Program-made: the position numbers and the translations under genes | Part shown: piece after piece, positions 1 through 64,000 of the stretch | Numbering within the stretch: the stretch's first letter is position 1 | Layout: each line of letters begins with the position of its first letter | The notes under the pieces: generated by a model | What the model saw: the letters and a program-made list of their open reading frames with translations, nothing else | What the model was told of the DNA's origin: nothing | Database searches by the model: none | Source of the DNA: Chitinophagales bacterium | GTDB lineage: Bacteria; Bacteroidota; Bacteroidia; Chitinophagales; Chitinophagaceae | Direction: 5' to 3' | Assembly (NCBI GenBank): GCA_017303415.1 | Contig: JAFLBJ010000002.1 | Span: 1 to 64,000, forward strand | Length of the DNA stretch: 64,000 nt

Positions 1-205
1 TAGGTAAGAAAAAACCACAGAGGCGCAGAGATTATAATTGAATTTGTTTCAAGGCGGTGGTTTTGATGGGCCATAGTCTGGTGAACTACAATTGTGATAG
101 TTTGGAGTTTGTAAGACAACGGCCAGCCTTCTGTTTTTTAAAGAGGTACGGGAAGACTCAGGAGAGCAGGGGTGCCATAGGTCAGGATGTTAACTTGTTA
201 AAACA
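1..205 (+). repeat. Cassette leader repeat A, copy 1 (truncated at the window edge). About 85% identical to copy 2 at 1384-1585
   Basis: Direct alignment of 1-200 with 1384-1580, for example shared 'cagaggcgcagagattataattgaattt', 'ggtacgggaagactcaggagagc' and 'ctacaattgtg'. Lies immediately upstream of ORF 212-697. Confidence 0.8.
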
Positions 206-211
206 ATAAGG

Positions 212-697
212 ATGAAAATTATCGTGATTAAGTACAATTCAACCTCGTTCTCTATTCAACAGAACAGAAAGGTACTTTGGCTTTATCGACTGGAATTAGC
301 GATTTATAGTGTAGGTTTTTTGGTGATTATGTATTTTATGTATTCAATGAGTGAAAGTAGCATGATGAGTAAATTAACTGTTATTGGGACTTTGGCTATT
401 GTTTTTTCCTTTGTAATTATTAGAAAAAGAAAAAGTTTGTCGAAAAATGATTTTTTACTTGAGAAAATAAACGATGGATTTTGTATTAATGGTACCGTTG
501 CAACTGAGAATATTGCATTTGGGTCAATTGAAATTAAGGAAATGGTATCGACATATTCGACTAGTAGCTATTATGATATTATTATCAAAGTAAACGATAA
601 GGGTATTCCAGTGGCATTTGGAATAGATGAATCTGATAAGGATACAATAATGGGTGGTCTTAGATATTTATTAGGGGGTGGTGTTTCAAAATGGTAG
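212..697 (+). CDS. Small hypothetical membrane protein, cassette ORF 1. AT-rich with predicted TM helices. Candidate orphan immunity-like protein
   Basis: 161 aa ORF. Hydrophobic stretches (LAIYSVGFLVIMYFMY, VIGTLAIVFSFVII). Flanked by the conserved leader and trailer repeats. GC is well below that of the rest of the window. Confidence 0.55.
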   Translation: MKIIVIKYNSTSFSIQQNRKVLWLYRLELAIYSVGFLVIMYFMYSMSESSMMSKLTVIGTLAIVFSFVIIRKRKSLSKNDFLLEKINDGFCINGTVATENIAFGSIEIKEMVSTYSTSSYYDIIIKVNDKGIPVAFGIDESDKDTIMGGLRYLLGGGVSKW

Positions 698-815
698 GGT
701 AGAATAGGTCTCGGTCTCCCTCCCTTGCCATCAAAAACATACGCCAGCTAAAACACAGTCCGGATAATATGGGACTGGGTATTTTGCTTTGCATCCGCTG
801 GCATAGATTTTAGCT
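698..815 (+). repeat. Cassette trailer repeat B, copy 1. Includes a rho-independent terminator hairpin at 752-790
   Basis: 'taggtctcggtctccctcccttgccaNcaaaaNcatacgccagctaaaacacagtcc..ggactg..ttttgcttYgcaYccgctgKcatag' is conserved with copies at 1322-1383 and 2035-2145. The hairpin is cagtcc/ggactg followed by a T-run. Confidence 0.8.
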
Positions 816-853
816 CAAAAAATGTTCAGAGTAAGAATTCATAAAATATAGGA

Positions 854-1321
854 ATGACTGCAATAAATGATTTGTTAAGAAACTTCTATAAGGAAGGCAC
901 TAGTGAGTTGCATTGGGGTAAGGTTATAGCAAGTGTTTTATTTGCTTTATTATTACTGTCAATAGGCCTTTGTAATAGAAGTAAAAAACAAAAATTGAAT
1001 TCAGAAAGAGAAAGAGATCACCGTTATACAATAGGAGTGACCGGGGTTAAACATCATAATATTAGAAGCTCACAACCTACAGTTAATTTCTACTACGAAG
1101 TTTTGGGGAAACAATACGAGGGAACTGAAAGTATTGGAGCTTCATACGAAAAGGATGTAACTCCCAATGGGGGCAGATTCTTTGTTGAATTTTCTACAAA
1201 TAATCCAAGTAACGGCAAGCTTCTCTTTGATCACCCGGTGCCTGACTATATTCGATCTTTTCCTGATAGTGGTTGGATTGATATTACTGAGGGAACTCTG
1301 AAAGGATGGGCTCCAGAATAG
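854..1321 (+). CDS. Small hypothetical membrane-anchored protein, cassette ORF 2
   Basis: 155 aa ORF with an N-terminal TM segment (VIASVLFALLLLSIGL). Followed directly by a truncated trailer B copy. Confidence 0.5.
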   Translation: MTAINDLLRNFYKEGTSELHWGKVIASVLFALLLLSIGLCNRSKKQKLNSERERDHRYTIGVTGVKHHNIRSSQPTVNFYYEVLGKQYEGTESIGASYEKDVTPNGGRFFVEFSTNNPSNGKLLFDHPVPDYIRSFPDSGWIDITEGTLKGWAPE

Positions 1322-1383
1322 GTGGATAGGTCTCGATCTCCCTCCCTTGCCAACAAAATCATATGCCAGCTAAATAATTTTTA
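1322..1383 (+). repeat. Cassette trailer repeat B, copy 2. Truncated and lacks the terminator segment. Fused to leader A copy 2
   Basis: 'taggtctcgatctccctcccttgccaacaaaatcatatgccagctaaata' matches the first half of B1 and B3. Confidence 0.75.
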
Positions 1384-1585
1384 AGAGATTTGGGTAAGAA
1401 ATAACAACAGAGGCGCATAGATTATAATTGAATTTTTTTCAAAGCGGTGGTGTGGATGGGCCGTAGTCTGGTTAACTACAATTGTGTTATTTTGGAGTTA
1501 ATAAGACAACAGCCAGCGGGTTTCTGTTTTTTGAAAAGGTACGGGAAGACTCAGGAGAGCGGGGTCTGACAATTAATAACCAAAA
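1384..1585 (+). repeat. Cassette leader repeat A, copy 2
   Basis: See the alignment with 1-205. Lies immediately upstream of ORF 1594-2034. Confidence 0.8.
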
Positions 1586-1593
1586 TATTTTTT

Positions 1594-2034
1594 ATGTTAA
1601 GGGTATTTTTCTTGGTAATGTTATTTATGCTAAGTAAGCAAAGAGTACATTCACAAACAATGCCAAAGGATACTTGTTATACAAATCCAAAACCTGTCGC
1701 TTGTTTTGACGCTTTGAGATATAATTCCAAATATTGGATTCAAGATAGCTTGACGAGGACTGGATTTAGAGATTTGTTCGCGAACGAGTATTTAGCTAAC
1801 TGTAGCACATGTTTTAGAGGGAGAAAATGGGCAGATGTATCGACGTATTTTGGAAAGCCTAATTTTGTGTTTGAAGGGGGGAAGTATTTAAAAGAAGGAG
1901 AGACTCTTTACCGATATTATGTTCATTATGAAGGGGATATCAAGGATTTTAAAGATATTGGTAATAGATACTTTGATATTATTATATATAACGGCATAAT
2001 TGTATATACAGGATTAGATGAGATTGATGGATAA
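1594..2034 (+). CDS. Small hypothetical secreted protein, cassette ORF 3. Carries a signal peptide
   Basis: 146 aa ORF. N-terminal hydrophobic signal-like segment MLRVFFLVMLFMLS. Cys-containing. Flanked by leader A2 and trailer B3. Confidence 0.5.
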   Translation: MLRVFFLVMLFMLSKQRVHSQTMPKDTCYTNPKPVACFDALRYNSKYWIQDSLTRTGFRDLFANEYLANCSTCFRGRKWADVSTYFGKPNFVFEGGKYLKEGETLYRYYVHYEGDIKDFKDIGNRYFDIIIYNGIIVYTGLDEIDG

Positions 2035-2145
2035 TAAGTCTCGGTCTCCCTCCCTTGCCAACAAAAACATACGCCAGCTAAAACACAGTCCAGATTAAAT
2101 AGGACTGTGTTTTTTGCTTCGCACCCGCTGTCATAGTTTTTGGCT
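2035..2145 (+). repeat. Cassette trailer repeat B, copy 3. Carries a clean rho-independent terminator at 2081-2116
   Basis: 'aaacacagtccagattaaataggactgtgtttttt' forms a perfect 9 bp stem followed by T6. The upstream part is identical to B1. Confidence 0.85.
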
Positions 2146-2270
2146 GCGGTCAGTCGCCTTCATCTTGTGCTTCTGAAGCCCTTTTAAGTCTTGCGGCCAG
2201 ATAAATTATGTCAACTAAATTTGTTTGTTAGTATCAAATAAAAGTGTAGTTTAGTATCAAATAAATATTT

Positions 2271-3470
2271 TTGATATTAGATAATATAATAGAAGTTATT
2301 GAAAGTCAGAAAGTTAATCTTAACCATATAACAAGGGGGATGCTCCGAATGGAACTGGATAAACTTCCTGATATGGAAACCCATGCCTTGATCCTAACCG
2401 GTGTTCGGCGATGTGGGAAGAGCACCCTTGTTTCCCAATTCCTGAAAGAAAGACATGTTAATTTCCTTTATTTGAATTTTGAAGACCCTCGATTATATGA
2501 ATTTGAATTAAAGGATTTCACTAAACTGGATGAATATATACAGGAAAGCAAAATCCGTGTTTTGGCTTTTGACGAAATCCAGGTCATTGACCAATGGGAA
2601 AGATATATTCGACAAAAAGTGGACCAACGGTTCAGAGTTATCCTGACGGGCTCAAATGCATCCATGCTGAGCAGGGAATTGGGAACCAAACTAACAGGAA
2701 GACAAATTTCCCGGGAATTGTTTCCTTTTTCGTTTGAGGAGTTCTGTCAATTCCGAAAAGAAAAGAAATCAAAAATTTCCGCATCAACGTATCTGGAAAC
2801 AGGCGGCTTCCCGGAATATGTAGTTAGTGGGAATCAAGAGATTTTAACACAGCTATTTAATGACATTCTTGTACGAGATATAGCCGCACGCCATGGCATT
2901 CGCGATATTCGATCTTTACAACGACTGGCTTTATATCTGATCACCAATATTAGCAAACCAGTTTCAGCGTCAAACCTTAAATCACTAATCAATCTCGGAG
3001 CCACCAGCACCATATTGGAACATATGTCCTATCTGGAAGATGCCTATTTGCTATTTTTTATACCCAAATTCAGCTATTCACTCAGAGCCCAGGCAATCAA
3101 TCCCCGGAAGGTGTATGCGGTAGATACAGGGTTGGTTCACGTCAATTCATTGTCGTTCAATGATGATCATGGACGGAAATTGGAGAATATGGTTTTTCTT
3201 CATTTGAGAAGATCTTATCACGATATCAGTTATTTTTCTGAAAAGGGGGAATGTGACTTTGTCGTGTCAGAAAAAGGAAAGGTTTCTAAGTGTATTCAGG
3301 TATGTTATCATTTAAATCCGGATAACCAGGATCGTGAGTTAAATGGTTTATTCGAGGCGCTTGAGTTTTTCTCCATGGATACGGGTTGGATCATTACACT
3401 TGACCAGAAAGACAAATTCGAGCGGAATGGTAAAACCATACTGGCAGTCCCGGTGTATGAGTGGGCCTAG
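2271..3470 (+). CDS. AAA+ ATPase of the DUF4143 family (ATP-binding protein)
   Basis: Walker A LTGVRRCGKSTL and Walker B-like VLAFDEIQ. Length about 390 aa. The family is commonly found flanking variable islands. The true start may be the internal Met near 2340. Confidence 0.7.
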   Translation: MILDNIIEVIESQKVNLNHITRGMLRMELDKLPDMETHALILTGVRRCGKSTLVSQFLKERHVNFLYLNFEDPRLYEFELKDFTKLDEYIQESKIRVLAFDEIQVIDQWERYIRQKVDQRFRVILTGSNASMLSRELGTKLTGRQISRELFPFSFEEFCQFRKEKKSKISASTYLETGGFPEYVVSGNQEILTQLFNDILVRDIAARHGIRDIRSLQRLALYLITNISKPVSASNLKSLINLGATSTILEHMSYLEDAYLLFFIPKFSYSLRAQAINPRKVYAVDTGLVHVNSLSFNDDHGRKLENMVFLHLRRSYHDISYFSEKGECDFVVSEKGKVSKCIQVCYHLNPDNQDRELNGLFEALEFFSMDTGWIITLDQKDKFERNGKTILAVPVYEWA

Positions 3471-3481
3471 GTGAAAGGAAA

Positions 3482-4549
3482 TTAATTAATAACCGCATTG
3501 ATCCTCGCCCATAAGTTATTATCATATCCCGATACAGCAAAAACCGGATTGTTGGGATCACTAAAATCACCCATTCTGACAATGACCATTTTCTTGCTCG
3601 GAATGATATAGATGCGGTTGTCTTGTGCACCCATAGCGGCAAACATGTCATTTGGCGCATTGGTGACCAGGTTCGTGTTGTAAACCACCTGACTTTGGGG
3701 AACCATATACTTCCCTTTTCCATTCAGCCACCACAGATAACCATACGATGGGTTCAAGGTATTGGAGGTATTGGTACTTTCTGTAAAATAAGTTTCATTC
3801 ACCACCTGCTCGGTATTCCACTTGCCTTTATTCAAAGCCAGCAGGCCAAAGCGGGCCATGCTTCGGGTGTTACTGGAATAAATTTTAAATATGGGCCCGA
3901 AATTCCATGAACCATCCATGCCGATCTTGTTCTTCAGCTTGGCCGAAAAATAAGCCTCAAAGCTCTGGTTGGTGGCATCCGCAACCACATCCATCAACTC
4001 CTGAAATACATTTCCATAGGCCCAGCGGTTTCCGGCATCGGCCATATAGGTAAGATTGGCAGGAATGACGAAATTACTGCTATCACTCAACCCGGAGGTC
4101 ATGGTCAATAGATTCCTTACAGTGATCAGGTTTTCTTTTGCCAACGGAGTGCTTGTCCAGCCCGTACCAACATATTGCGATACCTTATCGCTAATGTTTA
4201 AATATCCTTCCTGCTGGGCAATACCTGTTGTAGTCGCTACCAGGGTTTTACCGGCACTGTTCCAGGTCCATTGATCGGTGGAAGTATGGCCATTAAAATA
4301 CTCCTCCATCACAATCCGTCCATTTACCAGGATCATAAATGATTTGGTATTGGTTTGTGCGAGAAAATCCTTCAATTTTTGAATGGAATCCGTTTTCCAG
4401 CCCAGACTGGCTGCGGTTTTTGTTTCCCAGGTGGTGCCGGTTAAAGCAGGGAAATACATGGTTTCCGCGGCGGGGGGATTAGTGTCATCCTTGGTACACC
4501 CCGTTACAAAAAGGGTGATCAGGAGGGAGAGTAGGGTCGTATTTTTCAT
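3482..4549 (-). CDS. Serine hydrolase lipoprotein of the beta-lactamase/PBP-like family
   Basis: Lipobox LFVTGC after MKNTTLLSLLITLFV. S-x-x-K motif (NSAGKT). The ORF-caller start at 4573 is trimmed to Met9. Confidence 0.55.
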   Translation of the reverse strand: MKNTTLLSLLITLFVTGCTKDDTNPPAAETMYFPALTGTTWETKTAASLGWKTDSIQKLKDFLAQTNTKSFMILVNGRIVMEEYFNGHTSTDQWTWNSAGKTLVATTTGIAQQEGYLNISDKVSQYVGTGWTSTPLAKENLITVRNLLTMTSGLSDSSNFVIPANLTYMADAGNRWAYGNVFQELMDVVADATNQSFEAYFSAKLKNKIGMDGSWNFGPIFKIYSSNTRSMARFGLLALNKGKWNTEQVVNETYFTESTNTSNTLNPSYGYLWWLNGKGKYMVPQSQVVYNTNLVTNAPNDMFAAMGAQDNRIYIIPSKKMVIVRMGDFSDPNNPVFAVSGYDNNLWARINAVIN

Positions 4550-4629
4550 AAAGTATTGAATCTCAAAAATCAAACCTATAGACAGAAATATGAGATCAAC
4601 GTTTAACGAACAGAAAGAATTAATATTAT

Positions 4630-5946
4630 TTAAAGCCTCTCCAACATCTCGACCACCTTTTCCCGCTTTAAAATTAGATACCCCAGCCGGTCGTTGCTGA
4701 TGCCTTCCCTCAGTTGATAAGAGAATTCAAGCTGCTCGTCGGTTACATTGGTTTCAAAATACCGGAAACTGATATTGGGATAGGATTTCAATTCTTCCCC
4801 GATCTCATATAGATGAGTGGATAAAATAAATAGCGAGTTTTTGATCTTGATAAGCCCCTTTATCACGGTAAGGGAACATTTCATCGCATCCTGGACATTC
4901 GTGCCTTTGAATAACTCGTCGATCAACACCAACCATTTCCGGCCATTGTTGATCTTTTCAATCGTATGCCGGATGCGTTGTACTTCATTAAAGAAATAGC
5001 TTTCGCCCTTGGCAATATTGTCCATCACATTGATATTGGTCAGTAACCCATCCATCAACGTAAGGGTGAATTCTTTGGCTGGTACTCCCATTCCCATATG
5101 GGCGAGAAAGACCGCTGCCCCCATGGATTTGATCAAGGTACTCTTGCCCGCCATATTCGCTCCGGTGAGAAACAAAAAATTCTGCGAAGGGTCCAGGTCC
5201 ACATCATAGGCTGTGGGACGGGGAAGCAGGATATGATACAACCCCTTTGCCCTTACTGTTGCCGCATCGCTTTCAATAAAGGTGGGGAAACTGAGTTGAA
5301 AGGTCTTTACAGCATGCGCCATGGAATACCAGGCATCCAGTCGCCCAAATATGTCGATCAACTCCAGGGTATTGGTCTTATACCGGTTGCGCAATTGATA
5401 CCCAAAGTAAATATTTTCAAGCGGTGTCAATTTCGAATCCGCATGTTGAGCGGCGAGTTTCTCCAATGCGGGCTCACGGAGTAATTGGAGCAAACGGTCA
5501 ATATAGATCTTGAAAAAAGCGGGCAGGTCCACATGCTCAAACAATAATCCCAGTTGCCGGATGCCCTGAAAAAAATCAGCAAAATGTTTGACCGAATATT
5601 TGATCATGGAATAGTCTTCCGAGTGAAGGGCCCGGTAGAAAAAGGAATTGATAGGATTGGGATGCTCGGGCATGGGGTCGAGACTGTAATCCAGGTATTT
5701 TTCCATGACCAGGAGCGTACCATTGCTGATATTGGCAGGCCATTGATCGAGTTTTTCGGAAAGGGTTTGAATGATCTTCTGGGTACCCAGAATACGCCTG
5801 AGATCGGAGTGGGGTTCGTTGAAAAAATACTTCAACCATTCACGGCCATAATTGGTGCGGGTGAAGTTGAGTTTATGAAAAATGGAGAATTCTTCTTCGT
5901 TTTGGAAGATGGCAATGTCGTTGAAGGTCTGTTTGTCAATTTGCAT
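4630..5946 (-). CDS. MutS-family ATPase lacking the mismatch-binding domain (MutS domain V only, MutS-related protein)
   Basis: Walker A TGANMAGKSTLIKS. Walker B LVLIDELFKGTN. STHLYE motif. Start assigned to Met11, which overlaps the upstream stop as TAATG. Confidence 0.7.
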   Translation of the reverse strand: MQIDKQTFNDIAIFQNEEEFSIFHKLNFTRTNYGREWLKYFFNEPHSDLRRILGTQKIIQTLSEKLDQWPANISNGTLLVMEKYLDYSLDPMPEHPNPINSFFYRALHSEDYSMIKYSVKHFADFFQGIRQLGLLFEHVDLPAFFKIYIDRLLQLLREPALEKLAAQHADSKLTPLENIYFGYQLRNRYKTNTLELIDIFGRLDAWYSMAHAVKTFQLSFPTFIESDAATVRAKGLYHILLPRPTAYDVDLDPSQNFLFLTGANMAGKSTLIKSMGAAVFLAHMGMGVPAKEFTLTLMDGLLTNINVMDNIAKGESYFFNEVQRIRHTIEKINNGRKWLVLIDELFKGTNVQDAMKCSLTVIKGLIKIKNSLFILSTHLYEIGEELKSYPNISFRYFETNVTDEQLEFSYQLREGISNDRLGYLILKREKVVEMLERL

Positions 5947-7289
5947 TATCGGTTGAATTGGAGACGCTGTCCCCATTGAGATTCATTGATCACTCCGTTT
6001 CCATATACCAAATGCCCGTTTACAAAGGTATGTGTCACCGAGGCCGGGAAGTTAAAACCTTCCAACGGGCTCCAGCCACATTTGTACAGGATATTCTTCT
6101 TGTTTACCTGCCAGGGTTGTTCCAGGTCAACCAATACCAGGTCGGCCATATAGCCTTCGCGGATATAGCCCCTGTCCTTTATCTCAAAACAATCCGCCAC
6201 GGCATGGCTCATTTTCTCCACGATCTTTTCCAGGCTGATCTTTCCCTGATGGTGATAGTACAGCATCAGGTTGAGCGAGTGCTGTACAAGCGGTAAACCG
6301 GCATGTGCTTTTTCATAGGGCTCATTCTTTTCCTCCCAGGTATGCGGGGCATGGTCGGTAGCGATCACATCCAACCGGTCATCCAGCAGGGCCTTCCATA
6401 ATCCATCACGGTTATGCGGCGCTTTGATCGCCGGATTGCATTTGATCTGGTTGCCCAGGGTGGCATAGTCATCACTTGTGAAATGCAGGTGGTGTACACA
6501 TACTTCGGCGGTGATCCTTTTCTGTTTCAGGGGAAACATATTGGTGAACAGGGCCAGTTCTTTTTCGGTACTGATATGGAGGATGTGGAGCCGGGTATCA
6601 TATTTTTTGGCGATCTGAATGGCCATCAGCGAAGATTCGTAGCAGGCCTCCTCATCCCTGATCACCGGATGATCGGCAGGTGTGAGGGGTTCGCCGGTGG
6701 CCATTCTTTTTTCTTTGTTCAGTCGAATGATCCGTTCGTCCTCGCAATGGGTGGCGATCAGGACTTCGCTTTCGCGAAATATTTTATCCAGTGTATTAGG
6801 ATTATCCACCAGCATATTGCCCGTGGAAGAACCCATAAAGATCTTTACCCCGCAGATATCCTTTTTGCGGGCATTGGTCTTGAGTACTTCATCGGCATTG
6901 TCATTCCCGGTCCCCATAAAAAAAGAATAATTGGCCAGGGAGGAGCGGGCGGCGATGGCATATTTATCTTCAAGCAATTCCTGTGTCAGGGCATTGGGGA
7001 TGGTATTAGGCATTTCCATAAAACTTGTCACCCCACCGGCCACTGCAGCCCTGGCTTCAGTGTAGATATTGGCCTTGTGGGTAAGACCGGGTTCCCGAAA
7101 ATGAACCTGGTCATCAATACAGCCCGGGAGCAGGTATTTACCATCAGCAACGATCTCTTCCGCCTTTGTATTTCCTCCGGAAATGACCCCGCCTACCTGT
7201 TCGATCCGGCCCTCTTTTATCCAAAGGTCACCTTCCTGTATGCTTCCCTCATTAACAATCCGGGCATTCTTTATAATATATTGACCCAT
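5946..7289 (-). CDS. pyrC: Dihydroorotase-like cyclic amidohydrolase (DHOase class I / allantoinase family)
   Basis: Metal-binding signature DDQVHFREPG near the N-terminus. Conserved DHAPH segment (VIATDHAPHTWEEK). 447 aa, typical for Bacteroidota pyrC. Confidence 0.65.
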   Translation of the reverse strand: MGQYIIKNARIVNEGSIQEGDLWIKEGRIEQVGGVISGGNTKAEEIVADGKYLLPGCIDDQVHFREPGLTHKANIYTEARAAVAGGVTSFMEMPNTIPNALTQELLEDKYAIAARSSLANYSFFMGTGNDNADEVLKTNARKKDICGVKIFMGSSTGNMLVDNPNTLDKIFRESEVLIATHCEDERIIRLNKEKRMATGEPLTPADHPVIRDEEACYESSLMAIQIAKKYDTRLHILHISTEKELALFTNMFPLKQKRITAEVCVHHLHFTSDDYATLGNQIKCNPAIKAPHNRDGLWKALLDDRLDVIATDHAPHTWEEKNEPYEKAHAGLPLVQHSLNLMLYYHHQGKISLEKIVEKMSHAVADCFEIKDRGYIREGYMADLVLVDLEQPWQVNKKNILYKCGWSPLEGFNFPASVTHTFVNGHLVYGNGVINESQWGQRLQFNR

Positions 7290-7375
7290 ATCTCGTTAAA
7301 TATTTTTCTGTGTGTTCAGGGCTTTCCGTGAGCCATTATTTGGCTAACTTGTCACCAGCTTCAATTCAATATCAC

Positions 7376-9067
7376 ATGCAATTTAATCAAAAACGCCCCC
7401 TCCTTGTCGTTTTGGCAATGGCCATTTCATCGGCTACGGCATTTGCCCAGTCCACTTTTCTTCAGCAAGGTTCCAAAGACCAGATCATCCTGGAAAGGCT
7501 GGAGATCAAAGCGCAAAAGGATTCTGTCCTGAATTTCTCCAAGAACCGCTATCTCACCCGTCGATATGCGGCAGGGGCAGTGGGGAGATGGGAGCAGCAT
7601 GTGGGTATGCAGTCACTCTCCAAAACAGATGCCTATAATATCCAGGGTTTATTGCAGGACAACATCGAGGAGCTGCCCGATAGCGTCCGGCTCAGGCTGG
7701 CGAGTCGCAAACCTTTGGGACGTTTTTACCAGACTCCATCCAATTTGTATGAGGTCCACATCAAAGATTTTGATCTGGTCATCAATCCGGTGATCCAGTT
7801 CAGGTATATGAAGGAGAGTGGGAATGATGAGACGCTTTTTCAAAATACTCGTGGCCTGGCGTTGAGGGGACGAATTTCGAATAAGATCGGGTTTGCCGCG
7901 TACCTGACCGAGAACCAGGAGCGGGATCCTTTCTATGTGCAGGCCTGGGAGGATAGTTTTAAATCTGTTCCCGGCGGCGGTTATTATAAAAATTTCAAGG
8001 GTACGGGGTTTGATTATTTTGATGCCAGAGGTTACTTCACCTTTAATGCCGCGAAATACATTGATATCACTTTTGGCTATGACCGCAATTTTATCGGCAA
8101 TGGGTACCGTAGCCTTTTCCTGAGTGATTTTAGTCAGAATACACTTTTCTTAAAACTCAATACCCGGATCTGGAAATTCAATTACCAGAACATCTTTATG
8201 GAATTGACCCAGACAGAGCCACGCGCTGCGGACCGGTTACTCCGGAAAAAATATGCCGCGATGCACCACCTGGATGTGCAGCTGACCAAATCCATCAATG
8301 TGGGGCTGTTTGAAGGGGTGGTCTTTGGCCGGAGCAACCGGTTTGAGTTTGGCTACCTTGTCCCGGTAATTTTCTATCGTTCCATTGAGCAGCAAAACGG
8401 AAGTTTTGATAACTCGGTGGCTGGACTTGATTTCAAAGCGAATATCCGCAAACAGTTTCAGGTGTATGGGCAATTCCTGTTGGACGAATTCAACCTGGCA
8501 CAGATCAAGCGGAATGACGGATGGTGGGCCAATAAATGGGGACTTCAATTAGGTGCGAAATACATTGATGCATTTGGGATTGATAACCTGGACCTGCAGG
8601 TGGAAATGAACAGGGTGCGTCCGTTTACCTATTCGCACCGTGATTCGGTGGCCAACTATACCCATTATAACCAACCGTTGGCTCATCCCCTGGGGGCCAA
8701 CTTCAATGAGGTTATTGCCATCCTTCGCTATCAACCGGCACCACGCTGGACGATCTTAGGGAAGTTGATGAGTTGGAAGCAGGGTTTGAATGTTGGAGCG
8801 CAGAGTTTTGGCAGCAATATCTTTTTGCCAAATATACCGCCGTTCAGGGTGGGTGATTATGGTTATGAAATTGGCTCGGGTACAGAGGCCAAATCCATGT
8901 ATGGTTCTTTCTTACTGTCGTATGAACTACGCCCCAATCTTTTTATAGAAGCGCAAGGAGTTTACCGCAAATTTGATGTACCATCCAATTCATCCCGAAA
9001 TAGTTCTGCCAAGATATTGTCGGTTGGAGTACGATGGAATGCTTTTAGGAGAGAGTTTGAGTTTTGA
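7376..9067 (+). CDS. Outer-membrane beta-barrel protein of unknown function
   Basis: Signal peptide MQFNQKRPLLVVLAMAISSATAFAQ. C-terminal ...REFEF with a terminal Phe, typical of OM beta-barrels. Alternating amphipathic strands. Start trimmed from 7310 to 7376. Confidence 0.5.
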   Translation: MQFNQKRPLLVVLAMAISSATAFAQSTFLQQGSKDQIILERLEIKAQKDSVLNFSKNRYLTRRYAAGAVGRWEQHVGMQSLSKTDAYNIQGLLQDNIEELPDSVRLRLASRKPLGRFYQTPSNLYEVHIKDFDLVINPVIQFRYMKESGNDETLFQNTRGLALRGRISNKIGFAAYLTENQERDPFYVQAWEDSFKSVPGGGYYKNFKGTGFDYFDARGYFTFNAAKYIDITFGYDRNFIGNGYRSLFLSDFSQNTLFLKLNTRIWKFNYQNIFMELTQTEPRAADRLLRKKYAAMHHLDVQLTKSINVGLFEGVVFGRSNRFEFGYLVPVIFYRSIEQQNGSFDNSVAGLDFKANIRKQFQVYGQFLLDEFNLAQIKRNDGWWANKWGLQLGAKYIDAFGIDNLDLQVEMNRVRPFTYSHRDSVANYTHYNQPLAHPLGANFNEVIAILRYQPAPRWTILGKLMSWKQGLNVGAQSFGSNIFLPNIPPFRVGDYGYEIGSGTEAKSMYGSFLLSYELRPNLFIEAQGVYRKFDVPSNSSRNSSAKILSVGVRWNAFRREFEF

Positions 9068-9094
9068 TTATAACAAAATTGAAATTCAACGAGG

Positions 9095-9532
9095 TTAGAT
9101 ATCCACATGCATATCTGTCCTGTTTTCAAGCACCATTGAATTTTTGTTTAGTTTGTTTCCAAGAAACATACCAATCAAGAGGGTTACTAAATGCGTAAAG
9201 AATATTATGACCTGATTGACAATTGCATCTTTTCCTATCATTAATGCAAACCCAATAAAGGATAAAAACAAAATAACAATTATAGTGACGATAACCCCTT
9301 GAGTTATTATCACTTTTCTATAATTTGTAGATTTATTTTTTTGCATTTCAGATTCATACTGTAAGGACAGTTCTGAAAGTTTTGTATTGTATTCCAGTTT
9401 TTTCTCTTCTAATTCGATCTGTTTTTCTTCCAGATCAAACCTTCTTTTTTGTTGTTGGATAATGGAATTAAAAAATTCCCGTTCAAAGCCAGATTTCGGT
9501 GGCTGATTTGAATATTTTTGGTGATGAGACAT
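9095..9532 (-). CDS. Hypothetical small membrane protein with a coiled-coil segment
   Basis: 145 aa. KR/E-rich coiled-coil region followed by two TM helices. Overlaps the 72 aa ORF 9483-9701 by 50 nt. Confidence 0.35.
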   Translation of the reverse strand: MSHHQKYSNQPPKSGFEREFFNSIIQQQKRRFDLEEKQIELEEKKLEYNTKLSELSLQYESEMQKNKSTNYRKVIITQGVIVTIIVILFLSFIGFALMIGKDAIVNQVIIFFTHLVTLLIGMFLGNKLNKNSMVLENRTDMHVDI

Positions 9533-9819
9533 AACCTTCTCTTATATAAAATTTTCCAAATCCGTTACTTCCAATCCTTGGGGGGATAAAAATTGCATTT
9601 TTTGCTATCAGCTTATTTTTTTTTGCGAATTCCTGAAATTGGCGTGCTGTAAGAACTTTGTATGTCGCCCCGTCAAAATAATTAAAGTACCTCGGTACCA
9701 TAACTCGTTTATTTATTTTGTTTAGGATTCAATCCGATTATATCACAAAGTTGACTGAAAACTAAATGCCAGAAAACAGCATTTACACGACAAAATACAC
9801 GACAACAAAGTGGTGGAAA

Positions 9820-10557
9820 CTATCCTTCGAGATGGATGCTAAACATGATCATTCTTGACTGGATCCGGTCAAAAATATTGGAGTATTTCAGGGATTCATC
9901 ACGGCTATGGATATTCCGCAGGCCGTTGCTTATTTTGATCTCCGGGGAGAAGATAAAACTGGGGAAATAGAAATTGAAACCGATTCCTGCTTCCACGCCA
10001 TAATCGAACTTTTGGAGTTTGACCAGGTCTTCGGCCCTTTTGGCGCGGGCATTGGCGGCAAGATCGAGATCGGCTTTAACCCCTCCGAGCATATATACCC
10101 GAAAGTTGCCGATCCGGTCGCTATTGAATTTTAATTGAAAAGGAAACGAGAAGATCACCGATTCTATGTTTTTGGTGATATTGGTGCCGTCCAGGGGATC
10201 GGGATATTTCAGGGTATAGGCGATATTCCGCTGATTGAACATCAGGGTGGGGTTGAAACGGGCTTCGAGGCGGTTGGTAATCGGTGCGGTAGCATGTAAA
10301 CCCAGTTGAAAACCTACGGCATTCAATGGTTGGGCCACCATCACGGAATCATATTGAAGGAACCGGGGGTGTTTTTCTGCATGAAAACTGGCTTGTTGAA
10401 AACCCAGGGTGATACCAAAATAATAAGGTTTGGCATCATGGTCAGGTTGGTTGAGTTCAACCATTTGGGCGGCAATGGGAGAAAAGGACCCGGTGAATCC
10501 AAGGATCAAAACGAAAGGGATCAGCTTGCGGACTTTCTTCCATTGTAGATGCAACAT
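9820..10557 (-). CDS. PorT-family outer-membrane beta-barrel protein
   Basis: Signal peptide. About 245 aa. Beta-strand alternation. C-terminal ...FSIHLEG. Resembles the Bacteroidota PorT/OmpA-like barrel family. Confidence 0.5.
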   Translation of the reverse strand: MLHLQWKKVRKLIPFVLILGFTGSFSPIAAQMVELNQPDHDAKPYYFGITLGFQQASFHAEKHPRFLQYDSVMVAQPLNAVGFQLGLHATAPITNRLEARFNPTLMFNQRNIAYTLKYPDPLDGTNITKNIESVIFSFPFQLKFNSDRIGNFRVYMLGGVKADLDLAANARAKRAEDLVKLQKFDYGVEAGIGFNFYFPSFIFSPEIKISNGLRNIHSRDESLKYSNIFDRIQSRMIMFSIHLEG

Positions 10558-11267
10558 ATTCCAAAACTTAGCGGTTTAAACCCCGTTTGGGTAAAACCGG
10601 TACTCTTTAACAGGTTAACAAAATCAGCTCGATCGGGGAAAGCGGCAGATGATTCTTTCAGGTACTCGTAGGCTTCCTTGTTCTGTTTCAGCCAACGGGC
10701 CACTTGCGGGGCCACCAAACCCATATACAGGTTGTAAATCTTTCTGAATCCCGAATTCCTTGGCCTGGAAAACTCCAGCACAACCAATTTCCCACCTGGC
10801 TTCAGGACGCGGAGCAATTCGCCCAGTCCCTTTTCCAGATTCTCGAAGTTGCGTACCCCAAACGCAACCATTATGCCATCAAACGACGCATCAGGAAAAT
10901 TTATTGCCTCCGCATCGCCTTTTAGCAATTGTATATGATTTGTAAGCCCTTCTTTTTCAACCTTTTGCCTGCCAATGTCCAGCATCTGCGCCGAAAGGTC
11001 GATACCGGTGACCTTGTCGGGTTTTAACATTTTACAGGTGAGAATGGCCATATCCGCTGTGCCGGTAGCCACATCCAGTATCTGTTTTGGCTGGTCTTCC
11101 TGCAAAATACGGATGGCTTTTTTCCTCCATCCAATATCGATCCCAGCTGATAAAAACCGGTTCATCAGGTCGTATCGACCGGCAATCCGGTCAAACATTT
11201 CCTCTACCTGTTCCTTCTTGCCCTTGCTCGATTCCGAAAAGGGTTTAATATGATCGTGTGGCTGCAT
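10521..11267 (-). CDS. ubiE: Demethylmenaquinone/ubiquinone C-methyltransferase
   Basis: SAM motif ILDVATGTADMA. Family-typical N-terminus (EMFDRIAGRYDLMNRFLSAG). VLEFS motif. 248 aa. Confidence 0.85.
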   Translation of the reverse strand: MQPHDHIKPFSESSKGKKEQVEEMFDRIAGRYDLMNRFLSAGIDIGWRKKAIRILQEDQPKQILDVATGTADMAILTCKMLKPDKVTGIDLSAQMLDIGRQKVEKEGLTNHIQLLKGDAEAINFPDASFDGIMVAFGVRNFENLEKGLGELLRVLKPGGKLVVLEFSRPRNSGFRKIYNLYMGLVAPQVARWLKQNKEAYEYLKESSAAFPDRADFVNLLKSTGFTQTGFKPLSFGICCIYNGRKSAS

Positions 11268-11311
11268 AGCGGCGCAAAGTTAGGAGGAAAATATCGGTTA
11301 TCTTGCAGAAT

Positions 11312-11372
11312 AGAGATGACAGATGACAGATGACGGATGTTGGACCGTCATCCGTCATCTGTCATCCGTCCA
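11312..11372. repeat. Heptamer-tandem hairpin element, family F1 (GATGACA/GATGACG/GATGTTG units). Sits in the ubiE/engB divergent intergenic region
   Basis: 'gatgacagatgacagatgacggatgttggaccgtcatccgtcatctgtcatccgtcc': the left arm of 7-mers pairs with right-arm reverse complements, giving a 13 bp or longer stem. Confidence 0.8.
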
Positions 11373-11387
11373 CCATCATCACTCTAT

Positions 11388-12026
11388 ATGCAGATTCATT
11401 CAGCTACCTACCTCATTTCCTCCGCCTACTGGGACAAATGCCCCAAACCCGACAGACCGGAATATGCCTTTATTGGCCGGAGCAATGTGGGTAAATCTTC
11501 CCTTATCAATATGCTCTGTGACAACCAGAAATTGGCAAAAACCTCTGCATCCCCGGGAAAAACACAATTGATCAACCATTTTGAGATTCTATCTAAAAAA
11601 GGGGAGAGGTCCAAGGCACAAAAATGGTATCTGGTTGACCTTCCCGGTTATGGCTATGCCAAAGTAGCGCAGAAGGACCGCCGTCGCTGGGAACAAATGA
11701 TCGAGAATTACCTGCGCAAACGGGAGAACCTGGTGAACGTATTTACCCTGATTGATAGCCGGCATACTCCTCAGGCTATCGATCTCGAGTTCATAGAGCA
11801 GTTGGGTAAATGGGGTATCCCTTTTTCGATCGTATTTACCAAGACCGATAAGAATAAACCCATGGCCACCCAGCGTAATATCAATGCTTTTCTGGATAAG
11901 ATGAAAGAGAATTGGGAATCGCTGCCTCCCTGGTTCACTACCTCTGCGCTTACTAAACTGGGTCGGGAGGAAATTCTCGACTACATTAATGACTTGAACA
12001 ACAGTGATAATATCCACACCCCTTGA
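11388..12026 (+). CDS. engB: Ribosome biogenesis GTP-binding protein EngB/YsxC/YihA
   Basis: G1 GRSNVGKSSLIN. G3 DLPGYG. G4 TKTDK. Start trimmed to MQIHSATY... at 11388; the ORF-caller start lies inside the repeat. Confidence 0.85.
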   Translation: MQIHSATYLISSAYWDKCPKPDRPEYAFIGRSNVGKSSLINMLCDNQKLAKTSASPGKTQLINHFEILSKKGERSKAQKWYLVDLPGYGYAKVAQKDRRRWEQMIENYLRKRENLVNVFTLIDSRHTPQAIDLEFIEQLGKWGIPFSIVFTKTDKNKPMATQRNINAFLDKMKENWESLPPWFTTSALTKLGREEILDYINDLNNSDNIHTP

Positions 12027-12397
12027 AAACAGGGCATTTTCCAACGATTTATAGGCTTATTTGAGTATCTTGCCCCCGGATTTAACCTTCATATGAAAAG
12101 ATTACTCTCTGAAAAGATCCTTGTACTAGCCTTGTTTGGAGTCGCCCTTTTCTTCTTCTACGTAGCGAATGAAGACACAAAGAAACTGGGAGTTCTTCAG
12201 AAGACCAGTTCCAGCCCCTCTCTATTCATGTCCAATCAGCCTGACTCTACTACCGATGCTTCGGCAAGCACAGAGTTTTTACGCTGATCAATTAATGTAA
12301 AATTTCAGATTATTTTTTTGAACAAAACGGTTGCGTTGGGGTGACAGGTATTTGCTGCCGTTTTTCCCGGCAGAAATCAATCGAAACCGGGGCGGGA

Positions 12398-12871
12398 TCA
12401 GTTTACGATCTTGTTGGCGCAACTACTGCTTGCAAAAGCCTCCGGTTTGGCCTTGAAAGCAAATCCCATACCCAGGATATATCCCATGGCTTCCCGCAAA
12501 GCATCATTGCTTTTGAATTGCGGGTTAGTATTGATATCCGCATGCACTTCCATGTCCACATTGTAAATAGTGAACAAATTGCAAAGCTCATACGCGATCT
12601 CAATACTCCTGGCTACTTCAGTCAGCATCCGTTCCTTGATGGTAAAGCGTTGACGGGTCTTGTCATTTTGTATGAACATGAACCCTCCGTGCCCCTCGCG
12701 CAAAAAGACAATGACCGTGGCAAATTCGGTCTCCTGTCCTTTCACCTGAGAGTCAGTGCCAATGCAAACCTTTAAGTGGAAACCTTTTTCCGTCTCACGC
12801 CGGATGGCGTTTTCAACGGCCTGGTAGATGGGGAGATCAATGGTTTCGCCATTAAATTTTCTCCAACGCAT
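12398..12871 (-). CDS. YkuK/DUF458-family RNase H-like protein
   Basis: 157 aa. CIGTDSQ motif, which I recall as characteristic of the YkuK family. Overlaps antisense ORF 12341-12775, which has no recognisable features. Confidence 0.45.
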   Translation of the reverse strand: MRWRKFNGETIDLPIYQAVENAIRRETEKGFHLKVCIGTDSQVKGQETEFATVIVFLREGHGGFMFIQNDKTRQRFTIKERMLTEVARSIEIAYELCNLFTIYNVDMEVHADINTNPQFKSNDALREAMGYILGMGFAFKAKPEAFASSSCANKIVN

Positions 12872-12950
12872 AGTAAAGAGGTTTTCCTAAGTTATCGAAA
12901 AACCTCCGGATTTGAGGAATCTTGTTTATTAAATGTGGATTAACCTAATG

Positions 12951-12985
12951 CAAAAAGCTAATAGCGCAAGGCTATTAGCTTTTAC
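12951..12985 (-). terminator. Rho-independent terminator built on a GCTAATAGC-loop-GCTATTAGC hairpin
   Basis: 'caaaaagctaatagcgcaaggctattagctttt'. On the minus strand the hairpin is followed by TTTTTG. Lies downstream of the 13003-14604 gene. Confidence 0.7.
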
Positions 12986-13002
12986 TATGTAGTCTTTATG
13001 GA

Positions 13003-14604
13003 TTAGTTTTTGAAGAATTTCTCTGTCCAAACCTGCCCATTTCCCATAAAGCGGATCAGGTAGATTCCAGATGCACCCGAACCCGTTTCAATGGAATTGA
13101 ACCCTTTCTGGATCTTTCCGGTGCGAATGGATCGTCCATTATAGTCGAGAACCTGGAATTGGTAATCGCCAGGACTGTTGACCGACAAGGTAGACCGTAC
13201 CTGGTTGCCGATCAGCGTTGGCTTGGTAAAGCTACCGGAACGGAGGATGATCGTATTGGAGTATTCTTTGCGACCGGTTTCAAGGGTGGCCATGATCCGG
13301 TATTGAATGGATTTGTTTTCGTTAAAGAACCAGGAGTAATTTCTTTTATCCGGACTTAGATTGACCAGCGTTTTGAATTGGCGTCCATCGGTGGAGTAGA
13401 GTATCGTTAATTGGGAGATCGGCTCATCAGCCAGAATGGACCACTCCAGGTTATGCAGGTTCTGGTCTGCAATACCATTGAGCCTGAGGTCTTGAATGGG
13501 GAGCAGGGTACCATCAATAAATCCGGCTTGTAAAGAATAAGAGCCCAGACTGCCGTATTCTGAAGCATACATATTTCCATCTCCATTTACACTGATATAA
13601 TAAGTGCCTGCAGATAAAATTGTGTCGATAAGAGAACTGAGTTGATTACCGGGATTATAGGTGCCAAGGGCATTGAAATATTGGTCGTAGATCACCACGT
13701 TCATATCCAGGTCAGATCCGGCATTACCCGTGCCAACATTGTAGGGAATGGCATCAAGCGTGAAGTTTCCGAATTCGGGGAGGTTAAACTCATAGTAATC
13801 GATATCGGTTGTACGTTCCACTACACCGTTGATGGTGAATTGCCCGGATACATCAAAACTCAGGTTGGTGGCAGCGGCAAAGTTATTACCGTTGTCATCT
13901 GTCCGGAAACCAAATCCATTGTAACTGCTCGTGATCACATCCAGATCGGATTGGATACTGGCGCAGCCAAATGAGTTAGGTCCATTATGCCATACGGTCA
14001 TATTCTGGTTATACCCGGCACCCATGATCGGGGCCCAACCAATTTCACCTGTTCCCTGCCCCCAATTGTATTCAGAGGTTTTAAAACAGGCACCATCGTA
14101 TGTGCTTTGGTGGCGAAGTCCGACCGTATGCCCGGCCTCGTGCGAAACGGCTTCGGCAATATTTTTTACATTATATCCAAACAAAGAAGAGAAAACAAAA
14201 CAGGGCGTTCCGTCTCCCCATTTAAAAGAATTTACATAGGCTACACCCCCTGCACCACTGCCATACCATTCGTAGGAGGAAGTAATGATCACGCGCATAC
14301 GGCTACTGGCCGGAGCAGCGGTGTATTTGGCTTCTTCGGTGGTGATATTGATATTAAAAGGACGATAATCTTCAGCCACACGGTTAAATACCTCGGTAAC
14401 CTGGTCATTGGTAAGGCCGGATGTGTTGGCAGAAAAGGGGCCGGAGAAATTCCAGACGGTGCCGGTGACATACATTCCATCAAAATCCAACAAAATAGTG
14501 GCACTGGCAGAAGGGAAGCTGTTAAGCACCGGCACCTGGGCTTGTGCAAAGACCAGGTGCGCGGTGAACAGGGCGGTAAGTACGGTTCGTAAAATGCTTT
14601 TCAT
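13003..14604 (-). CDS. Secreted zinc metalloprotease (HExxHxxGxxH metzincin-like) with a C-terminal T9SS sorting domain
   Basis: Signal peptide. HEAGHTVGLRH. C-terminal approximately 80 aa ...GIYLIRFMGNGQVWTEKFFKN, typical of a type A T9SS C-terminal domain. Confidence 0.7.
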   Translation of the reverse strand: MKSILRTVLTALFTAHLVFAQAQVPVLNSFPSASATILLDFDGMYVTGTVWNFSGPFSANTSGLTNDQVTEVFNRVAEDYRPFNINITTEEAKYTAAPASSRMRVIITSSYEWYGSGAGGVAYVNSFKWGDGTPCFVFSSLFGYNVKNIAEAVSHEAGHTVGLRHQSTYDGACFKTSEYNWGQGTGEIGWAPIMGAGYNQNMTVWHNGPNSFGCASIQSDLDVITSSYNGFGFRTDDNGNNFAAATNLSFDVSGQFTINGVVERTTDIDYYEFNLPEFGNFTLDAIPYNVGTGNAGSDLDMNVVIYDQYFNALGTYNPGNQLSSLIDTILSAGTYYISVNGDGNMYASEYGSLGSYSLQAGFIDGTLLPIQDLRLNGIADQNLHNLEWSILADEPISQLTILYSTDGRQFKTLVNLSPDKRNYSWFFNENKSIQYRIMATLETGRKEYSNTIILRSGSFTKPTLIGNQVRSTLSVNSPGDYQFQVLDYNGRSIRTGKIQKGFNSIETGSGASGIYLIRFMGNGQVWTEKFFKN

Positions 14605-14665
14605 AGTAGTAGGTGGTTGCGTTTTCGAAGGGCGGATAGGGATTAAAAACGGACCTAGCTGTCGA

Positions 14666-15133
14666 TCATTCGTTGATCAAATCATAAAAACCTTTTTTAA
14701 TAAAATAATAAGCATTCTTTTCCTGCACCAGTTCATAGGCATCCTGGTGCTGGAGACTAATGATCCTTCCGGTATACCGGACCGATCCATCGGCCTCCGT
14801 TATGCGGGCGATGTGCATCAGCGCTCCGTTGAAATTGGTCGAACGGATCGCTACACTGCGCACCGTACTGTCGCCGGGCTCAGATTTGGAGGTTACCACG
14901 CCACGGAAATCAAATCCATTTCCGAAGTTTCTATCTACACGTTGATCTTGCTGGACTTGTAAAAGGGATTGAAGCTCTGAAACAGAGCAGGGTATCCGTG
15001 ATGGTAATTCTTGAAAAAGGGTTGGTTTGGAAAGGTCCGGCTCCCGTACCGGTAATGGCTTGTCCTGCGCCGCGAGGGTCAGAACGAAACAGACACAGAC
15101 AAAGAGGAGGGAACCTCTTTTCAGGTTTTTCAT
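14666..15133 (-). CDS. Hypothetical secreted protein
   Basis: 155 aa. Signal peptide MKNLKRGSLLFVCVCFVLTLAAQ. Confidence 0.4.
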   Translation of the reverse strand: MKNLKRGSLLFVCVCFVLTLAAQDKPLPVREPDLSKPTLFQELPSRIPCSVSELQSLLQVQQDQRVDRNFGNGFDFRGVVTSKSEPGDSTVRSVAIRSTNFNGALMHIARITEADGSVRYTGRIISLQHQDAYELVQEKNAYYFIKKGFYDLINE

Positions 15134-15354
15134 TGTTTGGATTTTTTATAATAACGGATTTTTGCCCAGTAAATTTTATTACTGTTGCTTTCAGTGGGGA
15201 CGGATTTCAAAAATCAGTATTAATTTTTGCAAATGCAATGATTTACCCTTAGCATTTTTGAAATTCAGTAATAGTCGGTTAACAATACTGGTAATACTAC
15301 GTGGTGTAAATGCTAAGTACCGATGGGGTATGCCCGATGAAAATTTTACAATGG

Positions 15355-15720
15355 TTAGTATTGTCCCGTTGACAGCATGACCAGTGTACAAGCTTCCAGT
15401 GTTTGTATTCCCTGCTTTTGTGCCAGAGATAAAAGTTCATCATTCTCCGTTCCGGGATTAAAGATGATCCGCCGGGGTTGGAGAGAAAGGATATAATCGT
15501 AGTATTCTTTCTGATGTGTTGGGTTGAGATAGAGGGTAACGGTGTCAATGTTTTCCAAAACCTTTTTTTCGGTACCGATCAGGGTATCGCCAACCACGGT
15601 TTTCTTACGCCCGATAGCTTCTACCGGGTGTCCATGTGATTTCAACCGTTGTAAGGCCAGATAGCTGTACCGGGACGGATTGTCGGAAGCGCCGAGTATG
15701 AGGGTTTTTTTGGCAGACAT
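15355..15720 (-). CDS. CoA-binding domain protein (YccU-like)
   Basis: 121 aa. N-terminal KTLILGASDNPSRYSYLALQRLKSHGHPV, typical of the CoA-binding fold. Confidence 0.6.
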   Translation of the reverse strand: MSAKKTLILGASDNPSRYSYLALQRLKSHGHPVEAIGRKKTVVGDTLIGTEKKVLENIDTVTLYLNPTHQKEYYDYILSLQPRRIIFNPGTENDELLSLAQKQGIQTLEACTLVMLSTGQY

Positions 15721-15841
15721 ACTACAAAATTACCAGTATTTGAGGAATTATGGGATTACACGGATCCCCGCGTATTTGTTTCTCGCAGCCCCGCAAAGAT
15801 CTTGGCGAGCGCTGCGAGAAACTGTAGATTGAAAAAGTGCA

Positions 15842-16672
15842 CTACTTGTTTCCAAATAAAAAGAGTAGGAACAAAGCCATCCCACCTAATTGTACACCGG
15901 CGATCCAGGAATAGGATTTGAGGATGCCGGCATAACTCATTCTCCGGATATATTCCCGGAAAACGAGTACCACAAGCATCACCAGAAAAACCTTAACCGC
16001 CACCACTGATAACCAGGCTGCCGATACGATTAGCGGTATAAGCAGAAGATTGGAGGTCAGCGCCAGCATGTTCACCTGCCCCAGGAATTCAAAGGCCTTC
16101 TCTTTCTTTAAGAAAAATGCCAGGCTGAGGTTACAAACCACCAATAGAAAATGCCCTGTTTGTAATTCCCAAAAAGTGAGCGTGTAAGTGGGGATGGATT
16201 GGAGCAACTGGTGGGCTGGTATCAACATAAGGGTATTAAAGAGAAGCCCGAGGAAAAGAAATAATGTTCGATACCGATAGTCAAAAGAAGGTGAACAATC
16301 TATTTCGCCAGGCCCGCAAGGTATAGCGGTGATCACTTTGCGGTTATACGAAATGAGTTTGTATAATTTCCGAAGTAAAAAATTGATGGGTGCCCAATGC
16401 CCAATGGTCTTTACAACAGGCATCTTTCGACCCAGAATCTCCAACAAGGCATCAATGCCATAGAGTACCTTGCCGGTTTCTTTGTTTACCAGCGGGATCT
16501 CATTGGTGCCCTTCACAAAATCGATCTTTGACAGCCATTTTTCAGGGATAGCAGAAAAGGCCTGCCTCTCCTCTGGGGCTAATAAACCAGTCCTGACAAA
16601 GAATTTGGTATAACATACACAGAGTGGGCAATGATCGTCATAAAAAAGAATGGAGCTGTTCATGGTCGTCAT
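15842..16672 (-). CDS. DCC-family thiol-disulfide oxidoreductase (DUF393) fused to a polytopic membrane domain
   Basis: ILFYDDHCPLCV motif at the N-terminus. The C-terminal half has four or more TM helices. Confidence 0.6.
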   Translation of the reverse strand: MTTMNSSILFYDDHCPLCVCYTKFFVRTGLLAPEERQAFSAIPEKWLSKIDFVKGTNEIPLVNKETGKVLYGIDALLEILGRKMPVVKTIGHWAPINFLLRKLYKLISYNRKVITAIPCGPGEIDCSPSFDYRYRTLFLFLGLLFNTLMLIPAHQLLQSIPTYTLTFWELQTGHFLLVVCNLSLAFFLKKEKAFEFLGQVNMLALTSNLLLIPLIVSAAWLSVVAVKVFLVMLVVLVFREYIRRMSYAGILKSYSWIAGVQLGGMALFLLFLFGNK

Positions 16673-16697
16673 TTTTATAAGTAGATGAACGAAACGT

Positions 16698-17084
16698 TTA
16701 CTTGAGATGTATGAATTCCCGGCGACGAAGGGTTTTATATTCCTCCAGACAGATCAACGTATAATAAGGAGCCAGGATCAAGGGCAGGAATACCATCAGG
16801 TAGAGGTAGAAGATGAATAAGGGAACATCCCAGACACCGAGTAGAAGGGAGAGTAATCCCAATAGAAATAACACCAGTATGGTGAATTGGTAAATACGGC
16901 GGTGCGAAGAGGGAGTATATTGGTCTTTCAGCAGAATATGGGTAATCATACTTAAGATTTGCCAGCCCCCAACCACTGTATAAATCCACATAAAAGAAGT
17001 TCCTCCCTGCTGAATATAGTAAATGGTCCCGCCCAGGATCAAAAGAAGATTGGTGACGAGGTCCGCCAGTTTGATCGTTTTCAT
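16698..17084 (-). CDS. Hypothetical small membrane protein
   Basis: 128 aa with four predicted TM helices. Confidence 0.4.
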   Translation of the reverse strand: MKTIKLADLVTNLLLILGGTIYYIQQGGTSFMWIYTVVGGWQILSMITHILLKDQYTPSSHRRIYQFTILVLFLLGLLSLLLGVWDVPLFIFYLYLMVFLPLILAPYYTLICLEEYKTLRRREFIHLK

Positions 17085-17111
17085 TTCAATTAATTTTAAA
17101 ATCGGAGATGA

Positions 17112-17618
17112 TTACTTAAAGAACTTAACCAGGTTTCCTACAAACCAGTTCTCCTCGGCTTTGATCATTACATCGAGTGTACGATCAGCTTGTTGGCCAA
17201 GCTTTTTGATTCCACTTACCGTATCCACAAAGGTTTTTACCTTTTTATCCTTCTTGTCACCTTCAACCGCCTCAAGCTTATTAAGCAAATCGAGCATGGG
17301 TTCCAATTCCCTTTTCTTCCGCTCTTTAACGATCTGCTTGACCACTTTCCAGATATCCTTCTCCGCACTAAAATATTCCTTTCTTTCCCCGGAGAGGATC
17401 ACCCTTTCGACCAGACCCCAGTTAATGAGTTCACGAATGTTCATGTTGGTATTCCCCCGGCTGATGTTCAATTCTTCCATGATGTCGTCCTGGGTCAGGG
17501 GGTCAGGACTTACCAGCAATAAGGCATGTATCTGTGCCATGGTGCGGTTGATCCCCCAATGGGTACCAAAACCACCCCAGCTGCTGATGAATTGTTGTTT
17601 GGCTTCAGTGAGTTTCAT
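17112..17618 (-). CDS. Winged-helix transcriptional regulator (GbsR/MarR-like)
   Basis: HTH region QDDIMEELNISRGNTNMNIRELINWGLVERV. 168 aa. Charged C-terminal helix. Confidence 0.6.
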   Translation of the reverse strand: MKLTEAKQQFISSWGGFGTHWGINRTMAQIHALLLVSPDPLTQDDIMEELNISRGNTNMNIRELINWGLVERVILSGERKEYFSAEKDIWKVVKQIVKERKKRELEPMLDLLNKLEAVEGDKKDKKVKTFVDTVSGIKKLGQQADRTLDVMIKAEENWFVGNLVKFFK

Positions 17619-17676
17619 GGTGTAAAATTAGAGATTGTTACTGAAGTTTCAAAAAATATTGAAAGAAAAGTTTTAA

Positions 17677-17796
17677 ACGTGAGACGTCAATCGTGAGACG
17701 TCAATCGTGAGACGTCAATCGTGAGACGTGAATCGTGAGACGTGAGGCGTGAGTTGCTTCTCACGTCTCACGCCTCACGCCTCACGCGCCTCACGT
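17677..17796. repeat. Tandem-repeat hairpin element, family F2 (CGTGAGA/CGTGAGG units). Has three 14-mer direct repeats CGTGAGACGTCAAT plus a 20 bp hairpin
   Basis: 'cgtgagacgtcaat' occurs three times, followed by 'cgtgagacgtgaggcgtgag ttgcttc ctcacgtctcacgcctcacg'. Confidence 0.8.
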
Positions 17797-17798
17797 TA

Positions 17799-19235
17799 TC
17801 ACTTCGGGCAATCCAGCCTTCTATCCCCTCTCGATCCGGTGATATCGCGGGAGCGAAGGATGATGGCGAAGTAGCCGCCACCCCGGGTGATTTTCTTTTG
17901 GGAGAATATATTGGCCAGGTTATGGACCCCAAACAGGACGGGTCCCAGGCGCACGGCCCCACCGATCCAGAACTGGCTTCGGTCATTGACATAGACAGGG
18001 ATATAAAAACCTTTTCGTTTGGTCTCCCATCTGGGTGTGATCGTCAGTTGGTTAATATCCCTGACCCGGATATTGTCCTTGATCGGGAGTTTGGAGAGGT
18101 CAACAGATAATTCGGCATTCACAAAAAAGGATCCGGTTACAAAGCGGTCAACATTTACGACCATTCTGGCGGGGTGGTTGATCCGGTATTTTCCTTCGTA
18201 GGTGCCAGAGAATTGGTATAAAGAGGAAAGGCTGTCCTTGAAAGATCGGAGGGTCTTGGTGGTGGAGTCCAGACTACGATCCAGGCGCAGGTCTGTTACA
18301 TTGGGACGTATACTGGCTACCGCTGTGCTGTATTTGCCAAAATGATATTGGGTATAGCCCAGATCAAGAAAGGAAAGCCCGATCTTCCAGTCATAGTCAA
18401 AATAGCTTTCTTCGGTTTCGGGTGTTTCCGGGGCGACGGGTTTTAACAGCAGTTCAAAACCGATATCGGCGGAGGCACCACTTTCGGTAAAAGAAAAAAA
18501 GGAACCCAGGTTCTTCCCCGTACTTTGATTGCCATCCCATCGGTCGAGGTTGGAGGAATACCCCCAGCGGGTCTCCGCACTGGTGACCAGGTATTCGACG
18601 GGGTCAGTGGCGGGAATCCGTTGAAAACGGCCATTGTCAATATTGGCAAAGATTCCGGCTACTCCCCGGTTGCCCTTGAGAGTAAGTCCTGCATTTAACC
18701 GGAGGAATTCATTTTCATAGATCGTGCGTCCATACGACAGATAGAGTTCAGCCCAGGAACTGTTAACCAGCGATCCGGTCATTCCCTGGTTGGCTTCATT
18801 CATGCCAAAGAATTCGCCAAATCGCTTGATCGTATCGATATAGTTATAGACAGAAGATTTGACATCGGTATAAGACCTGACATTGATGCCAAAGGCAATG
18901 GCATTCTGTTTATTCAGGGCGATACGCCCATTTAGCAGGTTCAGGTTGGCATTGACGGCACCATAGCGTTTGAAGTTTCCCTCTTTCACCAGGTATTCCG
19001 AATTGGCCGGATTGGAAATAAGGGAGTATTTGAAAACATCTACAATATTGGTGTAGTGTTTATCCTGGAAACCAAACAGGGTCAGGTCCCATTTAACGGG
19101 TACATTGACCATGGCGGCCGGGTTGTTGTGAACATTGAGCGAACCGGTGTATGATGATCCATTGGTCGCGGTGTAATTTTGCGCGGATACCCAAAGGTTC
19201 AGTACCAATATTATTGTGGTGAAGGCAGCTTTCAT
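17799..19235 (-). CDS. Hypothetical secreted/outer-membrane protein
   Basis: Signal peptide MKAAFTTIILVLNLWVSAQ. 478 aa. Beta-rich with many aromatic residues. Confidence 0.45.
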   Translation of the reverse strand: MKAAFTTIILVLNLWVSAQNYTATNGSSYTGSLNVHNNPAAMVNVPVKWDLTLFGFQDKHYTNIVDVFKYSLISNPANSEYLVKEGNFKRYGAVNANLNLLNGRIALNKQNAIAFGINVRSYTDVKSSVYNYIDTIKRFGEFFGMNEANQGMTGSLVNSSWAELYLSYGRTIYENEFLRLNAGLTLKGNRGVAGIFANIDNGRFQRIPATDPVEYLVTSAETRWGYSSNLDRWDGNQSTGKNLGSFFSFTESGASADIGFELLLKPVAPETPETEESYFDYDWKIGLSFLDLGYTQYHFGKYSTAVASIRPNVTDLRLDRSLDSTTKTLRSFKDSLSSLYQFSGTYEGKYRINHPARMVVNVDRFVTGSFFVNAELSVDLSKLPIKDNIRVRDINQLTITPRWETKRKGFYIPVYVNDRSQFWIGGAVRLGPVLFGVHNLANIFSQKKITRGGGYFAIILRSRDITGSRGDRRLDCPK

Positions 19236-19262
19236 AAAAAAAGACCTAAGTAAAAGGTCTTT
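19236..19262 (-). terminator. Rho-independent terminator after the flotillin gene
   Basis: Minus-strand 'agaccttttacttaggtct' plus a T7 run. Abuts the start codon of the downstream gene. Confidence 0.6.
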
Positions 19263-19297
19263 AAAGTATTAGCTGCAAAGAAATGGAATTATTCGGA

Positions 19298-20815
19298 CTA
19301 TTCCGTTGATTGTACGGTGTTCGAATCTCCGGCATTTTTCTTGCCAAGATAAGTTGGAAGATCCATGCCTGCCATATCGAAAATATCCTTAAGTGGTGGT
19401 ACGGAGCGGTAAAGTCCACTCACGAAATTGGCTGTTGAATTCTTGCCATCTGTTTGTTGTCCCCCATCCCATACGGTCACCTTATCGATCTTGATATTCT
19501 TTATGGCTTCGGTTTGTAATCTGACCAGTTCAGGTAATTTGTCAGCTATAAGCAATAACACGGCATCTTTGGGATCATCCCCGGCGGCTTTCACGATCCG
19601 GTCAAGGCCTTCGGCTTGTTTGGTCAGAATTTCATACATACCTCTGGCTTCGGCTTCCAGTTTGGCAAAAATCGCATCTGCTTCACCCTTGGCTCTTTCC
19701 CGCAATCTTTCTGCTTCGGCCTGGGCTTCAATGATGGCTTTTTGCTTTTGGATCTCTGCACTTACTACAATGTTCGCATTTTGTGCAGCGCGGTCTCTCT
19801 CAGCACGTGCATTTTCCGCTCTTTGTTCTGCCAGGTAGGCTTCTTCCAGAGCTTTTGCTGTTTGTACTTTTTCGGCTGAGATGGCTATTTTTAGTGCTTC
19901 TGCTTCTCTTTCCCGTCTTTTCGCATCAGAATCGGCGATCTGGATCTTGGATTGGTTTTCTCCCTGGACAGCAAGGGCATTGGCTTCCGCCATCTTGATC
20001 CGGCTGTCCCTTTCCGCTTCTGCTTTACCAATATGTTCATCCCGGTTTGCGCCGGCGATCTTGATCTCTTTGTCTTTATTGGCCATGGCGACCTCTGTAT
20101 CGCGGTCACGGAGCATTTCAGCCACTTTAATATCCCTGTCTTTCTCTGCAAGGGTTTTACCGATATCCCCGGTCCTCTCTTGTTCCGCCACCCGCATCTT
20201 GGCCTCATTAATGGCTTTGGCGGCAGCATCCTTACCCAGGGCCTCGATATAACCGCTCTCGTCTTTGATATCGGTAACGTTCACGTTGATCATTTTCAAA
20301 CCGATCTTATTCAATTCGGCTTCGACATTGGAGGCAATATTGGCCAGGAACTTATCCCGGTTATTATTGATCTCTTCAATATCCATCATCGCCACAACGA
20401 GGCGCATTTGACCCAGGATGATGTCTTTGGCGAGATCATGTACCTCCGGTCTTTGTAAACCCAGCAGACGCTCAGCGGCATTCTGCATCACAGAGGGCTC
20501 TGTGCTGATACCAACCGTATAACGGGAGGGTACGTCCACACGGATGTTTTGTTTACTCAACGCACTGGTCAGATTTACTTCGATAGAAATCGGGGTCAGG
20601 TCAAGAAAGGCATAGTCCTGTATAACCGGAACGATAAACGCCGCTCCGCCATGGATACATTTAGCTGTGCGAGATCCATCGGGACCTTTCCCAACCTTTC
20701 CGTAAACAACGAGGATCCGGTCTGAAGGACAACGCTTATACCTCCTGAATAAAGAAATTAATAGAATAAATAAAAAAACGACCGCGACGACAATGACGAC
20801 CAGCAATGGTTCCAT
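19298..20815 (-). CDS. Flotillin-like SPFH/band-7 domain protein
   Basis: N-terminal TM. SPFH domain. Long A/E/K/R-rich coiled-coil (EAERLRERAKGEADAIFAKLEAEARG). 505 aa. Confidence 0.8.
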   Translation of the reverse strand: MEPLLVVIVVAVVFLFILLISLFRRYKRCPSDRILVVYGKVGKGPDGSRTAKCIHGGAAFIVPVIQDYAFLDLTPISIEVNLTSALSKQNIRVDVPSRYTVGISTEPSVMQNAAERLLGLQRPEVHDLAKDIILGQMRLVVAMMDIEEINNNRDKFLANIASNVEAELNKIGLKMINVNVTDIKDESGYIEALGKDAAAKAINEAKMRVAEQERTGDIGKTLAEKDRDIKVAEMLRDRDTEVAMANKDKEIKIAGANRDEHIGKAEAERDSRIKMAEANALAVQGENQSKIQIADSDAKRREREAEALKIAISAEKVQTAKALEEAYLAEQRAENARAERDRAAQNANIVVSAEIQKQKAIIEAQAEAERLRERAKGEADAIFAKLEAEARGMYEILTKQAEGLDRIVKAAGDDPKDAVLLLIADKLPELVRLQTEAIKNIKIDKVTVWDGGQQTDGKNSTANFVSGLYRSVPPLKDIFDMAGMDLPTYLGKKNAGDSNTVQSTE

Positions 20816-20834
20816 AAAACTTCAGTTTAATTTA

Positions 20835-21431
20835 TTAGGATAAGTGTGCAGTAACAACCAGTATCTCATTATTTAATATCCTCAGGACTCTGATCATTTT
20901 GCCCGTTGGAATTGTTACCTCATCTTCCGTAATGGCTTTTATTTCGTGTAAGGAATTCTGAATAGTGATCCGCACCTTGCCAGCACCTTCGTTTTTGGCA
21001 GGAATGGGTATATAGGTCTCTCCCAGTTTCCCGACAGCATTATTGATCTCCATGGTTCCGCTTTCCTTTAAACGTCCCACGTTACGCAACAAGAGAATCA
21101 TCAGGGCCACCATACCTAACCCCGCCAGTAATGCGATCAGTATACTGACACCTTTTCCATAGCCACTTGAATAGGCCGCTACTCCAGCCCAGCCAAACAT
21201 GGTAAAAAAAGCGATCAGGTTTTTGATGGTAAAATACTGGGTGCCGACACCATCATCGTCTCCAATGGCTTCATCTGAATCACCAATCGAATCTGTGTCG
21301 GAAGAATCCCCGCCAACAAAGGACATGATCGTTTGTACAAGAAATAAAAGGGAGAAAATTAAGGCGATGGTCCAAATGATCTTTTCAAAAGAATCCAGGG
21401 CATTCCACCAGCCTGTTATGTCAAGTAGCAT
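20835..21431 (-). CDS. NfeD-family membrane protein (YqiJ-like partner of flotillin)
   Basis: TM helices followed by a C-terminal OB-like domain. Immediately upstream of flotillin in the same orientation. Confidence 0.6.
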   Translation of the reverse strand: MLLDITGWWNALDSFEKIIWTIALIFSLLFLVQTIMSFVGGDSSDTDSIGDSDEAIGDDDGVGTQYFTIKNLIAFFTMFGWAGVAAYSSGYGKGVSILIALLAGLGMVALMILLLRNVGRLKESGTMEINNAVGKLGETYIPIPAKNEGAGKVRITIQNSLHEIKAITEDEVTIPTGKMIRVLRILNNEILVVTAHLS

Positions 21432-21457
21432 GTTAATAAGGTTGATGACCGAAATTA

Positions 21458-21496
21458 ACTAAAAAGAAAATGTCCCGGTGGAAAACCAGGACATTA
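21458..21496 (-). terminator. Rho-independent terminator after the E2 gene
   Basis: Minus-strand 'atgtcctggttttccaccgggacat' followed by TTTCTTTTT. Confidence 0.6.
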
Positions 21497-21538
21497 TAAA
21501 ATGATTTTTTTCTGACTTTTTCAGGAGGAAAAAACAAT

Positions 21539-23179
21539 CTACACAAGCATCCGCAATGGCTCTTCCAACAGGGACTTCAATGTTTGCAGGAATGCAGAAC
21601 CCGTTGCGCCATCTACCACACGGTGATCGCAACTCAAAGTCACTTTCATCACATTTCCAGGAACCACAGAACCATTTTTGACTACGGGCACCTGATTAAT
21701 GGCGCCAACTGCGAGGATGCATGCATCCGGTGGATTGATGATAGCTGTAAATTCCTCGATCCCAAACATCCCCAGATTGGAAATGGTGAAAGTGTTTCCT
21801 TCCCAATCAGCTGGTTGCAATTTTTTATCCTTGGCTTTCTGGGCAAATGTTTTCACTTCGGAGGCGATCTGCGACAAAGATTTGCCATCGGCAAACCGTA
21901 CCACAGGCACCAGCAATCCATCTTCTACTGCTACAGCAACGCCAATATTTACATGATGATTTTTACGAATATGGTCACCCATCCAACTGCTGTTGACAGC
22001 GGGGTGTTGTTTCAGTGCCAGCGCACAGGCTTTCAGCACCATATCATTAAAGGAGATCTTAACGGGTGCCACTTCATTGATCTTTGCCCGGCTCTCTACC
22101 GCTTTATCCATATCAATGGCCATGGTCAAATAAAAATGGGGGGCAGTGAATTTGCTTTCTGCCAAGCGTTTAGCAATGATCTTACGCATTTGGGATACCG
22201 GCACATCTTCAAAGCTTACCTGACCTACTGGTCCGGAAGCAACGACGGGCGCCGATGATGACGTCGCGGAAGCTTTTTCGGGAGCAGGGGAGGCTTTGAA
22301 ATTATCGATATCGGCCTTTACAATACGGCCACCGTCGCCGGAGCCATGTACGCGGGAGATATCAATGCCTTTATCGGCTGCAAGTTTGCGGGCAAGCGGG
22401 GAGGCCTTTACCCTTCCGTTATGTTGTGATTCCTGAACAGCAGCCACCTCCGTTGATTTTGCCTCCGCGGCGGGTTGACCGGCTGCCGCAGCGGCTGTTG
22501 TAGCTGTTGCCACAGCAGCACCGCCTTTTACAGCGGCTACGATAGCATCCACATCCACCTTTCCTTTTTCACCTATGATACAGAGCAGGTCGTTTACAGC
22601 GATCTTCTGTCCTTTCTCGGCACCAACGTATAACAGGGTTCCGTTCTTATAGCTTTCCAGTTCCATGGTGGCTTTATCGGTTTCGATCTCCGCCAGCAGG
22701 TCACCTTTTTTCACGGTATCGCCTACTTTCTTTGCCCATGAAGCGATCACGCCGTCGGTCATGGTATCACTAAGCCGGGGCATCAATACCACTTCATCCA
22801 TTTTGGAAACATCCAAGGCCGGTGAGGCAGGTGTTGAGGCGGCAGGAGCTGCGGTTGGAGCGGCCGCTGGAGCAGGGGCCTCTTTTTTGGGAGCTGCTTT
22901 TTTACCTCCGGTTGAACCAATGATACCGGAAATATCTTCCCCGGCACTACCGACCACAGCCAGCAGGTCATCTACCTGTAGCTTTCCGCCCTTTTCGGTG
23001 CCGATATGCAGTAATACGCCATCTTTATAGCTTTCCAACTCCATGGTGGCCTTATCGGTTTCGATCTCCGCCAACAGGTCGCCTTTTTTAACCGGGTCGC
23101 CCACTTTTTTGTGCCAGGCCGCGATCACACCTTCCGTCATCGTGTCACTTAGCCTGGGCATTAAAATCGTTTCAGCCAT
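21539..23179 (-). CDS. Dihydrolipoamide acetyltransferase (E2) of the pyruvate dehydrogenase complex, with two lipoyl domains
   Basis: Two EIETDKATMELESY lipoyl-Lys motifs. Ala/Pro linkers. Catalytic DHRVVDGA. Start trimmed to MAETILMPRLSD at 23179. Confidence 0.85.
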   Translation of the reverse strand: MAETILMPRLSDTMTEGVIAAWHKKVGDPVKKGDLLAEIETDKATMELESYKDGVLLHIGTEKGGKLQVDDLLAVVGSAGEDISGIIGSTGGKKAAPKKEAPAPAAAPTAAPAASTPASPALDVSKMDEVVLMPRLSDTMTDGVIASWAKKVGDTVKKGDLLAEIETDKATMELESYKNGTLLYVGAEKGQKIAVNDLLCIIGEKGKVDVDAIVAAVKGGAAVATATTAAAAAGQPAAEAKSTEVAAVQESQHNGRVKASPLARKLAADKGIDISRVHGSGDGGRIVKADIDNFKASPAPEKASATSSSAPVVASGPVGQVSFEDVPVSQMRKIIAKRLAESKFTAPHFYLTMAIDMDKAVESRAKINEVAPVKISFNDMVLKACALALKQHPAVNSSWMGDHIRKNHHVNIGVAVAVEDGLLVPVVRFADGKSLSQIASEVKTFAQKAKDKKLQPADWEGNTFTISNLGMFGIEEFTAIINPPDACILAVGAINQVPVVKNGSVVPGNVMKVTLSCDHRVVDGATGSAFLQTLKSLLEEPLRMLV

Positions 23180-23224
23180 GTAAAGCAAATTTTGGCTCGA
23201 AATTAAGGTAAAATAGGGAATCAA

Positions 23225-24994
23225 TCAGTAGTCCAGTTCCAATCCCAGCCGCTCGCGCAGCTCTTTGACCAGGGGATGGTCCTTCACCATTTCCAGGTAT
23301 TGCTCGCGAATGGTGGGTGGGGCATCCGCTTTGGGTTTCTGATCGGGGTTTTCCTCGATGAGGATCGTGAACTGGATAGGGCGGATATTCAATTGTTGCT
23401 GGAGAAATTCACTGGCATGTATCCGCTCTTTATCCAGGAACTTTTGTTCCAGGTTATTATTGGTGATGGCCTCAAAACTATTGGCCGAAGTGATCCGTAA
23501 ACTGGCCAACTGAAAGGGCTGGGCGGCTGAATTCTTTTCTTCCTTTAGCTTGGCAATAAATGCATTCCAGGCTTCCTGTAGTGCTTTTTCCTCCAATACC
23601 TGTGGAGCCTGAGTAGCGGCTTCCGTTCCAGCAGGGCCTCCCACCTTGGTTCGGATCTTATTGAGTGCACTGAGCTTTCCGGCGATACCCGGCTGAGCCC
23701 GTTCGGTAACAGGCTCTTTACGGGCAGGTGGGGTTTCAATAACGAGTTTAGGAGAGGTGGAAACCGGTTGTTTGGTAACCGGTGAGGCCTTTTCAGTCGT
23801 TTTTACCTCCAATGGGGTAAGCTTGCGGAAATTTACCGGTCTTACCTGGTCAAGTTGTTTTTTTTTTACCAAACCGCCTTCCTCAGCGGTGATCTCCAGG
23901 GCTTGCTGCAGATAGGAGAGTTTGATCAGGGCCAATTCAACATGCAGCTTCTTATTGCGGGCCGCTTTGTAATTCAACTCAGCCTCCCCGAGAATATTCA
24001 GGGCACTGATCAGCCAGGCGGTGCTTACCCGGGCGGCCTTTTCCCGGTATTTATCCTGGAAGCTTTCCACGACTTCGAGTAAGGCGGCAGCTTTTTCGTC
24101 TTTGCAGACCAATAAATTCCGGATGAATTCGGCAAATCCATTGATCACCATATCACCTTCAAATCCCTTGCGGTTGATATCGTCAAACAGTACCAGGGTA
24201 CCGGCCAGGTCCTGCTCCAACATAAGATCGAGCAACCGGAAATAATAATCCGCATCCAGGATATTCAGGTGTTCGAGTGTATTGGTATAATTGAGTTCCC
24301 CGCCAGTGAAGCTGACGATCTTATCGAGTATACTCAACGCATCCCGCATACAACCTTCGCTCTTTTGGGCAATAACCTGTAAGGCGGCTTTATCGGATTT
24401 AATCGTTTCTTTCTGACAGATTTCTTCGAGATGCTCAACCGTATCGTTCAGCGTGATCCGCTTGAAATCAAAGATCTGGCATCGGCTGAGGATCGTGGGA
24501 AGGATCTTATGTTTCTCCGTTGTGGCCAGAATGAAAATAGCGTAGGAGGGGGGCTCTTCCAGGGTTTTTAGAAAAGCATTGAAGGCAGCCGAACTAAGCA
24601 TGTGTACCTCGTCAATGATATACACTTTATACTTGCCGGCCTGTGGGGCAAAACGAACCTGTTCCACCAGGGTGCGGATATCATCCACCGAGTTGTTCGA
24701 CGCCGCATCCAGTTCATGGATATTCATCGAAGTACCTTCATTAAAAGAGGTACAGGAATTACAGGTATTACAGGCTTCCCCATCTTTGGTCCTGTTCTCA
24801 CAGTTGATCGTTTTGGCGAGAATACGCGCACAGGTGGTCTTACCTACACCTCTTGGTCCACAAAACAGGAAGGCATGGGCCAATTGATTCTGTTTGATGG
24901 CATTTTTGAGCGTTGTGGTAATATGTGCCTGCCCCACCACTGTATCAAACAGTTGGGGCCTGTATTTTCGTGCCGAAACGATGAACTTCTCCAT
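23225..24994 (-). CDS. dnaX: DNA polymerase III subunits gamma/tau
   Basis: Walker A FLFCGPRGVGKTT. Zinc-module Cys cluster CNTCNSC. SRC motif. 589 aa. Contains the A10 run at 23858-23867. Confidence 0.9.
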   Translation of the reverse strand: MEKFIVSARKYRPQLFDTVVGQAHITTTLKNAIKQNQLAHAFLFCGPRGVGKTTCARILAKTINCENRTKDGEACNTCNSCTSFNEGTSMNIHELDAASNNSVDDIRTLVEQVRFAPQAGKYKVYIIDEVHMLSSAAFNAFLKTLEEPPSYAIFILATTEKHKILPTILSRCQIFDFKRITLNDTVEHLEEICQKETIKSDKAALQVIAQKSEGCMRDALSILDKIVSFTGGELNYTNTLEHLNILDADYYFRLLDLMLEQDLAGTLVLFDDINRKGFEGDMVINGFAEFIRNLLVCKDEKAAALLEVVESFQDKYREKAARVSTAWLISALNILGEAELNYKAARNKKLHVELALIKLSYLQQALEITAEEGGLVKKKQLDQVRPVNFRKLTPLEVKTTEKASPVTKQPVSTSPKLVIETPPARKEPVTERAQPGIAGKLSALNKIRTKVGGPAGTEAATQAPQVLEEKALQEAWNAFIAKLKEEKNSAAQPFQLASLRITSANSFEAITNNNLEQKFLDKERIHASEFLQQQLNIRPIQFTILIEENPDQKPKADAPPTIREQYLEMVKDHPLVKELRERLGLELDY

Positions 24995-25057
24995 AGCGAA
25001 GGTGCAAGTTAAAGAAAAGGGAAGAGCTAAAAATGATTAGCTTTTAGTTATTAGCGA

Positions 25058-26242
25058 TTAGCTTTCGCCTTTTCTGAATTCAAGTATCGGATGCTTTTTG
25101 AACTCTTTTGTCCGGTCAAACAAAAACCGGTAGGTATGTAATTTTCGGCTTCGGTAGGTATCGCCGAAGTTCTCGGCCACATTGATCATTTTCGGGTTGA
25201 AGTCACCGATCCAGAGCATTTCATACCGGGTGTATTGTTTCAGGGGCTGGATGGTCAGTGCCGCTTCATTGATGATGTATGCATCCACGCCAGTGCCCTG
25301 AAATTCAGGGACAATGCCAAATATCAGTCCGCAAAAACTCCGGTTGGGTTTGGTGGCTTTATACCAGAGGAATTTGAGTTTGTGCCAGAGATCGAATTTA
25401 CCATTCAGGTATTTGAACCACTGGTTGAGATCGGGGATATTGAGAAAAATGGCGACCGGTTCATTATTATAATATACAAACCAGGCTACTTTTTCATCCA
25501 TCACCGGCTTCATTTTGCGGAACAGCGTCAATACCTGCTCTTTTTTCATTTGCTTCAAACCGCTATGTCCTGCCCAGGCCTTGTTATATACCGTTGTAAA
25601 ATCGGCTGCATATTTTTCCAGCTTGTTCTTGCGAATATGTTCCGCGCGATAGCCCGGGTCTTTGGATAAAAGGGCATGCCGGTCTTTGATCTTCTGGCTC
25701 ACCGGCAGATCGGGGTCCACCGCAAAACAGGTCTGGGTATAAAATACCTGAAACCCGTAGGATTCAAATAATTTATAATAATAGGGCGGGTTGTAATTGA
25801 GCCCGTACACCGGCGGATTAAACCCTTCTACCAATACCCCCCACCAGCGATCACGCTCTCCGAAATTGATCGGGCCATCCATGGCTTCCATGCCTTTTGA
25901 TTTGAGCCAGTCACGGGCAGCATCAAAAAGCGTGTTGGCGGCCGACTGGTCTTCGATGCAATCAAAGAAACCAATGCCCCCCACAGGCACATCGTCGCCT
26001 TTGTTCTTGTATTTTTTATTGGTAAAAGCGGCAATGCGGCCAATGAGCTTTCCGCGACTGTCTTTCAGTATCCAGCGCATGGCTTCCCCCTGGCGGAAAA
26101 ACTTGTTCTTTTCCGGATCGAATATTTCATTGATGTCCTTGTCCAGCGGACGTATATAATTCGGGTTTCCCTTATTAACAAGGGCATTAACTTTCAGGAA
26201 GTCCCTGCGGGTGGACCCGTCATTTACCTCGATCAATTGCAT
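25058..26242 (-). CDS. Conserved hypothetical protein, possibly with a GNAT-like acyltransferase fold
   Basis: 394 aa. No clear motifs. Recalls a conserved Bacteroidota family. Confidence 0.35.
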   Translation of the reverse strand: MQLIEVNDGSTRRDFLKVNALVNKGNPNYIRPLDKDINEIFDPEKNKFFRQGEAMRWILKDSRGKLIGRIAAFTNKKYKNKGDDVPVGGIGFFDCIEDQSAANTLFDAARDWLKSKGMEAMDGPINFGERDRWWGVLVEGFNPPVYGLNYNPPYYYKLFESYGFQVFYTQTCFAVDPDLPVSQKIKDRHALLSKDPGYRAEHIRKNKLEKYAADFTTVYNKAWAGHSGLKQMKKEQVLTLFRKMKPVMDEKVAWFVYYNNEPVAIFLNIPDLNQWFKYLNGKFDLWHKLKFLWYKATKPNRSFCGLIFGIVPEFQGTGVDAYIINEAALTIQPLKQYTRYEMLWIGDFNPKMINVAENFGDTYRSRKLHTYRFLFDRTKEFKKHPILEFRKGES

Positions 26243-26388
26243 GCCGCAAATATATGTTTATCTGCCTTTTATTTGGCCCCGGTTTCTTGCTGGGATGACG
26301 ATCTTTGCCTACCTTGGTAGAACGAACCATTAAACACCCTATACATCCATTGCTCTTCCAAATCTATCCTCCAACAAATCATACCGAG

Positions 26389-28329
26389 ATGAGATCTTTT
26401 GCATTCGCCCTGATCATGGCTTTGACCCTGGCACCGGCCTTAAACCTGTGTGGGCAATCAGCTGTATCACCGGATGACCTGACAGAAAGCCTGCGCCTTC
26501 GAAAAAAATTCAAAGACGAAGCCTATGTGGCCCTGCGGATCACCGAAAAATACACCTTTGAAAAAGGGGTCAATGAATTAAAACAACCCGTAGTAACCGT
26601 AAAAGAAACCGGCGAAGCCGAATTCATCGGCTTAAAAGACATTGCCATTTTTCAGTACTATAAATTCCATAACCGCTTTGTCAAACTGAAAAGCTTTACC
26701 CGGTATGACAAATACCAGAATAAATATATCCTGACCGGAAAACGTGGTTTCGACCAGTCCGTCACCGATGAAAATACCTTCTTTGATGACAGCCGGGTAC
26801 AGGTCTATTCATTCCGATTTTTGGAAAAAGGAAAGGTGGCAAAGATGAATTGGGTGAGTGAATACACAGATGGAAAATACCTGACCCGGAATTTCTTCCA
26901 CGAGCCTTTTCCGGTGGTAGAAAAAGTGCTGGAATATGAAGTGCCCGAATGGTTGGATATTCAATTTGTGGAGAAGAATTTTCAAGGGTACAAAGTCGAA
27001 AAGACCCGGCGACCTTCGGGTAAGGCCACCATTTATTCTTTTAAGATCAAGGAATATCCGGCCTTGAAGAATGAAGCCAATGACCTGGGTATTGCCTACA
27101 CCCATCCGCATATCCTTACCCAGATAAAATCATTTACCAACGGTTCTGAAAAAATAAATGTGTTTCAGAATACGGCTGATCTTTATAAATGGTATTCCCA
27201 GCTTTATAAAATGGCGGGAAATGATATCTCTCCACTCAAGAGCCAGGTGAACCAGATCACTGCCAATAAGAAAACAGATGAAGAAAAGATCAAGGCGATC
27301 TATTACTGGGTGCAGGACAATATCCGCTATATCGCCTATGAGGATGGGTATGCCGGCTATATTCCTGCCAGCACACAGGAAGTTTATTCGGTAAAATATG
27401 GTGACTGTAAGGGTATGGCCAACCTGTTGACAGAAATGCTCAAGATCGCAGGGTACGACGCCCGCTTTACCTGGATCGGGACAAGACACCTGCCCTATGA
27501 TCACAGCATACCGGTTATGTGCGTAGACAATCATGCCATCACCGCCCTTTATTTTAAAAACAAGGTCTGGTTCCTGGATGGTACAGAAAAATACAATCCC
27601 CTGGGGGAGGATGCCTATCGTATACAAGGCAAATCGGCTTTGATTGAGAAAGGCGAGGCCTTTGAAGAAGTAAAAGTGCCCTTAAGTAAAGCCACCGATC
27701 ATGTGATCCGAACCGTCGCAACACTGCAACTGGAGAATAATTCACTCAAGGGGCATGTAAAGTTTACCCTTACCGGCAATGAGCGAAAGGATTTCCACCA
27801 GCACTACCAGGAAATGCCGCTGTATGCCCAACAGGATTACCTGAAAGAGATATTGGAATTTGGAAATACAAACCTGAAAGCCTCCCAGATCAAAAGCAGT
27901 GACCTCACCAATCGCGAAGTGCCTGTCGTCATCGAAGGGGATATTGACCTGTCCAATAATATCAACAATATTGGCAATGACCAGTATGTCCATATTGATT
28001 TCTTTCCCAAGAACCTGAGCCGGTATATGCCCGATGATAAACGGCAGAAAGGATTTGATTTTGAATCGGTATTTGCCTTTGAAGATGAACTCGAGCTGGT
28101 ACTACCCGCCGGAAAAAAATGTATTGACCTGCCGGAAAAATTGACCATCGACCGACCAGGATATTCCTTTGAGGGCAGTTATGAAACTACCGGAAATAAA
28201 GTGCGGTTGAAAAAAACACTCACGATCAAAGAAAGTGTCATCCCTGCCGATCAGCTTGCCGATTGGAAGGTATTCCTGGAATCGATCCGGGAATTCAACA
28301 GTTACCTGCTTACCATTACCAAAAGCTAA
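26389..28329 (+). CDS. Transglutaminase-like/DUF3857 domain protein (secreted)
   Basis: Signal peptide MRSFAFALIMALTLAPALNLCGQ. Transglutaminase core YGDCKGMANLL. Start trimmed to 26389. Confidence 0.6.
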   Translation: MRSFAFALIMALTLAPALNLCGQSAVSPDDLTESLRLRKKFKDEAYVALRITEKYTFEKGVNELKQPVVTVKETGEAEFIGLKDIAIFQYYKFHNRFVKLKSFTRYDKYQNKYILTGKRGFDQSVTDENTFFDDSRVQVYSFRFLEKGKVAKMNWVSEYTDGKYLTRNFFHEPFPVVEKVLEYEVPEWLDIQFVEKNFQGYKVEKTRRPSGKATIYSFKIKEYPALKNEANDLGIAYTHPHILTQIKSFTNGSEKINVFQNTADLYKWYSQLYKMAGNDISPLKSQVNQITANKKTDEEKIKAIYYWVQDNIRYIAYEDGYAGYIPASTQEVYSVKYGDCKGMANLLTEMLKIAGYDARFTWIGTRHLPYDHSIPVMCVDNHAITALYFKNKVWFLDGTEKYNPLGEDAYRIQGKSALIEKGEAFEEVKVPLSKATDHVIRTVATLQLENNSLKGHVKFTLTGNERKDFHQHYQEMPLYAQQDYLKEILEFGNTNLKASQIKSSDLTNREVPVVIEGDIDLSNNINNIGNDQYVHIDFFPKNLSRYMPDDKRQKGFDFESVFAFEDELELVLPAGKKCIDLPEKLTIDRPGYSFEGSYETTGNKVRLKKTLTIKESVIPADQLADWKVFLESIREFNSYLLTITKS

Positions 28330-28342
28330 ATGAACGTATAGT

Positions 28343-30535
28343 ATGCAATCTATTCGATCCCTGTCGATCCTGCTCCTATTATCCCTGTTTGCTACAGGAC
28401 ATTCACTGTACGCCCAGGAAATGATCGACGAAGATTTTCTCGATGCCCTCTCTGAAAATGCCAAAGAAGTGTGGGCCGAAACCGATCAGGATTTTACCGT
28501 ATCCAAATCGCCAGCCAAATGGATGGATGAATCGGCCGTAGCCGTGGCTTATAAAAAACATATTCTTTTTGATAAAAAACGGTCAGGTCTGTTGGGAGGA
28601 AAGGAAAAACTGGTGTTGGTGGAAAGGAAACACATGAAAGTGATCCTCCAGGACCGTCAGGCGGTGAATGATTTTTCGGAACTCTATTTCCGGTACAGTT
28701 CCAAAATGGATGGCTTTGGCGCCGTGGTATACAAAACAGATGGCACCAAAAAAGAGATTCCCCTGACCAGGGCTGTGAGTATTGAGGACAATGATAATGT
28801 GCCTGAGTTCTTCAAAAGTTTTTTTGACCAGAACGTCAGCAATCGAAATGAATACTATAAAGTCCCGGTAGCGGATCTCTTGCCCGGTGATCAACTTGAA
28901 TTTGTATCCGTAACGAGCAGTACACTTGATGTTAAGAAAACACCCTATTATACATTTGATCCCCAGTATGAACTCTGCCAGAAAGTGATGCCCTTGATGG
29001 TGCATAAGATCGTGATCGAAACAGACAATAATTCATTCATCACCGCGCGAAGCATCAATGGCGCGCCGGATTTTCAACAATCCATGAACGGTGATTTCAC
29101 TGTCTATACCTGGACGGACAAAGACCGTGACCGCCTGAAGGATGGAAATTTTGTCAATGAATACCTCGTGTTGCCCATGGTTAAATTCCAGATCATCTAC
29201 ACCGATGGGCGTGATATCAAGTCATTATTTGCCGGATCCAAGGGGCAAATGAAATCCAGCTTTGATAGCAAGGAGATCGGTGAAAAAGCTTTTGCCAACT
29301 ATATAGCCACGGGAAAGACCTATGTGTATGGGTCCTCCGCCACGGTGGATATGATCGCCGGCGGATTGTGGAACAAGATGAAGAACAACGGGGCTAAGGA
29401 TGTTACGGAAGAGGATTTGATTAAAATGGCCTATTACTATATCCGTCATACACAGGTCTTCAACAACTATTACTATTCCGATCAACAATTTGTTTACCTG
29501 ATGGCCAAATTGCTGGGAGAAAGAAAGATCACATCGGAGGTTGTTGTAACAACCCCCAATAATATTACGGTGCCAGCGAATTTGTTATTTGAATCCGAAC
29601 TCGCCTGGTGTCTGCGCGTCAAAGGGAAATTTGTGTTCAAGGCCACGGAACATTCGAATTTATATGATGTGGACGAGCGAATGACCGGGAACGAGGCCTA
29701 TGTGTTGGGTGGAACTATCAAGGCTTTGCCGGAAAAGATTGTGATCCCCGATTCAAAGGCTGATGATAACAAAGGGTTATTTCAATGCCAGGTGACCCTT
29801 GACACCTCAAAAAAATGGCTGAATGTGGTTCGTACCTCGGCCTATACCGGTATTCAAAAAGAAAGGAACAGTGGATATGCCATGCGGTTTACACCATATA
29901 TGTTCACTGACAGCCGCACCTATTTTGGACCGGATGATATGGAAGGGGTTCCGCAGAAATATGCCGATCAATTCTACCAGCAAAAAAAGGCCCTGACCGA
30001 TGAGTTCAAAGAAAGAAAACCCGATTACATGAAGCAACAACTGGAAAGGGAATTTGACGGGCCGGTCACCTACCAGAATTTTGATATGGTGGCGGAGGGT
30101 CGGAGTTTTAAAAAACCCGAAATGATGTTTCGCGAGACCTTCCAGGTAGGAGGGCTGATCCGCAAAGCGGGCAAGAAGCTATTGGTTAATCTGTCCGGGC
30201 TGATGGGTGGGCAATTGCATATCAATGAGGATGATCGTTTGCGTGAATTCGATGCCGACCTCCGTTATCCCCGAAAGCTTCGGTGGCAGATCAATTTCAC
30301 CATACCTGCCGGATATACCGTAGATGGTTTAAAGGAGTTGACCAACAATATCGATACCGAAGCCGGGTCCTTTATAAGCTCCGCTTCGGTCAAGGATAAT
30401 GTGCTGACCCTGGATATCCAAAAGATCTACAAAACCAGTCAGGTAAAACGGGAAAATTGGGGGCAAATGCTGGCCTTTGTGGATGCCGCGGATGCCTTCA
30501 CCAACCGCCTCATTTTGTTGAAACCTGCTCAATAA
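28343..30535 (+). CDS. DUF3857/DUF3858-like secreted protein, partner of the transglutaminase-like protein and lacking a catalytic Cys
   Basis: Signal peptide. 730 aa. Adjacent to 26389-28329 in the same orientation with a 13 nt gap. Confidence 0.45.
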   Translation: MQSIRSLSILLLLSLFATGHSLYAQEMIDEDFLDALSENAKEVWAETDQDFTVSKSPAKWMDESAVAVAYKKHILFDKKRSGLLGGKEKLVLVERKHMKVILQDRQAVNDFSELYFRYSSKMDGFGAVVYKTDGTKKEIPLTRAVSIEDNDNVPEFFKSFFDQNVSNRNEYYKVPVADLLPGDQLEFVSVTSSTLDVKKTPYYTFDPQYELCQKVMPLMVHKIVIETDNNSFITARSINGAPDFQQSMNGDFTVYTWTDKDRDRLKDGNFVNEYLVLPMVKFQIIYTDGRDIKSLFAGSKGQMKSSFDSKEIGEKAFANYIATGKTYVYGSSATVDMIAGGLWNKMKNNGAKDVTEEDLIKMAYYYIRHTQVFNNYYYSDQQFVYLMAKLLGERKITSEVVVTTPNNITVPANLLFESELAWCLRVKGKFVFKATEHSNLYDVDERMTGNEAYVLGGTIKALPEKIVIPDSKADDNKGLFQCQVTLDTSKKWLNVVRTSAYTGIQKERNSGYAMRFTPYMFTDSRTYFGPDDMEGVPQKYADQFYQQKKALTDEFKERKPDYMKQQLEREFDGPVTYQNFDMVAEGRSFKKPEMMFRETFQVGGLIRKAGKKLLVNLSGLMGGQLHINEDDRLREFDADLRYPRKLRWQINFTIPAGYTVDGLKELTNNIDTEAGSFISSASVKDNVLTLDIQKIYKTSQVKRENWGQMLAFVDAADAFTNRLILLKPAQ

Positions 30536-30588
30536 CTTTATTTCGGAATTTTCAACCCGCCCCCTTACCTTTGCGGCCTGAAAATTAA

Positions 30589-32109
<1,521 letters not shown>

Positions 32110-32115
32110 GCGTCT

Positions 32116-32173
32116 AGTCGGAAGTCAGAAGACCGATGTCAAGAGTATAGACCTCGGACCCCCGACTTCGGAC
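32116..32173. repeat. Short inverted-repeat element, family F3 (GTCSGAAGTC units), lying between atpD and atpC
   Basis: 'agtcggaagtcagaagacc...gacctcggacccccgacttcggac'. The motif is shared with 50725-50806. Confidence 0.6.
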
Positions 32174-32213
32174 AAATTTGGGAATCCTATTAGTTGTGAA
32201 AATTAAATAGTAA

Positions 32214-32471
32214 ATGAATCTCGAAATACTTACTCCGGAAAAAAAGCTCTTCAGCGGTGAAGTTTACGGTGTGCAAATGCCTGGCACCAGCGGAAGCTTT
32301 GAAGTATTGGAGAAACATGCACCCATGGTCAGCGCCCTCAAGGCCGGCAAGGTGAAAGTGTTGAAGGATAAACAGAATCACCTCGCTCATTTTGAGATAC
32401 AGGGTGGTTTTGTAGAAGTGCTGAACAACCGCGTTACGGTCCTGGTAGAAGGCGCCAACGCTATTGAATAA
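32214..32471 (+). CDS. atpC: ATP synthase F1 epsilon subunit (short form)
   Basis: 85 aa. MNLEILTPEKKLFSGEV... beta-sandwich N-domain. Immediately downstream of atpD. Confidence 0.85.
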   Translation: MNLEILTPEKKLFSGEVYGVQMPGTSGSFEVLEKHAPMVSALKAGKVKVLKDKQNHLAHFEIQGGFVEVLNNRVTVLVEGANAIE

Positions 32472-32548
32472 GAAACCTCATCCCCAGAAAGGAATTTTTA
32501 CATAATTGGACGGAAAACCCAATTGGTCCATGATTGATGACAAGACTG

Positions 32549-32575
32549 ACCTCCCCGCCTGGGGAGGTTTTTTTA
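32549..32575 (+). terminator. Rho-independent terminator after atpC
   Basis: 'acctccccgcctggggaggtttttttt': an 8 bp GC stem followed by T8. Confidence 0.85.
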
Positions 32576-32581
32576 TGGGGA

Positions 32582-33133
32582 TCAGTTGAGTTGGGGGTCA
32601 ATGGGAAAATTGATCAGGATCTCGTAGTCGCCACCCAAATGCCGTAGTGCATCTTTCCAGATCTCTTTTTCATTGGGGTGAAAAATGAGTGAAGGTTCGG
32701 CTTTTACCGTTAACCAGGATTTTTCATTCATTTCATCCGTCAACTGCCCCTGGCTCCAACCGGAATACCCGATATAAAAGCGGATCTTATCCTGATCCAG
32801 GGTATTTGATTTGATCAGTTCAATGACACGGGAAAAATCACCACCCCAAAACACCCCTCGGAGGATCTCAATACCTCCCGGAATATCATCCGGGCATTGA
32901 TGCAAAAAATGGATGGTATCCAATTGTACCGGACCGCCATAATAAACAGGGATAGGATGATCATCCAGATCAGGGATTAGTTGGTCCATGGTGGTGGAAT
33001 GGAGCCGGTTCAATACAAATCCAAAACTGCCCTCTTCCTGATGCTCACACAATAAAACCACCGTGCGCATGAAATTAGGGTCCTGAAGAAACGGATCGGA
33101 GATCAGCAATATGCCTTTTCCGGGGTCAATCAT
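32582..33133 (-). CDS. YqgE/AlgH-family protein (UPF0301)
   Basis: 183 aa. LLISDPFLQDPNFMRTVVLLCEHQEEGSFGFVLNR, typical of YqgE. Confidence 0.7.
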   Translation of the reverse strand: MIDPGKGILLISDPFLQDPNFMRTVVLLCEHQEEGSFGFVLNRLHSTTMDQLIPDLDDHPIPVYYGGPVQLDTIHFLHQCPDDIPGGIEILRGVFWGGDFSRVIELIKSNTLDQDKIRFYIGYSGWSQGQLTDEMNEKSWLTVKAEPSLIFHPNEKEIWKDALRHLGGDYEILINFPIDPQLN

Positions 33134-33250
33134 GATTCAATTTACCACCAAAATGCTATTTAACCTTTCTATGTAGGTAAATTTTACATTTTTGCTATAA
33201 TATTGCCAGGTTTTCCGGAATAAAATCCATGCCGGAAAATGTAAGCTATT

Positions 33251-34573
33251 GTGAGAAGAACATTCCCCATAATCATCATTCTTATTTCCATTTCACTGAT
33301 TGGAATCATCCTGATCCAGTTATCATGGATCAAGAGCATGACCATTTCCAAAGAGGATCAACTGGAAGCCCAGCTTGTATCCGCTACCCGGATGGTGGGG
33401 GAGGAACTGTCGGTGTACAAAACCACCAGTTTTAACAACCCGCTTACACGGGACAATTTTTCCCTGGATATATTGAAACCACCTACCATCGGACAACGTT
33501 TTAAAGTAACCGAGATATCCGAAAAGATCAGCCGGGCTTTTGACCTGAATGGCATGAAAGGAACAAAATTTGAATTTGCCCTGGTAACAGCCAATTCACT
33601 GGGAGAAGGGGTGATCGAACGGCAAAGTAGCGGATACCAGAAGCTCAGTTACGATACCACCCATTGCAAACAATCCATATTTCCGATTGTAGCGCCCGGA
33701 GGTAGTTTTCTGGAGAACCTCGCTCCAAACGAAATATTGATCGTGGCCATTCCGAATATCAAGTCCGTGGTGTTTCGCGAATTACGCTGGAAGATCGGCA
33801 CCGCCATCCTATTTACCATCATCATTTTTGCGGCCTTCTTTCTGACTGTAAACACCATGTTGCGGCAGAAAAAACTCAGTGAGATCAAGAACGATTTTAT
33901 CAATAATATGACCCATGAGTTCAAGACACCACTGGCCACCATTTCATTGGCGGTGGATGCCTTGAAAAATGAAAAGGTGCAATCTGACCGCGACCGGATG
34001 AAATATTTTAGCAGCATCATCAAAGAGGAGAATCAACGGATGCACCGGCAGGTGGAAACCATCCTCAAAGCTGCTTTGATGGAAAAACAGGAAGTGGAAT
34101 TAATGCTTTCACCGGTACATGCCCACGAAGTGATACAGGATACCGCGCAGAATTTCGCGCTTCAGTTAGAGGAAAAACAGGGCAAAGTAGAATTGGATCT
34201 CCAGGCCACCGAAGATCTTATCCAGGCCGATGAGGTGCATTTTTCCAATCTGGTCAATAACCTGATCGACAATGCGGTCAAGTATGCCAAACAACATGTG
34301 CCCCCCGAAATTCGTATCAGCTCCTTTTCCGATAAGAAAAAACTCACCATCATTTTCGAAGACAATGGCATCGGTATGAGCAAAGAAACGATCCGTCGCA
34401 TTTTTGAAAAATTCTACCGCGCTCATACCGGCAACCTGCATAATGTAAAAGGTTTTGGGTTGGGATTGAGTTATGTCAAAACCATGGTAGAAGCACATGG
34501 CGGCACCATCAAAGCAGAAAGCACCGTAGGGAAGGGGAGTGTGTTTACGGTGGAGATACCTTTTAGGAAATAG
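33251..34573 (+). CDS. Two-component sensor histidine kinase (orphan)
   Basis: TM segment. HisKA H-box MTHEFKTPL. N-box NLIDNAVKY. G-boxes DNGIGM and GLGL. Confidence 0.85.
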   Translation: MRRTFPIIIILISISLIGIILIQLSWIKSMTISKEDQLEAQLVSATRMVGEELSVYKTTSFNNPLTRDNFSLDILKPPTIGQRFKVTEISEKISRAFDLNGMKGTKFEFALVTANSLGEGVIERQSSGYQKLSYDTTHCKQSIFPIVAPGGSFLENLAPNEILIVAIPNIKSVVFRELRWKIGTAILFTIIIFAAFFLTVNTMLRQKKLSEIKNDFINNMTHEFKTPLATISLAVDALKNEKVQSDRDRMKYFSSIIKEENQRMHRQVETILKAALMEKQEVELMLSPVHAHEVIQDTAQNFALQLEEKQGKVELDLQATEDLIQADEVHFSNLVNNLIDNAVKYAKQHVPPEIRISSFSDKKKLTIIFEDNGIGMSKETIRRIFEKFYRAHTGNLHNVKGFGLGLSYVKTMVEAHGGTIKAESTVGKGSVFTVEIPFRK

Positions 34574-34574
34574 G

Positions 34575-34870
34575 GAGGCGTGAGAATCGTGAGACGTGAG
34601 ACGTGAGGCGTGAATGGTGAATAGTGAATGGTGAATAGTGAATAGTGAATAGTGAATAGTGAAAGATATAAAAAAGGGTCAATAGTGAAAACTATTGACC
34701 CTTTTGCTTATACATTATTTTCCTCCCCATTCCCCATTCACTATTCACTATTCACCATTCACGCCTCACGTCTCACGCCTCACGTCTCACGCCTCACGTC
34801 TCACGCCTCACGTCTCACGTCTCACACCTCACGCCTCACACCTCACGCCTCACATACAACAAGCTCCCAT
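34575..34870. repeat. Giant heptamer-tandem palindrome, family F2 (CGTGAGR and GTGAATR units), flanking a central terminator hairpin
   Basis: The left arm (34575-34667) and right arm (34728-34870) are reverse-complementary arrays of 7-mers. The centre (34676-34709) carries 'gggtcaatagtgaaaactattgaccc' followed by TTTTG. Confidence 0.85.
34676..34709 (+). terminator. Rho-independent terminator for the histidine kinase, located at the centre of the F2 palindrome
   Basis: A perfect 11 bp stem, 'gggtcaatagt gaaa actattgaccc', followed by TTTTGCTT. Confidence 0.75.
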
Positions 34871-36080
34871 CTCCATAACTCAAAAACCGGAAGTTCTTCT
34901 TCAGCGCATATTCATACACTTTCTTCCAATCGGGGCCAATGGCTGCGGCCACCAATAACAGCAGGGTGGATTGTGGTTGATGAAAATTGGTGACCAATAC
35001 TTCTACGATCCTGAATTTATATCCTGGTACGATCATCAATTGGGTTCGGGTAATCAATTCCTCCTTTTCATTTCTTTTCAGCCAGGTCAATAATGCCTGC
35101 AAGGCAACCGGTACCGTCATGGAATCCTTTTCAAGTGCATAAGCTTCCCATTGGCCCAGGGTCAGTGAGGCAGGGTGGATAAAGGGATTGAGTTTTGTTT
35201 TGACCCCCAACCAATAGAGACTTTCAATGGTACGCAGCGAGGTTGTACCTACGGCCGTGATGATATACTTGTGGTTTTCGAGAATATTTTCAACCGTTTT
35301 GTAGTTCACATGAATAAACTCCGAATGCATGGCGTGATCGGCGATCGTGGCCGATTTTACCGGCATAAATGTCCCTGCACCGACGTGAAGTGTAATGAAA
35401 TCTGTTTTGATCTTTCGTTCCTCTAGCGATTTTAATATGGCCGGGGTAAAATGTAAGCCTGCAGTTGGGGCAGCGACTGAGCCATCGTAATGCGCGTAAA
35501 TGGTCTGGTATTGTTCCGCATCTTCCACCCGTACAGCTCTTTTGATATAGGGGGGAAGAGGGATCGAACCTGCGGCATGTAATATTTCTGCAAAACTGAA
35601 TTGCTCACTATTCCATATCAATTCGATCAGAAAGTGATCACCTTTTTTTTCCCGGTAATGCGCTTCCAGTGTGATATCCGTATCGGTTATGCGTAATTTT
35701 TTTCGGAGTACCTGACCCGGTTTCCATTTGGAAGCTCCGCCAATCAGGCATTTCCAAAATACACTACCTGTTGTTTGCATGGCCAATGAAATATCGCCAT
35801 GGCGTTCATCGGGTTCGAGACAAAATATTTCGATCTGACCACCGGTTTCTTTTTGAAACAACAGACGTGCTTCCACCACTTTGGTATCGTTGAATACCAT
35901 AAGGGCTTCCCGGGGTATATACTCCGCTATATGGGAATAATGATCCTCCCGAATCTCACCGTCCTGGTAAATAAGGAGTCTTGACTGATCGCGCTCGGTA
36001 AGCGGAAATTCGGCAATGTTTTCTGCCGGTAGCGGATAGGTAAAATCCGCGATGGATATTTTGCTGGGGTCTGGTTTCAT
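34836..36080 (-). CDS. queA: S-adenosylmethionine:tRNA ribosyltransferase-isomerase
   Basis: Start trimmed to MKPDPSKISIADFTYPLPAENIA at 36080. Conserved GSVAAPTAGLHFT and TLHVGAGTF motifs. The stop codon and the last four codons (RREV) come from the heptamer repeat. Confidence 0.85.
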   Translation of the reverse strand: MKPDPSKISIADFTYPLPAENIAEFPLTERDQSRLLIYQDGEIREDHYSHIAEYIPREALMVFNDTKVVEARLLFQKETGGQIEIFCLEPDERHGDISLAMQTTGSVFWKCLIGGASKWKPGQVLRKKLRITDTDITLEAHYREKKGDHFLIELIWNSEQFSFAEILHAAGSIPLPPYIKRAVRVEDAEQYQTIYAHYDGSVAAPTAGLHFTPAILKSLEERKIKTDFITLHVGAGTFMPVKSATIADHAMHSEFIHVNYKTVENILENHKYIITAVGTTSLRTIESLYWLGVKTKLNPFIHPASLTLGQWEAYALEKDSMTVPVALQALLTWLKRNEKEELITRTQLMIVPGYKFRIVEVLVTNFHQPQSTLLLLVAAAIGPDWKKVYEYALKKNFRFLSYGDGSLLYVRREV

Positions 36081-36114
36081 ACAACTAACTGTTGTAGTGG
36101 GTACGAAGGTAGGA

Positions 36115-36300
36115 ATTTTGGATGATGGATGAGAGATGACAGATGACGGATGACAGATGACGGAAGATGGATGTTGGATGTTGGATGTTGGATGGGGAGG
36201 CTTGCTGTCCAACATCTGTCATCCGTCATCTGTCATCTGTCATCTGTCATCCAACATCCGTCATCCAACATCCAACATCCAACATCCTCCTCCCGCTCCA
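36115..36300. repeat. Heptamer-tandem hairpin element, family F1 (GATGACA/GATGACG/GATGTTG), in the queA/mraZ divergent region
   Basis: Left arm: about 11 units of GATGNNN. Loop: 'ggggaggcttgctgt'. Right arm: about 11 units of the reverse complements (CAACATC/CGTCATC/TGTCATC). Confidence 0.85.
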
Positions 36301-36506
36301 ATCCACACCTTTTCCACCCTAATCCACACCCTATTCACCATCAAAAGCGTCTCCCACTTTACCCCATCGCGTATAATCCTTACTGGTAGCGGGTTTCACC
36401 CCATTTACCCCCTGTGGAAAAAATAAAAAGATGAAAATTTGATTTATGAGTGGGAAAAAGTGTTATTTTGTGTCAATCTAATAAAAATTGATACAAATTA
36501 CTGATA

Positions 36507-36968
36507 ATGATAGGTTTTCTCGGCGAATTCGAGGCCACTTTGGACGCAAAGGGGCGCTTTCTTCTGCCGGCGGGCTTTAAGAAGCAGCTGCCGGAGGGGG
36601 CCGAGGATCGGTTTGTGATCAACAGGGGATTTGAAAGATGTTTGAGTTTGTACCCTATTCCCAACTGGGAGCCGCTCTTTACAGAGATCAGCAATATCGA
36701 CGAGTTCGATGAGGAGGCCCGCCGGTTCCGGCGCTACTTCCTGAACGGGGCCACTTACGTGGAGCCGGATACCGCCGGGCGCCTGCTGATACCCGGCAAC
36801 CTGAAGGAATATGCCAGCCTGGATAAGAATATCGTCCTGGTATCGGCAGTAAAAAAGATAGAAATCTGGGATAGTAATAAGTACCACCAGCTCTTTGATT
36901 CATTATCTGCGGAAGATTACAGTAACCTGGCGAAGAAGGTGATGGGAAAACCCAAACCGGGAGCCTGA
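36507..36968 (+). CDS. mraZ: Transcriptional regulator MraZ
   Basis: 153 aa. MIGFLGEFEATLDAKGRFLLPAGFKKQL, a duplicated MraZ domain. First gene of the dcw cluster. Confidence 0.9.
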   Translation: MIGFLGEFEATLDAKGRFLLPAGFKKQLPEGAEDRFVINRGFERCLSLYPIPNWEPLFTEISNIDEFDEEARRFRRYFLNGATYVEPDTAGRLLIPGNLKEYASLDKNIVLVSAVKKIEIWDSNKYHQLFDSLSAEDYSNLAKKVMGKPKPGA

Positions 36969-36975
36969 TCAAACT

Positions 36976-37899
36976 ATGAATGAGGGGAACCATATTGACC
37001 AACCCTATCATGTGCCGGTCCTGCTCCGGGAAACGATTGATGCCCTGCAACTTCACCCGGACGGAACCTATGTCGATTGCACCTTTGGCGGTGGCGGCCA
37101 TTCCCGTTATCTGCTGGAGCAATTGGGGCCTGGCGGCAAACTGCTGGTATTTGACCAGGATGAAGCCGCCCGTAAAAATTGCCCCGATGACGACCGGATG
37201 ATCTTTATCCCTCACAATTTTCGCCACCTCCGCCGCTTTTTAAAATTACATGGTGTATCCAGTGTGGATGGTATCATGGCCGATCTGGGGGTAAGCAGCC
37301 ACCAGTTTGATGAAGCCACCCGGGGATTTTCAACCCGGTTTGAAGGAGATCTGGATATGCGGATGGATCAGCGGCAGGAACTTTCAGCGTTTACTGTTGT
37401 CAACACCTATTCGGAACAGCAACTGCATAAGTTGTTTGAACAATACGGAGAAGTGACCAACTCCCGAACCCTGGCCAAAACAATCGTCAGTCTCCGGGGC
37501 GTCAGCTCACTCCGAACCACCGAAGGTTTTAAAACAGCTCTCCGCGGAGTGGTAAAAGGAAATCCCAATAAATATTTCGCTCAGGTATTCCAGGCGCTGC
37601 GTATCGAGGTCAATGATGAATTAGGCGCGCTTCGTGAATTACTGGAACAAATACCAGACCTGCTTAAGCCCGGAGGACGGGCTGCCATCATCACATTCCA
37701 CTCATTAGAGGACCGATTGGTCAAAAACTTTTTCCGCCAGGGAACCTGGGAAGAGGCGGAGGAGAATCCTTTTACTATGCAAACCAGGGTGAACACACTA
37801 AAGGTCATTACCAAAAAACCCATCGTGGCCTCACCCGACGAAATCAAGAAAAACTCACGCTCCCGAAGCGCCAAGCTCCGGGTAGCCGAAAAGATATAA
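36976..37899 (+). CDS. rsmH: 16S rRNA (cytosine1402-N4)-methyltransferase
   Basis: HVPVLLRE... YVDCTFGGGGHS... DLGVSSHQFD motifs. Confidence 0.9.
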   Translation: MNEGNHIDQPYHVPVLLRETIDALQLHPDGTYVDCTFGGGGHSRYLLEQLGPGGKLLVFDQDEAARKNCPDDDRMIFIPHNFRHLRRFLKLHGVSSVDGIMADLGVSSHQFDEATRGFSTRFEGDLDMRMDQRQELSAFTVVNTYSEQQLHKLFEQYGEVTNSRTLAKTIVSLRGVSSLRTTEGFKTALRGVVKGNPNKYFAQVFQALRIEVNDELGALRELLEQIPDLLKPGGRAAIITFHSLEDRLVKNFFRQGTWEEAEENPFTMQTRVNTLKVITKKPIVASPDEIKKNSRSRSAKLRVAEKI

Positions 37900-38232
37900 A
37901 TGGCAGACAATAATACCATCACGGAAAAAGAACAAAAGCCAGATTGGAAAAGATGGCTGAACTATCCGTCACTGGTTAAACAACTGCCCTTCTTTCTTTT
38001 TCTGACTTTGCTGGCGGTTATCTATATCTATAATGGACACCATGCCGATAAGACGATCCGCAAGATCAGTCAAACCGCAAGGGAGGTAAAAGAACTGCAA
38101 TACGAGTACAAGAATGTGAAAGCCGAAGTGATGTTTCTCAGTAAAAGAAGTGAACTGGTGAAGGCAGCAGAGAAACTGGGACTGAAAGAAGGGGATAACG
38201 CCCCCGCCGTACTCGACGATCAGGCCAACTAA
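37900..38232 (+). CDS. ftsL: FtsL-like cell-division protein
   Basis: 110 aa. A single TM (LPFFLFLTLLAVIYIY) followed by a coiled-coil (VKELQYEYKNVKAEV). Position matches the dcw order. Confidence 0.6.
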   Translation: MADNNTITEKEQKPDWKRWLNYPSLVKQLPFFLFLTLLAVIYIYNGHHADKTIRKISQTAREVKELQYEYKNVKAEVMFLSKRSELVKAAEKLGLKEGDNAPAVLDDQAN

Positions 38233-38257
38233 GGATCAGGCCACCGAAGATGACCAT

Positions 38258-40420
38258 TTGGCCGAAAGGCATTGGAGAACGATAACAACTAAAAAATCTG
38301 GCGGAGCATTGGACATCCGGCGCGACATATTATGGAGGGTCTACCTCAGCTTTATTGGCATTGGCTTGCTTAGTATGCTGGTTCTTGGTAGAGCGATCTA
38401 CATCCAACGGGTGCAGGGCAGCTACTGGCGAAGCATGAGCGACAGCCTTCACCAACGCATCCAGGAAATTTCACCTGACCGGGGTACCATCTACAGCGAA
38501 GACGGACAAATGCTGAGTACCTCTCTCCCTGAGTTTGATATTTACATGGACTTTGCCGCCGACGGACTCCGCGAAAAGGACGGGAAACGCTTCCGCGAAA
38601 ACCTGGACTCCTTCGCTTATCACATGGCTGTCACCTTTGGCGAAAAATCCAAAGCCGCCTATGTAAGTGAACTGAAAAAAGCATTCAAAGAAAAGAGACG
38701 GTATTTCCTACTTAAGAAAAAGATGTCCTTTGAGGAATATAAGCGTTTCCGCGAGTTCCCTCTTGTTCGCCTTGGACGCAACCGCTCGGGTGTGATCGCC
38801 GAAGTCAACAGCAAACGCTTGATGCCGTATGGCCTCATGGCAAATCGTACCATTGGACTGGCCAGGAAGAATGCAGACAATGTGGGGTTGGAAAGAACCT
38901 ATGATTCGCTGCTGAAAGGACAAACCGGAAAAAGACTGGTACGGTTTATTGCCGGTGGTGCAGCCGTTCCCGTTGATGGCTACATGATCGAGCCCGAAAA
39001 CGGGAAAGATATTGTGACCACACTGGATGTACAGATACAGGACATAGCCCAAACAGCCCTGATGCGCAAGATGACCGAGAGTGAAGCACAGTATGGCACC
39101 TGTATCGTAATGGAAACAAAAACCGGAAAGATCAAAGCCATAGCCAACCTGGGTCGCCAAACAGATGGCAATTATTGGGAAGATTATAATTATGCCCTGC
39201 GCACGACTGAGCCGGGTTCTACCATCAAATTGGCCACCCTGCTTGCCACGCTGAGTGAAGGAACGGTTCGCCCCAACGACCTGGTTGAAGTTGGGACGGC
39301 AGGACATGCCATGGTTGGTAATGTTCGGGATGTGCCGGATGCTGAACGTTCTCCCAAACCAGTGCTCACTGTAAAAGAGTGTTTTGCGCATAGTTCCAAT
39401 GTAGGTATGGGTAAATTGGCCTATAAAACCTTTGGATCGAATCCAGCCAAATTCAAAGACTACCTCACAAAGTACCACCTCGATCAACGCACAGGGATCG
39501 ATCTGATAGGGGAAGAAAAACCGCGTCATGCCGTACTGAAGAAGAATAGAGAAGGGTTGATTGATCTTGTTACCATGAGCTTTGGGTATGCGATAAGGTT
39601 AAGCCCTCTTCAGACCCTTACCTTTTACAATGCCATTGCCAACAATGGGCGGATGATGAAGCCTTATCTCGTCAACCGAATCCTGCAGAATGGTATCCCT
39701 GTTAAAGAATTTCAACCCGAAGTGTTGGAGGAAAGGATAGCAGATGAAGCCGTGATCCGTACTGCCAAAGAGTCCATGGAAATGGTGATCACCGAAGGAA
39801 CGGGACGGCCCGCATTTCAGGGGATCAATTTCCCAGTAGCAGGAAAAACAGGAACGGCACATGTGGCCGATGGGAAGATTCAATATGCAGACAGGATCTA
39901 TCAAGCCTCTTTTGTTGGTTATTTTCCGGCCAATGATCCTCAATACACCTGTATCGTGGTCATTCGTACCCAACCCCATGCGTTTTATCACTATGGCGGA
40001 CAACTGGCCGCGCCGGTGTTCCGTGAGATCGCGACCAAACTGTATAATCAGCAGGTGGAGAAAAAAGCTGGACAACAGATCACATTTACCAGCGACAGCA
40101 GTCAGTACATGTATGCCGGAAACGGGCAGGCGATCCGTAAAGTATATGCCGATCTGGGAATGTCTTATCGCGATTCCTCCAACAGTAAAAATTGGTCAAG
40201 GGTAAGTCCGGAAAAAGGATATGCCATTGTCCGGGAAATACCCCAGACACCGGCGCAATTACCCGATCTGACCGGTATGGGATTGAAAGATGCGCTTTTG
40301 TTGTTGGAATCGAAAGGGGTAACCGTACAGGTAAGTGGGAAAGGAAAAGTGAAACAGCAATCATTACCTGCTGGTACGACCCTGACAAAAGGAATGGTGA
40401 TTCAATTGACTTTAGGATAA
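38258..40420 (+). CDS. ftsI: Peptidoglycan D,D-transpeptidase FtsI (PBP3 class) with a C-terminal PASTA domain
   Basis: N-terminal TM. Dimerisation domain. Transpeptidase STIK, SSN and KTGT motifs. The C-terminal roughly 70 aa is PASTA-like. Confidence 0.85.
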   Translation: MAERHWRTITTKKSGGALDIRRDILWRVYLSFIGIGLLSMLVLGRAIYIQRVQGSYWRSMSDSLHQRIQEISPDRGTIYSEDGQMLSTSLPEFDIYMDFAADGLREKDGKRFRENLDSFAYHMAVTFGEKSKAAYVSELKKAFKEKRRYFLLKKKMSFEEYKRFREFPLVRLGRNRSGVIAEVNSKRLMPYGLMANRTIGLARKNADNVGLERTYDSLLKGQTGKRLVRFIAGGAAVPVDGYMIEPENGKDIVTTLDVQIQDIAQTALMRKMTESEAQYGTCIVMETKTGKIKAIANLGRQTDGNYWEDYNYALRTTEPGSTIKLATLLATLSEGTVRPNDLVEVGTAGHAMVGNVRDVPDAERSPKPVLTVKECFAHSSNVGMGKLAYKTFGSNPAKFKDYLTKYHLDQRTGIDLIGEEKPRHAVLKKNREGLIDLVTMSFGYAIRLSPLQTLTFYNAIANNGRMMKPYLVNRILQNGIPVKEFQPEVLEERIADEAVIRTAKESMEMVITEGTGRPAFQGINFPVAGKTGTAHVADGKIQYADRIYQASFVGYFPANDPQYTCIVVIRTQPHAFYHYGGQLAAPVFREIATKLYNQQVEKKAGQQITFTSDSSQYMYAGNGQAIRKVYADLGMSYRDSSNSKNWSRVSPEKGYAIVREIPQTPAQLPDLTGMGLKDALLLLESKGVTVQVSGKGKVKQQSLPAGTTLTKGMVIQLTLG

Positions 40421-40430
40421 ATGATTCGAG

Positions 40431-41897
40431 TTGGTTAGCGTACAGGATATATTATATAAAGTGGCGATCCGGACAGTGGTGGGAAAAACTGCTACTTCCG
40501 TAAAGGATATCCAACTGGATTCAAGAAAAGTTACACCGAGTTCTTTGTTTGTGGCGGTAAAAGGGGCAGCAACCGATGGACATAGTTTCATGGCGAAAGC
40601 CGAAGAGGCCGGAGCCTCGGTCATTGTTTGCGAAACCTTACCGGTTACCCTGAACCCGGATATTTTATATGTCCAGGTCAACAACAGCGCTGAAGCAGCA
40701 GGGATCATGGCCCATAATTTTTATGGACAGCCTTCCTTAAAGCTGAAGCTGGTGGGTGTAACCGGAACCAATGGAAAGACAACCATCGCCACCTTATTAT
40801 ATAAGCTCTTTGTATCACTGGGTTACAACTGTGGATTGATCAGCACGGTGGAGAACCGCATTAACAGGGAAGTTATTCCTGCTACGCATACCACACCGGA
40901 TGCAGTTAGTCTGAATGCCCTGTTGCGGAGAATGGTGGATGAGGGATGCACACATGTTTTCATGGAGAACAGTTCGCATGCCATTCACCAGCACCGGAGC
41001 ACGGCCCTTCATTTTACCGGGGCCCTGTTCAGCAACATCACACATGACCACCTGGATTACCACAAAACATTTGATGAGTATATCCGGGTGAAGAAGGCCT
41101 TTTTTGATGGATTGTCTGCCGATGCTTTTGCCATCAGCAATCTGGATGATAAAAGAGGGCCGGTGATGTTGCAAAATACCGTAGCCAGGAAATATCTCTA
41201 CAGCCTTAAATCCATGGCTGATTTTAAAGGGAAGATCCTGGAGAATGGGTTGACCGGACTGATGATGACGGTGAATGAACAGGAGGTCCACTTCCGGTTG
41301 ATCGGCGAGTTCAATGCCTACAACCTGCTGGCGGTGTATGGAGTGGCGATCTGTCTGGGAGAAGATAAACATGATGTGTTGCGGAATCTTTCCCTGCTCA
41401 CGGGAGCCGAAGGAAGATTTGATTATCTCGTCTCCCGCAAAGAAAGGATCATGGCGATCGTTGATTATGCCCACACACCAGATGCGTTGCTGAATGTGTT
41501 GGCCACGATCAAGAAACTAAGAAAGGGGAATGAGCGGGTGTTCACCGTGGTTGGATGTGGAGGAGACAGGGACAAGACCAAAAGACCCGTGATGGCGGAA
41601 GTAGCAGCCGAACACAGTGATAAAGTGATCCTGACCAGCGATAACCCCCGGTCCGAAGAACCTGATGCGATCATCCGGGATATGGAAGCAGGATTAGGGA
41701 GTGCAGGAAAAAGAAGGACGATCTCGATTACCGACCGGCGTGAAGCGATCAAGACAGCCGTGAGTTTGGCAGGACCTGAGGATATCATCCTGATCGCTGG
41801 CAAAGGACATGAGAAGTACCAGGAGATAAAAGGAGTAAGACATCATTTCGACGACAAAGAAGTAGTGCAGGAGATGTTTGCATTACTGGAAAAATAA
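40431..41897 (+). CDS. murE: UDP-N-acetylmuramoyl-L-alanyl-D-glutamate--2,6-diaminopimelate ligase
   Basis: GVTGTNGKTT P-loop. DNPR motif in SDNPRSEEP. 488 aa. Confidence 0.85.
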   Translation: MVSVQDILYKVAIRTVVGKTATSVKDIQLDSRKVTPSSLFVAVKGAATDGHSFMAKAEEAGASVIVCETLPVTLNPDILYVQVNNSAEAAGIMAHNFYGQPSLKLKLVGVTGTNGKTTIATLLYKLFVSLGYNCGLISTVENRINREVIPATHTTPDAVSLNALLRRMVDEGCTHVFMENSSHAIHQHRSTALHFTGALFSNITHDHLDYHKTFDEYIRVKKAFFDGLSADAFAISNLDDKRGPVMLQNTVARKYLYSLKSMADFKGKILENGLTGLMMTVNEQEVHFRLIGEFNAYNLLAVYGVAICLGEDKHDVLRNLSLLTGAEGRFDYLVSRKERIMAIVDYAHTPDALLNVLATIKKLRKGNERVFTVVGCGGDRDKTKRPVMAEVAAEHSDKVILTSDNPRSEEPDAIIRDMEAGLGSAGKRRTISITDRREAIKTAVSLAGPEDIILIAGKGHEKYQEIKGVRHHFDDKEVVQEMFALLEK

Positions 41898-41922
41898 AAG
41901 TAAACCGACAAACCAGGCCAAC

Positions 41923-43200
41923 ATGTTATATCATTTGTTTCAGTGGTTCGAGCAACAGGATATCCACCTTCCGGGTAGCCGCCTGTTCCTCTTTACCACG
42001 TCGCGGGTGTTGTTGGCTCTCCTCTTGTCGCTCGTGGTGACCATGATCTATGGCAAACGACTGATCAACTTCCTGAAAAGAAAACAAGTAGGGGAAACAG
42101 TACGCGACCTGGGACTGGCCGGAGAGCAAAGCAAGAAAGGGACACCAACCATGGGAGGTTTCATCATCATCCTGGGAATAATATTACCCACGATCCTGTT
42201 GGCCAATCTCAATTCGGTTTACATCATCGTGATGTTGATCGCCACGGTCTGGCTGGGCGCGATCGGTTTTGTAGATGATTATTTGAAATTAAGGGCCAAA
42301 CGCCTGGCACAGCAACAAGGTGTGAATTATAAAAAGGGAGACAAAGATGGCCTGGCTGGTTGGTTTAAAATACTTGGACAGGTTGGATTGGGTATCACGG
42401 TCGGGGCTGTACTCATCTTTAACAGCGAAGTAAAGATCTGGCGTGAATACCAGGGGGTGTTCAATCCCAATAACCCGGACATGGAAGTCAGGACCGTGGA
42501 TGGAAAGGAAAAAGTTTTTGTGGTCACCAAAGAGCCGATCACCACCATTCCCTTTGTCAGGTCTCATGAATTCAACTATACCAAACTTCTTCCCGAAGGG
42601 ATCCGTGATTATGCCTGGGTGTTGTATATCCTCATCGTGATCTTCATCATCACCGCTGTATCCAACGGTGCCAATATCACAGATGGATTGGATGGCTTAG
42701 CCTCGGGAACATCCGCGCTGATCGGGGTCTGTTTGGGCATATTCGCCTATGCCAGTGGTAATTTTTATTTCGCTGACTATCTGAACATCATGTATATCCC
42801 GGGGCTGGAGGAGTTATCCATATTCATTGCAGCCATGATCGGGGCCAGTATAGGGTTTATGTGGTACAATGCTTATCCCGCCCAGGTATTCATGGGCGAT
42901 ACGGGAAGCCTGACATTGGGTGGATTGATCGCTGCCATTGCCATCATTGTGCATAAGGAATTGCTGATCCCGATCTTTTGCGGGGTGTTCCTGGTAGAGA
43001 ACCTGAGCGTGATGTTGCAGGTTGGGTATTTTAAATACACCAGGAAAAAGTATGGAGAGGGAAGACGGATCTTTTTGATGAGTCCGCTCCACCACCATTA
43101 CCAAAAGAAAGGCTACCACGAGGCCAAGATCGTGACCCGTTTCTGGATCGTAACGCTGTTGTGTGTGGCCTTTGCCATCGCAACACTTAAAATACGGTAA
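41923..43200 (+). CDS. mraY: Phospho-N-acetylmuramoyl-pentapeptide transferase
   Basis: GKRLINFLKRKQVGETVRD. DD and DG motifs (NGANITDGLDGLA). Polytopic. Start trimmed to 41923. Confidence 0.85.
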   Translation: MLYHLFQWFEQQDIHLPGSRLFLFTTSRVLLALLLSLVVTMIYGKRLINFLKRKQVGETVRDLGLAGEQSKKGTPTMGGFIIILGIILPTILLANLNSVYIIVMLIATVWLGAIGFVDDYLKLRAKRLAQQQGVNYKKGDKDGLAGWFKILGQVGLGITVGAVLIFNSEVKIWREYQGVFNPNNPDMEVRTVDGKEKVFVVTKEPITTIPFVRSHEFNYTKLLPEGIRDYAWVLYILIVIFIITAVSNGANITDGLDGLASGTSALIGVCLGIFAYASGNFYFADYLNIMYIPGLEELSIFIAAMIGASIGFMWYNAYPAQVFMGDTGSLTLGGLIAAIAIIVHKELLIPIFCGVFLVENLSVMLQVGYFKYTRKKYGEGRRIFLMSPLHHHYQKKGYHEAKIVTRFWIVTLLCVAFAIATLKIR

Positions 43201-43400
43201 GATACTGAAGCCACCGTGGTTTCATCTGTGAAAAACCTATCGGATTCATGATGATTGTGTGGTACAGTTTAAAACCAATACTTCTGAAGAACCCCACCCG
43301 TACGTATTTCTCCTGGCGGACGGCCTGATAGCAGGCCCGCTTTGAGAAAAGAAGGCAGCGCTGAAAAATCTGAGCGTGCGCTGTAAGAAATGGAAGAAGC

Positions 43401-44741
43401 ATGCGTGAGCGTTTCGTCATACTGGGAGGAGGAGAAAGTGGCATCGGGGCTGCGTTGCTGGCAAAGCAACAAGGCTATGATGTTTTTCTTTCCGACCAGG
43501 GTTCTTTGAAAGAGGGTTGGAAACAGGAATTGATCAAAGAAAGCATCCCCTTTGAAGAAGGCGGACATACTTCCTCGATCGTCCTGGCTGCCGATGAGAT
43601 CATGAAGAGCCCGGGTATCCCCGAAAAGAATGAGATGGTAAAAGCCATCCGAAAGAAAGGGATACCGGTCATCAGCGAGATCGAACTGGCCTACCGGTTT
43701 AAAGGAAAGAGCCGGATCATCGCCATCACCGGGAGCAATGGAAAAACCACCACCACGGCGCTTATCTATCATATCTGCAAAACCGCAGGATTGGATTGCG
43801 CGCTGGTGGGAAATATTGGATTCTCCTTTGCCCGGCAGGTAGCCACCGACCCCAAACCCTTGTATGTAGCAGAGATCAGCAGTTTTCAGCTGGATGATAT
43901 CCACCACTTCAAACCCGATGTGGCGATACTCACCAATATCACTGAAGACCACCTGGATCGCTACGAATACAAATTCGAGAATTATATCCGCAGCAAATTC
44001 CGGATCGTGATGAACCAGGATAGCAGTGACCATTTCATTTACTGCGCGGATGACGAAGTGACCATGCAGTATATAGACCAATTTAAAATACTCTCTAACC
44101 CATTACCAATTAGTATGAGAAAAGAACTGGCCAACGGAGCATTTATCAAAGACGGGGACGTGTATGTAAGGACAGGACATGAACACATTTCAATGAGTGT
44201 GTACGACTTTGCCCTGAAAGGGAAACATAATCAATACAATACTATGGCCGCATGTGTAGCCGGAGCCACCATGGATATCCGGAAAGAGAAGATCAGGGAG
44301 GCTGTGCAAACATTCCACAGCCTGGAGCACCGCATGGAGCCGGTATCAACGGTCAGAGGAGTAGAGTTCATCAACGACAGTAAAGCAACCAACGTCAACA
44401 GCACCTGGTATGCACTGGAAAGCATGAACAAACCGACTGTTATCATCCTGGGTGGTGTGGACAAGGGGAATGACTATTCCCTGATCGAAGACCTGGTAAA
44501 GGAAAAAGTGAAAGGCATTGTTTGCCTGGGTACAGATAATACCAAGATCCACGAAGCATTTAAAAATATTGGATGCCCTATTGTAAACACAGGCAGCGCC
44601 TCAGAAGCCGTACATGCTGCCTTTCAATTAGCTACCAAAGGCGATGTGGTCCTGTTAAGCCCGGCTTGTGCCAGTTTTGACCTGTTCAAAAACTACGAAG
44701 ACCGTGGCAATCAGTTCAAACAAGCCGTTCGCGAATTATAA
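43401..44741 (+). CDS. murD: UDP-N-acetylmuramoylalanine--D-glutamate ligase
   Basis: N-terminal Rossmann fold VILGGGESGIGAA. ITGSNGKTTTT P-loop. 446 aa. Confidence 0.85.
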   Translation: MRERFVILGGGESGIGAALLAKQQGYDVFLSDQGSLKEGWKQELIKESIPFEEGGHTSSIVLAADEIMKSPGIPEKNEMVKAIRKKGIPVISEIELAYRFKGKSRIIAITGSNGKTTTTALIYHICKTAGLDCALVGNIGFSFARQVATDPKPLYVAEISSFQLDDIHHFKPDVAILTNITEDHLDRYEYKFENYIRSKFRIVMNQDSSDHFIYCADDEVTMQYIDQFKILSNPLPISMRKELANGAFIKDGDVYVRTGHEHISMSVYDFALKGKHNQYNTMAACVAGATMDIRKEKIREAVQTFHSLEHRMEPVSTVRGVEFINDSKATNVNSTWYALESMNKPTVIILGGVDKGNDYSLIEDLVKEKVKGIVCLGTDNTKIHEAFKNIGCPIVNTGSASEAVHAAFQLATKGDVVLLSPACASFDLFKNYEDRGNQFKQAVREL

Positions 44742-44759
44742 GTAAAGAGTGTATAGAAA

Positions 44760-46016
44760 ATGACAGAACCGGTACAAATAGAGAATCCCCTTCGGCGCTT
44801 TAGCGCCCGCACCAAAGGCGACAAGGTCATCTGGGCCCTGGTTGTCTTATTGGTGTTGGTGTCTTTGCTGGTGGTGTACAGCGCTACCGGCTCACTCGCC
44901 TATAAAATGTATAAAGGGAATACCGAGATCTATCTTTTCAAACAGATCATGTTCATCATCATGGGGATCGCGGTGATCTATTTTGCCCATAAGGTCAATT
45001 ATACGATCTACTCAAAGGTGGCGCAGATCCTATTCCTGCTTTCCATACCCTTATTGGTCTATACCCTCTTTTTTGGTGTTCGGATGAATGAAGGTAGCCG
45101 TTGGATACGACTGCCCATCATCAATATGACCATGCAAACCTCCGACCTGGCCAAACTCGCCCTGTTCATGTACCTCGCGCGTTTGTTGAGCCGGAAACAA
45201 CAAGTGATCAAGGACCTGAAGAAAGGCTATCTCCATCTGATCACACCGGTGGCCGTCATTTGTATGCTCATTGCACCAGCCAACCTTTCAACTGCCCTGC
45301 TACTGGGGGCGAGTTGTATGCTGCTGCTCTTTATCGGCCGGGCGAATACAAAACATTTGCTGGTCACGGTTGGAATCGTTTTGATCCCGCTTGTCCTGCT
45401 CATCGGTGCTGCCATGATCAAGCATCATGCAAATGAGGGACAGGAAGCGGAAGTGAGAAAAGGAAGTTCAGGAGGATTGTTTGCCCGGGTAGATACCTGG
45501 ATCAGTCGCGTGGAAGGCTTTATGTATGGTGGAGGAAAAGAAGCAGCCAATGAAGACGCTTACCAGGTCAATCAGGCCAAGATCGCGATTGCTAAAGGCG
45601 GGTTGCTGGGCGTTGGACCAGGGAACAGTACCCAACGAAACTTTTTGCCACAGGCCTATAACGATTTTATCTATCCCATCATCATTGAGGAGTATGGGCT
45701 GGCCGGTGGGGCGTTTATCTTATTTATTTATCTGGTTTTCTTATATAGAAGCATACGCATTTTTAAACGTTGTCCCTATGCCTTTGGCGCTTTTCTCGCC
45801 CTGGGCTTGAGTTTTACCCTCGTCATTCAGGCGGTGGTGAATATGGCAGTGAGTGTAAACCTGTTTCCTGTAACAGGGGTAACTCTTCCACTGGTGAGCA
45901 TGGGGGGAAGTAGTTTTCTCTTTACCTGCTTGTCAATTGGGATCATTTTGAGTGTGGCCAGCAATGTGGAGAAACTGGAAGGAAAAAATGCGCAGGCGGA
46001 AACTGTTGAAGCATGA
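44760..46016 (+). CDS. ftsW: Peptidoglycan glycosyltransferase FtsW (SEDS family)
   Basis: Ten TM segments. The SEDS conserved loop is present. Position between murD and murG. Confidence 0.8.
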   Translation: MTEPVQIENPLRRFSARTKGDKVIWALVVLLVLVSLLVVYSATGSLAYKMYKGNTEIYLFKQIMFIIMGIAVIYFAHKVNYTIYSKVAQILFLLSIPLLVYTLFFGVRMNEGSRWIRLPIINMTMQTSDLAKLALFMYLARLLSRKQQVIKDLKKGYLHLITPVAVICMLIAPANLSTALLLGASCMLLLFIGRANTKHLLVTVGIVLIPLVLLIGAAMIKHHANEGQEAEVRKGSSGGLFARVDTWISRVEGFMYGGGKEAANEDAYQVNQAKIAIAKGGLLGVGPGNSTQRNFLPQAYNDFIYPIIIEEYGLAGGAFILFIYLVFLYRSIRIFKRCPYAFGAFLALGLSFTLVIQAVVNMAVSVNLFPVTGVTLPLVSMGGSSFLFTCLSIGIILSVASNVEKLEGKNAQAETVEA

Positions 46017-47110
46017 CCAAAAGGGTGATCATAGCCGGGGGTGGTACAGGCGGACATATTTTTCCCGCCATCGCGATTGCCCATGCGCTGAAAAAACTGG
46101 ACCCTTCGATTGAGATATTATTTGTAGGGGCCAAGGGTAAAATGGAAATGGAGAAAGTACCCCAGGCAGGATTTGATATCATCGGATTGGATATAGCCGG
46201 GTTCAACCGAAGTTCTTTGATAAAAAATATTGGATTGCCCTTTAAACTCCTGAAGAGTTTATGGCAGGCCAGATCGATCCTGGTAGGGTTTCTTCCCAAT
46301 GCGGTGGTCGGGGTAGGTGGTTACGCCAGTTTCCCGATGCTCCGACAGGCGCAACGAAAGAAGATTCCAACCCTGATTCAGGAACAGAATTCGCACGCCG
46401 GGAAATCAAATACCATACTTGGCCGGAAAGCAAACCGGATCTGTGTGGCGTATGAAGGCATGGATAAATTCTTTCCTGCAGATCGGATACTGCTCACCGG
46501 TAACCCGGTAAGGGCCACCATCAGTGGTTCCACCTGTAGCCGCGAAGAAGGGGCCGCCTTTTTCAAACTTGACCCATCAAAAAAGATCTTGTTGGTGGTG
46601 GGAGGAAGTCTGGGCGCCCGCTCGATCAACGAAGCCATGGAAAGCGGATTGGATTCCCTGCTTGAAGCAGGTATCCAGGTCATCTGGCAAACCGGAAAAC
46701 CTTTTCTTGAAAGGGCCAGTGCCAAAGCAGCCGGGAAGCAGGGAGTGTGGGTAAACGATTTTATCACCCAGATGGAATTTGGCTACGCGGCGGCAGATGC
46801 AGTGATCTCAAGGGCAGGTGCCATGGCGATCGCAGAATTATGTGTGTTGAAAAAGCCTGTGCTCTTTGTGCCTTTTCCCTTTGCGGCGGAAGACCATCAA
46901 ACAGTCAATGCCCAAAGCCTGGTAAAAAAGAATGCGGCCTTGATGGTGAAAGACAGCGAAGCAAAGGAAAAGGTCGTTCCCATGATGCTGGACCTATTAA
47001 ACGATGAGGCAAAAAGAATGGAGCTGGTAAGGAATATTTCCGAATTGGGAATAACAGATGCCGATGAGCGGATAGCCAGAGAGGTTTTGGCACTCATCAA
47101 AAACAAATGA
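46013..47110 (+). CDS. murG: UDP-GlcNAc:lipid I N-acetylglucosaminyltransferase
   Basis: IAGGGTGGHIFPAIA N-terminal motif. 365 aa. 4 nt overlap with ftsW. Confidence 0.9.
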   Translation: MTKRVIIAGGGTGGHIFPAIAIAHALKKLDPSIEILFVGAKGKMEMEKVPQAGFDIIGLDIAGFNRSSLIKNIGLPFKLLKSLWQARSILVGFLPNAVVGVGGYASFPMLRQAQRKKIPTLIQEQNSHAGKSNTILGRKANRICVAYEGMDKFFPADRILLTGNPVRATISGSTCSREEGAAFFKLDPSKKILLVVGGSLGARSINEAMESGLDSLLEAGIQVIWQTGKPFLERASAKAAGKQGVWVNDFITQMEFGYAAADAVISRAGAMAIAELCVLKKPVLFVPFPFAAEDHQTVNAQSLVKKNAALMVKDSEAKEKVVPMMLDLLNDEAKRMELVRNISELGITDADERIAREVLALIKNK

Positions 47111-48519
47111 ACAACGAGTCTCAACATACTGTCCTTATGAATACCCCCTTTCGGGGGAAACGGGTTTATTTCATTGGTATCGGTGGTATCGGGATGAGTG
47201 CATTGGCCCGTTACTTCCATACCCAGGGTGCGCTGGTGAGTGGATATGATAAAACCTCCACTCCTCTTACGAGAGAGTTGGAGGCATCGGGGATCGGGGT
47301 GCATTATAATGAAGATATTACCAAGGTCCCTCAAAATGCGGAATTGGTGGTGTACACACCCGCCATTCCCAAAGAGCATCAGGAGCTGGTTTATCTCCAG
47401 CAGCAAGGATATAACGTAGTAAAACGCAGCGATGTGCTGCAGATGATATCCAACAGTTCTTTTAATATCTGTATTGCCGGTACCCATGGCAAAACGACCA
47501 TTACCACCATGATCGCGCATCTCTTGCGCGATTCTGGCTATGGCTGCAACGCCTTTTTAGGCGGGATCTCTGTAAACTATGGCACCAATTTCTGGAGCCA
47601 TGAACGAAACGTATGTGTGATAGAAGCGGATGAGTATGATCGGAGTTTTTTGAAATTAAGTCCGGATATCGCGGTGATCACGGCGATGGATGCTGACCAC
47701 CTCGATATCTATGGCACAGCGGAGGAAATGGAAAAGGCTTTTATTGAGTTTTCCGGAAAGGTAAAACCATCTGGTAAACTGGTGAGCAAGTTCGGGTTGA
47801 AAAGAGGGAAAGACCTGTTGACACCCGACCGGACCACCTACAGCCTACAGAATGAAAGTGCCGATGTGTATGCCGACAATATCCGAATGAAAAGCGGCAG
47901 CTACACCTTCGATGTGGTGATGAAAGACAATAGGCTGAATGATGTGGTACTGCATATGGGCGGTATGCACAATGTGGAGAATATCACCGCGGCAATAGCG
48001 GTGGCCAGTTCTTTGGGGATCGAAAATGAGAAGATCAAATCGGCCGTGGAAAATTTCCGGGGCGTAAAACGACGCTTTGAGTATATCATCAAAACCGATA
48101 ACCAGGTTTTTATCGATGATTATGCGCATCACCCGGAAGAACTCAGGGCATTGATCACCGGGGCAAAATCTCTGTTTGCAGGTAAAACCTGTACGGTCAT
48201 TTTTCAACCGCACCTGTTTACCCGTACCAGGGACCATGCGGACGGGTTTGCCGAAGTGCTTGACCTGGCGGACCGGGTCGTTCTGCTCCCGATCTATCCT
48301 GCAAGGGAATTACCGATCGAGGGAGTGAACAGTGAAATGATCCTGGAAAGAATGAAAAACCCTAATAAGGAGCTCGTAAAGAAAGAGGATTTGATGAGCT
48401 GGGTCCAACAGTACGCCAAAACCTGGAACAAGGAATTGGGAAATGTGCTGGTAACCGCAGGAGCAGGGGATATTGATGGAGAACTTGTTGGAATAAAAGA
48501 AATATTAAATAAAAGCTAA
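47107..48519 (+). CDS. murC: UDP-N-acetylmuramate--L-alanine ligase
   Basis: YFIGIGGIGMSALA N-terminus. GTHGKTTIT P-loop. 470 aa. Confidence 0.9.
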   Translation: MNNESQHTVLMNTPFRGKRVYFIGIGGIGMSALARYFHTQGALVSGYDKTSTPLTRELEASGIGVHYNEDITKVPQNAELVVYTPAIPKEHQELVYLQQQGYNVVKRSDVLQMISNSSFNICIAGTHGKTTITTMIAHLLRDSGYGCNAFLGGISVNYGTNFWSHERNVCVIEADEYDRSFLKLSPDIAVITAMDADHLDIYGTAEEMEKAFIEFSGKVKPSGKLVSKFGLKRGKDLLTPDRTTYSLQNESADVYADNIRMKSGSYTFDVVMKDNRLNDVVLHMGGMHNVENITAAIAVASSLGIENEKIKSAVENFRGVKRRFEYIIKTDNQVFIDDYAHHPEELRALITGAKSLFAGKTCTVIFQPHLFTRTRDHADGFAEVLDLADRVVLLPIYPARELPIEGVNSEMILERMKNPNKELVKKEDLMSWVQQYAKTWNKELGNVLVTAGAGDIDGELVGIKEILNKS

Positions 48520-48537
48520 TAGCTATTGGCTATTAGC
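48515..48537. repeat. GCTAATAGC-loop-GCTATTAGC hairpin overlapping the murC stop codon. Same stem as the 12951-12985 terminator
   Basis: 'gctaatagctattggctattagc'. The stem is identical to the hairpin at 12956-12978, with a different loop. Confidence 0.6.
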
Positions 48538-48554
48538 TATTAGTCAAGAAAACC

Positions 48555-49337
48555 GTGAACACTAAAAGAACGATACGAAAACTATTTATAACAGCCATCT
48601 GGCTCCTCGTTGGCGGAGGGCTTGTTTCCTTATTGCTCGCGGCCAACAGCAATAAGAAGCGGCAGGTATGCAATGATTATACGATTGTGATCAAGGGTAT
48701 GGGAGAGAAACCCGTGATCGCTGAAGCTGAGGTTTTGCAGTGGGTGCGTTCCGTGGCCAAAGGAAACATTCGTCAGCAACCTGTTAAGGAACTGGATCTG
48801 CATACGATGGAGCTTTTGGTAGAGAAGAATGCCTGGGTAAAAGATGCCGAGTTGTGGTTTGATAACCGAAATGTATTGCATATAGTGGTAGAAGAACGTT
48901 CCCCCTTGGCGCGGGTATTTACCACCAGTTCAGGCTCTTATTATCTCGATAATGAATTACACCGCTTGCCTTTGAAAAAAGGGTGGATGATCGAGTTGCC
49001 TGTTTTTACCGGCTTCCCGGATCGCAATAAGTGGACGAAAAAAGACAGCCTGTTAGGAAAAGATATTATCCTATTAGCGGATCATATCTCCCGGGATGAA
49101 TTCTGGAAGGCACAAATTGAGCAGGTGGACATGGATTCACGCGGTCAGTTTGATCTGGTAACCCTGGTTGGCAATAACATTATTCGCCTTGGGAAGGCCG
49201 AAGACCTGGAATCGAAATTTTACCGGCTTGATCTTTTTTATAAAAAAGTACTGAGCAAAACCGGCTTTGAAAAGTACGCCGCCATTGATGTACGTTTCAA
49301 GGGCCAGATCGTTGGACAAAAAAAAGCTAACAACTAA
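48555..49337 (+). CDS. ftsQ: Cell-division protein FtsQ (POTRA domain)
   Basis: N-terminal TM followed by a POTRA-like domain. Position between murC and ftsA. Confidence 0.7.
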   Translation: MNTKRTIRKLFITAIWLLVGGGLVSLLLAANSNKKRQVCNDYTIVIKGMGEKPVIAEAEVLQWVRSVAKGNIRQQPVKELDLHTMELLVEKNAWVKDAELWFDNRNVLHIVVEERSPLARVFTTSSGSYYLDNELHRLPLKKGWMIELPVFTGFPDRNKWTKKDSLLGKDIILLADHISRDEFWKAQIEQVDMDSRGQFDLVTLVGNNIIRLGKAEDLESKFYRLDLFYKKVLSKTGFEKYAAIDVRFKGQIVGQKKANN

Positions 49338-49349
49338 ACACAGCATATC

Positions 49350-50723
49350 ATGAACACCGAACAACCCATTATCGTCGGACTTGACATTGGCACTACCAAG
49401 ATCGCTGTCATTGCCGGGAGAAAGAACGAGTTTGGCAAACTCGAGATCCTTGGCTTTGGCCGGGCGAACAGCAATGGTGTAAAACACGGACAGGTCCTGA
49501 ACATTGATGAAACCATCAAAGCCATTCGTTCAGCACTTGAGAACTGCATGGCCTCCAACCCCGATCTCGACATCAATGAAGTGTATGTCGGCATCGCCGG
49601 TCATCACATCAAAAGTTTGCAAACACGGGGTGACATCGTTCGTCAAACCACCGAAGAGGAAATCACCCAACGGGAGATCGATCAACTGGTGGCTGACCAG
49701 TACAAGACCTATATCCCGGCAGGTGACCAGATCATTGATGTGATCCCGCAGGAATTTACCGTGGACAATTTCCAGAATATCCCCAACCCCATTGGATATG
49801 GCGGTGTAAAAGTGGGAGCCAATTTCCACATCATCACCGGTGATAAGAATGCCATCCGGAATATCAACCGGAGCGTGGAGAAATCAGACCTGATCACCAA
49901 AGACCTTGTGTTACAGCCTCTGGCCTCTGCTGCCGCGGTCATGGGACAGGAAGATATGGAAGCCGGTGTGGCCATTGTGGACATAGGTGGTGGTACCACC
50001 GATCTGGCTGTATTCTACGAGGGTATCCTGAAACATACTGCCGTCATTCCTTTTGCCGGTGAAAATATCACCAATGATATCAAAACCGGTTTGGGTGTAC
50101 TCAAAACCCAGGCCGAGCAAATGAAAGTACAATTTGGTTCCGCTCTGGCCAATGAAGCCAAGGCCAATGCCTATATCACCATTCCTGGTTTGCGTGGTAT
50201 GCCCGCCAAGGAGATCAGTGTAAAGAACCTGGCCAATATCATCCAGGCCCGTATGAGTGAGATCATGGATTTTGTGACCTATCACCTCAAACAGGTTGGA
50301 TTGGACAACAAGGCCCTGAATGGCGGTGTCATCCTCACTGGTGGGGGCTCTCAATTGAAACACCTGATCCAGTTGACCGAATATGTGACCGGTCTCAATG
50401 CCCGTATCGGTTTCCCCAATGAACACCTGGCATCCGGGCATATTGAAGACCTGGCTAAACCAACCTACTCAACCTGTATCGGTCTTATCCTGAAAGGATA
50501 TGATGACTATGAGCATAACCGCAAGGACTTTGAAAAGGATTTCAAGAAAGTGGAAGTACCCGAAGGATTGAAGAAAGCCCTCCAGGCCGAAGAAGAAGTA
50601 TTGGTCGAAGAGGAAGTGAACGCCGAGAAAATGCGCAGCCGTCGTGGATTGAGCAATTTCTGGGGTATGTTCAAAGACCGGATTATTGATTTGTTCAAAG
50701 AAGAGGAAGATTCACATTTATAG
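49350..50723 (+). CDS. ftsA: Cell-division protein FtsA
   Basis: Actin-like ATPase motifs VGLDIGTTKIAV and DIGGGTTD. C-terminal amphipathic tail. Confidence 0.9.
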   Translation: MNTEQPIIVGLDIGTTKIAVIAGRKNEFGKLEILGFGRANSNGVKHGQVLNIDETIKAIRSALENCMASNPDLDINEVYVGIAGHHIKSLQTRGDIVRQTTEEEITQREIDQLVADQYKTYIPAGDQIIDVIPQEFTVDNFQNIPNPIGYGGVKVGANFHIITGDKNAIRNINRSVEKSDLITKDLVLQPLASAAAVMGQEDMEAGVAIVDIGGGTTDLAVFYEGILKHTAVIPFAGENITNDIKTGLGVLKTQAEQMKVQFGSALANEAKANAYITIPGLRGMPAKEISVKNLANIIQARMSEIMDFVTYHLKQVGLDNKALNGGVILTGGGSQLKHLIQLTEYVTGLNARIGFPNEHLASGHIEDLAKPTYSTCIGLILKGYDDYEHNRKDFEKDFKKVEVPEGLKKALQAEEEVLVEEEVNAEKMRSRRGLSNFWGMFKDRIIDLFKEEEDSHL

Positions 50724-50724
50724 A

Positions 50725-50806
50725 AGGTCCGAAGTCGAGAGTCCGAAGACAGAGGTCCGAAGAATTGACCTCGGACCCCGGACTTCCGACCTTGGACCCC
50801 GGACCT
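50725..50806. repeat. Octamer-tandem inverted repeat, family F3 (GTCCGAAG x3 followed by reverse-complement units), lying between ftsA and ftsZ
   Basis: 'ggtccgaagtcgagagtccgaagacagaggtccgaag aattg acctcggaccccggacttccgaccttggaccccggacc'. Confidence 0.7.
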
Positions 50807-50838
50807 AAAAAAAATAGTTAATTCAAAATCAACAATAA

Positions 50839-52761
50839 ATGATTCATTTCGATCTCCCCAAAGAGCAATCCTCCATCATCAAAGTGATCGGTGTAGGCGG
50901 CGGTGGAAGCAATGCAGTCAATCACATGCATAACCAGTGTATTGATGGGGTAAATTTTATCATTTGTAATACCGATGCGCAAGCTATTGCCAGCAGTACA
51001 GTGCCCAATAAAGTGCAATTAGGGCCGCATTTGACACAGGGTCTCGGGGCCGGTGCCAATCCGGAGATCGGTCGCCAGGCTACTGAAGAATCGCTGGAAG
51101 AGATCAAGCGCATCCTCGAAGTAAATACCAAGATGGCCTTTATCACTGCCGGTATGGGTGGTGGTACCGGAACCGGTGGCGCTCCGATCATTTCCAAGAT
51201 CTGTAAAGACCTGGGCATTTTGACCGTGGGTATTGTGACCACGCCCTTTGCATATGAAGGAAAGAAAAGACAGCAACAGGCAGAAGAAGGGATCCGGATG
51301 CTGAAACAATATGTGGATACCCTGCTGGTGATCAGCAACGATAAACTGCGTCACCAGTTTGGCAACCTGAAAATGCGCGAGGCCTTTGCCAAAGCGGATA
51401 ACGTACTCGCAACCGCGGCAAAATGTATTACCGATGTGATCACCACCACCGGCCAGATCAATGTGGACTTTGCCGATGTTTGCACTGTTATGAAAAACGG
51501 CGGTGTAGCCATCCTTGGAAGTGCCATGGCAGAAGGGGAGAACCGTGCCCAGCATGCCATCGAGGAAGCCCTGAATTCGCCACTCCTGAATGACAATGAT
51601 ATCCGTGGTGCCAAATGGATCCTGATCAATATCAACAGTGCCGAGGGTGAACACGAGTTTACCATGGATGAGGTAGAGATCATTCAAAACTACCTCCTGA
51701 GTCAGGCGGGTGAAGGAACCGATGTTATCTTGGGTATGGGATATGACAGCAGTCTTGGCAGCCATATCGGCATCACCCTGATCGCCACCGGATTTGAGCA
51801 TAAAGATCCATTTGACCGGAAGGAAGTGAAGAAAGAAGAAAAGAAGGAAGAGAAGATCGTAATGGTCCTTGGTCAACCCAAAGAAGAAAAGAAACTGGAG
51901 GAAACACCGGTTGTAAAAATGGAAACACGTAAGGAAGATCCATTGGCTCCTAAACTGGTCGTTGAAGATAAACCCGTGCCTGTGACCAGTATTGACTGGA
52001 CCGATGATGTGGTTCGTATTGAAGAAACCACACCCGAAGTGATCCTTGACGAACGTGCGCCGGTCGTCTATTGGGAATTGAATGAGGAGAAAAAAGAGGA
52101 TAGTAATATTACGAGGGAAACTACTGTTGAAAAGTATGTGCTTGCTTCTGCTGATGAGCATTTAAATTCGGCCTCCCGATCCGCATCCTCTGCAAATCCC
52201 CAACAACAAGCATCATCCACTAATCAGGATAAAATAAGTACTACACCCACTCCAACGTCTGCAGCGGCGGGTGGGTATCTGGCCAGACCCTCCAATATTT
52301 ATGCAGAGTCCAGGACAGAGGTCTTTACCTCAAAACCTTCTGCAGAAGAACCGGTTTCGCCTTTGCCAGCTGACAAAAAGGACGAGGAAGAAATCCTTGA
52401 CCTTCAACTGGTAGAGCGGGATGACATTCCTGCGGCGGATATACCGTTAGCCCATCAGACTCAACCACCTTTGAGTCATGCGGTTGAGGATCCTGTTTTA
52501 CAGGACGAAGCCGATGAACAAAAACGTAGGGCGGCAGAGCGGTTGCTCAAATTGCGCAACCTCTCGTACAACGTGAACAATGCCGATCCAAATAACGAGT
52601 TTGAAACCGTGCCGGCTTATATCCGCCGCAATATGGAATTGTACCAAAACAGCAATTCCGTCGAAAATTTCTACTCCAACTACGAGGTCAAAACCGACGA
52701 CAACAACAATTCCCGCATCAGTACGATCAATACCTTTTTGGACGGCAAAAAGCCGGACTAA
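50839..52761 (+). CDS. ftsZ: Cell-division GTPase FtsZ with an unusually long C-terminal linker and tail
   Basis: GVGGGGSNAV and tubulin signature GGGTGTG. 640 aa. The roughly 300 aa C-terminal region is rich in E, K, P and T. Confidence 0.9.
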   Translation: MIHFDLPKEQSSIIKVIGVGGGGSNAVNHMHNQCIDGVNFIICNTDAQAIASSTVPNKVQLGPHLTQGLGAGANPEIGRQATEESLEEIKRILEVNTKMAFITAGMGGGTGTGGAPIISKICKDLGILTVGIVTTPFAYEGKKRQQQAEEGIRMLKQYVDTLLVISNDKLRHQFGNLKMREAFAKADNVLATAAKCITDVITTTGQINVDFADVCTVMKNGGVAILGSAMAEGENRAQHAIEEALNSPLLNDNDIRGAKWILININSAEGEHEFTMDEVEIIQNYLLSQAGEGTDVILGMGYDSSLGSHIGITLIATGFEHKDPFDRKEVKKEEKKEEKIVMVLGQPKEEKKLEETPVVKMETRKEDPLAPKLVVEDKPVPVTSIDWTDDVVRIEETTPEVILDERAPVVYWELNEEKKEDSNITRETTVEKYVLASADEHLNSASRSASSANPQQQASSTNQDKISTTPTPTSAAAGGYLARPSNIYAESRTEVFTSKPSAEEPVSPLPADKKDEEEILDLQLVERDDIPAADIPLAHQTQPPLSHAVEDPVLQDEADEQKRRAAERLLKLRNLSYNVNNADPNNEFETVPAYIRRNMELYQNSNSVENFYSNYEVKTDDNNNSRISTINTFLDGKKPD

Positions 52762-52811
52762 CCTTTATTCGTTCCAATGAAACCGCCTCAAAGGCTGTGT
52801 TTTTAGTTGTT

Positions 52812-52842
52812 CCCCCTGGCATTTTTGCCGGGGGTTTCTTTT
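52812..52842 (+). terminator. Rho-independent terminator after ftsZ
   Basis: 'ccccctggcatttttgccggggg' followed by TTTCTTTT. Confidence 0.7.
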
Positions 52843-52986
52843 ACCAACCTACCGTCGCGATGCGACGGCGGGTAATCTTCCAAAATTTGTACAACCGCTG
52901 CGTCCGCTGCTTTTGCTTGCGTTCGCCGCGAGAAATAACCATAAATCCAAACAAATAGTTGAAACTTTGGTTATTGACAGTAGAAA

Positions 52987-53910
52987 ATGAAACAGCGAAT
53001 TCTCATTACAGGAGGAACCGGCATGGTGGGGAAGGCCCTGACTCAGGCCTTGCTGTCAAAAGGGTATGCTGTTACTATTTTGACCAGGGAAAAGAAAATC
53101 TTTGATCCCAGCCAGAATCCCGCTTTTGCCCATTGGGATTTGATCCGGAACTATGTTGATCTGCATGCCATCCAATCTGCCGATCACATCATACACCTGG
53201 CTGGTGCGGGCGTTGCTGATAAAAGATGGACAAAGGAAAGAAAGCAGGAGATACGCGATAGCCGGGTTCAATCCGGTGAATTGCTGGTAAAATCTTTGCA
53301 AACCATTCCCAATAAGGTTCTGTCGGTAGTAACTGCCTCTGCCATTGGATGGTATGGTCCCGACCCCAGACCAGGTTTTTCAGGTTTCATTGAATCAGAC
53401 CCCCCGGATGACAGTTTCCTGGGCAATACCTGTAAAGAATGGGAGGCGGCTACTGAACCTGTCAGTCATGTAGGGAAGCGACTGGTCAAGATCCGTATTG
53501 GTATTGTTCTGGCAAAAGAGGGGGGCGCCTATCCTGAATTTGCCCGTTCTTTTCGGTTTGGAGTAAAAGCCATACTTGGTTCTGGCAGGCAGACCATTAG
53601 TTGGATCCATATCAACGACCTGGTCAATATTTTTATCCGGGCCATTGAAGATGAAACGATGTCAGGACCTTATAATGCTGTCGCCCCAAATCCTGTTTCA
53701 AACCGGGATATGATCCAATCCATTGCCCACAAAAAAGGCGGGCTATATATTCCTGTTAGGGTGCCATCATTTTTACTGAAAATTATATTGGGGGAAATGA
53801 GTGTGGAAGTTTTGAAGAGTACAACTGTGAAACCAGAGCGTTTGGGTGAGATTGGTTTTTCATTTAACTATTCCAGGATAGAGGAGGCAATGGCCGATCT
53901 TGTAATCTAA
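52987..53910 (+). CDS. TIGR01777-family NAD-dependent epimerase-like protein (YfcH-like, C-terminal DUF1731)
   Basis: ILITGGTGMVGKAL Rossmann motif. 307 aa. YfcH-type architecture. Confidence 0.7.
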   Translation: MKQRILITGGTGMVGKALTQALLSKGYAVTILTREKKIFDPSQNPAFAHWDLIRNYVDLHAIQSADHIIHLAGAGVADKRWTKERKQEIRDSRVQSGELLVKSLQTIPNKVLSVVTASAIGWYGPDPRPGFSGFIESDPPDDSFLGNTCKEWEAATEPVSHVGKRLVKIRIGIVLAKEGGAYPEFARSFRFGVKAILGSGRQTISWIHINDLVNIFIRAIEDETMSGPYNAVAPNPVSNRDMIQSIAHKKGGLYIPVRVPSFLLKIILGEMSVEVLKSTTVKPERLGEIGFSFNYSRIEEAMADLVI

Positions 53911-53982
53911 ATTTTGTTGAGTTCTGTGTCCCGAAGATTTGGGACTGCAAGAAAAATAATGTGCACGGAATTACAGGAATCA

Positions 53983-54630
53983 TTACTTATGTGCCCAATG
54001 AAACACATTCGTAAACTCCCCCAATATCCCCACTCCATTTTTAAACCGTAGCTTTTCTAATCGCAGCGCTGCAATATCCGATGACCGTACCCTTCGGTGG
54101 ATCGGATGCATGGTGCCCCCTTTTTCTCCTGCGGGTTTATCAGGCTCATATTGAAATTGCGGATCCACCAGTGTACCACGGGGATACATGATGCCTGGTG
54201 TTCCCATTCCTCGTATGTCCAGGTCATCCGGGTGCTCCAACCCGATTGTGTGTCCATATTCATGTGCCGCTGTGGTTGAGCCTCTGTACAGGTTATCTTT
54301 TTTGAAATAACCTGTATTGCATCCAATGCTATCAACAAAGGAAATATGAAGGGAGGAGTATTCTTCGATGCGAAAGAAATTATTGCGGGGATCCAGGTTT
54401 TGGAGCACCTCCATTTCTTCAAGTCCTGGTTTGAATTCGGCCGTGATCAGAAACCGGACTTCATAATATTTTCCTGCTAAACGGACATGCGACTGAGGTT
54501 CATTCCAGAGGTCTTCGATCTCTTCGCGGATATAATCAGTAGTTTCCGGGTCAGCGGCATTTCCATAGGTGACAATATGCGACCGGATAAGGAGTTGCGC
54601 GTTACTATTAATAATTTCTACAGTACCCAT
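53983..54630 (-). CDS. Small metzincin-like zinc metallopeptidase (HExxHxxGxxH) with no signal peptide
   Basis: HEYGHTIGLEH motif. 215 aa. No N-terminal hydrophobic segment. Confidence 0.5.
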   Translation of the reverse strand: MGTVEIINSNAQLLIRSHIVTYGNAADPETTDYIREEIEDLWNEPQSHVRLAGKYYEVRFLITAEFKPGLEEMEVLQNLDPRNNFFRIEEYSSLHISFVDSIGCNTGYFKKDNLYRGSTTAAHEYGHTIGLEHPDDLDIRGMGTPGIMYPRGTLVDPQFQYEPDKPAGEKGGTMHPIHRRVRSSDIAALRLEKLRFKNGVGILGEFTNVFHWAHK

Positions 54631-54669
54631 TATCGTATTCTCCGGGTAACGCTGCGTTACCCAGCGTTT

Positions 54670-57048
54670 TTAATTGCGGATAGGTTTTCCGCTTTTGAGC
54701 ACACTTTGAATGCGCTCCAGGGTTTTCTTTTCTCCGCACAAGGATAGAAAAGCTTCCCTCTCCAGGTCGAGTAAATATTGTTCAGAGACCGTGCTTGCTT
54801 CACTCAGATCGCCTCCACACATCACAAAGGCTAATTTTTTAGCCACTACTACATCATGATCGGTGGCATAGTTACCCCGCCACATGCCATTTATCCCTGC
54901 ATACAGGGCGCCAAGGGCAGAGCGTCCCAACACTTTTATATCCTTTCGTTGCACAGGGGCTACATATCCGCTACCGGCTATTTCCAATACCGATTTTTTG
55001 GCTTCCGCCACACGACGTCCCTGGTTGAGTACGATCTCATCAAGTCCTTTACGATAGATGCCCAGGTCAAATGCTTCATGCGCGGAAGTGGCCACTTTTG
55101 CCGTAGCTATTGAAAGAAACCTGTTTTTTAACGTGATCGTCTCCGGTTCGTCTTTATGCATTTCATCAGAAGCACGCAATACAAACTCTTTGGTTCCGCC
55201 ACCACCGGGAATCAATCCCACACCCAATTCCACCAACCCCGTATAGGTTTCTGCGGCCGGACAACATTTATCCGCGTGCAGGTTTAGTTCGCATCCGCCT
55301 CCCAATGTCAATCCATGAGGAGCTGTTACTACAGGAATCCCTGAATAGCGTACCCGCATCATGGTTTGTTGAAACATACGAATGGCAAGATCAAGTTCAT
55401 CATATTCCTGGTCAATGGCCAGCATAAAGATCATACCCACATTGGCGCCGGCACTGAAATTAGGTCCTTCATTAGCGATCACCAGGCCTTTGAAATCCTT
55501 CTCTGCCTTTTCAATTCCCATCTGGATACCACTCAACACATCCCCACCGATACTACCCATTTTGGTATTCCACTGCAAGCCGAGCACATCATCTCCCAGG
55601 TCATAGAGTTTGCAGCTTCCGTTTTTCCATACCAGTTTATCGGCCCGGTTGCTCATCACCATAAAGGCATCACCACCAGGCAATGGTTTATAGGATTTGG
55701 AGGCGGGGTCGTAAGCCAATTTTTGTCCCTTTTCCACTTTATAAAACTGGGTATGTCCGGCAGCGAGCATATCCGTCACCCAGGCGGCAACGGTAAACCC
55801 GGCTTTGTTCATGGCTTCTATTGTACGGGCTACGCCCAGCGTATCCCAGCTTTCAAAGGCACCTATTTCCCAACCAAAACCTGCCATCATCGCGTCGTCA
55901 ACACGGTACAGTTCGTCACTGATCTCCGGAATGCGGTGGGAGATATAGGAAAAAAGATGATAATGGAACTGGCGGTAAAATTCACCCGCTTTGTCAGTGC
56001 CGGCTACCAGCATTTTCAAACGTTGGTGAAGGTCATCCACCGGTTTGGCCGTTTCAAGCGTGGCAAATTTTGATTTGACCCGTGGGGCATATTCAAAAGT
56101 GCTCAGGTTCAGGGTTTGAATATCACTCTTGCCATCGGGCGTTTTTACTTTTTTAAAAAATCCCTGTCCTGATTTATCTCCCAACCATTTATTCTCGACT
56201 AATTTATCCAGCCAGGACGGTATGGTAAAAATGGCGCGTGCTTCATCTTGCGGGCAATTCTCTGCTACCCCCTTGGCTACTTTCACCAGCGTATCAATTC
56301 CCACCACATCCGCTGTGCGGAAAGTGGCTGATTTTGGACGACCAATAATAGGACCGGTAAGGGCATCCACCTCATCCACCGTCAACCCCAATTGCTCCAT
56401 GACCTTCATAATGGCCATCATCCCAAATACCCCAATCCGGTTGGCGATAAAAGCAGGCGTGTCCTTGCACAATACCGTTGTTTTTCCCAGAAAAAGGTCT
56501 CCATAATGCATCAGAAATTCCACAATGGATGGATCTGTATGCGGGGTAGGGATGATCTCCAGCAGGCGCAGGTACCTCGGTGGATTGAAGAAGTGAGTGC
56601 CACAAAAGTGTTTTTTAAAATCCTCTGTTCTACCCTCCGTCATCATATGAATGGGGATACCCGAAGTATTGGAGGTTATAAGGGTGCCGGGTTTCCGGTA
56701 TTTTTCTACCTGTTCAAATACCTGTTGTTTGATGTCCAGTCGCTCTACCACTACCTCTATGATCCAGTCACAGGCACCGATCTCTTTCATGTTGTCATCA
56801 AAATTGCCGGTACTGATCTTCTTTACCACCTCCTTGTGATAGACAGGAGAGGGGTTGGATTTTATAGCGGCCGTCAGTGAGTCGTTCACGATCTTATTCC
56901 GGGCCTTGGCGTCCTTGCTTTCCCTGGCCTCAGCAGGAACAATATCCAATAATAATACCTGTACGCCGATCCCGGCAAAATGACAAGCGATACGGCTACC
57001 CATGACACCACTGCCTAAAACGGCAACCTTCTTAATGATCCGGTTCAT
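54670..57048 (-). CDS. Bifunctional 3-hydroxyacyl-CoA dehydrogenase / enoyl-CoA hydratase (N-terminal HCDH and C-terminal crotonase)
   Basis: N-terminal NAD-binding VAVLGSGVMGSRIA. Two HCDH C-terminal domains. C-terminal ECH fold (GGGCELNLHAD). 792 aa. Confidence 0.85.
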   Translation of the reverse strand: MNRIIKKVAVLGSGVMGSRIACHFAGIGVQVLLLDIVPAEARESKDAKARNKIVNDSLTAAIKSNPSPVYHKEVVKKISTGNFDDNMKEIGACDWIIEVVVERLDIKQQVFEQVEKYRKPGTLITSNTSGIPIHMMTEGRTEDFKKHFCGTHFFNPPRYLRLLEIIPTPHTDPSIVEFLMHYGDLFLGKTTVLCKDTPAFIANRIGVFGMMAIMKVMEQLGLTVDEVDALTGPIIGRPKSATFRTADVVGIDTLVKVAKGVAENCPQDEARAIFTIPSWLDKLVENKWLGDKSGQGFFKKVKTPDGKSDIQTLNLSTFEYAPRVKSKFATLETAKPVDDLHQRLKMLVAGTDKAGEFYRQFHYHLFSYISHRIPEISDELYRVDDAMMAGFGWEIGAFESWDTLGVARTIEAMNKAGFTVAAWVTDMLAAGHTQFYKVEKGQKLAYDPASKSYKPLPGGDAFMVMSNRADKLVWKNGSCKLYDLGDDVLGLQWNTKMGSIGGDVLSGIQMGIEKAEKDFKGLVIANEGPNFSAGANVGMIFMLAIDQEYDELDLAIRMFQQTMMRVRYSGIPVVTAPHGLTLGGGCELNLHADKCCPAAETYTGLVELGVGLIPGGGGTKEFVLRASDEMHKDEPETITLKNRFLSIATAKVATSAHEAFDLGIYRKGLDEIVLNQGRRVAEAKKSVLEIAGSGYVAPVQRKDIKVLGRSALGALYAGINGMWRGNYATDHDVVVAKKLAFVMCGGDLSEASTVSEQYLLDLEREAFLSLCGEKKTLERIQSVLKSGKPIRN

Positions 57049-57141
57049 ATATAATTATTTTCGAAATAAAAATAGTTAGTTATGCAACTATTTACTTCGA
57101 AGATAGAGAAAATTGGGAATATATATTCTTTGAATTACGAC

Positions 57142-57203
57142 AGAGGCACAGCGACGTGGAGAAATGACTTTTTCTCCACGTCGCTGTGCCTCTGTGTTTT
57201 TAG
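57142..57203. terminator. A long, perfect 23 bp hairpin with a T-run, possibly a terminator or attenuator, located between the DUF5777-like gene and the fadB-like gene
   Basis: 'agaggcacagcgacgtggagaaa tgactt tttctccacgtcgctgtgcctct' followed by gtgttttta. Confidence 0.6.
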
Positions 57204-57210
57204 TTGCAGC

Positions 57211-58110
57211 CTATTTGTTCTTCTTTTCCTTCTTATTAATCTGAAAGGCCCGCATAATATTAAATCCGAATTGTATTTCTCCTTTACCCCACTGCCCGGT
57301 TGTTTCCGTAAGGAAGGACCGTTCATTCATACCCAGGGCATTGCTAAAGTGCAGTTGAAATACGTGTCCACCTGTTTCAATATCAAATCCGATAGACAGG
57401 GGGTCACGGGTGCCATCAGCCTCATTGGGGTTTACGCGGTATAGGTAATCGGCGGTTAGAGAAATGCGGTTACTAAGCCGTATTCGGCCACCTACCCCTA
57501 CCGCTATCAGGTCACTGGGATCGGCAAAATCCGGGACCAGGTTTCTATGAAGAACCGTAGGCGTTACTTGCAGCGTGATCGCTTCCGACAGTTTGCTGCC
57601 AATGATGATCTGCCCATAGTAGGCCATTCGGGAGGTAAAGAAGTTTTTGCGGGTGGTATCCGCCCATTTCAATGAATTGAGCGTACCGCCTGCTACGACT
57701 ACTACAGAAAAGGGGAGACCTCCATTTTTGGATTGATGGACAAGCCGGTATTTCAAAAAACCATCAAATTCTTTTTTGTTGGTACTCCGGCCAACGCCGA
57801 GCATGAAGTTTTTGGTGATCCCGAAATCCAGTCCCATACGCATCGTGGCATTATCAAGCCCAAACATTTCATAAGCCCCTTTGTCAATAGAACCAAAGCG
57901 GTGTAGGATCCGGAAATCCATTACCCCGGGCCGGATCAGTTCCATACTCTGGCTCATGATCACCCGCGAGGATTTAAACGCATAATCTACATGTTCCTTT
58001 TTGGGTTTATCGTCGCCCACCAGGCTTAGAAGATCTTCATCCTGGGCGTAGCTGGACAAAGACGAGAGGGTAAGCAGGATACCAAACAGTTGAAGGCGTA
58101 AGGAAGACAT
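57211..58110 (-). CDS. Secreted beta-barrel-like protein (DUF5777-like), last gene of the cytochrome/YceI operon
   Basis: Signal peptide MSSLRLQLFGILLTLSSLSSYAQ. 299 aa. Beta-strand alternation. Confidence 0.45.
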   Translation of the reverse strand: MSSLRLQLFGILLTLSSLSSYAQDEDLLSLVGDDKPKKEHVDYAFKSSRVIMSQSMELIRPGVMDFRILHRFGSIDKGAYEMFGLDNATMRMGLDFGITKNFMLGVGRSTNKKEFDGFLKYRLVHQSKNGGLPFSVVVVAGGTLNSLKWADTTRKNFFTSRMAYYGQIIIGSKLSEAITLQVTPTVLHRNLVPDFADPSDLIAVGVGGRIRLSNRISLTADYLYRVNPNEADGTRDPLSIGFDIETGGHVFQLHFSNALGMNERSFLTETTGQWGKGEIQFGFNIMRAFQINKKEKKNK

Positions 58111-58143
58111 ATGAATAGTTTATTCTTAGGAAGTAAAACGATA

Positions 58144-58701
58144 TTATTTCAATGGCTCAAGGGCACATTCCACTTTGATATTGACCGTATTGGATATCTT
58201 GTCACTTACCACAGAAGGAATACTTACTTTATAATCTGACAGCAATACCTGGAAGGTTGCGAGGATATTGACCTTGCCTCCTTTTACACTCACTTTGCCG
58301 CTGGTCTCTACATCCCTGGTTTCTCCATGCATGGTAAGTTTGCCTTTTACTTTGGCGGTGTATTCTCCATCCTTGGCATAATTGATATCGCTGTTGTTGG
58401 AAACCATGCCTTTGAACTCCGCTTTTGGGAACTTATGGCTTTCCACATAATTTTCATTGAAGTGTTCCTGCATCAACGCTCTTTTAAATTCAAAACCTTT
58501 CATCTGAACCGCAAACTGCATATTGCCCGTTTTGCTATCTACTACACAGGTTGTACTGCTATTGGTGGCTTCGATCTTTTCGAGAGGTGATTTGGTACAT
58601 TCAAAAAATATGGTACCGGTCTTGGTAAAATATTTATCCTGCGCCAGCAGTTGGATCGTGCTAAAGGCTACAATGGCCAGGGTGAAAAGGATCTTTTTCA
58701 T
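58144..58701 (-). CDS. YceI-family periplasmic protein (polyisoprenoid-binding lipocalin-like barrel)
   Basis: Signal peptide. 185 aa. YceI-like pattern (TGTIFFECTKSPLEKIEAT...KVKGKLTMHGETRDV). Confidence 0.7.
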   Translation of the reverse strand: MKKILFTLAIVAFSTIQLLAQDKYFTKTGTIFFECTKSPLEKIEATNSSTTCVVDSKTGNMQFAVQMKGFEFKRALMQEHFNENYVESHKFPKAEFKGMVSNNSDINYAKDGEYTAKVKGKLTMHGETRDVETSGKVSVKGGKVNILATFQVLLSDYKVSIPSVVSDKISNTVNIKVECALEPLK

Positions 58702-58730
58702 GATTGTTGTTTTGTGGTTAAAAAAGTTGT

Positions 58731-59186
58731 CTAATTCATAATGAGTACACAGCGGGAAAGAAATACATCAGCACCCAGCAATTCGTCACTGTTAAAACCA
58801 GTAACAACACCTCTTACCCGGGCCGGGGTACCGGCACGCAGGTTTGCAAGGTCATTTACATGGGTCGAGTCAATAGCGCATTGAACGGAGGACATATCCT
58901 CCGCGGAGGCCTGGAGTACCAGGGTCATTTTGCCACGCTCATCTTTGTTGATGGATTTCACCGTTCCGGTGACATCAATGACATACTCTTCTTTTGGAAG
59001 GTATTTTTGATTGGCTGCGGTCTCGTTGCTGGTAAATTCCTGCACCAGTTTTTCTGCTTCAATGGTCAGCGCGGGTTTTACTTTCGTGAGGTCCTTGTTT
59101 CCTTTGGTGTACACTTTGTACCCGTAGAAGGCCCCGGCGGCAACAACCAGGCCGATGATCGTGAACAGAATGGTTCTTTTCTTCAT
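58731..59186 (-). CDS. tRNA_anti-like / OB-fold protein (membrane-anchored)
   Basis: N-terminal anchor. AEKLVQEFTSNETAANQKYLPKEEYVIDVTGTV, typical of the tRNA_anti-like OB family. 151 aa. Confidence 0.6.
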   Translation of the reverse strand: MKKRTILFTIIGLVVAAGAFYGYKVYTKGNKDLTKVKPALTIEAEKLVQEFTSNETAANQKYLPKEEYVIDVTGTVKSINKDERGKMTLVLQASAEDMSSVQCAIDSTHVNDLANLRAGTPARVRGVVTGFNSDELLGADVFLSRCVLIMN

Positions 59187-59197
59187 GGTGGTTCATT

Positions 59198-59608
59198 TTA
59201 ATTATTGGGAGCTCCGGCATCTACCCAGGCTTTTATTTTCTGGATGGTACAGGCATTCACTTTATTACCCCCCTGTGGCATGGGGCTGAACCCTCCGCTG
59301 TAATTGATGGAACCATAAAGACTTCCATTCAAGGCGGATGTTCGAACGGCTGAATAGGTATCCAGTGCGATATTGCCTGAGGCAAAAGAAGCACTATGAC
59401 AACTTACGCACTGAGCCTGCATCAATGGGGCAACCGTATTCGAGTAGGTCACTCCGGTGGTGTCACAAGGCGTATTATTCATCTGGTAGAGCTCTGCTTC
59501 GATGTCGTAATAACAACCAGCCATGGTCATCATTCCCAGGATCCCGAGTAGGGCGACCGATTTTCTTCCGATTTTCATATTGTGATTTTTCAAGAATTCA
59601 TTGTTCAT
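59198..59608 (-). CDS. Putative c-type cytochrome lipoprotein carrying one PSCyt1-like domain
   Basis: Signal and lipobox-like ...MTMAGC. Heme motif CVSCH. Downstream PMPQ...WVDAGAPNN matches the PSCyt1 pattern (CxxCH...MPP...WIxxGA). The start may instead be Met11 at 59578. Confidence 0.65.
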   Translation of the reverse strand: MNNEFLKNHNMKIGRKSVALLGILGMMTMAGCYYDIEAELYQMNNTPCDTTGVTYSNTVAPLMQAQCVSCHSASFASGNIALDTYSAVRTSALNGSLYGSINYSGGFSPMPQGGNKVNACTIQKIKAWVDAGAPNN

Positions 59609-60328
59609 TTAATTATTTGGCGCGCCCGCATCGATCCATTTTTTAAACTGGGTAAGTTGGCAGTCGCTTAGTCCTGTACCTGCAGGAGGCATAGGGGCAA
59701 ATCCAGGATCTTTATGAATCGAACCCCATAGTTTACCATTGTCTGCCGCCGCTTTCACTCCATTATATGTACTTAGGTCAATACCACCACCTGCTGCGGA
59801 TCCCGTATGGCAATCCTGGCACTGAGCGGTGATCAATGGTTTGATTGCTCCTGAAAAGGTAAACAGGGAAGAATCACAGGCACTGCTGCAGGAATTGTTC
59901 TTGGCTCCTTGCTGAATCCATTTGGTGATCAGGTTGATCTGGTCCTGCGGCATTTTTGGATCGGGAGGCGGGGGCATCCGGTCACCAAGGTTATTGGTAA
60001 CGATCACACTCAGTAGTTTGCTTCCACCCGGATTATTGGGCTTCACGATCTTCATGATGCCCGTATAGGTGGTGAGGTTCAGCCCTTCCACATGTGAAGC
60101 GGCATCATGGCAACCACTTTTGGCGCAATTGGAAACAATTAAAGGAAGGATCTGCTGTTGGAAATAAACGGAATCGGGGCTGCAGGGTTGGGTTCCACCG
60201 GTTGTGCCACCTCCTGTACCACCACCGTCTGTCGGATTAGGGTAGAGTATCTCATGTTTACAGGCCCAAAGCGTTACGATTACAGCAATGGCCGCAACAA
60301 GAGAACGCGCAAGGTTCATCTTTCGCAT
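59609..60328 (-). CDS. Putative c-type cytochrome lipoprotein carrying two tandem PSCyt1-like domains
   Basis: Signal followed by Cys. Two CxxCH motifs (CAKSGCH and CQDCH), each followed by MPP...KWIQQGAKNN or KWIDAGAPNN. Gly/Thr-rich linker. Confidence 0.65.
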   Translation of the reverse strand: MRKMNLARSLVAAIAVIVTLWACKHEILYPNPTDGGGTGGGTTGGTQPCSPDSVYFQQQILPLIVSNCAKSGCHDAASHVEGLNLTTYTGIMKIVKPNNPGGSKLLSVIVTNNLGDRMPPPPDPKMPQDQINLITKWIQQGAKNNSCSSACDSSLFTFSGAIKPLITAQCQDCHTGSAAGGGIDLSTYNGVKAAADNGKLWGSIHKDPGFAPMPPAGTGLSDCQLTQFKKWIDAGAPNN

Positions 60329-60555
60329 AATAATTGGTTGTTTAGGTTAAAAGGGCTCTTTGGTGGAAAAGAGAATTCTTCCCAAATAGCAGCTTGGGTT
60401 GTAGATTGGTGTCCGCCGGAGTTTATGATGTAACCACTTTCCGCGTTTTTTTTCTGATTATTTTTTAAGTCAACAACCAAGCCAGATTTAGCATACAAAA
60501 ACGCCCTAAATGTCTTTTAATCCAGTGCGCTATATATGTATATGGCATGCCACTA

Positions 60556-60600
60556 AAACAAAAAAGATGCTGTTATCTTTTAGTTACAGCATCATTTTTA
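60556..60600 (-). terminator. Bidirectional rho-independent terminator downstream of metG
   Basis: 'aaaaaagatgctgttatcttttagttacagcatcattttt': an 8 bp stem flanked by an A-run and a T-run. Confidence 0.75.
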
Positions 60601-60626
60601 TCTTGATGATTAAAATAATTGAAAGC

Positions 60627-62780
60627 CTAAGAAACCCCGGAGCCGGGTTCCACTTTATTCTCTGTATGCAGAAAATGCAATTTGCCTGTTTTATCCTCTG
60701 CCATCAGGATCATTCCCTGGCTTTCGATGCCGCGCATTTTTCGCGGAGCGAGGTTGGCAACTACGGTCACTTGTTTACCAACGATCTCTTCTGGTGTAAA
60801 ATGCATCGCAATTCCTGAAACGATGGTGCGGGTCTCGGTACCCATATCCACCTGAAGTTTTAACAATTTATCTGCTTTTTCAACCTTTTCGGCAGCGATG
60901 ATGGTTCCGATACGAAGGTCCAGTTTGGCAAAATCATCATACTGGATCTCGGATTTGGCAACGGGTGCTGTTGTTTCTTTTTTCTCATCCACTTTTTTGA
61001 CTTGAATGGTTTGTGCAGGGGGAGGGGTGGAGTGGGCTTTTAACTTTTCCACTTGGGCCTTGATCTCTTCATCTTCGACCTTCCGGAATAAAAGTTCTGG
61101 TGCCCGCAGGGTGTACCCCACGCTAAGCAATTTAACGGACCCGGCGTTTTTCCAATCCAGCATCTTGTCCACCACTTTCATCATATGACACATGCGGGAG
61201 GCTGTGTTGGGCAGGAAGGGATTGATAAGTATGGCGAGATTGGCCGTTAACTGAAGACAGTAATGCAGACAGTTATCGATCAATAATTGCTGATCGGGAT
61301 TTTCACTGATCGTCTTGGCCAGGATCCAGGGTTCTTTCTTCTGCATGTATTGATTGCCCTTTCGACTCAGATCGATTACTTCAAATAGCGCTTCCCGGAA
61401 TTTATATTGTTCCAACAATCCTTCTACCCGTTCTTTGGTAGCCTTGATGTCATTTTCCAAATCTTTGTCCAGGTCATCTGCCTTTTCTGCATGATAGCGG
61501 GGTACTTTACCGCCACATAGTTTGTGCATCAATACCCAGGTACGGTTGACAAAATTGCCATAAATGCTCACCAGTTCACTGTTCACGGCATCCTGAAAAC
61601 CTTTCCAGGTAAACTCGCTGTCCTTGGTCTCCGGCGCGATCTGTGTAAGATAATATCGGAGCATATCCACACACTGGCCACCCCCGTTTTCCTTCTTTAC
61701 AAAATCCTGGATATAGTCACGCATATCGAGTTTCCAGTTGCGACTGGTGCTCATTTTATCGCCTTCCAGGTTAAGGAATTCATTGGCCGGCACATTATCC
61801 GGTAAAATATTTCCATGCAACTGAAGCATGATGGGGAATATGATGCAATGGAAAACGATATTGTCTTTTCCAATAAAGTGCACCAGTTTGGTGTCCTTAT
61901 CGTACCAATAAGGTTTCCAATCCTTCTCATTGTCGATGGCCCATTGTTTTGTCGCACTGATATACCCGATCGGGGCATCAAACCATACATACAGTACTTT
62001 CCCATCTACGGCCTCTGTTGTAGCCTCAGTTCCTGCCGAAACAGGAACGCGAATACCCCAATCAAGGTCGCGGGTTACCGCACGTGATTGCAGCCCCCCA
62101 TCGATCCAGCTTTTACATTGACCAGTCACGGTTCCACGCCAATCATCTTTATGGTCTTCAATTATCCATTGCCGTAAAAATGCCTCATGTTTTCCCAGCG
62201 GGAGATACCAATGGGTGGTTTTTTTCTTGATCGGGGGTTGGCCGCTCAGCGTGCTAACCGGATTGATCAGTTCATCGGGGCTCAGGGTGCTGCCACAATT
62301 TTCACATTGATCACCATAGGCCCGGTCGCTTCCGCAAACGGGACAGGTACCCTTAATATAGCGGTCAGCTAAAAAGGTCTTGGCCGATTCATCAAAGTAT
62401 TGTTCGGTCTCTTTGGTTTCCAGTTCTCCTCTTTCGTTCAGGTATTGGAAAAATTCCTGAGCGGTCTCATGATGGAGCGGGTCACTGGTCCGATGGTAGA
62501 TGTCAAAGGAAATGTTCAGATCGGCAAAATCTTCCTTCATCGCCTCATGGTACTTGTCAATAATGGCGCGGGGAGTAGTGCCTTCCTTCATGGCCTGGAT
62601 GGGGATGGCTGTGCCGTGTTCATCACTGCCACAGACAAAAACCACGTCCCTTTTTTGAGCCCTTAGATAGCGGACATAGATATCGGCCGGAATATAAGCC
62701 CCCGCCAGATGACCGATGTGTTTCAATCCATTGGCATAGGGCAGGGCAGAGGTAATGAGGTATCTTTTCGGAGTGTTCAT
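60627..62780 (-). CDS. metG: Methionine--tRNA ligase with a C-terminal tRNA-binding domain
   Basis: HIGH-type motif in ALPYANGLKHIGHLAG. KMSKS as KMSTS. Zn-knuckle cysteines (CPVCGS and CENCG). C-terminal EMAP-like domain. Start trimmed to MNTPKRY at 62780; the ORF-caller start lies in the repeat. Confidence 0.9.
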   Translation of the reverse strand: MNTPKRYLITSALPYANGLKHIGHLAGAYIPADIYVRYLRAQKRDVVFVCGSDEHGTAIPIQAMKEGTTPRAIIDKYHEAMKEDFADLNISFDIYHRTSDPLHHETAQEFFQYLNERGELETKETEQYFDESAKTFLADRYIKGTCPVCGSDRAYGDQCENCGSTLSPDELINPVSTLSGQPPIKKKTTHWYLPLGKHEAFLRQWIIEDHKDDWRGTVTGQCKSWIDGGLQSRAVTRDLDWGIRVPVSAGTEATTEAVDGKVLYVWFDAPIGYISATKQWAIDNEKDWKPYWYDKDTKLVHFIGKDNIVFHCIIFPIMLQLHGNILPDNVPANEFLNLEGDKMSTSRNWKLDMRDYIQDFVKKENGGGQCVDMLRYYLTQIAPETKDSEFTWKGFQDAVNSELVSIYGNFVNRTWVLMHKLCGGKVPRYHAEKADDLDKDLENDIKATKERVEGLLEQYKFREALFEVIDLSRKGNQYMQKKEPWILAKTISENPDQQLLIDNCLHYCLQLTANLAILINPFLPNTASRMCHMMKVVDKMLDWKNAGSVKLLSVGYTLRAPELLFRKVEDEEIKAQVEKLKAHSTPPPAQTIQVKKVDEKKETTAPVAKSEIQYDDFAKLDLRIGTIIAAEKVEKADKLLKLQVDMGTETRTIVSGIAMHFTPEEIVGKQVTVVANLAPRKMRGIESQGMILMAEDKTGKLHFLHTENKVEPGSGVS

Positions 62781-62817
62781 TTGCGTGGCAAAAATACGGG
62801 ATTCCCGGGAGGTGGAT

Positions 62818-63120
62818 GTTGGATGTTGGATGACGGAGGACAGATGACGGATGACGGATGTTGGATGATGGATGTTGGATGGCGGAGGCTTGCTGTGCGA
62901 GACCTCTGGTCTCGCACGCATCTCCCGTCGCCTCTGGCGACAGAAATTGATTATTTTTCTAGATTTGCAATAATTTCTTATTCGAGTCGCCAGAGGCGAC
63001 AAGACAATCGTGCGAGACCAGAGGTCTCGCACAGCAAGCCTCCGCCATCCAACATCCAACATCCGTCATCCGTCATCTTTCCTCCGTCCTCCGTCATCCA
63101 AAATCCCACATCCAACCTCC
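62818..63120. repeat. Composite palindromic element with F1 heptamer arms (GGATGTT/GGATGAC). The arms enclose nested perfect palindromes and an AT-rich core
   Basis: The arms share 'gaggcttgctgt' with the element at 36115-36300. Inner units: 'tgcgagacctctggtctcgca' and 'gtcgcctctggcgac'. A 44 bp AT-rich core lies at 62943-62986. Their reverse complements follow. Confidence 0.85.
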
Positions 63121-63125
63121 CCACT

Positions 63126-64000
63126 TCACTTCCTCCGCTGCGCAAACATCCACTTCAAATATTCCGGCTCGGCAAAAGCATTATCCCAGCTATTGTGGTT
63201 TACACCGGGGTATTCGGAGTATTTGACGGTGGCCTTAAGCGCTTTGAGTCGCTCTACCATATCGCGGGAGAGTTTGACATCCACTACGGCATCTGCCGCG
63301 CCATGAAAGACCCAGAATGGGATCTTAGCCTGTTTTTTTGAATAACTATTGGGATCGCCACCACCACAAATCGGTAAGGCAGCGGCATAGAGATCGGGGT
63401 TGCGGTAAACGGATTCAAATGTACCCATGCCGCCCATGGAAAGACCAGTGATGTAGACGCGTTTTTCATCAACCGATCCTTCTTTGATCAGCGAGCGCAC
63501 CAGCGCATTGGCTGCAGCCTGGGGCCATACCGGAGCAGAGCCATAGGCAAAATCTAACTTAATGGGTTGTTTGCTGCGATCTACATTTACGGTGCCCCAA
63601 AAGGACTCCTCAGGGCATTGGGGGAATACAACGATCGCTGGGAAGTTCTTTCTGTTTTCTTCATTCAGAAAAAGCCGGCTGCCGTGTATCAATTGTTTCT
63701 CATTGTCTTTTCCCCGCTCACCTGCTCCATGCAGGAAAAGGATCATGGGGTATTTCTTCTTTGGATCATAATTTTCCGGATATAGAATGCGATAAGGAAG
63801 CACCTGCCCTTCGGCAAACTTGAATTCTTTTCGTTCATAGGCCACCAGAGCGGGATCAAACTCTTTTTTCTTCATATAACCCATCTGGTCCATCCATTCG
63901 CCTAAGCGCTCGATCCAATGGTCAGAAGGCATGTTTTGTTTCCGCATACCAAATCCATGTCCGCCTTTGGCATACATATGGATCTCGGCGGTGTTTCCGG
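63126..64000 (-). CDS. Alpha/beta-hydrolase (esterase/peptidase S9-like). Partial: the N-terminus runs off the window
   Basis: GLSMGG nucleophile elbow. HGAAD C-terminal His region. The ORF continues to the window edge without a stop. Confidence 0.65.
   Translation of the reverse strand, partial: GNTAEIHMYAKGGHGFGMRKQNMPSDHWIERLGEWMDQMGYMKKKEFDPALVAYERKEFKFAEGQVLPYRILYPENYDPKKKYPMILFLHGAGERGKDNEKQLIHGSRLFLNEENRKNFPAIVVFPQCPEESFWGTVNVDRSKQPIKLDFAYGSAPVWPQAAANALVRSLIKEGSVDEKRVYITGLSMGGMGTFESVYRNPDLYAAALPICGGGDPNSYSKKQAKIPFWVFHGAADAVVDVKLSRDMVERLKALKATVKYSEYPGVNHNSWDNAFAEPEYLKWMFAQRRK

Follow-up and report, generated by a model that had tools for sequence, protein, structure and literature searches.

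A 280-base palindrome (34574-34853) made of two mirror-image arrays of 7-nt units lies between the convergent genes for a sensor histidine kinase and queA in the window, the 64-kb stretch of DNA that was analysed. Each arm carries CGTGAGR units on its outside and GTGAATR units on its inside, and nearly all of the 262 nt between the kinase stop and the queA stop consists of 7-nt units. With a probability of about 0.6, we read this locus as a gene-free hairpin element with a stem of heptamers, similar to the intervening sequences of 23S rRNA, for which slippage, mirroring of the arms and transcript termination are the steps we infer from sequence. Judged by their flanks, genes of the PF05635 (S23p/IVP) family, which encode a four-helix bundle, are enclosed by the same architecture, and in Chitinophagaceae by the same units.

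Layout and folding of the palindrome

The features of the locus, in window coordinates, are as follows.

33251-34573, plus strand: sensor histidine kinase gene (Pfam HisKA, HATPase_c), with its own stop TAG at 34571-34573
34574-34608, plus strand: left outer arm, about five CGTGAGR-type units (GGAGGCG, TGAGAAT, CGTGAGA, CGTGAGA, CGTGAGG)
34609-34664, plus strand: left inner arm, eight GTGAATR-type units (CGTGAAT, GGTGAAT, AGTGAAT ... AGTGAAA), called by Tandem Repeats Finder at 34610-34663
34672-34705, no strand assigned: central hairpin with a 15-bp perfect stem, a 4-nt GAAA loop and flanking A-run and T-run (repeat search, terminator scan)
34722-34762, minus strand: right inner arm, GTGAATR complement, four good and two degenerate GGGGAAT units
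34763-34853, minus strand: right outer arm, 13 CGTGAGR/TGTGAGG-type units in queA sense, called by Tandem Repeats Finder at 34759-34853
34836-34853, minus strand: last five queA codons (V R R E V) and TGA, encoded by the repeat
34836-36080, minus strand: queA, S-adenosylmethionine:tRNA ribosyltransferase-isomerase, 414 aa, ATG at 36080 (Pfam PF02547, E = 4e-97)

Tandem Repeats Finder resolves four arrays of period 7, at 34575-34613, 34610-34663 (7.7 copies, 93% matches), 34727-34762 and 34759-34853 (13.6 copies). With this period, and with no shuffled sequence folding as well, the locus has the tandem 7-nt units of a heptameric long simple-sequence repeat. The arms are 82% complementary over 84 nt (34588-34671 against 34715-34798) across a gap of 43 nt, which bears out the mutually reverse-complementary arms of tandem 7-mers described in an earlier, sequence-only reading. 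Of the lengths given there, about 90 and 140 nt, the first agrees with the left arm (about 90 nt, 34574-34664), while the right arm measures about 132 nt (34722-34853), and the unit counts of the two arms are unequal, at about 13 and about 19. Lying close together on opposite strands and converging, the arrays at 34574-34853 form a heptamer inverted pair. The 27-nt junction between outer and inner units, GTGAGGCGTGAATGGTGAATAGTGAAT, is identical in the left and right arms, the outer-to-inner order of the families is the same in both, and their inner spacers are partly complementary. Because of these shared features, the arms are to be regarded as mirror copies and not as independent arrays.

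Each unit of the locus carries a TGA on its sense strand. On the plus strand, each frame of the left arms has five or six stop codons, and on the minus strand the left arms have none; the right outer arm is the converse, with five to seven in each minus-strand frame and no plus-strand stops. The left arm begins 1-2 nt past the kinase stop, and the queA stop sits within the right arm; on both sides the purine- and G-rich strand is the coding strand and lies within 50 bp of the stop or over it. The kinase C-terminus, ...EIPFRK*, is the same in the relatives L217 and L007. Five further palindromes lie in the window (11314-11380, 17677-17795, 36119-36290, 50725-50806 and 62813-63120), between divergent, co-directional and convergent genes, and all six window arrays have the same polarity, with the purine arm first. 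As had been noticed, both strands give long artefactual reading frames with periodic peptides, here of 113 and 87 aa on the plus strand and 39 aa on the minus strand.

The central hairpin (34672-34705) contains AATAGTGAA, in agreement with the motif aatagtgaa that had been picked out in it, and its inner stem, GGTCAAT-AGTGAAA, consists of two family units and their complement. It had been placed at the exact centre of the palindrome; it is indeed central, about 4 nt off the midpoint between the arms. It had also been taken for the terminator of the sensor kinase, but only the minus (queA) strand passes the terminator scan; there, 15 pairs, five of them G-C, are followed by the tail TTTTTTAT. 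On the plus (kinase) strand, the tail TTTTGCTT fails the T-run rule of the scan. The minus strand has the G+C-containing stem-loop and T-run of an intrinsic (Rho-independent) terminator and, since its tail alone passes the scan, the hairpin makes a better terminator for queA than for the kinase.

The palindrome folds as RNA with -152.5 kcal/mol on the plus strand and -176.3 kcal/mol on the minus strand (z = -15.0 and -15.9; none of 100 shuffled sequences folded as well), and as DNA with -93.4 kcal/mol (z = -15.6). In the centroid structures modelled for terminated transcripts, only the central hairpin is predicted to pair, and if the central terminator is efficient, the giant stem would rarely form in RNA. 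In RNA, the element probably acts as a terminator combined with an RNase III-type stem. Selection at the RNA level would be expected to give the transcribed strand more G-U pairs or a better fold; of the three co-directional arrays compared, two go in this direction. Rfam returned only sub-threshold matches to eukaryotic microRNA precursors (at most 49 bits, where the gathering scores are 52-100); they are explained by a generic long hairpin, so no known RNA family is present at the locus.

The queA 3' end and the spacer in relatives

The queA frame reads ...YGDGSLL-Y-V-R-R-E-V-TGA; CGTGAGG/TGTGAGG units contain both the TGA (34836-34838) and the VRREV codons (34839-34853), so the stop codon and the last five residues of the YVRREV tail come from the repeat, as had been proposed. 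The Pfam Queuosine_synth profile ends at SLL, six residues short of the stop. A longer queA reading frame of 459 aa is an artefact that runs into the next repeat array, the real length being 414 aa. The window QueA is identical, YVRREV tail included, to MBN8668591.1 from a Chitinophagales MAG. Within one cluster at 90% identity the tails are YVRREV (window), YVRRET (L001), YVRREA (L232) and FLNKK, FLKKA or FLKKV, and the final residue tracks the unit variant (GTG-TGA, ACG-TGA or GCG-TGA). More distant Chitinophagaceae have ...YGDGSLLW followed by 0-9 variable residues and no array. In L217, the nearest array-free relative (79% amino acid identity), QueA ends in SMLFLHKK-TAA, and the convergent kinase gene lies 8 nt on.

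Comparison of the C-termini shows a native tail that is short and variable, with YVRREV as a derived form. A tail common to all orthologues in which the repeat is missing, the pattern expected of a misassembly, was not seen. The element had been supposed to have inserted or expanded at the 3' end of queA; this holds up because the tails of relatives differ and array-free forms exist, with array-free relatives ending otherwise and YVRRE plus V, T or A found in array-bearing strains. These comparisons support the view that a native tail that was short and unconstrained gave way to the repeat, from which the stop now comes. Natural unit variants alter only the last one to five QueA residues, and the loss of the last five queA codons and the stop to the array is harmless. 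Because the adjacent sense arm has stops in all three frames, an array that spreads over a gene end swaps only a few C-terminal residues.

The spacer between the kinase gene and queA is a hot spot of heptamer-family replacement and not the site of a single insertion. Contigs that encode an identical kinase protein and share 98.4-99% DNA identity differ in the order of their left-arm units. At 94% nucleotide identity, L001 has only four CGTGAGR units per arm within a spacer of 44 nt, with no inner arm or hairpin. A palindrome of GTGAATR units only is found in L007, where the queA TGA falls inside a GTGAATG unit, and a 69-nt AAATAAG palindrome in L233 encodes the QueA tail and stop. The same spacer holds an AATTATT array in L216 and a one-sided array of 46 units in L020, which belongs to a different genus. 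Comparison of the orthologous intergenic region, suggested earlier as a check, thus finds palindromic arrays in L001, L007 and L233 and none in L217. Unit number varies among close relatives, as it does in the heptamer repeat class, and the arrays evidently evolve in unit number and order much faster than their flanks.

The families seen at the spacer are CGTGAGR with GTGAATR, CGTGAGR alone, GTGAATR alone, AAATAAG and AATTATT. A general rule that units are always seeded from the local stop codon was considered and rejected: it fits the AAATAAG units of L233, but does not explain why identical families turn up at unlinked loci and in phyla other than this one, and it also fails for families without a stop, such as GGGAACA.

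When public metagenomes were searched for CGTGAGR arrays, at least 80 loci came up, and the following counts are those among the matches listed. The G+C content of the listed loci is 36-72%, so they span many taxa. Arrays within 20 nt of the stop make up 32 of 41 listed cases on the sense side (median distance 3) and 4 of 42 listed cases on the antisense side (median distance 85; Fisher p = 1e-10). The stop falls inside a unit in 16 of the 41 sense-side cases listed, at offsets of -5, -12 or -19 nt. Among the matches listed, the purine arm comes first in all eight close pairs, and the GTGA strand reads in the sense of the gene at whose stop the array lies. The rule suggested by these loci is that the purine, stop-rich arm always lies 5' and abuts or overlaps the stop of the upstream gene. 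A stop codon supplied by the repeat is common for the CGTGAGR type.

Probable origin of the stem and its proposed link to PF05635 genes

Under the reading of the locus as a gene-free hairpin element, the arrays would grow and shrink by replication slippage, and the two arms would arise as mirror copies through inverted duplication or template switching. The 3' UTR of normal transcripts would be a run of unstructured GUGA repeats ended by the central hairpin. Read-through RNA would instead fold into a stem of about 85 bp, a candidate substrate for an RNase III-type enzyme, and this stem would insulate the convergent kinase and queA genes. The RNase III step is proposed by analogy with intervening sequences and with the Haemophilus influenzae hmw 5' UTR. 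The fixed polarity may have to do with Rho, which prefers RNA that is C-rich and unstructured: when the purine arm precedes it, the C-rich arm would pair as soon as it is transcribed. Most likely, the element is selfish or near-neutral and not a regulator of queA.

The tie to intervening-sequence elements rests on a common architecture and common units, because tblastn and a purpose-built HMM found no PF05635 gene in the 64-kb window or at the loci of close relatives. Among the metagenome matches listed, four of 80 array loci carry a PF05635 gene of 115-120 aa between their arrays. A plasmid test set of 14 PF05635 genes was picked by protein sequence alone, and 12 of these genes lie between an upstream purine array of period 7-8 and a downstream array complementary to it; of the other two, one has direct arrays and one a downstream arm only. 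One PF05635 subfamily (L116) belongs to Chitinophagaceae, with 70% identity to Niabella soli and 73% to a Chitinophagaceae MAG. The Chitinophagaceae PF05635 genes, from Niabella soli and others, are flanked by CGTGAGA/CGTGAAA on one side and TTTCACG/TCTCACG on the other, and in one group the hemB stop falls inside the first unit. A GATGACR family present in the window is the same unit as GACAGAT of Coxiella. In Azospirillum lipoferum (L229), a PF05635 gene with GAGGACG/GATGACA stems lies within the LSU rRNA gene (Rfam, 479 bits), and by this position it is a classical 23S rRNA intervening sequence.

The hosts of the plasmids in the test set are Nostoc, Calothrix, Anabaena, Geminocystis, Picosynechococcus, Stanieria, Leptolyngbya, Gemmatirosa, Riemerella and Azospirillum. 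In the window locus, hmmsearch with a PF05635-type profile found no S23p/IVP reading frame in the 58-nt loop. The idea that a gene has been deleted from this loop was dropped, the likeness seen by eye between GGGTCAATAGTGAAAAC and a PF05635 leader, CGATCAATAAAGAAAAC (L240), being too weak. As an alternative to the link, PF05635 genes might insert into pre-existing palindromes. In the literature searched, only the Coxiella study (PMC4990558) ties S23p genes to heptamer repeats.

A bolder extension, to which we give a low probability, sees a single hairpin family across phyla, in which palindromic heptamer arrays would be the abundant form without a gene and elements with an S23p/IVP gene the other form. 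The S23p/IVP protein would bind the stems and create, maintain or spread them in trans, and the 23S rRNA intervening sequence would be a special case. The S23p/IVP protein is a relative of Avd of diversity-generating retroelements. If the extension is true, IVP as a trans-acting factor would explain the excess of heptamers in some lineages, the position at stop codons and the purine-first polarity.

Among the competing explanations, an origin as plain microsatellites survives best, and we consider it rather unlikely. Each convergent gene would have gained, in its 3' UTR, an array seeded at its own stop; the palindrome would be a by-product of gene orientation, unrelated to intervening-sequence elements. 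The unit-number polymorphism agrees with this, as does the AAATAAG array of L233, which looks seeded from the queA tail AAT-AAG-AAA-TAA, and the sense orientation of both arms is automatic for convergent genes. Among long simple repeats of bacteria, moreover, heptamers are the most frequent, and polymerase slippage is given as their cause (Mrazek 2007, as cited in PMC4679880). The 27-nt junction, order and spacers shared by the arms argue instead for mirror copies. Palindromes also occur at co-directional and divergent genes (11314, 17677, 36119, 50725 and 62813), and the unit families come back at other, unlinked loci as well as next to PF05635 genes.

Less probable still is a mobile origin, with the locus as a non-autonomous, MITE-like or REP-like element that transposed into the spacer and is moved in trans, perhaps by PF05635-bearing elements. 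The same unit families do recur at several loci, and upstream of mraZ three families occupy the same outer boundary in three lineages (the window, L002/L003 and L007), as if they had been swapped at exactly that point. A 161-nt core of nested hairpins with 35-nt inverted ends occurs in array loops at different loci with different arm families, and the gene-bearing and gene-free versions parallel pairs of transposons and MITEs. Mobility of this kind is hard to square with a locus that has no constant-length copy and no target-site duplication, and whose arms vary in length, from side to side (about 13 and about 19 units) as well as from strain to strain. BLAST against the 64-kb window and all other loci compared found no second copy of the centre, and the hairpin, being unique in sequence, gives no sign of an element that came in as a whole. 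Among the sequences examined, no array was linked to a transposase, and to our knowledge no transposase activity has been ascribed to PF05635.

A regulatory or phase-variable element, in which unit number tunes queA or the kinase or the repeats form a platform for an RNA- or DNA-binding protein, is very improbable. Heptamer repeats do tune hmw1A expression in H. influenzae through a hairpin cut by RNase III (PMC12721329), and the strict sense orientation and position at stop codons could mark a 3'-UTR binding site. With stops in all three sense frames, however, unit changes cannot switch queA on or off and reach only its last residues, so a phase-variation switch was rejected. A conserved regulatory role is hard to reconcile with close relatives whose spacer carries other unit families or none, and the genes nearby serve unrelated housekeeping functions.

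An assembly artefact, a fold-back or a collapsed repeat in a MAG, would agree with the breaks that every short-read assembly shows within these arrays and with the much shorter L001 version, which could be a collapse, but it is scarcely credible, given unique syntenic genes on both sides as in relatives, palindromic arrays at the same spacer in L001, L007 and L233, the YVRREV tail of MBN8668591.1 and an independent short-read contig (L088, SRR13786855; flank 100% identical) that agrees with the left arm at each of its first 56 nt, the CGTGAGG-to-CGTGAAT junction included.

The gene-free hairpin element remains our reading, and its link to intervening sequences is a more interesting lead than the locus itself. 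Heptamer arrays and S23p-bearing 23S intervening sequences have been described for decades in largely separate literatures, and they are now tied by stem architecture, polarity, stop-codon position, strain-level unit variation and, in Chitinophagaceae, unit sequence as well. Provided that this link is sound, tests of S23p/IVP function come within reach: whether the protein binds repeat stems, and whether turnover of the repeats is driven by it or by RNase III. In practical terms, such arrays break short-read assemblies, create spurious periodic reading frames, falsely extend genes (459 against 414 aa for queA) and rewrite protein C-termini between strains.

Comparison with known systems

Inverted pairs of heptamer arrays are known from Xanthomonas, where 70-75 GGGAATC pairs per genome lie near or over stops with the repeat on the coding strand, and similar GGGGAYT pairs have been described in Nostoc (PMC4692102). 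Such arrays fall in the long-SSR class of Mrazek et al. 2007 and are treated by Rehm et al. 2015 (PMC4692102). The present locus resembles them in its 7-nt units, its convergent arrays on opposite strands, its intergenic position and its length variation between close relatives, as well as in a G/purine-rich strand that is the coding strand and lies 0-50 bp from the stop or overlaps it. Unlike these systems, it has no G3 tracts, has two nested families per arm, a central terminator hairpin and a TGA in every unit, and comes from a Chitinophagales host. Its CGTGAGR and GTGAATR units contain no GGG, which sets it apart from the G-quadruplex repeat subclass (Rehm 2015; at least four G3+ runs), and without G3 tracts G-quadruplex formation cannot explain the locus. 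On its sequence features, it is a member of the heptamer inverted-pair class and not of the G-quadruplex subclass.

The second likeness is to the 23S rRNA intervening sequences that carry S23p/IVP in Coxiella burnetii, Leptospira and Azospirillum lipoferum, which share with the locus a long stem of variable heptamers with the purine arm 5'. In Coxiella, strain-variable (GACAGAT)n units lie in a stem that RNase III cuts at the first repeat (PMC4990558). The locus has the terminal inverted repeats forming a long stem that are expected of an intervening sequence. In contrast, its loop carries only a 34-nt hairpin in place of a cargo gene, its arms have 13-19 units instead of 2-4, and it lies between protein-coding genes and not in an rRNA helix. 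An insertion in helix 9, 25 or 45 of 23S rRNA is excluded by its place between the kinase gene and queA, where Rfam finds no rRNA. Since it is not in rRNA and has no reading frame, the locus is not filed as an intervening sequence.

Other systems share fewer features. The (ATCTTTC)n hairpin in the 5' UTR of H. influenzae hmw1A is cut by RNase III, and its expansion and contraction need both transcription and folding (PMC12721329). Both it and the present locus have a heptamer arm in a long RNA hairpin. The hmw1A repeat sits in a 5' UTR and tunes one adhesin gene, with a non-repeat, G-rich opposite arm, whereas both arms here are repeats and lie at gene 3' ends. REP/BIME sequences and MITEs are likewise intergenic, palindromic, found after stops and able to stabilise or terminate transcripts. 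They occur as fixed-length consensus copies, in contrast to the variable tandem units and unique centre of the locus, which has no target duplication; assignment to this class was rejected for want of fixed-length dispersed copies with defined ends and of a duplication at 34574 or 34853. The TAACTGA heptamers of Beggiatoaceae, Cyanobacteria and Bacteroidetes are intergenic, differ between strains by 7-nt indels and break assemblies (PMC4679880). The locus shares these traits with them, together with a presence in some Bacteroidetes, but TAACTGA arrays are mostly direct and lie just upstream of start codons, with only one inverted set reported (PMC4679880). Inverted heptamer pairs and intervening-sequence stems are thus both known, and the locus itself is a variant of those kinds.

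Palindromic arrays of the window

Besides the palindrome of the F2 heptamer family (CGTGAGR/GTGAATR), which lies between queA and a convergent histidine-kinase gene, the 64-kb window contains five more palindromic short-repeat arrays, one of which carries a nested-hairpin core:

11314-11380, palindromic array of short-repeat units
17677-17795, palindromic array of short-repeat units
36119-36290, palindromic array of short-repeat units
50725-50806, palindromic array of short-repeat units
62813-63120, palindromic array of short-repeat units
62884-63044, nested-hairpin core of 161 nt, occupying the loop between the arms of 62813-63120

The purine-rich arm leads in all five, and their unit families are GATGACR/GGATGTT, CGTGAGA-CGTCAAT and the 14-mer GGTCCGAAGACAGA. 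Where an array adjoins a gene's 3' end, it begins no more than about 12 nt from that gene's stop codon (17799, 50723 and 63126). At the 5' end of queA, mechanical gene calling yields an ORF of 459 aa with 45 spurious N-terminal residues (36081-36215); this extension passes through the array at 36119-36194 and contains periodic peptides such as HPSSVICHPSSVISHPSS. The true start is the ATG at 36080, giving a protein of 414 aa, in agreement with NCBI.

The 161-nt core is bounded by 35-nt inverted ends (GGAGGCTTGCTGTGCGAGACCTCTGGTCTCGCAC) and encloses GCGAGACC and GTCGCC hairpins. Its end recurs upstream of queA/mraZ in other strains (L002, 1-29; L234, 1-33), where it is attached to a different arm family, F2 itself in the case of L002. 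A lone GGAGGCTTGCTGT is also present at 36197-36209. The core resembles a small piece of mobile cargo carried in array loops.

Corresponding spacers in relatives

In a different Chitinophagaceae genus (L020, QueA 55% identical), the queA-kinase spacer carries a one-sided 322-nt array (4219-4540) of about 46 GTGAGAY/GTGAAAK units, with just two to three inverted units on the kinase side. The queA-mraZ spacer of an 82%-identical relative (L007, 2819-2955) holds an octamer palindrome, GGGTGAAT x7 / TATTCACC x7; the array period is therefore not strictly 7. Two short ATTAGCT/AGCTATT arrays of about four copies each are present in the window (25036-25063 and 48514-48543), and AATAGCTAAT also occurs in the loop of L007's array at the F2 site; these may belong with the other arrays.

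Arrays enclosing PF05635 (S23p/IVP) genes

Inverted arrays of 7-8-nt repeats, purine arm first, nearly always surround PF05635 genes, annotated 'four helix bundle protein' (loci L100, L107, L116, L144, L218-L231 and L236-L255). This enclosure spans Cyanobacteria, Bacteroidota, Gemmatimonadota and Alphaproteobacteria, with units that vary by lineage (GGGAACA, GGGAGTA, AGGGTGT, AAAAGGG, CAGGAGT, GGTTYAA, GGAGGGCA and others). An exception is a Pseudanabaena galeata plasmid (L227), whose PF05635 gene is preceded by AAAAGCT x14 and followed by AAAAGCC x10, arrays in direct rather than inverted orientation.

In the homologue list, many contigs hosting Chitinophagaceae-type PF05635 genes are just 500-2000 nt long, about one gene. 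Such lengths fit assemblies that break at the flanking arrays, and PF05635 elements are therefore probably under-represented in metagenome assemblies.

These hairpin elements often lie between genes of one operon, CRISPR-cas operons included, and there begin immediately after the preceding gene's stop codon:

cas6-IVP-cas4 and cas10-IVP-cmr3 gene orders, among L223, L225 and L227
element between two ribonucleotide reductase genes, L222
RND membrane-fusion gene-IVP-RND pump gene, L240-L249
element after hemB, L236/L250

This placement suggests that, in RNA, PF05635 hairpin elements may be either tolerated or processed.

Follow-up and report, generated by a model that had tools for sequence, protein, structure and literature searches.

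The divergent queA/mraZ spacer in the 64-kb stretch of Chitinophagaceae DNA analysed here (referred to as the window) carries a long hairpin built from tandem heptamers. We interpret it, with somewhat better than even confidence, as a palindromic heptamer microsatellite that renews itself through slippage and arm-to-arm exchange and constitutes a structure-prone spacer without sequence-specific function. The hairpin is best read as neither an operator, nor a classical MITE, nor an assembly artefact.

A sequence-only reading of this DNA had claimed a hairpin of about 11 units per arm around a loop at 36115-36300, and this was confirmed (hairpins, arms and arrays are given here without a strand). 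TRF detected a period-7 array of 10.9 copies at 36119-36194, which is the G- and purine-rich left (5′) arm, and complementary arrays at 36208-36287, which form the C- and pyrimidine-rich right (3′) arm; cutting 36119-36287 in phase gives 11 units per arm. The left-arm units are GGATGAT, GGATGAG, AGATGAC (three times), GGATGAC, GGAAGAT, GGATGTT (three times) and GGATGGG, and the right arm is composed of 11 reverse-complement heptamers (CCAACAT, CTGTCAT, CCGTCAT and others). The loop motif GGAGGCTTGCTGT (13 nt) is found at 36196-36208 on the forward strand. The 78-nt arms of 36119-36287, separated by 15 nt, show an ungapped complementarity of 78%. Hairpin energetics had been proposed as a check, and the region folds as single-stranded DNA with −57.3 kcal/mol, compared with −29.2 ± 3.4 kcal/mol for dinucleotide shuffles (z = −8.3), a value equalled by none of 200 shuffles. 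The flagged unit consists of a constant GATG and three variable bases. The latter had been described as degenerate third positions, but they lie side by side, at unit positions 6, 7 and 1, between the invariant GATG cores. The two arms draw on a common vocabulary, but their order of units is not mirrored (331 of 500 permutations of the order give as good a score), and the hairpin is therefore register-degenerate.

The flagged hairpin lies directly upstream of a candidate −7 box of queA and also upstream of the conserved mraZ control region, and it is probably outside both mRNAs. The Bacteroidetes −7 promoter box has the consensus TAnnTTTG, and the candidate TACCTTCG (36104-36111, reverse strand) matches it at seven of eight positions. 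This box precedes the queA ATG (36080) by 23 nt and is separated from the hairpin edge by 8 nt. An exact TACCTTTG occupies the matching position in the relative L001. A scan for sigma-70 promoters provides no information in Bacteroidota. Upstream of mraZ, conserved CCAC-type boxes with a spacing of about 10-11 bp (36300-36360, forward strand) represent a candidate MraZ operator; they are located outside the hairpin and mark the conserved right boundary. The hairpin is followed by TCCTCCCGC at one end and by AAAATTCC at the opposite end, with no U-tract terminator, and the ftsA-ftsZ copy is followed by an A-run; an intrinsic terminator was rejected on these grounds. Small peptides encoded by ORFs that start within the left arm (36150-36426) are disfavoured, as these ORFs cross an array whose vocabulary is replaced between strains.

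The vocabulary of the flagged hairpin had been reported to recur at 11312 and 62818. We found it in a small hairpin at 11306-11374 (GATGAC/GATGTT units; divergent ubiE/engB spacer; RNA fold z = −5.2) and in a large nested hairpin at 62813-63120, which extends from the stop of an esterase gene to the start of metG. Four hairpins with other vocabularies had been overlooked. The hairpin at 17677-17795 (CGTGAGA/CGTGAGG/CGTCAAT; z = −9.1) is located in the spacer of a 478-aa gene and marR and has unequal arms of 11 and 5 units, with a 14-mer duplication in one arm. The convergent spacer of a histidine kinase gene and queA contains a nested hairpin (34575-34853; −93 kcal/mol, z = −17.4) with outer arms of GTGAGAC/GTGAGGC and inner arms of GTGAATA/GTGAATG. 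Its dyad carries a canonical bidirectional terminator-like stem-loop (34672-34705) composed of an A-tract, a 15-bp stem and a T-tract, the only stem-loop found by a terminator scan of the window. A short self-pairing array of AGCTAAT/AGCTATT (48510-48544; z = −3.3) lies in the 35-bp murC-ftsQ spacer, and a hairpin of GGTCCGA/GTCGAGA/GACAGAG (50725-50806; z = −5.1) lies in the ftsA-ftsZ spacer. In total, the window contains seven heptamer hairpins with at least three unit vocabularies (GATG-NNN, GTGA-NNN and GTCCGAA), which occupy divergent, convergent and tandem spacers, that of ftsA-ftsZ among them. All seven are intergenic between annotated genes, with the sole exception of 18 nt of the right arm of 34575-34853, which encodes the final five codons and the stop of queA. 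Gene callers over-extend starts at the arrays, by 45 codons for queA and by 94 for metG.

The 62813-63120 element is related to the flagged hairpin, as had been claimed: besides the vocabulary, the two elements, which lie 26 kb apart, share a non-repeat 13-mer at the same position adjoining GGATGTTGGATGG. The heptamer arms of the larger element (62813-62883 and 63044-63120) enclose, from outside to inside, GGAGGCTTGCTGT (62884-62896, with an inverted copy at 63031-63043), the palindrome GCGAGACCNNNGGTCTCGC (62897-62915 and 63012-63030), the palindrome GTCGCCNNNGGCGAC (62927-62941 and 62986-63000) and an AT-rich centre of 44 nt. Its 129-nt arms are 89% complementary and fold with −153 kcal/mol (z = −25.6). 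The loop 13-mer has exactly three copies in the window, one at 36196 and two in inverted orientation inside the 62813 element, and the two palindromes are confined to the latter within the window. The palindromic core can be written as GCTTGCTGT-GCGAGACCTCTGGTCTCGCAC... (also given as GCTTGCTGT-GCGAGACC). The loop motif of the flagged hairpin equals the outer part of this core, and the flagged loop is probably a truncated remnant of a core of the 62813 type. Unit order is mirrored in the 62813 element (6 of 500 permutations) and in the 34575 element (5 of 500), and this mirrored order includes the rare unit GGAGGAC at a matching place in the two arms. Within the 64 kb and the fragments compared, copies have units and the 13-mer or palindromic core in common, not a full-length consensus.

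Within the window, no short period other than seven forms arrays. Scanning it for self-matches yielded 11 segments of period 7 (656 bp), whereas periods 4-6 and 8-12 yielded nothing. TRF arrays of period 7, 14 or 21 numbered 14 in the 64-kb window and 16 in 664 kb of unrelated metagenomic DNA, which corresponds to an array density about 9-fold that of background DNA. A search of the whole window against Rfam gave no match at the gathering threshold, CRISPR-DR included; the hits at E ≤ 1 all fell below their gathering scores and were dismissed as a generic resemblance of long hairpins to plant miRNA precursors. CRISPR was also rejected, as the 7-nt units are contiguous and without spacers. This finding and the lack of a 20-40-nt palindrome consensus agree with the earlier statement that the elements are neither CRISPR nor REP/BIME. 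Exact-protein look-ups of QueA and the esterase ORF found neither on record.

It had also been considered that the arrays might be an assembly artefact of low-complexity reads, an explanation that we find barely credible. Short-read contigs do regularly break inside the arrays. However, the same-strain assemblies L084, L189 and L193 (100% identical) agree with the window until their contigs break, and homologous hairpins of sister strains and relatives are spanned in the independent assemblies L081, L182-L184, L187, L190 and L001. The shorter copies are likewise reproduced elsewhere: the 11306 copy in L186 with 2 substitutions, the 48510 copy identically in L180, and the 50725 (ftsA-ftsZ) copy in L180/L181 with 1-2 SNPs; this copy is conserved to the same extent in strains of 98.4 and 99.3% identity. 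For the longest arrays, the order of the interior units is beyond the reach of short-read contigs.

The comparison of orthologous spacers that the sequence-only reading had suggested revealed both presence/absence and unit-number variation between strains. Among strains at 89-100% identity, the arrays change much faster than their flanks and differ in unit number and order, which, together with the 14-mer duplications in one arm, gives clear evidence of the slipped-strand expansion proposed earlier. At the queA/mraZ slot, L081 (94%) has the same loop and vocabulary as the window with about 16 and 9 units, compared with 11 and 11; like those of L184 and L187, this unit count comes from a short-read MAG and may hold assembly errors, so some of the apparent slippage differences are possibly artefactual. 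Vocabulary differences beside unique flanks are robust to such errors. The marR spacer of L184 (98.9% genome-wide) equals that of the window in length and differs at 26 positions, all inside the array, with no differences in about 75 flanking bases. A single central inversion lowers the mismatches from 26 to 15, and 10 of 11 loop positions match once inverted, as read from the alignment. The marR-slot loop has apparently been flipped between the two strains, although this is a weak indication, given that a near-palindrome is little altered when part of it is inverted.

Whole modules and vocabularies are exchanged as well. The position of the 34575-34853 nested hairpin is taken in L081 by a short 4-unit hairpin. 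In L187, GGATGTT arrays enclose a GGTCCGA-type hairpin where the window and L186 have a small hairpin. At the queA/mraZ slot, the vocabularies of L082/L083 differ from that of the window, and L001 has GGGTGAAT octamers; differing vocabularies are also found across strains at the marR slot. In close strains, elements are present or absent or change in length by about 200 bp with nothing else altered, and the metG-upstream element is absent from a strain that is 99.9% identical over metG. L001, the closest species (77-83% nucleotide identity), carries hairpins of other units at both queA spacers. In the more distant L014 (QueA 55% amino acid identity), the 3′ end of queA carries a GTGA-NNN array of 330 bp. 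Highly unequal arms also occur, with about 46 units versus 2 in L014. Units of 8 nt are used in the relatives L001, L019 and L048. The vocabularies are limited in number and reappear at unrelated loci, among sister strains and in another species.

These comparisons bear on the proposal that the heptamer is a protein-binding half-site, a proposal that found no support. Such arrays might be occupied by a protein that binds DNA or RNA, each heptamer accommodating one protomer, or by a single-strand binder of the Csp/S1 type in line with MacGregor's proposal. The units do contain an invariant 4-nt core (GATG or GTGA) with three variable bases, CspB binding to heptamer repeats has been discussed (MacGregor 2015, PMC4679880), and a Nostoc preprint speculates on a binding partner for heptamer repeats. 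However, one genome contains three or more unrelated vocabularies, vocabularies are interchangeable at one slot, the same slots carry wholly different units in sister strains and the closest species, some relatives use 8-nt units, one element is missing from a nearly identical strain, and the elements flank unrelated housekeeping genes. Binding arrays are thus a very unlikely explanation.

The paired arrays follow a common polarity. The G-rich arm is 5′ in all seven window elements, and the paired arrays of the strains and relatives that were inspected all agree with this. In 2 Mb of unrelated contigs we found 106 inverted heptamer-array pairs, 101 of which were skew-informative, and the left arm was G-rich in 91 and C-rich in 10. 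Transcription-induced strand skew was rejected as the cause because divergent-promoter spacers have the identical polarity. In GATGAC, GTGA-NNN, GGTTTAA and AGCTAAT units, the inward-reading arm has stops in all three frames; as a universal polarity rule this fails for GATGTTG and GGTCCGA.

The polarity would be in agreement with selection for structure, in which the hairpin would act as a terminator or insulator, as an mRNA 3′-end stabiliser or as a supercoil-buffering cruciform, with structure and polarity selected and the sequence free. Several observations favour this explanation. Slots are kept despite sequence turnover, as at both queA spacers of L001 and at the queA 3′ end of L014. The arms share a vocabulary and all seven window elements fold, with z values ranging from −3 to −26. 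In L081, the heptamer hairpin is the sole structure in the 45-bp convergent histidine kinase/queA spacer. A T-rich tract follows the marR-slot hairpin, the candidate −7-like boxes of queA and metG adjoin hairpin edges, and in the Nostoc preprint the deletion of heptamer repeats alters the effects of regulators at a promoter. However, most copies are without a U-tract, and the ftsA-ftsZ copy with its A-run is located inside an operon that requires read-through. The arms are often highly unequal and their order is unmirrored in the flagged copy, which lies between divergent promoters and is probably untranscribed. The central canonical terminator of the 34575 element makes its heptamer arms redundant, and the presence/absence and length variation between close strains also argues against a selected function. 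We therefore consider selection for structure possible but unlikely.

The sequence-only reading had further suggested a novel MITE-like family. Such a non-autonomous mobile family, similar to MITEs or cyanobacterial SDR, would transpose the core and/or hairpin modules into hairpin dyads, and the heptamer arrays would be the terminal repeats or the preferred hosts. What stands of this suggestion is that nested modules, the shared core and recurring vocabularies indicate copying between loci: the 13-mer is at an equivalent position in two distant elements, one palindromic core is found inside the GATGTT-type arrays of the 62813 element and, in full, inside the GTGAAT-type arrays of L082 at the queA/mraZ slot, modules are nested exactly at dyads, and the few vocabularies recur at unrelated loci, in sister strains and in another species. 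Mobile elements of 21-27 nt embedded in tandem heptamers have reportedly been described in Nostoc by Elhai and co-workers in 2008. Against a mobile family, no target-site duplication was seen by eye flanking 36115-36290, 62813-63120 or the nested module of 34575-34853, and the annotated genes adjoining the elements included no identifiable transposase or RAYT-like gene. In the 64 kb and the fragments compared, near-identical full-length or dispersed copies were not seen, only units and core being in common, and the core has just three instances in two slots. The core junction GCTTGCTGTGCGAGACC gave 93 loci in JGI metagenomes, none with the full palindrome or flanking arrays, and these were set aside as chance 17-mer matches; their DNA served solely as background for the period spectrum. 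A mobile family of this kind seems to us improbable. The elements resemble MITEs and REP/REPIN in being intergenic, inverted-repeat, hairpin-forming and dispersed. However, their arms are variable-length tandem arrays and not unique terminal repeats with defined termini. They also lack a full-length consensus that is conserved and a 20-40-nt palindrome headed by GTAG or CGTC, and neither an associated transposase nor a RAYT was seen.

We therefore return to the self-renewing palindromic microsatellite. Its architecture is that of two inverted tandem arrays of GATG and a variable trinucleotide around a short core. On the comparative evidence, replication slippage gains, loses and duplicates units within an arm, and the two arms exchange information or recombine, as the mirrored orders in two elements and the apparent loop flip indicate. 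New hairpin modules arise at the dyad and give nested vocabularies and nested palindromic cores. The recurrence of a small set of vocabularies across loci and strains indicates that sequence is copied between loci. With unit turnover, arm exchange, dyad nesting and inter-locus copying, the array renews itself and persists at its slot. The spacer could extrude as a long cruciform in DNA or, where it is transcribed, fold into a hairpin in RNA, and the hairpins would be tolerated, at most weakly useful as a boundary of transcription units, and in one polarity only. However, both queA spacers retain a hairpin despite about 20% nucleotide divergence, which stands against this reading; that persistence and the strong polarity rule could equally be explained by selection for function. 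In addition, copying vocabularies and the 13-mer or core between loci needs a dispersal mechanism beyond slippage. Mrazek's polymerase-footprint slippage idea is a candidate explanation of the 7-nt period. It is conceivable, although we would give it little weight, that the elements belong to a widespread and distinct class of self-propagating palindromic heptamer satellites of obligate polarity, with the purine-rich arm 5′. A specific mechanism would generate them, for example a dedicated enzyme or, at stalled forks, fold-back or hairpin-primed synthesis, and small palindromic cores would home to the dyads without a classical transposase.

The repeat class is already reported in Xanthomonas, cyanobacteria and Bacteroidetes. 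The sequence-only reading had named prior recognition of the family as a refuting condition, and by this measure the class counts as recognised (PMC4692102, PMC4679880), although it is unannotated and not understood. In Xanthomonas, GGGAATC heptamer arrays are intergenic and frequently occur as convergent inverted pairs that could adopt stem-loops or cruciforms (Rehm et al. 2015, PMC4692102). Array length varies between related species with the single or paired type and the slot preserved, and the arrays lie beside unrelated housekeeping genes and have no known function (PMC4692102). The window elements are similar in having two close opposite-strand arrays of the same unit with converging G-rich strands (PMC4692102). 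However, Xanthomonas, which belongs to a different phylum, has one dominant G-tract unit that forms G-quadruplexes, with four units preferred (PMC4692102), whereas the GGATGAC, AGATGAC and GGATGTT units of the window are without G3 tracts and number 11 per arm in the flagged copy. In the window, moreover, vocabularies number three or more, arms reach about 18 units, and modules are nested and contain palindromic cores. Spacers of divergent genes hold fewer of the Xanthomonas repeats than expected (PMC4692102), whereas two of the seven window elements occupy divergent spacers.

Among long SSR, heptamers form the most abundant class, and a proposal attributes them to slippage of the polymerase (Mrazek 2007, as summarised in PMC4679880). 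The units of LSSR span 5-11 nt, with a predominance of heptamers (Mrazek, Guo and Shah 2007, as summarised in PMC4679880). The window arrays are heptameric LSSR in this sense, as they consist of a tandem unit within 5-11 nt beyond chance length, are non-coding and intergenic, and are copy-number polymorphic, the polymorphism being judged on short-read assemblies (window versus L081, L184 and L085/L086). However, in the parts of PMC4679880 that summarise them, LSSR are direct arrays only, and inverted pairing, nesting and polarity are not part of the description. In Bacteroidetes, mixed heptamer direct repeats of up to 43 copies were found in spacers of Gramella, Aequorivita and Elizabethkingia (MacGregor 2015, PMC4679880); these assemblages are absent from orthologous spacers of close relatives, and contigs end inside them (PMC4679880). 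Our arrays resemble these as Bacteroidetes intergenic heptamers that break assemblies, but MacGregor's focus was on TAACTGA in direct orientation immediately upstream of start codons and on translational control, and hairpin pairing was not described (PMC4679880). The window may also resemble the cyanobacterial STRR/SDR in that the core GCTTGCTGT-GCGAGACCTCTGGTCTCGCAC is found in two array contexts; phylum and sequences differ. In those STRR heptamers and SDR, associated with Mazel in 1990 and Elhai in 2008, several vocabularies per genome and, inside arrays, small elements of conserved secondary structure are said to occur, and orthologous loci are reportedly occupied by different elements.

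Heptamer arrays have been known since 1990. To our knowledge, intergenic arrays of this kind have been recorded for decades in cyanobacteria, Xanthomonas, Beggiatoaceae and Bacteroidetes, and we know of no accepted origin or function. This locus adds an example from Chitinophagaceae with several coexisting unit vocabularies, together with direct comparative evidence that a slot endures while the array within it outpaces the flanks in sequence turnover by a factor of tens. The nesting at dyads and the shared palindromic core suggest copying between loci, and the polarity rule (5′ G-rich arm, 91:10) is a constraint for any mechanism or function. The arrays can moreover provide or change gene 3′ ends, the C-terminus of QueA being an example. 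In practical terms, they break short-read assemblies and over-extend called starts, which is relevant to the annotation of Bacteroidota MAGs. If the hairpins are neutral, they are mainly an annotation caution and a case study of bacterial satellite dynamics. If instead the satellites propagate themselves, the strain series, in which the slots stay the same while vocabularies are swapped, modules are nested and a loop is apparently flipped, would be a natural system for studying the mechanism and could explain why heptamer arrays exist.

The tandem-heptamer hairpin that the sequence-only reading placed at 36115-36300, in the divergent queA/mraZ spacer, was found to be real and occupies 36115-36290 with 11 + 11 units. 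Its left arm (36119-36194) consists of 11 tandem heptamers (GGATGAT, GGATGAG, three AGATGAC, GGATGAC, GGAAGAT, three GGATGTT, and GGATGGG), its loop is the 13-nt motif GGAGGCTTGCTGT (36196-36208), and its right arm (36208-36287) consists of 11 reverse-complement heptamers. The arms are 78 nt each and 78% complementary when aligned without gaps, and as single-stranded DNA the region has a predicted folding energy of -57.3 kcal/mol, compared with -29.2 +/- 3.4 in dinucleotide shuffles (z = -8.3). The variable bases, which had been described as degenerate third positions, are instead a run of three adjacent bases that separates invariant GATG cores. Despite the common vocabulary of unit types, the unit order of the two arms is not mirrored (331 of 500 permutations of unit order aligned equally well), and pairing is therefore possible in several registers.

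The window carries seven heptamer hairpins, not three. As had been proposed, the vocabulary of the flagged copy (GATGAC and GATGTT units) recurs at 11306-11374 in the divergent ubiE/engB spacer (GATGAC units) and at 62813-63120 in the tandem esterase-to-metG spacer (GATGAC and GATGTT units). The others lie at 17677-17795 in the tandem spacer from an unknown gene to marR (CGTGAGA and CGTCAAT units), at 34575-34853 in the convergent histidine kinase/queA spacer (GTGAGAC units outside, GTGAATA inside), at 48510-48544 in the tandem murC-to-ftsQ spacer (AGCTATT units), and at 50725-50806 in the tandem ftsA-to-ftsZ spacer (GGTCCGA units). Their combined length of about 1.07 kb amounts to 1.7% of the window, and all seven fold significantly better than shuffled sequences (z = -3.3 to -25.6). 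A self-match scan of the window detected 11 segments of period 7 (656 bp), whereas periods 4-6 and 8-12 gave no segment. TRF reported 14 arrays of period 7, 14, or 21 in the 64-kb window; unrelated metagenomic DNA, in which the periods are mostly multiples of three, had 16 such arrays in 664 kb. A short array of ATTAGCT units in a single orientation, related to the AGCTATT array, is also present between two minus-strand genes (25036-25063).

Two of the seven hairpins, at 34575-34853 and 62813-63120, are nested. In the latter, the heptamers surround GGAGGCTTGCTGT, which occurs there on both sides as part of the stem, and inside these copies lie two palindrome pairs and an AT-rich center; the arms are 129 nt long and 89% complementary, and the predicted folding energy is -153 kcal/mol. 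The unit order is mirrored in both nested elements, rare variant units included (6 of 500 permutations for 62813-63120 and 5 of 500 for 34575-34853); these arms therefore arose by inverted duplication or are mutually homogenized. Exactly at the dyad of the 34575-34853 element lies a canonical bidirectional terminator-like stem-loop (34672-34705) composed of an A-tract, a 15-bp stem, and a T-tract; the stem, CAATAGTGAAAACTATTG, includes the array unit AATAGTGAA. A role of the hairpins as terminators is disfavored by the facts that one element has a canonical terminator of its own, that most copies lack a U-tract, and that an A-run follows one copy, which lies within the ftsA-ftsZ transcription unit.

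Orthologous spacers were compared with those of relatives and of a strain series of contigs with 89-100% identity to the window, which were retrieved through exact-protein look-ups. A QueA-based scan of species-representative genomes assigned the window to the Chitinophagaceae and revealed no conspecific; the nearest was L001, a MAG from an EBPR plant (QueA identity, 82%; nucleotide identity, 77-83%). Its queA-mraZ spacer has a tandem-repeat hairpin of GGTGAAT/GGGTGAAT units at exactly the matching place, with the conserved region upstream of mraZ on one side and the -7 box of queA on the other, and a second hairpin of GTGAATG units is located in the queA 3' spacer. More distant Chitinophagaceae (L009, L019, L042, and L048) have paired arrays with 7- or 8-nt units, and L014 has a GTGA-NNN array of 330 bp at the queA 3' end. 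The slots thus persist across species.

Among the strains, the contents of these slots vary. At the queA/mraZ slot, L081 (94% identity) shares its loop and vocabulary with the window but differs in unit number (about 16 and 9), L085 and L086 (95%) have a different unit order, and L082 and L083 (93%) have another vocabulary, GTGAATG/GTGAGAC. L082 also carries there the palindromic core GCTTGCTGT-GCGAGACCTCTGGTCTCGCAC, found in the window at 62884-62915, which suggests that truncation of this core left the 13-mer of the flagged loop as a remnant. At the marR slot, the window and L184 (98.9%) have spacers of equal length with 26 differences, all within the array, and none in about 75 flanking bases; a single central inversion abolishes 11 of the 26, and our reading of the alignment gives a 10/11 match for the inverted loop. 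Other strains have GTGAATA units at this slot. The engB/ubiE slot holds a small GATGAC hairpin in the window and L186; L187 instead has GGATGTT arrays around a nested GGTCCGA-type hairpin, and the L188 contig ends in this spacer after an array start like that of L187. In L187 (91% identity; 6290-6500), five GGATGTT units on the left face one complementary unit on the right, and the nested hairpin is complete, with the vocabulary of the ftsA-ftsZ element of the window. The histidine kinase/queA spacer, 263 bp in the window, is 45 bp in L081 and contains no more than a hairpin of four GCGTGAG units. Strains at 98.4-99.3% identity differ by 0-2 SNPs in the ftsA-ftsZ and murC-ftsQ copies, which are thus stable. 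L192, whose identity to the window is 99.9% across metG and the 7.6 kb beyond it downstream, has no heptamer hairpin at the metG slot; in this region (1825-2055 versus 62781-63140 in the window), it has an ordinary terminator and a different upstream gene, an esterase of 68% identity. Because identity breaks exactly at the element-bearing spacer, a recombination junction at the repeat is indicated.

Checking related strains, as the sequence-only reading had advised, therefore revealed variation in unit number, order, vocabulary, and presence or absence. Units are gained, lost, and duplicated within arms, which bears out the slipped-strand expansion proposed earlier, hairpin modules are nested at dyads, and the arrays turn over far faster than their flanks. 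The protein-binding half-site that had been suggested as the expanded unit is not supported, and an operator role in general is disfavored by the interchangeable vocabularies at one slot and the octamers in relatives. A few vocabularies and one core recur across loci and strains; given the shared core and nested modules, some copying between loci must occur, and to this extent the suggestion of a MITE-like family is weakly supported. A classical MITE is disfavored, since there is no target-site duplication at the boundaries inspected, no full-length consensus, and no transposase in view. Most simply, the hairpins would reflect satellite dynamics of a selfish or neutral kind: the elements would be self-renewing palindromic microsatellites without sequence-specific function, could form a cruciform or RNA hairpin, and may be tolerated, or be weakly useful as boundaries, in one polarity only.

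All paired arrays inspected have their G/purine-rich arm on the 5' side and their C/pyrimidine-rich arm on the 3' side, a polarity that holds on both strands because the element is palindromic. For an independent test, viral contigs were scanned for (GATGNNN)5 and (GTGANNN)5, and at least 120 matches were found for each, with an estimated chance expectation of <1 (20 specified bases). Among the matches listed, 235 loci (2.03 Mb) were counted; period 7 predominates in their TRF spectrum, and they contain 106 inverted heptamer-array pairs, with G>C in the left arm of 91 and G<C in 10, and a purine-rich left arm in 86 versus 19. Rehm et al. (PMC4692102) reported a "convergent" arrangement of the same polarity from two Xanthomonas genomes, with 70-75 such pairs per genome. 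We found no description of this polarity as a general statistic in the literature searched. In the reverse order, a Rho-loading site, rich in C and poor in G, might be accessible before pairing sequesters it; the polarity might also stem from the distribution of start and stop codons on the two arm strands or be a property of the hairpin-generating process. Stop codons fail as a general explanation, because with GATGTTG or GGTCCGA units the inward-reading arm does not have them in all three frames, as does transcription-induced skew, because divergent-promoter spacers have the same polarity.

The flagged copy adjoins a -7-like box of queA (TACCTTCG, 36104-36111, minus strand), at whose position L001 has an exact TACCTTTG. 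Since it abuts this box and is located upstream of the control region conserved at mraZ, the copy is probably outside transcripts, and a DNA-level or neutral role suits it better than an RNA role. MraZ binds spaced direct repeats, and the CCAC-type boxes upstream of mraZ (ATCCACA, TTCCACC, ATCCACA, ATTCACC, and CTCCCAC; 36300-36360; spacing of about 10-11 bp) are therefore a candidate MraZ operator. TRF assigns them a period of 21; they are kept in all sister strains and recognizable in L001 and L003. An exact Bacteroidetes -7 box, TATTTTTG (62789-62796, minus strand), lies 16 nt from the edge of the 62813-63120 hairpin and precedes the metG ATG by only 8 nt, suggesting a very short or absent leader.

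The arrays also affect gene annotation. The heptamer array supplies the final five codons of queA together with its TGA stop (VRREV*; 34836-34853); QueA ends in VRRET* in L081 and in EK* in L001, where TGA is taken from a GTGAATG unit, so the arrays remodel the QueA C-terminus. Mechanical ORF calling through the C-rich arms lengthens queA by 45 codons (36081-36215) and metG by 94 (62781-63062), and because the outward-reading arm strands lack stop codons, start codons beside the elements are at risk of misannotation. In L153 (Ga0307505_10005947), an unrelated metagenome contig, an (AACTAAC)n array directly follows an apparent ATG, about 100 nt upstream of a chance 17-mer match, another sign that heptamer arrays are widespread. 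Same-strain contigs (L084, L189, and L193) and sister-strain short-read contigs match the window up to a break inside the arrays. Such ends, in L082-L086 and L185-L191, come from many sequencing runs and correspond to about 36255-36300 and 17687-17716 in the window. The elements thus fragment MAGs of this lineage.

Cyanobacterial STRR heptamers, reportedly described by Mazel in 1990, and the small dispersed repeats embedded in them, reportedly described by Elhai in 2008, are the nearest analogue of the core-in-array architecture. Nested heptamer hairpins with several vocabularies were not found described from Chitinophagaceae in the literature searched. They are not a new class, since convergent inverted heptamer pairs with conserved slots and variable length are reported from Xanthomonas, where their function "still remains to be elucidated" (Rehm 2015, PMC4692102), and mixed heptamer assemblages that are missing in close relatives and end contigs are reported from Bacteroidetes spacers (MacGregor 2015, PMC4679880). 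Among the long SSRs of bacteria, heptamers are the most frequent class, with polymerase slippage over a 7-nt footprint as the proposed origin (Mrazek 2007, as summarized in PMC4679880), and, according to a Nostoc preprint, the effects of regulators at a promoter change once heptamer repeats are deleted. For this long-standing puzzle, the locus and the strain series provide concrete, testable handles.

Follow-up and report, generated by a model that had tools for sequence, protein, structure and literature searches.

A five-gene Bacteroidota operon joining putative c-type haem lipoproteins, a YceI-family lipocalin and a DUF5777 outer-membrane barrel: a possible envelope electron relay

Related systems

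YceI-family lipocalins and cytochrome b561 are encoded in one operon, or as fused proteins, in many Proteobacteria (PMC9113575). In Burkholderia cenocepacia, the LcoA–BcnA pair functions in lipid-peroxyl-radical detoxification and its mutants show more lipid peroxidation; the cytochrome is proposed to re-reduce the quinone bound by the lipocalin (PMC9113575). The original prediction for the locus described here pointed to the yceJ-yceI adjacency of E. coli, which is real (3-nt gap), and to a recurring but uncharacterised YceI–cytochrome module. The linkage does recur, but its b561 form has a published role in LcoA–BcnA (PMC9113575).

Genes for an outer-membrane barrel and a c-type cytochrome share an operon in the MtrAB, PioAB, MtoAB and Cyc2 systems, as they do here, and by analogy this arrangement suggests electron exchange at the outer membrane. 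Mtr, Pio and Mto have deca-haem cytochromes inside porins of 26-28 strands, and Cyc2 has a mono-haem domain fused to a larger porin. Two other cytochrome types resemble the larger cytochrome of the present operon. In FoxE (foxEYZ, PDB 5mab), an MPP...WI..GA-type segment follows both haem motifs, and there are candidates for His/Met-type ligation as well as conserved cysteine pairs. The giant PSCyt1–PSCyt2–PSD1 proteins of Planctomycetes share with it the match to the PSCyt1 HMM and the MPP...WI..GA signature.

Organisation of the operon

The window analysed is a stretch of 64,000 nucleotides from a Chitinophagales bacterium (contig JAFLBJ010000002.1). According to the ORF list and the sequence, five co-directional genes, named A to E, occupy positions 57211-60328 on the minus strand, as had been predicted. 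The predicted tight gaps are also borne out: 0 nt between A and B (30 nt with the called start of B), then 11, 29 and 33 nt. The features are as follows.

59609-60328, minus strand: gene A, 239-aa di-haem PSCyt1 lipoprotein
60107-60127, minus strand: haem motif 1 of A, C-AKSG-CH, a CX4CH motif read from the sequence
59807-59821, minus strand: haem motif 2 of A, CQDCH, a CXXCH motif
59198-59578, minus strand: gene B, 126-aa mono-haem lipoprotein (longest ORF 59198-59608)
59396-59410, minus strand: haem motif of B, CVSCH, a CXXCH motif
58731-59186, minus strand: gene C, 151-aa membrane-anchored OB-fold protein (tRNA_anti-like)
58144-58701, minus strand: gene D, 185-aa periplasmic YceI-family lipocalin
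57211-58110, minus strand: gene E, 299-aa DUF5777 outer-membrane protein
60329-60626, minus strand: upstream spacer between the metG stop and the gene A start, 298 nt
57137-57197, minus strand: long near-perfect hairpin 3' of the E stop, 25-27-bp stem

Gene B is started at 59578 by the gene callers (126 aa), and its ORF may also begin at 59608. The operon is flanked upstream by metG and on the other side by a 3-hydroxyacyl-CoA dehydrogenase gene. The long upstream intergenic region that had been noted is the 298-nt spacer, which presumably holds the operon promoter and also contains a terminator-like hairpin for metG (stem ~60566-60593, then a T-run; dG -13.1 kcal/mol). The exact Bacteroidetes -7 box (TAnnTTTG) is absent from this spacer, where the sole relaxed match is TAAATCTG at 60490, and an Rfam search of 60329-60626 matched no family. 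No regulator, riboswitch or recognisable operator was seen adjoining the operon copy of the window.

The hairpin downstream of E is very strong (dG -51.3 kcal/mol, z = -10.5 against shuffles, equalled by 0 of 200 shuffles) and the only one of its kind in the window; a strain variant (L001) has one compensatory pair in its stem (T>C with A>G). It had been described as terminator-like; it has no T-run on the coding (minus) strand. It probably forms the 3' end of the operon transcript or stabilises it.

Cytochrome lipoproteins A and B

Protein A has a lipobox (..LWA-C23), a Gly-rich linker and two PSCyt1-type cytochrome c domains. It matches Pfam PSCyt1 (PF07635) in two stretches with 52.4 bits (8e-14), well over the cut-off of 22, and Cytochrome_CBB3 at 1.2e-6. 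Protein B, with lipobox MAG-C22 and a mature N-terminus (CYYD.E..LY) kept across genera, reaches 15.5 bits with the same PSCyt1 model and misses the cut-off of 22. Of the two PSCyt1 proteins originally announced, A is therefore upheld by the HMM and B is not. B is nevertheless 47% identical to the second domain of A (E 3e-30), and on sequence it is a clear paralogue of that domain, of the same fold, lying outside the curated PSCyt1 model. The lipobox cysteines of A and B are conserved among homologues. Cytochromes of this type had been regarded as a speciality of Planctomycetes and Verrucomicrobia; they prove to be abundant in Bacteroidota too. A and B differ from the Planctomycetes giants in being small stand-alone lipoproteins of Bacteroidota, without PSCyt2 or PSD1 and with one CX4CH site.

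The CXXCH motifs attributed to the cytochromes are present at the second site of A and in B, whereas the first site of A is a conserved CX4CH, found in about 53 of 59 A-type ORFs and aligning to the CXXCH of B through a 2-residue insertion. Published work counts CX4CH among the haem sites (PMC5566968). Within A, B and an accessory protein, either motif can stand at a given position in place of the other, as would be expected if both bind haem. Among A homologues, C68/C73/H74 and C170/C173/H174 are kept in 51/51 and M118 and M213, the candidate axial methionines, in 50/51; four further cysteines of A are also conserved. All 60 B homologues keep C22, C57, C60, H61, M100 and W118. Thus A and B appear to carry three putative c-type haem sites, each with a conserved Met.

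Proteins C and D

Protein C matches Pfam tRNA_anti-like (PF12869) with 66.6 bits (cut-off 23.5; 2.3e-18) and D matches YceI (PF04264) with 58.3 bits (cut-off 23.7; 1.5e-15), so that the HMM check proposed for the OB-fold and YceI assignments came out in favour of both. C has a predicted uncleaved N-terminal membrane anchor, without a lipobox cysteine, and the profile of 53 C homologues matches 3f1z, an OB-fold 'putative nucleic acid-binding lipoprotein' (9.6e-6).

The signal peptide of D ends at ..LLA|QDK. Besides BcnA (5ixg, 1.3e-6), the D profile matches HP1286, E. coli YceI and Campylobacter polyisoprenoid-binding proteins (3hpe, 1y0g and 5w2d among the matches). By analogy with these family members, D may be inferred to bind a polyisoprenoid or quinone ligand. 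The cysteines of D are partly conserved, whereas BcnA homologues are reported without cysteines.

Barrel protein E

Protein E belongs to DUF5777 (PF19089; 302 bits, above threshold), a family found in at least 594 species-level genomes and comprising ~2,000 sequence clusters at 50% identity. The literature search found no paper mentioning DUF5777 and no experiment on any DUF5777 cluster. The signal peptide of E ends at ..SYA|QDED, and a conserved N-terminal segment (~residues 38-62) precedes the barrel. E had been described as a secreted beta-barrel; instead, the predicted structure (pLDDT 94) is a 12-stranded outer-membrane barrel, embedded in the membrane.

H70 and H249 are invariant, and the mean column identity among genera is 77%, which is unusually high for a porin. 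Many of the conserved positions are charged or polar. The fold matches of E, at sequence identities of at most 13%, are KdgM, NanC, COG4313 and FapF, which are channels and not redox proteins; further fold neighbours are FadL/TodX and type Va autotransporter beta-domains.

Conservation of the gene neighbourhood

Neighbourhoods were counted at 60 related loci where the sequence upstream of the barrel gene runs to 3.2 kb or more. A cytochrome gene adjoins the barrel gene in 60/60, YceI in 57/60, the OB protein in 54/60 and B in 53/60, as the neighbourhood check set by the original prediction called for. The order A-B-C-D-E occurs in 31 of the 60, with a median gap of 17 nt, and rearranged orders (C-A-B-D-E, A-B-E-D-C) hold the same gene set together. 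The conserved core is B-C-D-E, A being missing from about one fifth of related loci. Dozens of species-level genomes have this gene set beside DUF5777, and the linkage is therefore more than chance.

The operon is conserved in soil and water Bacteroidota, cultured relatives with the cluster include Niastella, Niabella and Adhaeribacter, and the cytochrome–YceI–barrel core is kept together across Chitinophagales, Cytophagales and Saprospiraceae. At three distant DUF5777 loci, a B-type haem lipoprotein is still paired with the barrel, and YceI is kept in two of them. That the five genes are neighbours through descent only, with no joint function, is very improbable: the closest loci do all share one order, so that synteny could be inherited, and housekeeping flanks (lpxA, recR, birA, ftsH) recur within sub-clades as well, but the linkage outlasts changes of gene order, loss of A, new flanking genes and different regulators, extends to the distant DUF5777 members and has operon-like gaps.

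At eleven related loci, the set is joined by a T9SS-sorted Reeler/'choice-of-anchor V' protein, which has a CXXCH or CX4CH motif of its own. One DUF5777 member, protein P0167 (two contigs), has such a domain fused to the DUF5777 N-terminus, placed like an autotransporter passenger, whereas the E of the window has no passenger. The accessory proteins and the fusion suggest a link to the cell surface. At some loci, genes for an AhpC/TSA peroxiredoxin, a nitroreductase or a MauG/CCP-type di-haem peroxidase adjoin the cluster. Such antioxidant genes flank a minority of loci, and loci with iron-related neighbours (TonB receptor, ChaN) are about equally frequent.

Proposed function and alternatives

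Taken together, the five products are predicted to reach across the entire envelope, with C in the inner membrane, D in the periplasm, A and B as lipoproteins and E in the outer membrane; the Pfam assignments and localisation signals support the roles assigned to the proteins. The operon proteins may act jointly to relay electrons between periplasm and outer membrane (probability roughly 0.45). D would hold a polyisoprenoid quinone, most likely menaquinone in this lineage, with which the haem lipoproteins A and B would exchange electrons, and the barrel E would anchor the assembly or open access to the outer membrane or cell surface. The most likely task would be to quench or process envelope oxidants such as lipid peroxyl radicals and reactive oxygen species; Fe(II) or another surface substrate would also be possible. 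The envelope electron-transfer module handling a lipophilic cofactor, as originally put forward, still seems the best reading of the genes.

Read this way, the operon would correspond to the proteobacterial cytochrome b561–YceI module, with c-type cytochromes in place of b561 and an added reach to the outer membrane. As in LcoA–BcnA, a YceI-family lipocalin shares an operon with a haem protein in a widely recurrent linkage, and the published model of a lipocalin-bound quinone cycled by a cytochrome is the mechanism proposed for A-E. In contrast to LcoA–BcnA, the haem partner is a pair of c-type haem lipoproteins and not a membrane b561, and the operon, found in Bacteroidota, has three more components, namely another cytochrome, the OB-fold anchor and the barrel of the outer membrane. 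Neither a membrane quinol dehydrogenase nor a cytochrome b561 is encoded in the five-gene cluster; none of the five products has a Pfam match to b561, and the flanking genes are those named above. The operon is therefore an analogue of LcoA–BcnA and not a member of that group.

Compared with Mtr, Pio, Mto and Cyc2, the cytochromes of the operon are separate lipoproteins with one or two haems, and a barrel of 12 strands leaves too little room to enclose a cytochrome as MtrB and PioB do. With one- and two-haem cytochromes and a 12-strand barrel, the operon does not match a conduit of the Mtr/Pio/Mto kind (~10 haems, porin of at least 20 strands).

Fe(II), or another reduced metal, entering through the DUF5777 barrel or bound at it could instead be oxidised by the haem lipoproteins, with electrons passing to the respiratory chain, in a small analogue of FoxE or Cyc2 that serves iron handling or detoxification and not growth. 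The best, and only significant, solved relative of A is indeed FoxE, the Fe(II) oxidoreductase of Rhodobacter ferrooxidans (whole-sequence E 1.5e-5), but the two matched stretches are individually insignificant, the identity is very low, and A differs in being a lipoprotein with a CX4CH first site. Neither the operon nor its flanks encode FoxY (PQQ propeller) or FoxZ (transporter). At 4-9 of 80 loci, the cluster has genes for TonB-dependent siderophore-type receptors, DUF6660 or ChaN-like proteins as neighbours, and the accessory Reeler-type domains may resemble the ferric reductases of eukaryotes with their Reeler–DOMON–b561 layout; against this, Fur-box-like sequences are not enriched upstream (7 observed, 7.2 in shuffles), YceI is left without a role despite its retention, and the cultured relatives carrying the cluster are, we take it, ordinary aerobic heterotrophs and not photoferrotrophs. 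Metal oxidation is on balance unlikely.

A more speculative version of the relay, which we consider distinctly unlikely, is a so far unrecognised Bacteroidota route in which YceI ferries menaquinol through the periplasm to haem lipoproteins docked on the DUF5777 barrel and reducing power reaches the outer membrane or surface, where the barrel, autotransporter-like, can display a Reeler-type haem domain outside. It would rely on haem attachment to CX4CH by the maturation system of the lineage, presumed to be System II. If true, it would make a three-to-four-haem trans-envelope conduit on a 12-stranded barrel, with a mechanism unlike Mtr, Pio or Cyc2.

Hydrophobic traffic, in which the barrel, YceI and the OB protein move an isoprenoid or other lipid across the periplasm (uptake or export) while the cytochromes do no more than alter the cargo or report redox state, is a shade less probable again. 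YceI proteins bind long isoprenoids and lipophilic compounds (PMC9113575; structures matched by D), the fold neighbours of the barrel include the hydrophobic-compound channel COG4313, FadL/TodX and the specific channels KdgM and NanC, and the three non-haem proteins are predicted in the inner membrane, periplasm and outer membrane. However, the haem lipoprotein accompanies the barrel at every one of the 60 loci, more steadily than YceI or the OB protein, so that a peripheral redox role is hard to explain; many conserved barrel residues are charged or polar, and no energising ABC, MCE or RND component is linked.

Bacterial CCPs require a small cytochrome c or cupredoxin as donor, and A and B might feed di-haem cytochrome c peroxidase or MauG-like enzymes, YceI and the barrel being co-regulated but independent stress proteins. 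MauG/CCP-family genes lie within ~3.5 kb at 8 of 80 loci, but most loci, the window included, have no nearby peroxidase gene, and the close B-C-D-E spacing and the barrel domain fusion favour one machine, which leaves this explanation improbable.

Implications

The electron relay, if it exists, would bear on a general question: how the outer membrane, which lacks both an energy source and a quinone pool, is protected from redox chemistry or supplied with it. Few envelope proteins that lack a settled mechanism are as common as the YceI lipocalins, and the cluster makes the question testable in a defined five-part system with three haem sites, a lipocalin, an anchor and a barrel. The YceI–cytochrome b561 partnership is already known; the new element, we infer, is a c-type-cytochrome variant with an outer-membrane barrel in Bacteroidota. 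Since the CX4CH site is conserved, one may ask whether cytochrome maturation in Bacteroidota, presumed to run through System II, tolerates such a motif. For DUF5777, the cluster provides a first functional context. If the YceI–cytochrome partnership works with c-type haem, it would be a second, independent case for a lipocalin presenting a redox-active lipid to a cytochrome.

Organization of the Operon and its Surroundings

The five genes form a minus-strand operon at positions 57211-60328 of the window, where, as originally predicted, they are co-directional with gaps of 0-33 nt. Successive genes from A to E are separated by 0 nt (30 nt if B begins at its called start), 11, 29, and 33 nt. The start of B at 59578 comes from gene calls made independently on metagenomic contigs of identical sequence.

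59609-60328, minus strand: gene A, ORF of 239 aa
59198-59608 (longest ORF) or 59198-59578 (called start, 126 aa), minus strand: gene B, ORF and gene calls
58731-59186, minus strand: gene C, ORF of 151 aa
58144-58701, minus strand: gene D, ORF of 185 aa
57211-58110, minus strand: gene E, ORF of 299 aa
57137-57197, downstream of E: 3' hairpin with a 25-27-bp stem

The long intergenic region expected upstream of the operon is the 298-nt spacer between A and metG, which also contains a hairpin followed by a T-run belonging to metG (dG -13.1 kcal/mol). The hairpin downstream of E is strong (dG -51.3 kcal/mol, z = -10.5, 0 of 200 shuffles folding equally well) and is the sole such element within the window. 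It lacks a T-run on the coding strand, so that its original description as terminator-like is fair, yet a terminator role is unproven. Between the strain variant L001 and the window the hairpin has a compensatory stem pair (GACGTGGAG/CTCCACGTC vs. GACGCGGAG/CTCCGCGTC); a third variant has a change on one side only.

When 56900-60800 was scanned against Rfam with E values of up to 1 allowed, no riboswitch or leader was found; the sole match, a miRNA on the hairpin, is spurious. The number of sites in a sigma-70 promoter scan was not above that in shuffles, and the exact Bacteroidetes -7 motif was not found in the upstream spacer. Fur boxes, allowing up to 6 mismatches, are not enriched in 59 upstream regions (7 matches vs. 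7.2 in shuffles). Of these 59 regions, 10 contain the CRP-like palindrome TGTGA-N6-TYACA vs. 4.6 in shuffles (maximum 10), most of them from a clade having an AraC-family regulator and a small protein. The palindrome was set aside, being concentrated in that clade and absent from the window. In five loci of the AraC clade (L011, L014, L017, L024, L030), these CRP/FNR-like palindromes precede the first gene of the cluster by 20-60 nt.

The neighbors of the cluster in the window are metG and a 3-hydroxyacyl-CoA dehydrogenase gene. A long plus-strand gene run at 38258-52761, ending with ftsQ, ftsA, and ftsZ (Pfam, identical contig L001), looks like a cell-division/cell-wall (dcw) cluster, which would place the operon in a housekeeping region of the chromosome. 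Directly upstream of the real metG start lies an inverted repeat (62813-63114) with 129-nt arms at 62813-62941 and 62986-63114, 89% complementary and separated by a 44-nt loop, and made of tandem 7-nt units GGATGTT/GGATGAC. Because of this repeat the metG ORF appears to have 811 aa, as against 717 aa in the gene calls.

Haem Lipoproteins A and B

Both cytochromes had been assigned to PSCyt1. The assignment holds for A (Pfam, 8e-14; 52 bits with a cut-off of 22), which also matches Cytochrome_CBB3, but B falls below the cut-off at 15.5 bits. B shares 47% identity over 89 residues with the second domain of A (E 3e-30) and is a paralogue of that domain. NCBIfam added nothing specific for any of the five proteins. 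The lipobox cysteine is kept in 51/51 homologues of A and 60/60 of B, and the mature N-termini are constant between genera, C-(K/R)-H-E in A and C-Y-Y-D-K-E-D-L-L-Y-P in B.

CXXCH, originally claimed for both proteins, is found at the second site of A and in B, but the first site of A is CX4CH (C-AKSG-CH, window 60107-60127), kept as C-x-x-(S/A/T)-G-C-H in approximately 53 of 59 A-type ORFs. In B, CX4CH takes the place of CXXCH in 15 of 68 homologues, and pairwise alignment of A and B places the two extra residues as an insertion within the motif. The cytochrome literature counts CX4CH among the haem-binding motifs (PMC5566968). Exchange of CX4CH and CXXCH at the same position is seen in three cluster proteins, namely domain 1 of A, B, and a Reeler/choice-of-anchor V protein of relatives (window 60107-60127; loci L007-L086), which implies that the cytochrome c maturation system of this lineage accepts both forms.

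All motif Cys and His residues, the tryptophans of the WI..GA helix, and one Met in each domain (A, M118 and M213; B, M100) are essentially invariant. Further cysteine pairs are also conserved and are reminiscent of the disulfide reported in FoxE (PMC10654088). FoxE (5mab) is the only significant relative of A among solved structures (E 1.5e-5), with individually weak matched stretches.

Proteins C and D

The original assignments of C to the tRNA_anti-like OB fold and of D to YceI are both supported by Pfam (2.3e-18 and 1.5e-15, respectively). C has an uncleaved N-terminal anchor, and its profile matches the OB-fold lipoprotein 3f1z at 9.6e-6; its sequence alone has no significant match in PDB. 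CcmE, a haem chaperone, is likewise a membrane-anchored OB-fold protein. This role was dropped for C since there is no sequence link and, C103 apart, no His, Tyr, or Cys residue is conspicuous as a conserved ligand.

D has a signal peptide, and its profile matches BcnA (5ixg, 1.3e-6), HP1286, E. coli YceI, and Campylobacter polyisoprenoid-binding proteins. YceI proteins are induced in iron-limited Riemerella and in alga-attached Zobellia, inductions that bear only loosely on the cluster.

Barrel Protein E

E belongs to DUF5777 (Pfam, 3e-90), and a Chitinophagaceae MAG contains the exact protein under the annotation "hypothetical". Its sequence alone has no significant match in PDB. A structure model built from 18 close homologues, a shallow alignment, reached pLDDT 58.7, and one built from 124 diverse DUF5777 members reached 94.3. 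The model has a conserved extended N-terminal segment, followed by 12 predicted strands. Across 18 sequences of different genera the alignment columns average 77% identity, which is unusually high for an outer-membrane protein. All members of the diverse set have H70 and H249; the strand register suggests that these two residues sit at opposite barrel ends, so that a bis-His site is not obvious.

Conservation of the Neighborhood

The E profile detected at least 594 relatives in species-representative genomes, and ORFs of the best 80 of these loci were searched with the five window proteins. Presence was counted in the 60 of these 80 loci in which the sequence before E extends for 3.2 kb or more. 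The conservation anticipated in Bacteroidota was borne out: a cytochrome of type A or B is present in 60/60 loci, D in 57, C in 54 (two more having a divergent tRNA_anti-like gene), B in 53, and A in 47. The exact order A-B-C-D-E is found in 31/60, and in orders such as C-A-B-D-E-D and A-B-E-D-C the same gene set stays linked. Gaps within clusters have a median of 17 nt and are 50 nt or less in 185 of 220 cases.

These loci belong to Chitinophagaceae, Cytophagales (Adhaeribacter, Chryseosolibacter), and Saprospiraceae. Four typical Chitinophagaceae-like clusters (L028, L048, L058, L062) are on contigs binned as Dadabacteria, Methylophilus, or Alphaproteobacteria MAGs, probably by binning errors rather than horizontal transfer. 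DUF5777 as a whole comprises 2,050 clusters at 50% identity (exhaustive profile search, E up to 1e-3). In three more distant members, B-type haem lipoproteins (CXXCH or CX4CH) adjoin the barrel in 3/3 and YceI in 2/3. From the locus counts and these distant members, the conserved core is a haem lipoprotein, (OB protein), YceI, and the barrel, with A as a frequent addition.

Accessory Genes in Relatives

Among the relatives, clusters are accompanied by regulatory genes: an AraC-family regulator with a 126-aa protein directly upstream in 15-17 loci, a Reg_prop/Y_Y_Y-His_kinase with a LytTR response regulator in 16-17, and an ECF sigma factor at the Niabella locus. In the AraC-linked clade, gene A is invariably preceded by the 126-aa protein (L011:4244-4624 and 16 other loci), which has no Pfam or NCBIfam match; CACATGGCATCATTTTTGAATATTT is conserved immediately ahead of its start codon. 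Its C-terminus (..QPPR) and that of nearby DUF6660 proteins (..WQPPK; L011:9575-9880) suggest a common C-terminal motif.

A T9SS-sorted Reeler/"choice-of-anchor V" protein is inserted in the cluster in 11 loci (L031:5533-6387, L035:5381-6298, L040:5574-6422, and others), and every copy inspected has CXXCH or CX4CH at its N-terminus. P0167, present on two independent contigs, carries this domain fused N-terminally to DUF5777 in an autotransporter-like order, which suggests that the barrel can act as a surface anchor and ties the cluster to the surface. The name "choice-of-anchor" itself may point to a domain attached to the cell surface by alternative anchors.

Other accessory genes include a SprB-repeat lipoprotein (13 loci), a MauG/CCP-type di-haem peroxidase (8), DUF6660 with a TonB-dependent receptor (6-9), a second YceI after E (6), a ChaN-like protein (4), a nitroreductase (4), and an AhpC/TSA peroxiredoxin (2). 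The window copy has none of the accessory genes of its relatives alongside, whether regulators, the Reeler protein, or other flanking genes.

Possible Function and Relation to Known Systems

By prediction, the five products together cross the envelope, with C anchored in the inner membrane, D in the periplasm, A and B as lipoproteins, and E in the outer membrane, and they probably work as a single redox device. None of the cluster genes encodes an inner-membrane redox partner. The original prediction is confirmed as an observation; its interpretation is supported in part and called for several corrections.

The partnership of YceI with a cytochrome has precedents. The adjacency of yceI and yceJ in E. 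coli, cited in that prediction, was confirmed. In Burkholderia, lcoA-bcnA encodes a cytochrome b561-YceI lipocalin system, operonic or fused across Proteobacteria, and in its mutants products of membrane lipid peroxidation build up; the proposed quencher of lipid peroxyl radicals is a quinone that the lipocalin binds and the cytochrome re-reduces (PMC9113575). The cluster has no b561 and is not a member of this system. It lacks FoxY and FoxZ of the foxEYZ operon, and differs from the Mtr/Pio conduits by its 12-strand barrel and its cytochromes with one or two haems. Among the three, it would work most like LcoA-BcnA. The cluster looks like a YceI-cytochrome partnership rebuilt with c-type haem lipoproteins and reaching to the outer membrane.

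Haems of c-type with His/Met ligation are usually high-potential. Such potentials fit electron uptake from quinol, Fe(II), or superoxide and delivery to strong oxidants, and fit poorly with reduction of ferric minerals; therefore, envelope oxidant quenching or processing is favored as the function. The main rival is oxidation of Fe(II) or other metals, for which the FoxE link of A, the iron-related flanking genes, and the Reeler domain speak. Pure lipid transport is less likely, since the most constant partner of the barrel is a haem protein.

Known families account for the parts of the cluster, and there is a published analogue for its most likely role, envelope oxidant quenching or processing. 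The literature search found no paper on DUF5777, no experimental work on any cluster member, no paper joining YceI and DOMON, and only tick and insect papers for the Reeler domain with bacteria and haem. As a probable YceI-cytochrome envelope redox module, the cluster is new in its conserved CX4CH site, its dedicated, highly conserved 12-strand barrel, and its optional surface Reeler-type haem domain, and it represents a widespread, well-delimited, and experimentally approachable unknown.

Follow-up and report, generated by a model that had tools for sequence, protein, structure and literature searches.

The closest described counterparts of the element reported here are the REP and REPIN systems, represented by TnpA-REP (RayT/YafM) and the BIMEs of E. 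coli and by the REPINs and RAYTs of P. fluorescens (Bertels & Rainey 2011, PMC3116915). Nearly all work on such REPIN-RAYT systems concerns Gammaproteobacteria. A second point of reference is TnpA-Y1 subclass 2.6, which corresponds to RAYT group 5 (PMC6006769; PMC5581495). Its members come mostly from Bacteroidetes, have no GT[AG]G foot and are accompanied by 'atypical secondary structures' that recur at other places in the genome (PMC6006769), and these structures beside the gene are all that the literature we consulted on Bacteroidetes-type RAYTs describes. In the 64-kb stretch of DNA analyzed here (the window), a long composite hairpin lies upstream of metG, and we conclude, with a probability of about 85%, that its inner 144 nt (62892-63035) are a REPIN, that is, an inverted pair of REPs around an AT-rich spacer, which belongs to a lineage-specific family of a small Chitinophagaceae clade and has a RAYT partner in sister genomes.

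Architecture of the composite hairpin

The composite lies in the spacer between two genes on the minus strand, delimited by an esterase-family gene, whose stop codon is at 63126, and by metG, whose ATG is at 62780. The latter gene (60627-62780, minus strand) encodes a methionine-tRNA ligase of 717 aa, while the former, of the dienelactone-hydrolase/esterase family, is represented by its 3′ part (63126-64000, minus strand) and runs off the window, its product being 538 aa long in relatives. Between them lies an inverted repeat (62813-62941 / 62986-63114) with 129-nt arms that are 89% complementary and 44 nt apart. The first-pass annotation had placed the element at 62818-63120; the repeat is indeed there and begins at 62813 instead. 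Each arm carries two perfect nested palindromes, the outer being GTGCGAGACC-TCT-GGTCTCGCAC at 62895-62917, with its AGA counterpart at 63010-63032, and the inner GTCGCC-TCT-GGCGAC at 62927-62941, with its AGA counterpart at 62986-63000. Both patterns occur exactly twice in the 64 kb, compared to an expectation of 0.00 from 100 dinucleotide shuffles. The core that they flank (62942-62985) is 44 nt long and 79.5% AT. The segment GAGGCTTGCTGT, found at 36197, at 62885 and, on the minus strand, at 63031 (0.19 expected in the window), is shared with a second hairpin at 36.1 kb. The palindromes, the AT-rich core, the arms and the shared segment that had been described were all recovered. Runs of the heptamer GGATGWY are confined within the window to 11.3 kb, 36.1 kb and 62.8-63.1 kb, with 35 matches against 0.03 expected. 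When the 345-nt spacer between the esterase gene and metG was folded as RNA, we obtained -263 kcal/mol (z = -27.8), and as DNA -156 kcal/mol (z = -26.7). The metG frame stays open through the hairpin to 811 aa, and such composites keep long spurious ORFs open.

On the metG side, the composite is bounded by a conserved 24-nt leader of metG, GAATCCCGTATTTTTGCCACGCAA (62781-62804, minus strand), which is identical or near-identical at five other loci (L189, L190, L107, L192 and L191). Within it, 8 nt before the ATG, lies the box TATTTTTG (62789-62796, minus strand), which we take to be a Bacteroidetes -7 promoter element on the basis of the TAnnTTTG consensus. The 5′ arm (62813-62880, plus strand) is a G-rich tandem array with a period of 7, made of the heptamers GGATGTT, GGATGAC, GGAGGAC and AGATGAC. 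It is followed by an extended REP foot, GGCGGAGG-CTT-GCTGT (62881-62896, plus strand), whose GCTGT is the conserved 5′ foot of the family; GGCGGAGG-NNN is kept in most heptamer-flanked copies, and the extended foot of the window is found in identical form at another locus, L005. The first REP module, which we designate type C (62892-62941, plus strand), consists of the foot GCTGT, an outer hairpin GCGAGACC-TCT-GGTCTCGC (62897-62915), the dinucleotide AC, a linker GCATCTCCC (62918-62926) and the inner GTCGCC-TCT-GGCGAC hairpin (62927-62941), all on the plus strand. The spacer between the modules is the AT-rich core itself; its metG-distal end (TCGAATAAGAA, minus strand) equals the family consensus and the remainder is variant. 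The second module, of type A, is on the minus strand (62986-63035) and reads GCTGT, GCGAGACC-TCT-GGTCTCGC, AC, GATTGTCTT and GTCGCC-TCT-GGCGAC. The two inverted modules and their spacer make up a complete REPIN (62892-63035), and its canonical family orientation is the minus strand, as indicated by nhmmer (127 bits, compared to 110 on the plus strand) and by alignment. Beyond it, the 3′ arm (63036-63120, plus strand) opens with the complement of the extended foot, AAGCCTCCGCC, and continues in C-rich heptamers.

A REPIN family and its partner transposase

A pattern scan with GCGAGACCWSWGGTCTCGC across one genome per species (185,579 species) returned 106 stretches, dozens of them in two Chitinophagaceae MAGs, JTS-AC105 (JBGSHM01) and bins.144 (JANRLV01), and in one mis-binned contig. 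Matches outside the Chitinophagaceae were isolated palindromes in unrelated contexts. In both MAGs, to which the window is about 92% identical at the nucleotide level, the matches were usually paired at a distance of 106-115 nt and very often lay at contig ends. An nhmmer profile of the family detected 77 copies in the fetched DNA, of which 44 are nearly full-length, and the 64-kb window contains a single one, at 62892-63035; about 20 exact-pattern pairs have the spacing of 106-115 nt, and each of the two related MAGs contains at least 40 modules. The search for paralogous copies of the inner segment, which the first-pass annotation had proposed, therefore found many. A large number of contigs in both MAGs end inside a REPIN, and the composites break short-read assemblies and mark synteny breakpoints.

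The family consensus is about 140 nt long. Its first half reads GCTGT-GCGAGACC TCT GGTCTCGC-AC-(9-nt linker)-GYCGCC TCT GGCGRC-TCGAATAACAACCTTTTCTTTTT, and its second half AATAAACTATAACC-GCCGCC AGA GGCGGC-(9 nt)-GT-GCGAGACC AGA GGTCTCGC-ACAGC. Each module follows one plan: a GCTGT foot, a 10-bp hairpin with a TCT loop, AC, a 9-nt linker and a 6-bp hairpin with a TCT loop. Among 84 modules defined by regular expression, the 5′ foot GCTGT is present in 80, the outer TCT loop in 75 and the inner TCT loop in 81, and the inner stem is GTCGCC/GGCGAC in 52 and GCCGCC/GGCGGC in 32, and mixed stems do not occur. About four types of linker can be distinguished, A (GATTGTCTT, the commonest, with 18 copies), B (TTCCAGAAA), C (nnnTCTCCC) and D (CTATAGAAT), which combine freely in doublets, the copy in the window being A + C. 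All full copies examined are intergenic and occur in both element orientations; by crude ORF calling, the flanking genes are co-directional in 16 cases, convergent in 8 and divergent in 2. The classical GT[AG]G 5′ foot is missing from the family. Since the REPs of subclass 2.6 likewise do without it (PMC6006769), this excludes the classical GTAG superfamily and leaves an association with a RAYT intact.

Such an association is seen in both MAGs, where two inverted modules of type B bracket a gene of about 550 bp (L075, 958-1642, in bins.144; L028, 6656-7342, in JTS-AC105). Its 184-aa product matches the NCBIfam model NF047646, REP_Tyr_transpos (5.6e-30, 104 bits, cutoff 80), and Pfam Y1_Tnp (23.9 bits, cutoff 23), has the E. 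coli TnpA-REP structure 4er8 as its best PDB match, and fails the IS200 model NF033573 (19.4 bits, cutoff 55). It carries the motifs NHIH at positions 63-66 and YIHENP with Y146, about 82 aa apart, with SS after the tyrosine. These motifs, on which the class assignment is based, place the protein closest to TnpA-Y1 subclass 2.6 (Bertels group 5), from whose motif table it departs by WT for WQ and by E for Q/N. tblastn gave one match per MAG among the fetched loci, and the gene adjoins rplL in four assemblies. The enzyme is known from relatives about 92% identical to the window and was not found in the 64 kb of the window itself. It is this multicopy unit, together with inverted ends of the same family around a RAYT gene in the sister MAGs, that leads us to identify the inner element as a REPIN.

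The protein family is large in the Chitinophagaceae, with 1,664 proteins at E <= 1e-20, several of which are called RayT by their sources. Beside more distant homologues lie cognate modules that also have two hairpins but differ in sequence: ATCGCC-N3-GGCGAT and TGCGAAACT-N3-AGTTTCGCA beside the gene of Ferruginibacter, and GCGAGGCT-TGC-AGCCTCGC beside that of Pseudoflavitalea. Next to the REPs that flank the RAYT gene in our clade, the 5′ arrays are built of 13-nt units consisting of the REP foot and half of the stem. If it acts like E. coli TnpA-REP and IS200/IS605, the enzyme would bind REP hairpins folded in single-stranded DNA, cleave close to the foot and then move or copy the REP doublet, and by the same comparison RAYT would be what moves the REPIN.

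Turnover of the sites and origin of the arms

The metG site differs between close relatives. In the nearest, JTS-AC105 (metG 90% identical at the nucleotide and 97% at the amino acid level), the spacer between the esterase gene and metG is 36 nt, compared to 345 nt in the window, and reads aagTGA-ggcgtgagacgt-GAATCCCGTATTTTTGCCACGCAA-ATG (also given as TGA-ggcgtgagacgt-GAATCCCG). The empty site in a relative that the first-pass annotation had recommended looking for thus exists. In bins.144 the composite is present at metG, split over the ends of two contigs (L025 and L034), and in relatives at 88-89% amino acid identity the metG spacers are 64-71 nt long, with neither hairpin nor REPIN. This pattern of presence and absence shows that the composite is an indel polymorphism of about 320 nt located 8 nt upstream of the TATTTTTG box. 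It is also absent from 80 more distant metagenome metG loci (84-90% amino acid identity, too distant for the spacer to be aligned), which show only that the composite is lineage-specific; in syntenic distant relatives, the spacer holds an ordinary intrinsic terminator. A search for homologues of the esterase gave no near-identical full-length protein, and the closest contig ends 17 nt past the stop codon. The empty site of JTS-AC105 has no arms either, yet two heptamer-like units, GGCGTGA and GACGTGA, remain there, and it could therefore be a deletion product. With the arms missing from the empty metG allele too, we found no clean comparison of a site before and after insertion of the REPIN by itself.

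The 36.1 kb element (36113-36287) is a heptamer hairpin without a REPIN, its loop having kept only the REP foot GGAGGCTTGCTGT (36195-36208). The first-pass annotation had read the metG composite as the same structure with an insertion gained in its loop, and this may be backwards. In JTS-AC105 (L029), a REPIN abuts the orthologous right flank of the 36.1 kb element; because the loop in the window has kept the foot as well, we infer that loss of a REPIN from 36.1 kb is more probable than that this site shows how the 62.8 kb element looked ancestrally. The left flank is not syntenic with L029, and we dropped 36.1 kb as a candidate for a clean empty site. Asymmetric footprints of REPIN excision have been reported in P. 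fluorescens (PMC3116915), and the foot remnant at 36.1 kb would fit such a pattern.

Copies at other loci also provide indirect signs of movement or exchange. One half of the REPIN in the window, including its unusual spacer, recurs at L005 with an identical sequence over 91 nt and 20 nt of foot extension; as the locus and the arms there are different, this points to recent copying. At 15 or more REP sites of JTS-AC105, a REP or REPIN is found at the orthologous site of bins.144, so copies persist at orthologous sites between species that are about 90-92% identical at the nucleotide level. Some of these sites are not occupied in the same way: in two pairs (L098/L067 and L009/L089), a full REPIN stands opposite a solo outer hairpin, and in a third (L095/L032), modules D+B stand opposite C+A. 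For the different module types at orthologous sites, turnover or gene conversion fits as well as transposition.

These findings bear on other possible identities of the element. It had been likened in the first-pass annotation to a MITE inserted into a hairpin or to an att/dif-type site. The broader part of the former proposal, a mobile element within a hairpin, agrees with our data, in which the element is non-autonomous and multicopy and has an empty allele in a relative. A classical MITE, in which terminal inverted repeats derive from a DDE transposon and insertion duplicates the target site, would likewise be short, non-coding and multicopy, with inverted ends and presence/absence variation. 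However, there is no target-site duplication or other direct repeat at the borders of the REPIN or the composite, where GCTGT and ACAGC are inverted rather than direct, and what these ends enclose in their sole coding version is a Y1/HUH RAYT and not a DDE transposase; in addition, the ends fold on themselves into hairpins whose loop and foot are oriented, as those of REPs do, and the MITE reading is accordingly very improbable. A site for site-specific recombination (att, dif or Xer-type), with recombinase boxes around a crossover core, has the symmetry of the boxes about an AT-rich center in its favor and nothing else. dif is single-copy, whereas at least 40 modules occur in each related genome; the spacer is variable and 44 nt long rather than a crossover region of 6-8 bp between recombinase arms of roughly 11 bp; the filled and empty metG alleles differ by the composite of about 320 nt alone, with no cargo and no adjacent recombinase; and a search of 2.9 million viral contigs for the footed palindrome gave no match. 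We consider that this reading can hardly be correct.

The extreme stability of the RNA fold given above could instead reflect a selected cis-acting RNA or DNA structure, such as a terminator or insulator, a 3′ stabilizer, an RNase III site or a control element in the metG leader. The position between co-directional genes, the location of REPINs mostly downstream of genes and the ordinary terminator in the same spacer of distant syntenic relatives would be in keeping with this, as would the fact that E. coli REPs stabilize upstream mRNA. Nevertheless, the structure is absent from the closest relative, in which 36 nt separate the esterase stop from the metG ATG, it recurs in dozens of unrelated contexts and in both orientations, and it has no U-tract; any such effect would moreover be a by-product and not the origin of the element. 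We therefore regard a selected cis-acting structure as quite unlikely, while a terminator or stabilizer effect of the hairpin as a by-product is plausible. An Rfam scan with permissive filters gave only sub-threshold hits to plant and animal microRNA precursors, as expected for any long hairpin, and a scan of the spacer for sigma-70 promoters and intrinsic terminators remained at chance level, with a tool that does not cover Bacteroidetes promoters. Two narrower candidates were set aside: a putative promoter, the plus-strand box TAGATTTG in the spacer, which is not conserved in other copies, and a dedicated metG regulatory RNA, which is missing from the closest relative, has no Rfam family and scanned at chance level.

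The heptamer arms are a layer separate from the REPIN and are lineage-specific. Clear periods of 7 or 14 are present on both flanks of 16 of 31 REPINs, and in 23 of these 31 the two flanks form an inverted-repeat alignment of 40 nt or more; heptamer arms are missing from some REPINs. The polarity is constant, the 5′ arm being G-rich and the 3′ arm C-rich in 28 of 31 REPIN flanks and in 23 of 23 array pairs, with none in the opposite sense. Arms also occur around other apices: besides 36.1 kb, the window contains heptamer hairpins without a REPIN at 11314-11367 (loop GGACC), at about 17700-17800 (loop TTGCTT) and at 34578-34850, where a bidirectional intrinsic terminator occupies the apex (34672-34720). 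In bins.144 the arms at metG are about 14-21 nt (2-3 heptamers) shorter near the apex on both sides, and the two arms match almost perfectly; the two arms thus change together between genomes. L107 and L190 have metG genes 99.8% and 98.7% identical to that of the window, yet their arms belong to another heptamer family, ATTCACC/CTCACGC, and abut the same GAATCCCG boundary. The arms therefore turn over fast, differing even between strains that are 99.8% identical in metG. We detected no heptamer hairpins in 430 kb of other Chitinophagaceae, and our literature searches for heptamer hairpins or RAYTs in this family turned up no description of the composite.

We consider it most likely that the REPIN inserted into the tip of a heptamer hairpin or was exchanged there repeatedly; a by-product would be a very stable hairpin, as RNA or as DNA, between the esterase gene and metG. 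The data are compatible both with REPINs that target existing hairpin apices and with arrays that grow around apex hairpins. It is rather unlikely that the arms are no pre-existing target and are made or maintained by the REP/RAYT system itself, for example by nicking and stuttering 5′ of the foot or by hairpin-templated conversion, or that arms and REPIN form one unit of foldback type, of which the REPIN-less hairpins would be remnants. This would agree with the absolute polarity, the G-rich array always lying on the 5′ (foot) side of the module, with the 13-nt units beside the RAYT-flanking REPs, with the partial duplications of CTCGCACAGC that abut at least 8 copies, with the concerted change of both arms between genomes, with their absence from the 430 kb of other Chitinophagaceae and with the REP foot still carried by the 36.1 kb hairpin. 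Against it are apices unrelated to REPs (the terminator at 34672-34720 and the small loops at 11.3 and 17.7 kb), REPINs that have no arms and heptamers that are not derived from REP sequence; moreover, we know of no HUH enzyme that makes tandem arrays. Somewhat more speculatively, the arms might stem from an undescribed process that grows and homogenizes both stems symmetrically around an apex element, be it a REPIN, a solo REP or a terminator, an explanation that we hold to be unlikely. In such a process the arms may grow through RAYT nicking 5′ of the REP foot or through hairpin-templated repair, and the outcome would be strictly polar arms, G-rich on the 5′ side, with turnover even among strains 99.8% identical in the adjacent gene. 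If true, bacteria would have a repeat system of the 'foldback' kind that is linked to a HUH transposase turned domestic. The polar, hypervariable and co-evolving arms may hint at a way of growing palindromes that has not been described before.

Comparison with known systems

The inner element shares the basic organization of the REPs of E. coli and P. fluorescens. In all of these, copies of short extragenic palindromes number tens to hundreds, a replicative unit comprises two inverted REPs with a spacer, and REP subtypes are mixed in doublets, the shuffling of linkers between the two ends resembling the Y and Z REPs in E. coli BIMEs. As in those species, a Y1/HUH gene is bracketed by its own REPs, sites persist between related species, and solo REPs appear as apparent remnants; the gene, single-copy and syntenic in those systems, adjoins rplL in four assemblies here and is present once per MAG among the fetched loci. 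Several features set the present family apart: the foot is GCTGT instead of GT[AG]G, a 9-nt linker connects the two perfect TCT-looped hairpins (10 bp and 6 bp) of each REP, the host belongs to the Bacteroidota, and most copies are capped 5′ by G-rich heptamer arrays that result in a much longer hairpin.

With IS200/IS605 and their PATE/MITE derivatives, the system has in common Y1/HUH chemistry, subterminal hairpins of the kind recognized in single-stranded DNA, the lack of a target-site duplication and short non-autonomous forms. In contrast to them, the protein scores above the cutoff of the RAYT model but below that of the IS200 model, the ends are inverted and not direct, and the gene adjoins rplL in four assemblies and is present once per MAG among the fetched loci rather than in many copies. 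The arms recall Drosophila foldback (FB) transposons, the STRR heptamer repeats of cyanobacteria and the Nezha MITE, in which long inverted arms of variable short tandem repeats surround a central segment, or which show heptamer periodicity. To our knowledge, none of these has a link to a RAYT or a REP, and their hosts are a eukaryote and cyanobacteria, so the resemblance is one of form only; furthermore, the arms described here, unlike theirs, are strictly polar, with the G-rich array on the 5′ side, and hypervariable between near-identical strains.

The transposase itself is most similar to those of the subclass 2.6 REPtrons (PMC6006769) or group 5 (PMC5581495), with which it shares a Bacteroidetes host, a length of about 180 aa, REPs without a GT[AG]G foot, an NH[LIV]H and a YIHxNP-type motif, an HuH-to-Y distance of about 82 aa, a serine motif that follows the tyrosine, and flanking atypical structures with copies elsewhere in the genome. 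The accounts of that subclass describe weak or atypical flanks that call for manual inspection, whereas here we see a sharp module, REPIN doublets and a measurable population of copies. We conclude that the family is a new and well-defined REPIN-RAYT system of the Bacteroidota with variant features, namely a two-hairpin REP, a GCTGT foot and polar, hypervariable arms. Its defined module, doublets, REPtron and copy population provide a concrete substrate for biochemistry on a subclass-2.6-like RAYT.

Heptamer hairpins and the empty metG allele

Five heptamer hairpins, long inverted repeats with stems of tandem 7-nt units, lie in the 64 kb window, at 11.3, 17.7, 34.6, 36.1 and 62.8 kb, and in all five the G-rich arm is on the 5′ side; a search of 430 kb of other Chitinophagaceae found none. 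The hairpin at 34578-34850 is long, with a 5′ arm of GGCGTGA/GACGTGA/GGTGAAT and a 3′ arm of their complements, while the shorter ones at 17700-17800 and 11314-11367 have small loops (TTGCTT and GGACC, respectively). Since a textbook bidirectional intrinsic terminator (aaaaaagggtcaatagtgaaaactattgacccttttg) occupies the apex of the 34578-34850 hairpin, heptamer arms also enclose ordinary terminators. The heptamers of this hairpin represent a separate repeat family.

In the JTS-AC105 MAG, the "empty" esterase-metG spacer is made up of a pair of heptamer-like units, GGCGTGA GACGTGA (contig L189, 2465-2476), and a contig of a related MAG terminates in TGAggcgtgaggcgtgaatc (L199 3664-3680). The empty allele may thus be either the remnant of a deletion or the seed of an arm.

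The metG reading frame and leader

In the window, the metG frame is open across the entire composite (the REPIN between its heptamer arms), resulting in an 811-aa ORF (60627-63062, minus strand) whose 94-aa N-terminal extension is spurious. Other frames through the composite hairpin likewise carry long ORFs, and such open frames are a hazard for annotation. The 24 nt preceding the metG ATG (GAATCCCGTATTTTTGCCACGCAA; window 62781-62804, L189 2477-2500) are near-invariant among relatives with a coding sequence that is only 80-90% identical. A metG mRNA transcribed from the TATTTTTG box would be almost leaderless; a TTG (-33) element was absent in both the filled and the empty alleles.

Synteny and assembly breaks at the repeats

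Synteny with JTS-AC105 ends precisely at the 36.1 kb repeat (window 36079-36300, compared with 2100-2480 of the JTS-AC105 contig L029): the right flank is collinear at 93-98% identity and the left flank is unrelated. The arms of the L029 REPIN are non-complementary, GGATGWY on the left and ATTCACC on the right, which, together with the one-sided synteny, suggests that two composites rearranged with each other at this site.

In both short-read MAGs, contigs begin or end within the REPIN or its arms at many loci (for example L006, L014, L016, L022, L025, L027, L033, L034, L038, L045, L050 and L051), and this repeat family is a major source of assembly breaks in JTS-AC105 and bins.144. An exact match to the window's REPIN, flanked by arms GGTGAAT/GTGAGRC, is found on a 598-nt, low-coverage contig (L005, JAEURH010000320.1) binned in an Anaerolineales MAG; this contig, carrying a Chitinophagaceae REPIN, was probably mis-binned.

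Duplicated REP ends and RAYT-flanking modules

The REP terminus (..TCTCGCACAGC..) is duplicated, in tandem or partially, immediately outside the REP at L028 7320-7390 and L075 1630-1700, and also in L010, L020, L042, L078, L084 and L105. These duplications form 13-nt arrays adjoining the RAYT gene and look like stuttering at the element end. The family also clusters, as a REPIN is followed by a further partial REPIN at L078 2059-2315. A third MAG, Chitinophagaceae EBPR_s472bin.5, contains a 190-bp tandem duplication (L083 3844-4061), each duplicate ending with a solo hairpin, GCTGT-GCGAGACC-TCT-GGTCTCGC-ACAG.

A RAYT homologue in the Ferruginibacter-like contig L194 is flanked by two-hairpin modules (1265-1313 and 2068-2116) in direct orientation, in contrast to the inverted modules around the RAYT genes of L075 and L028.
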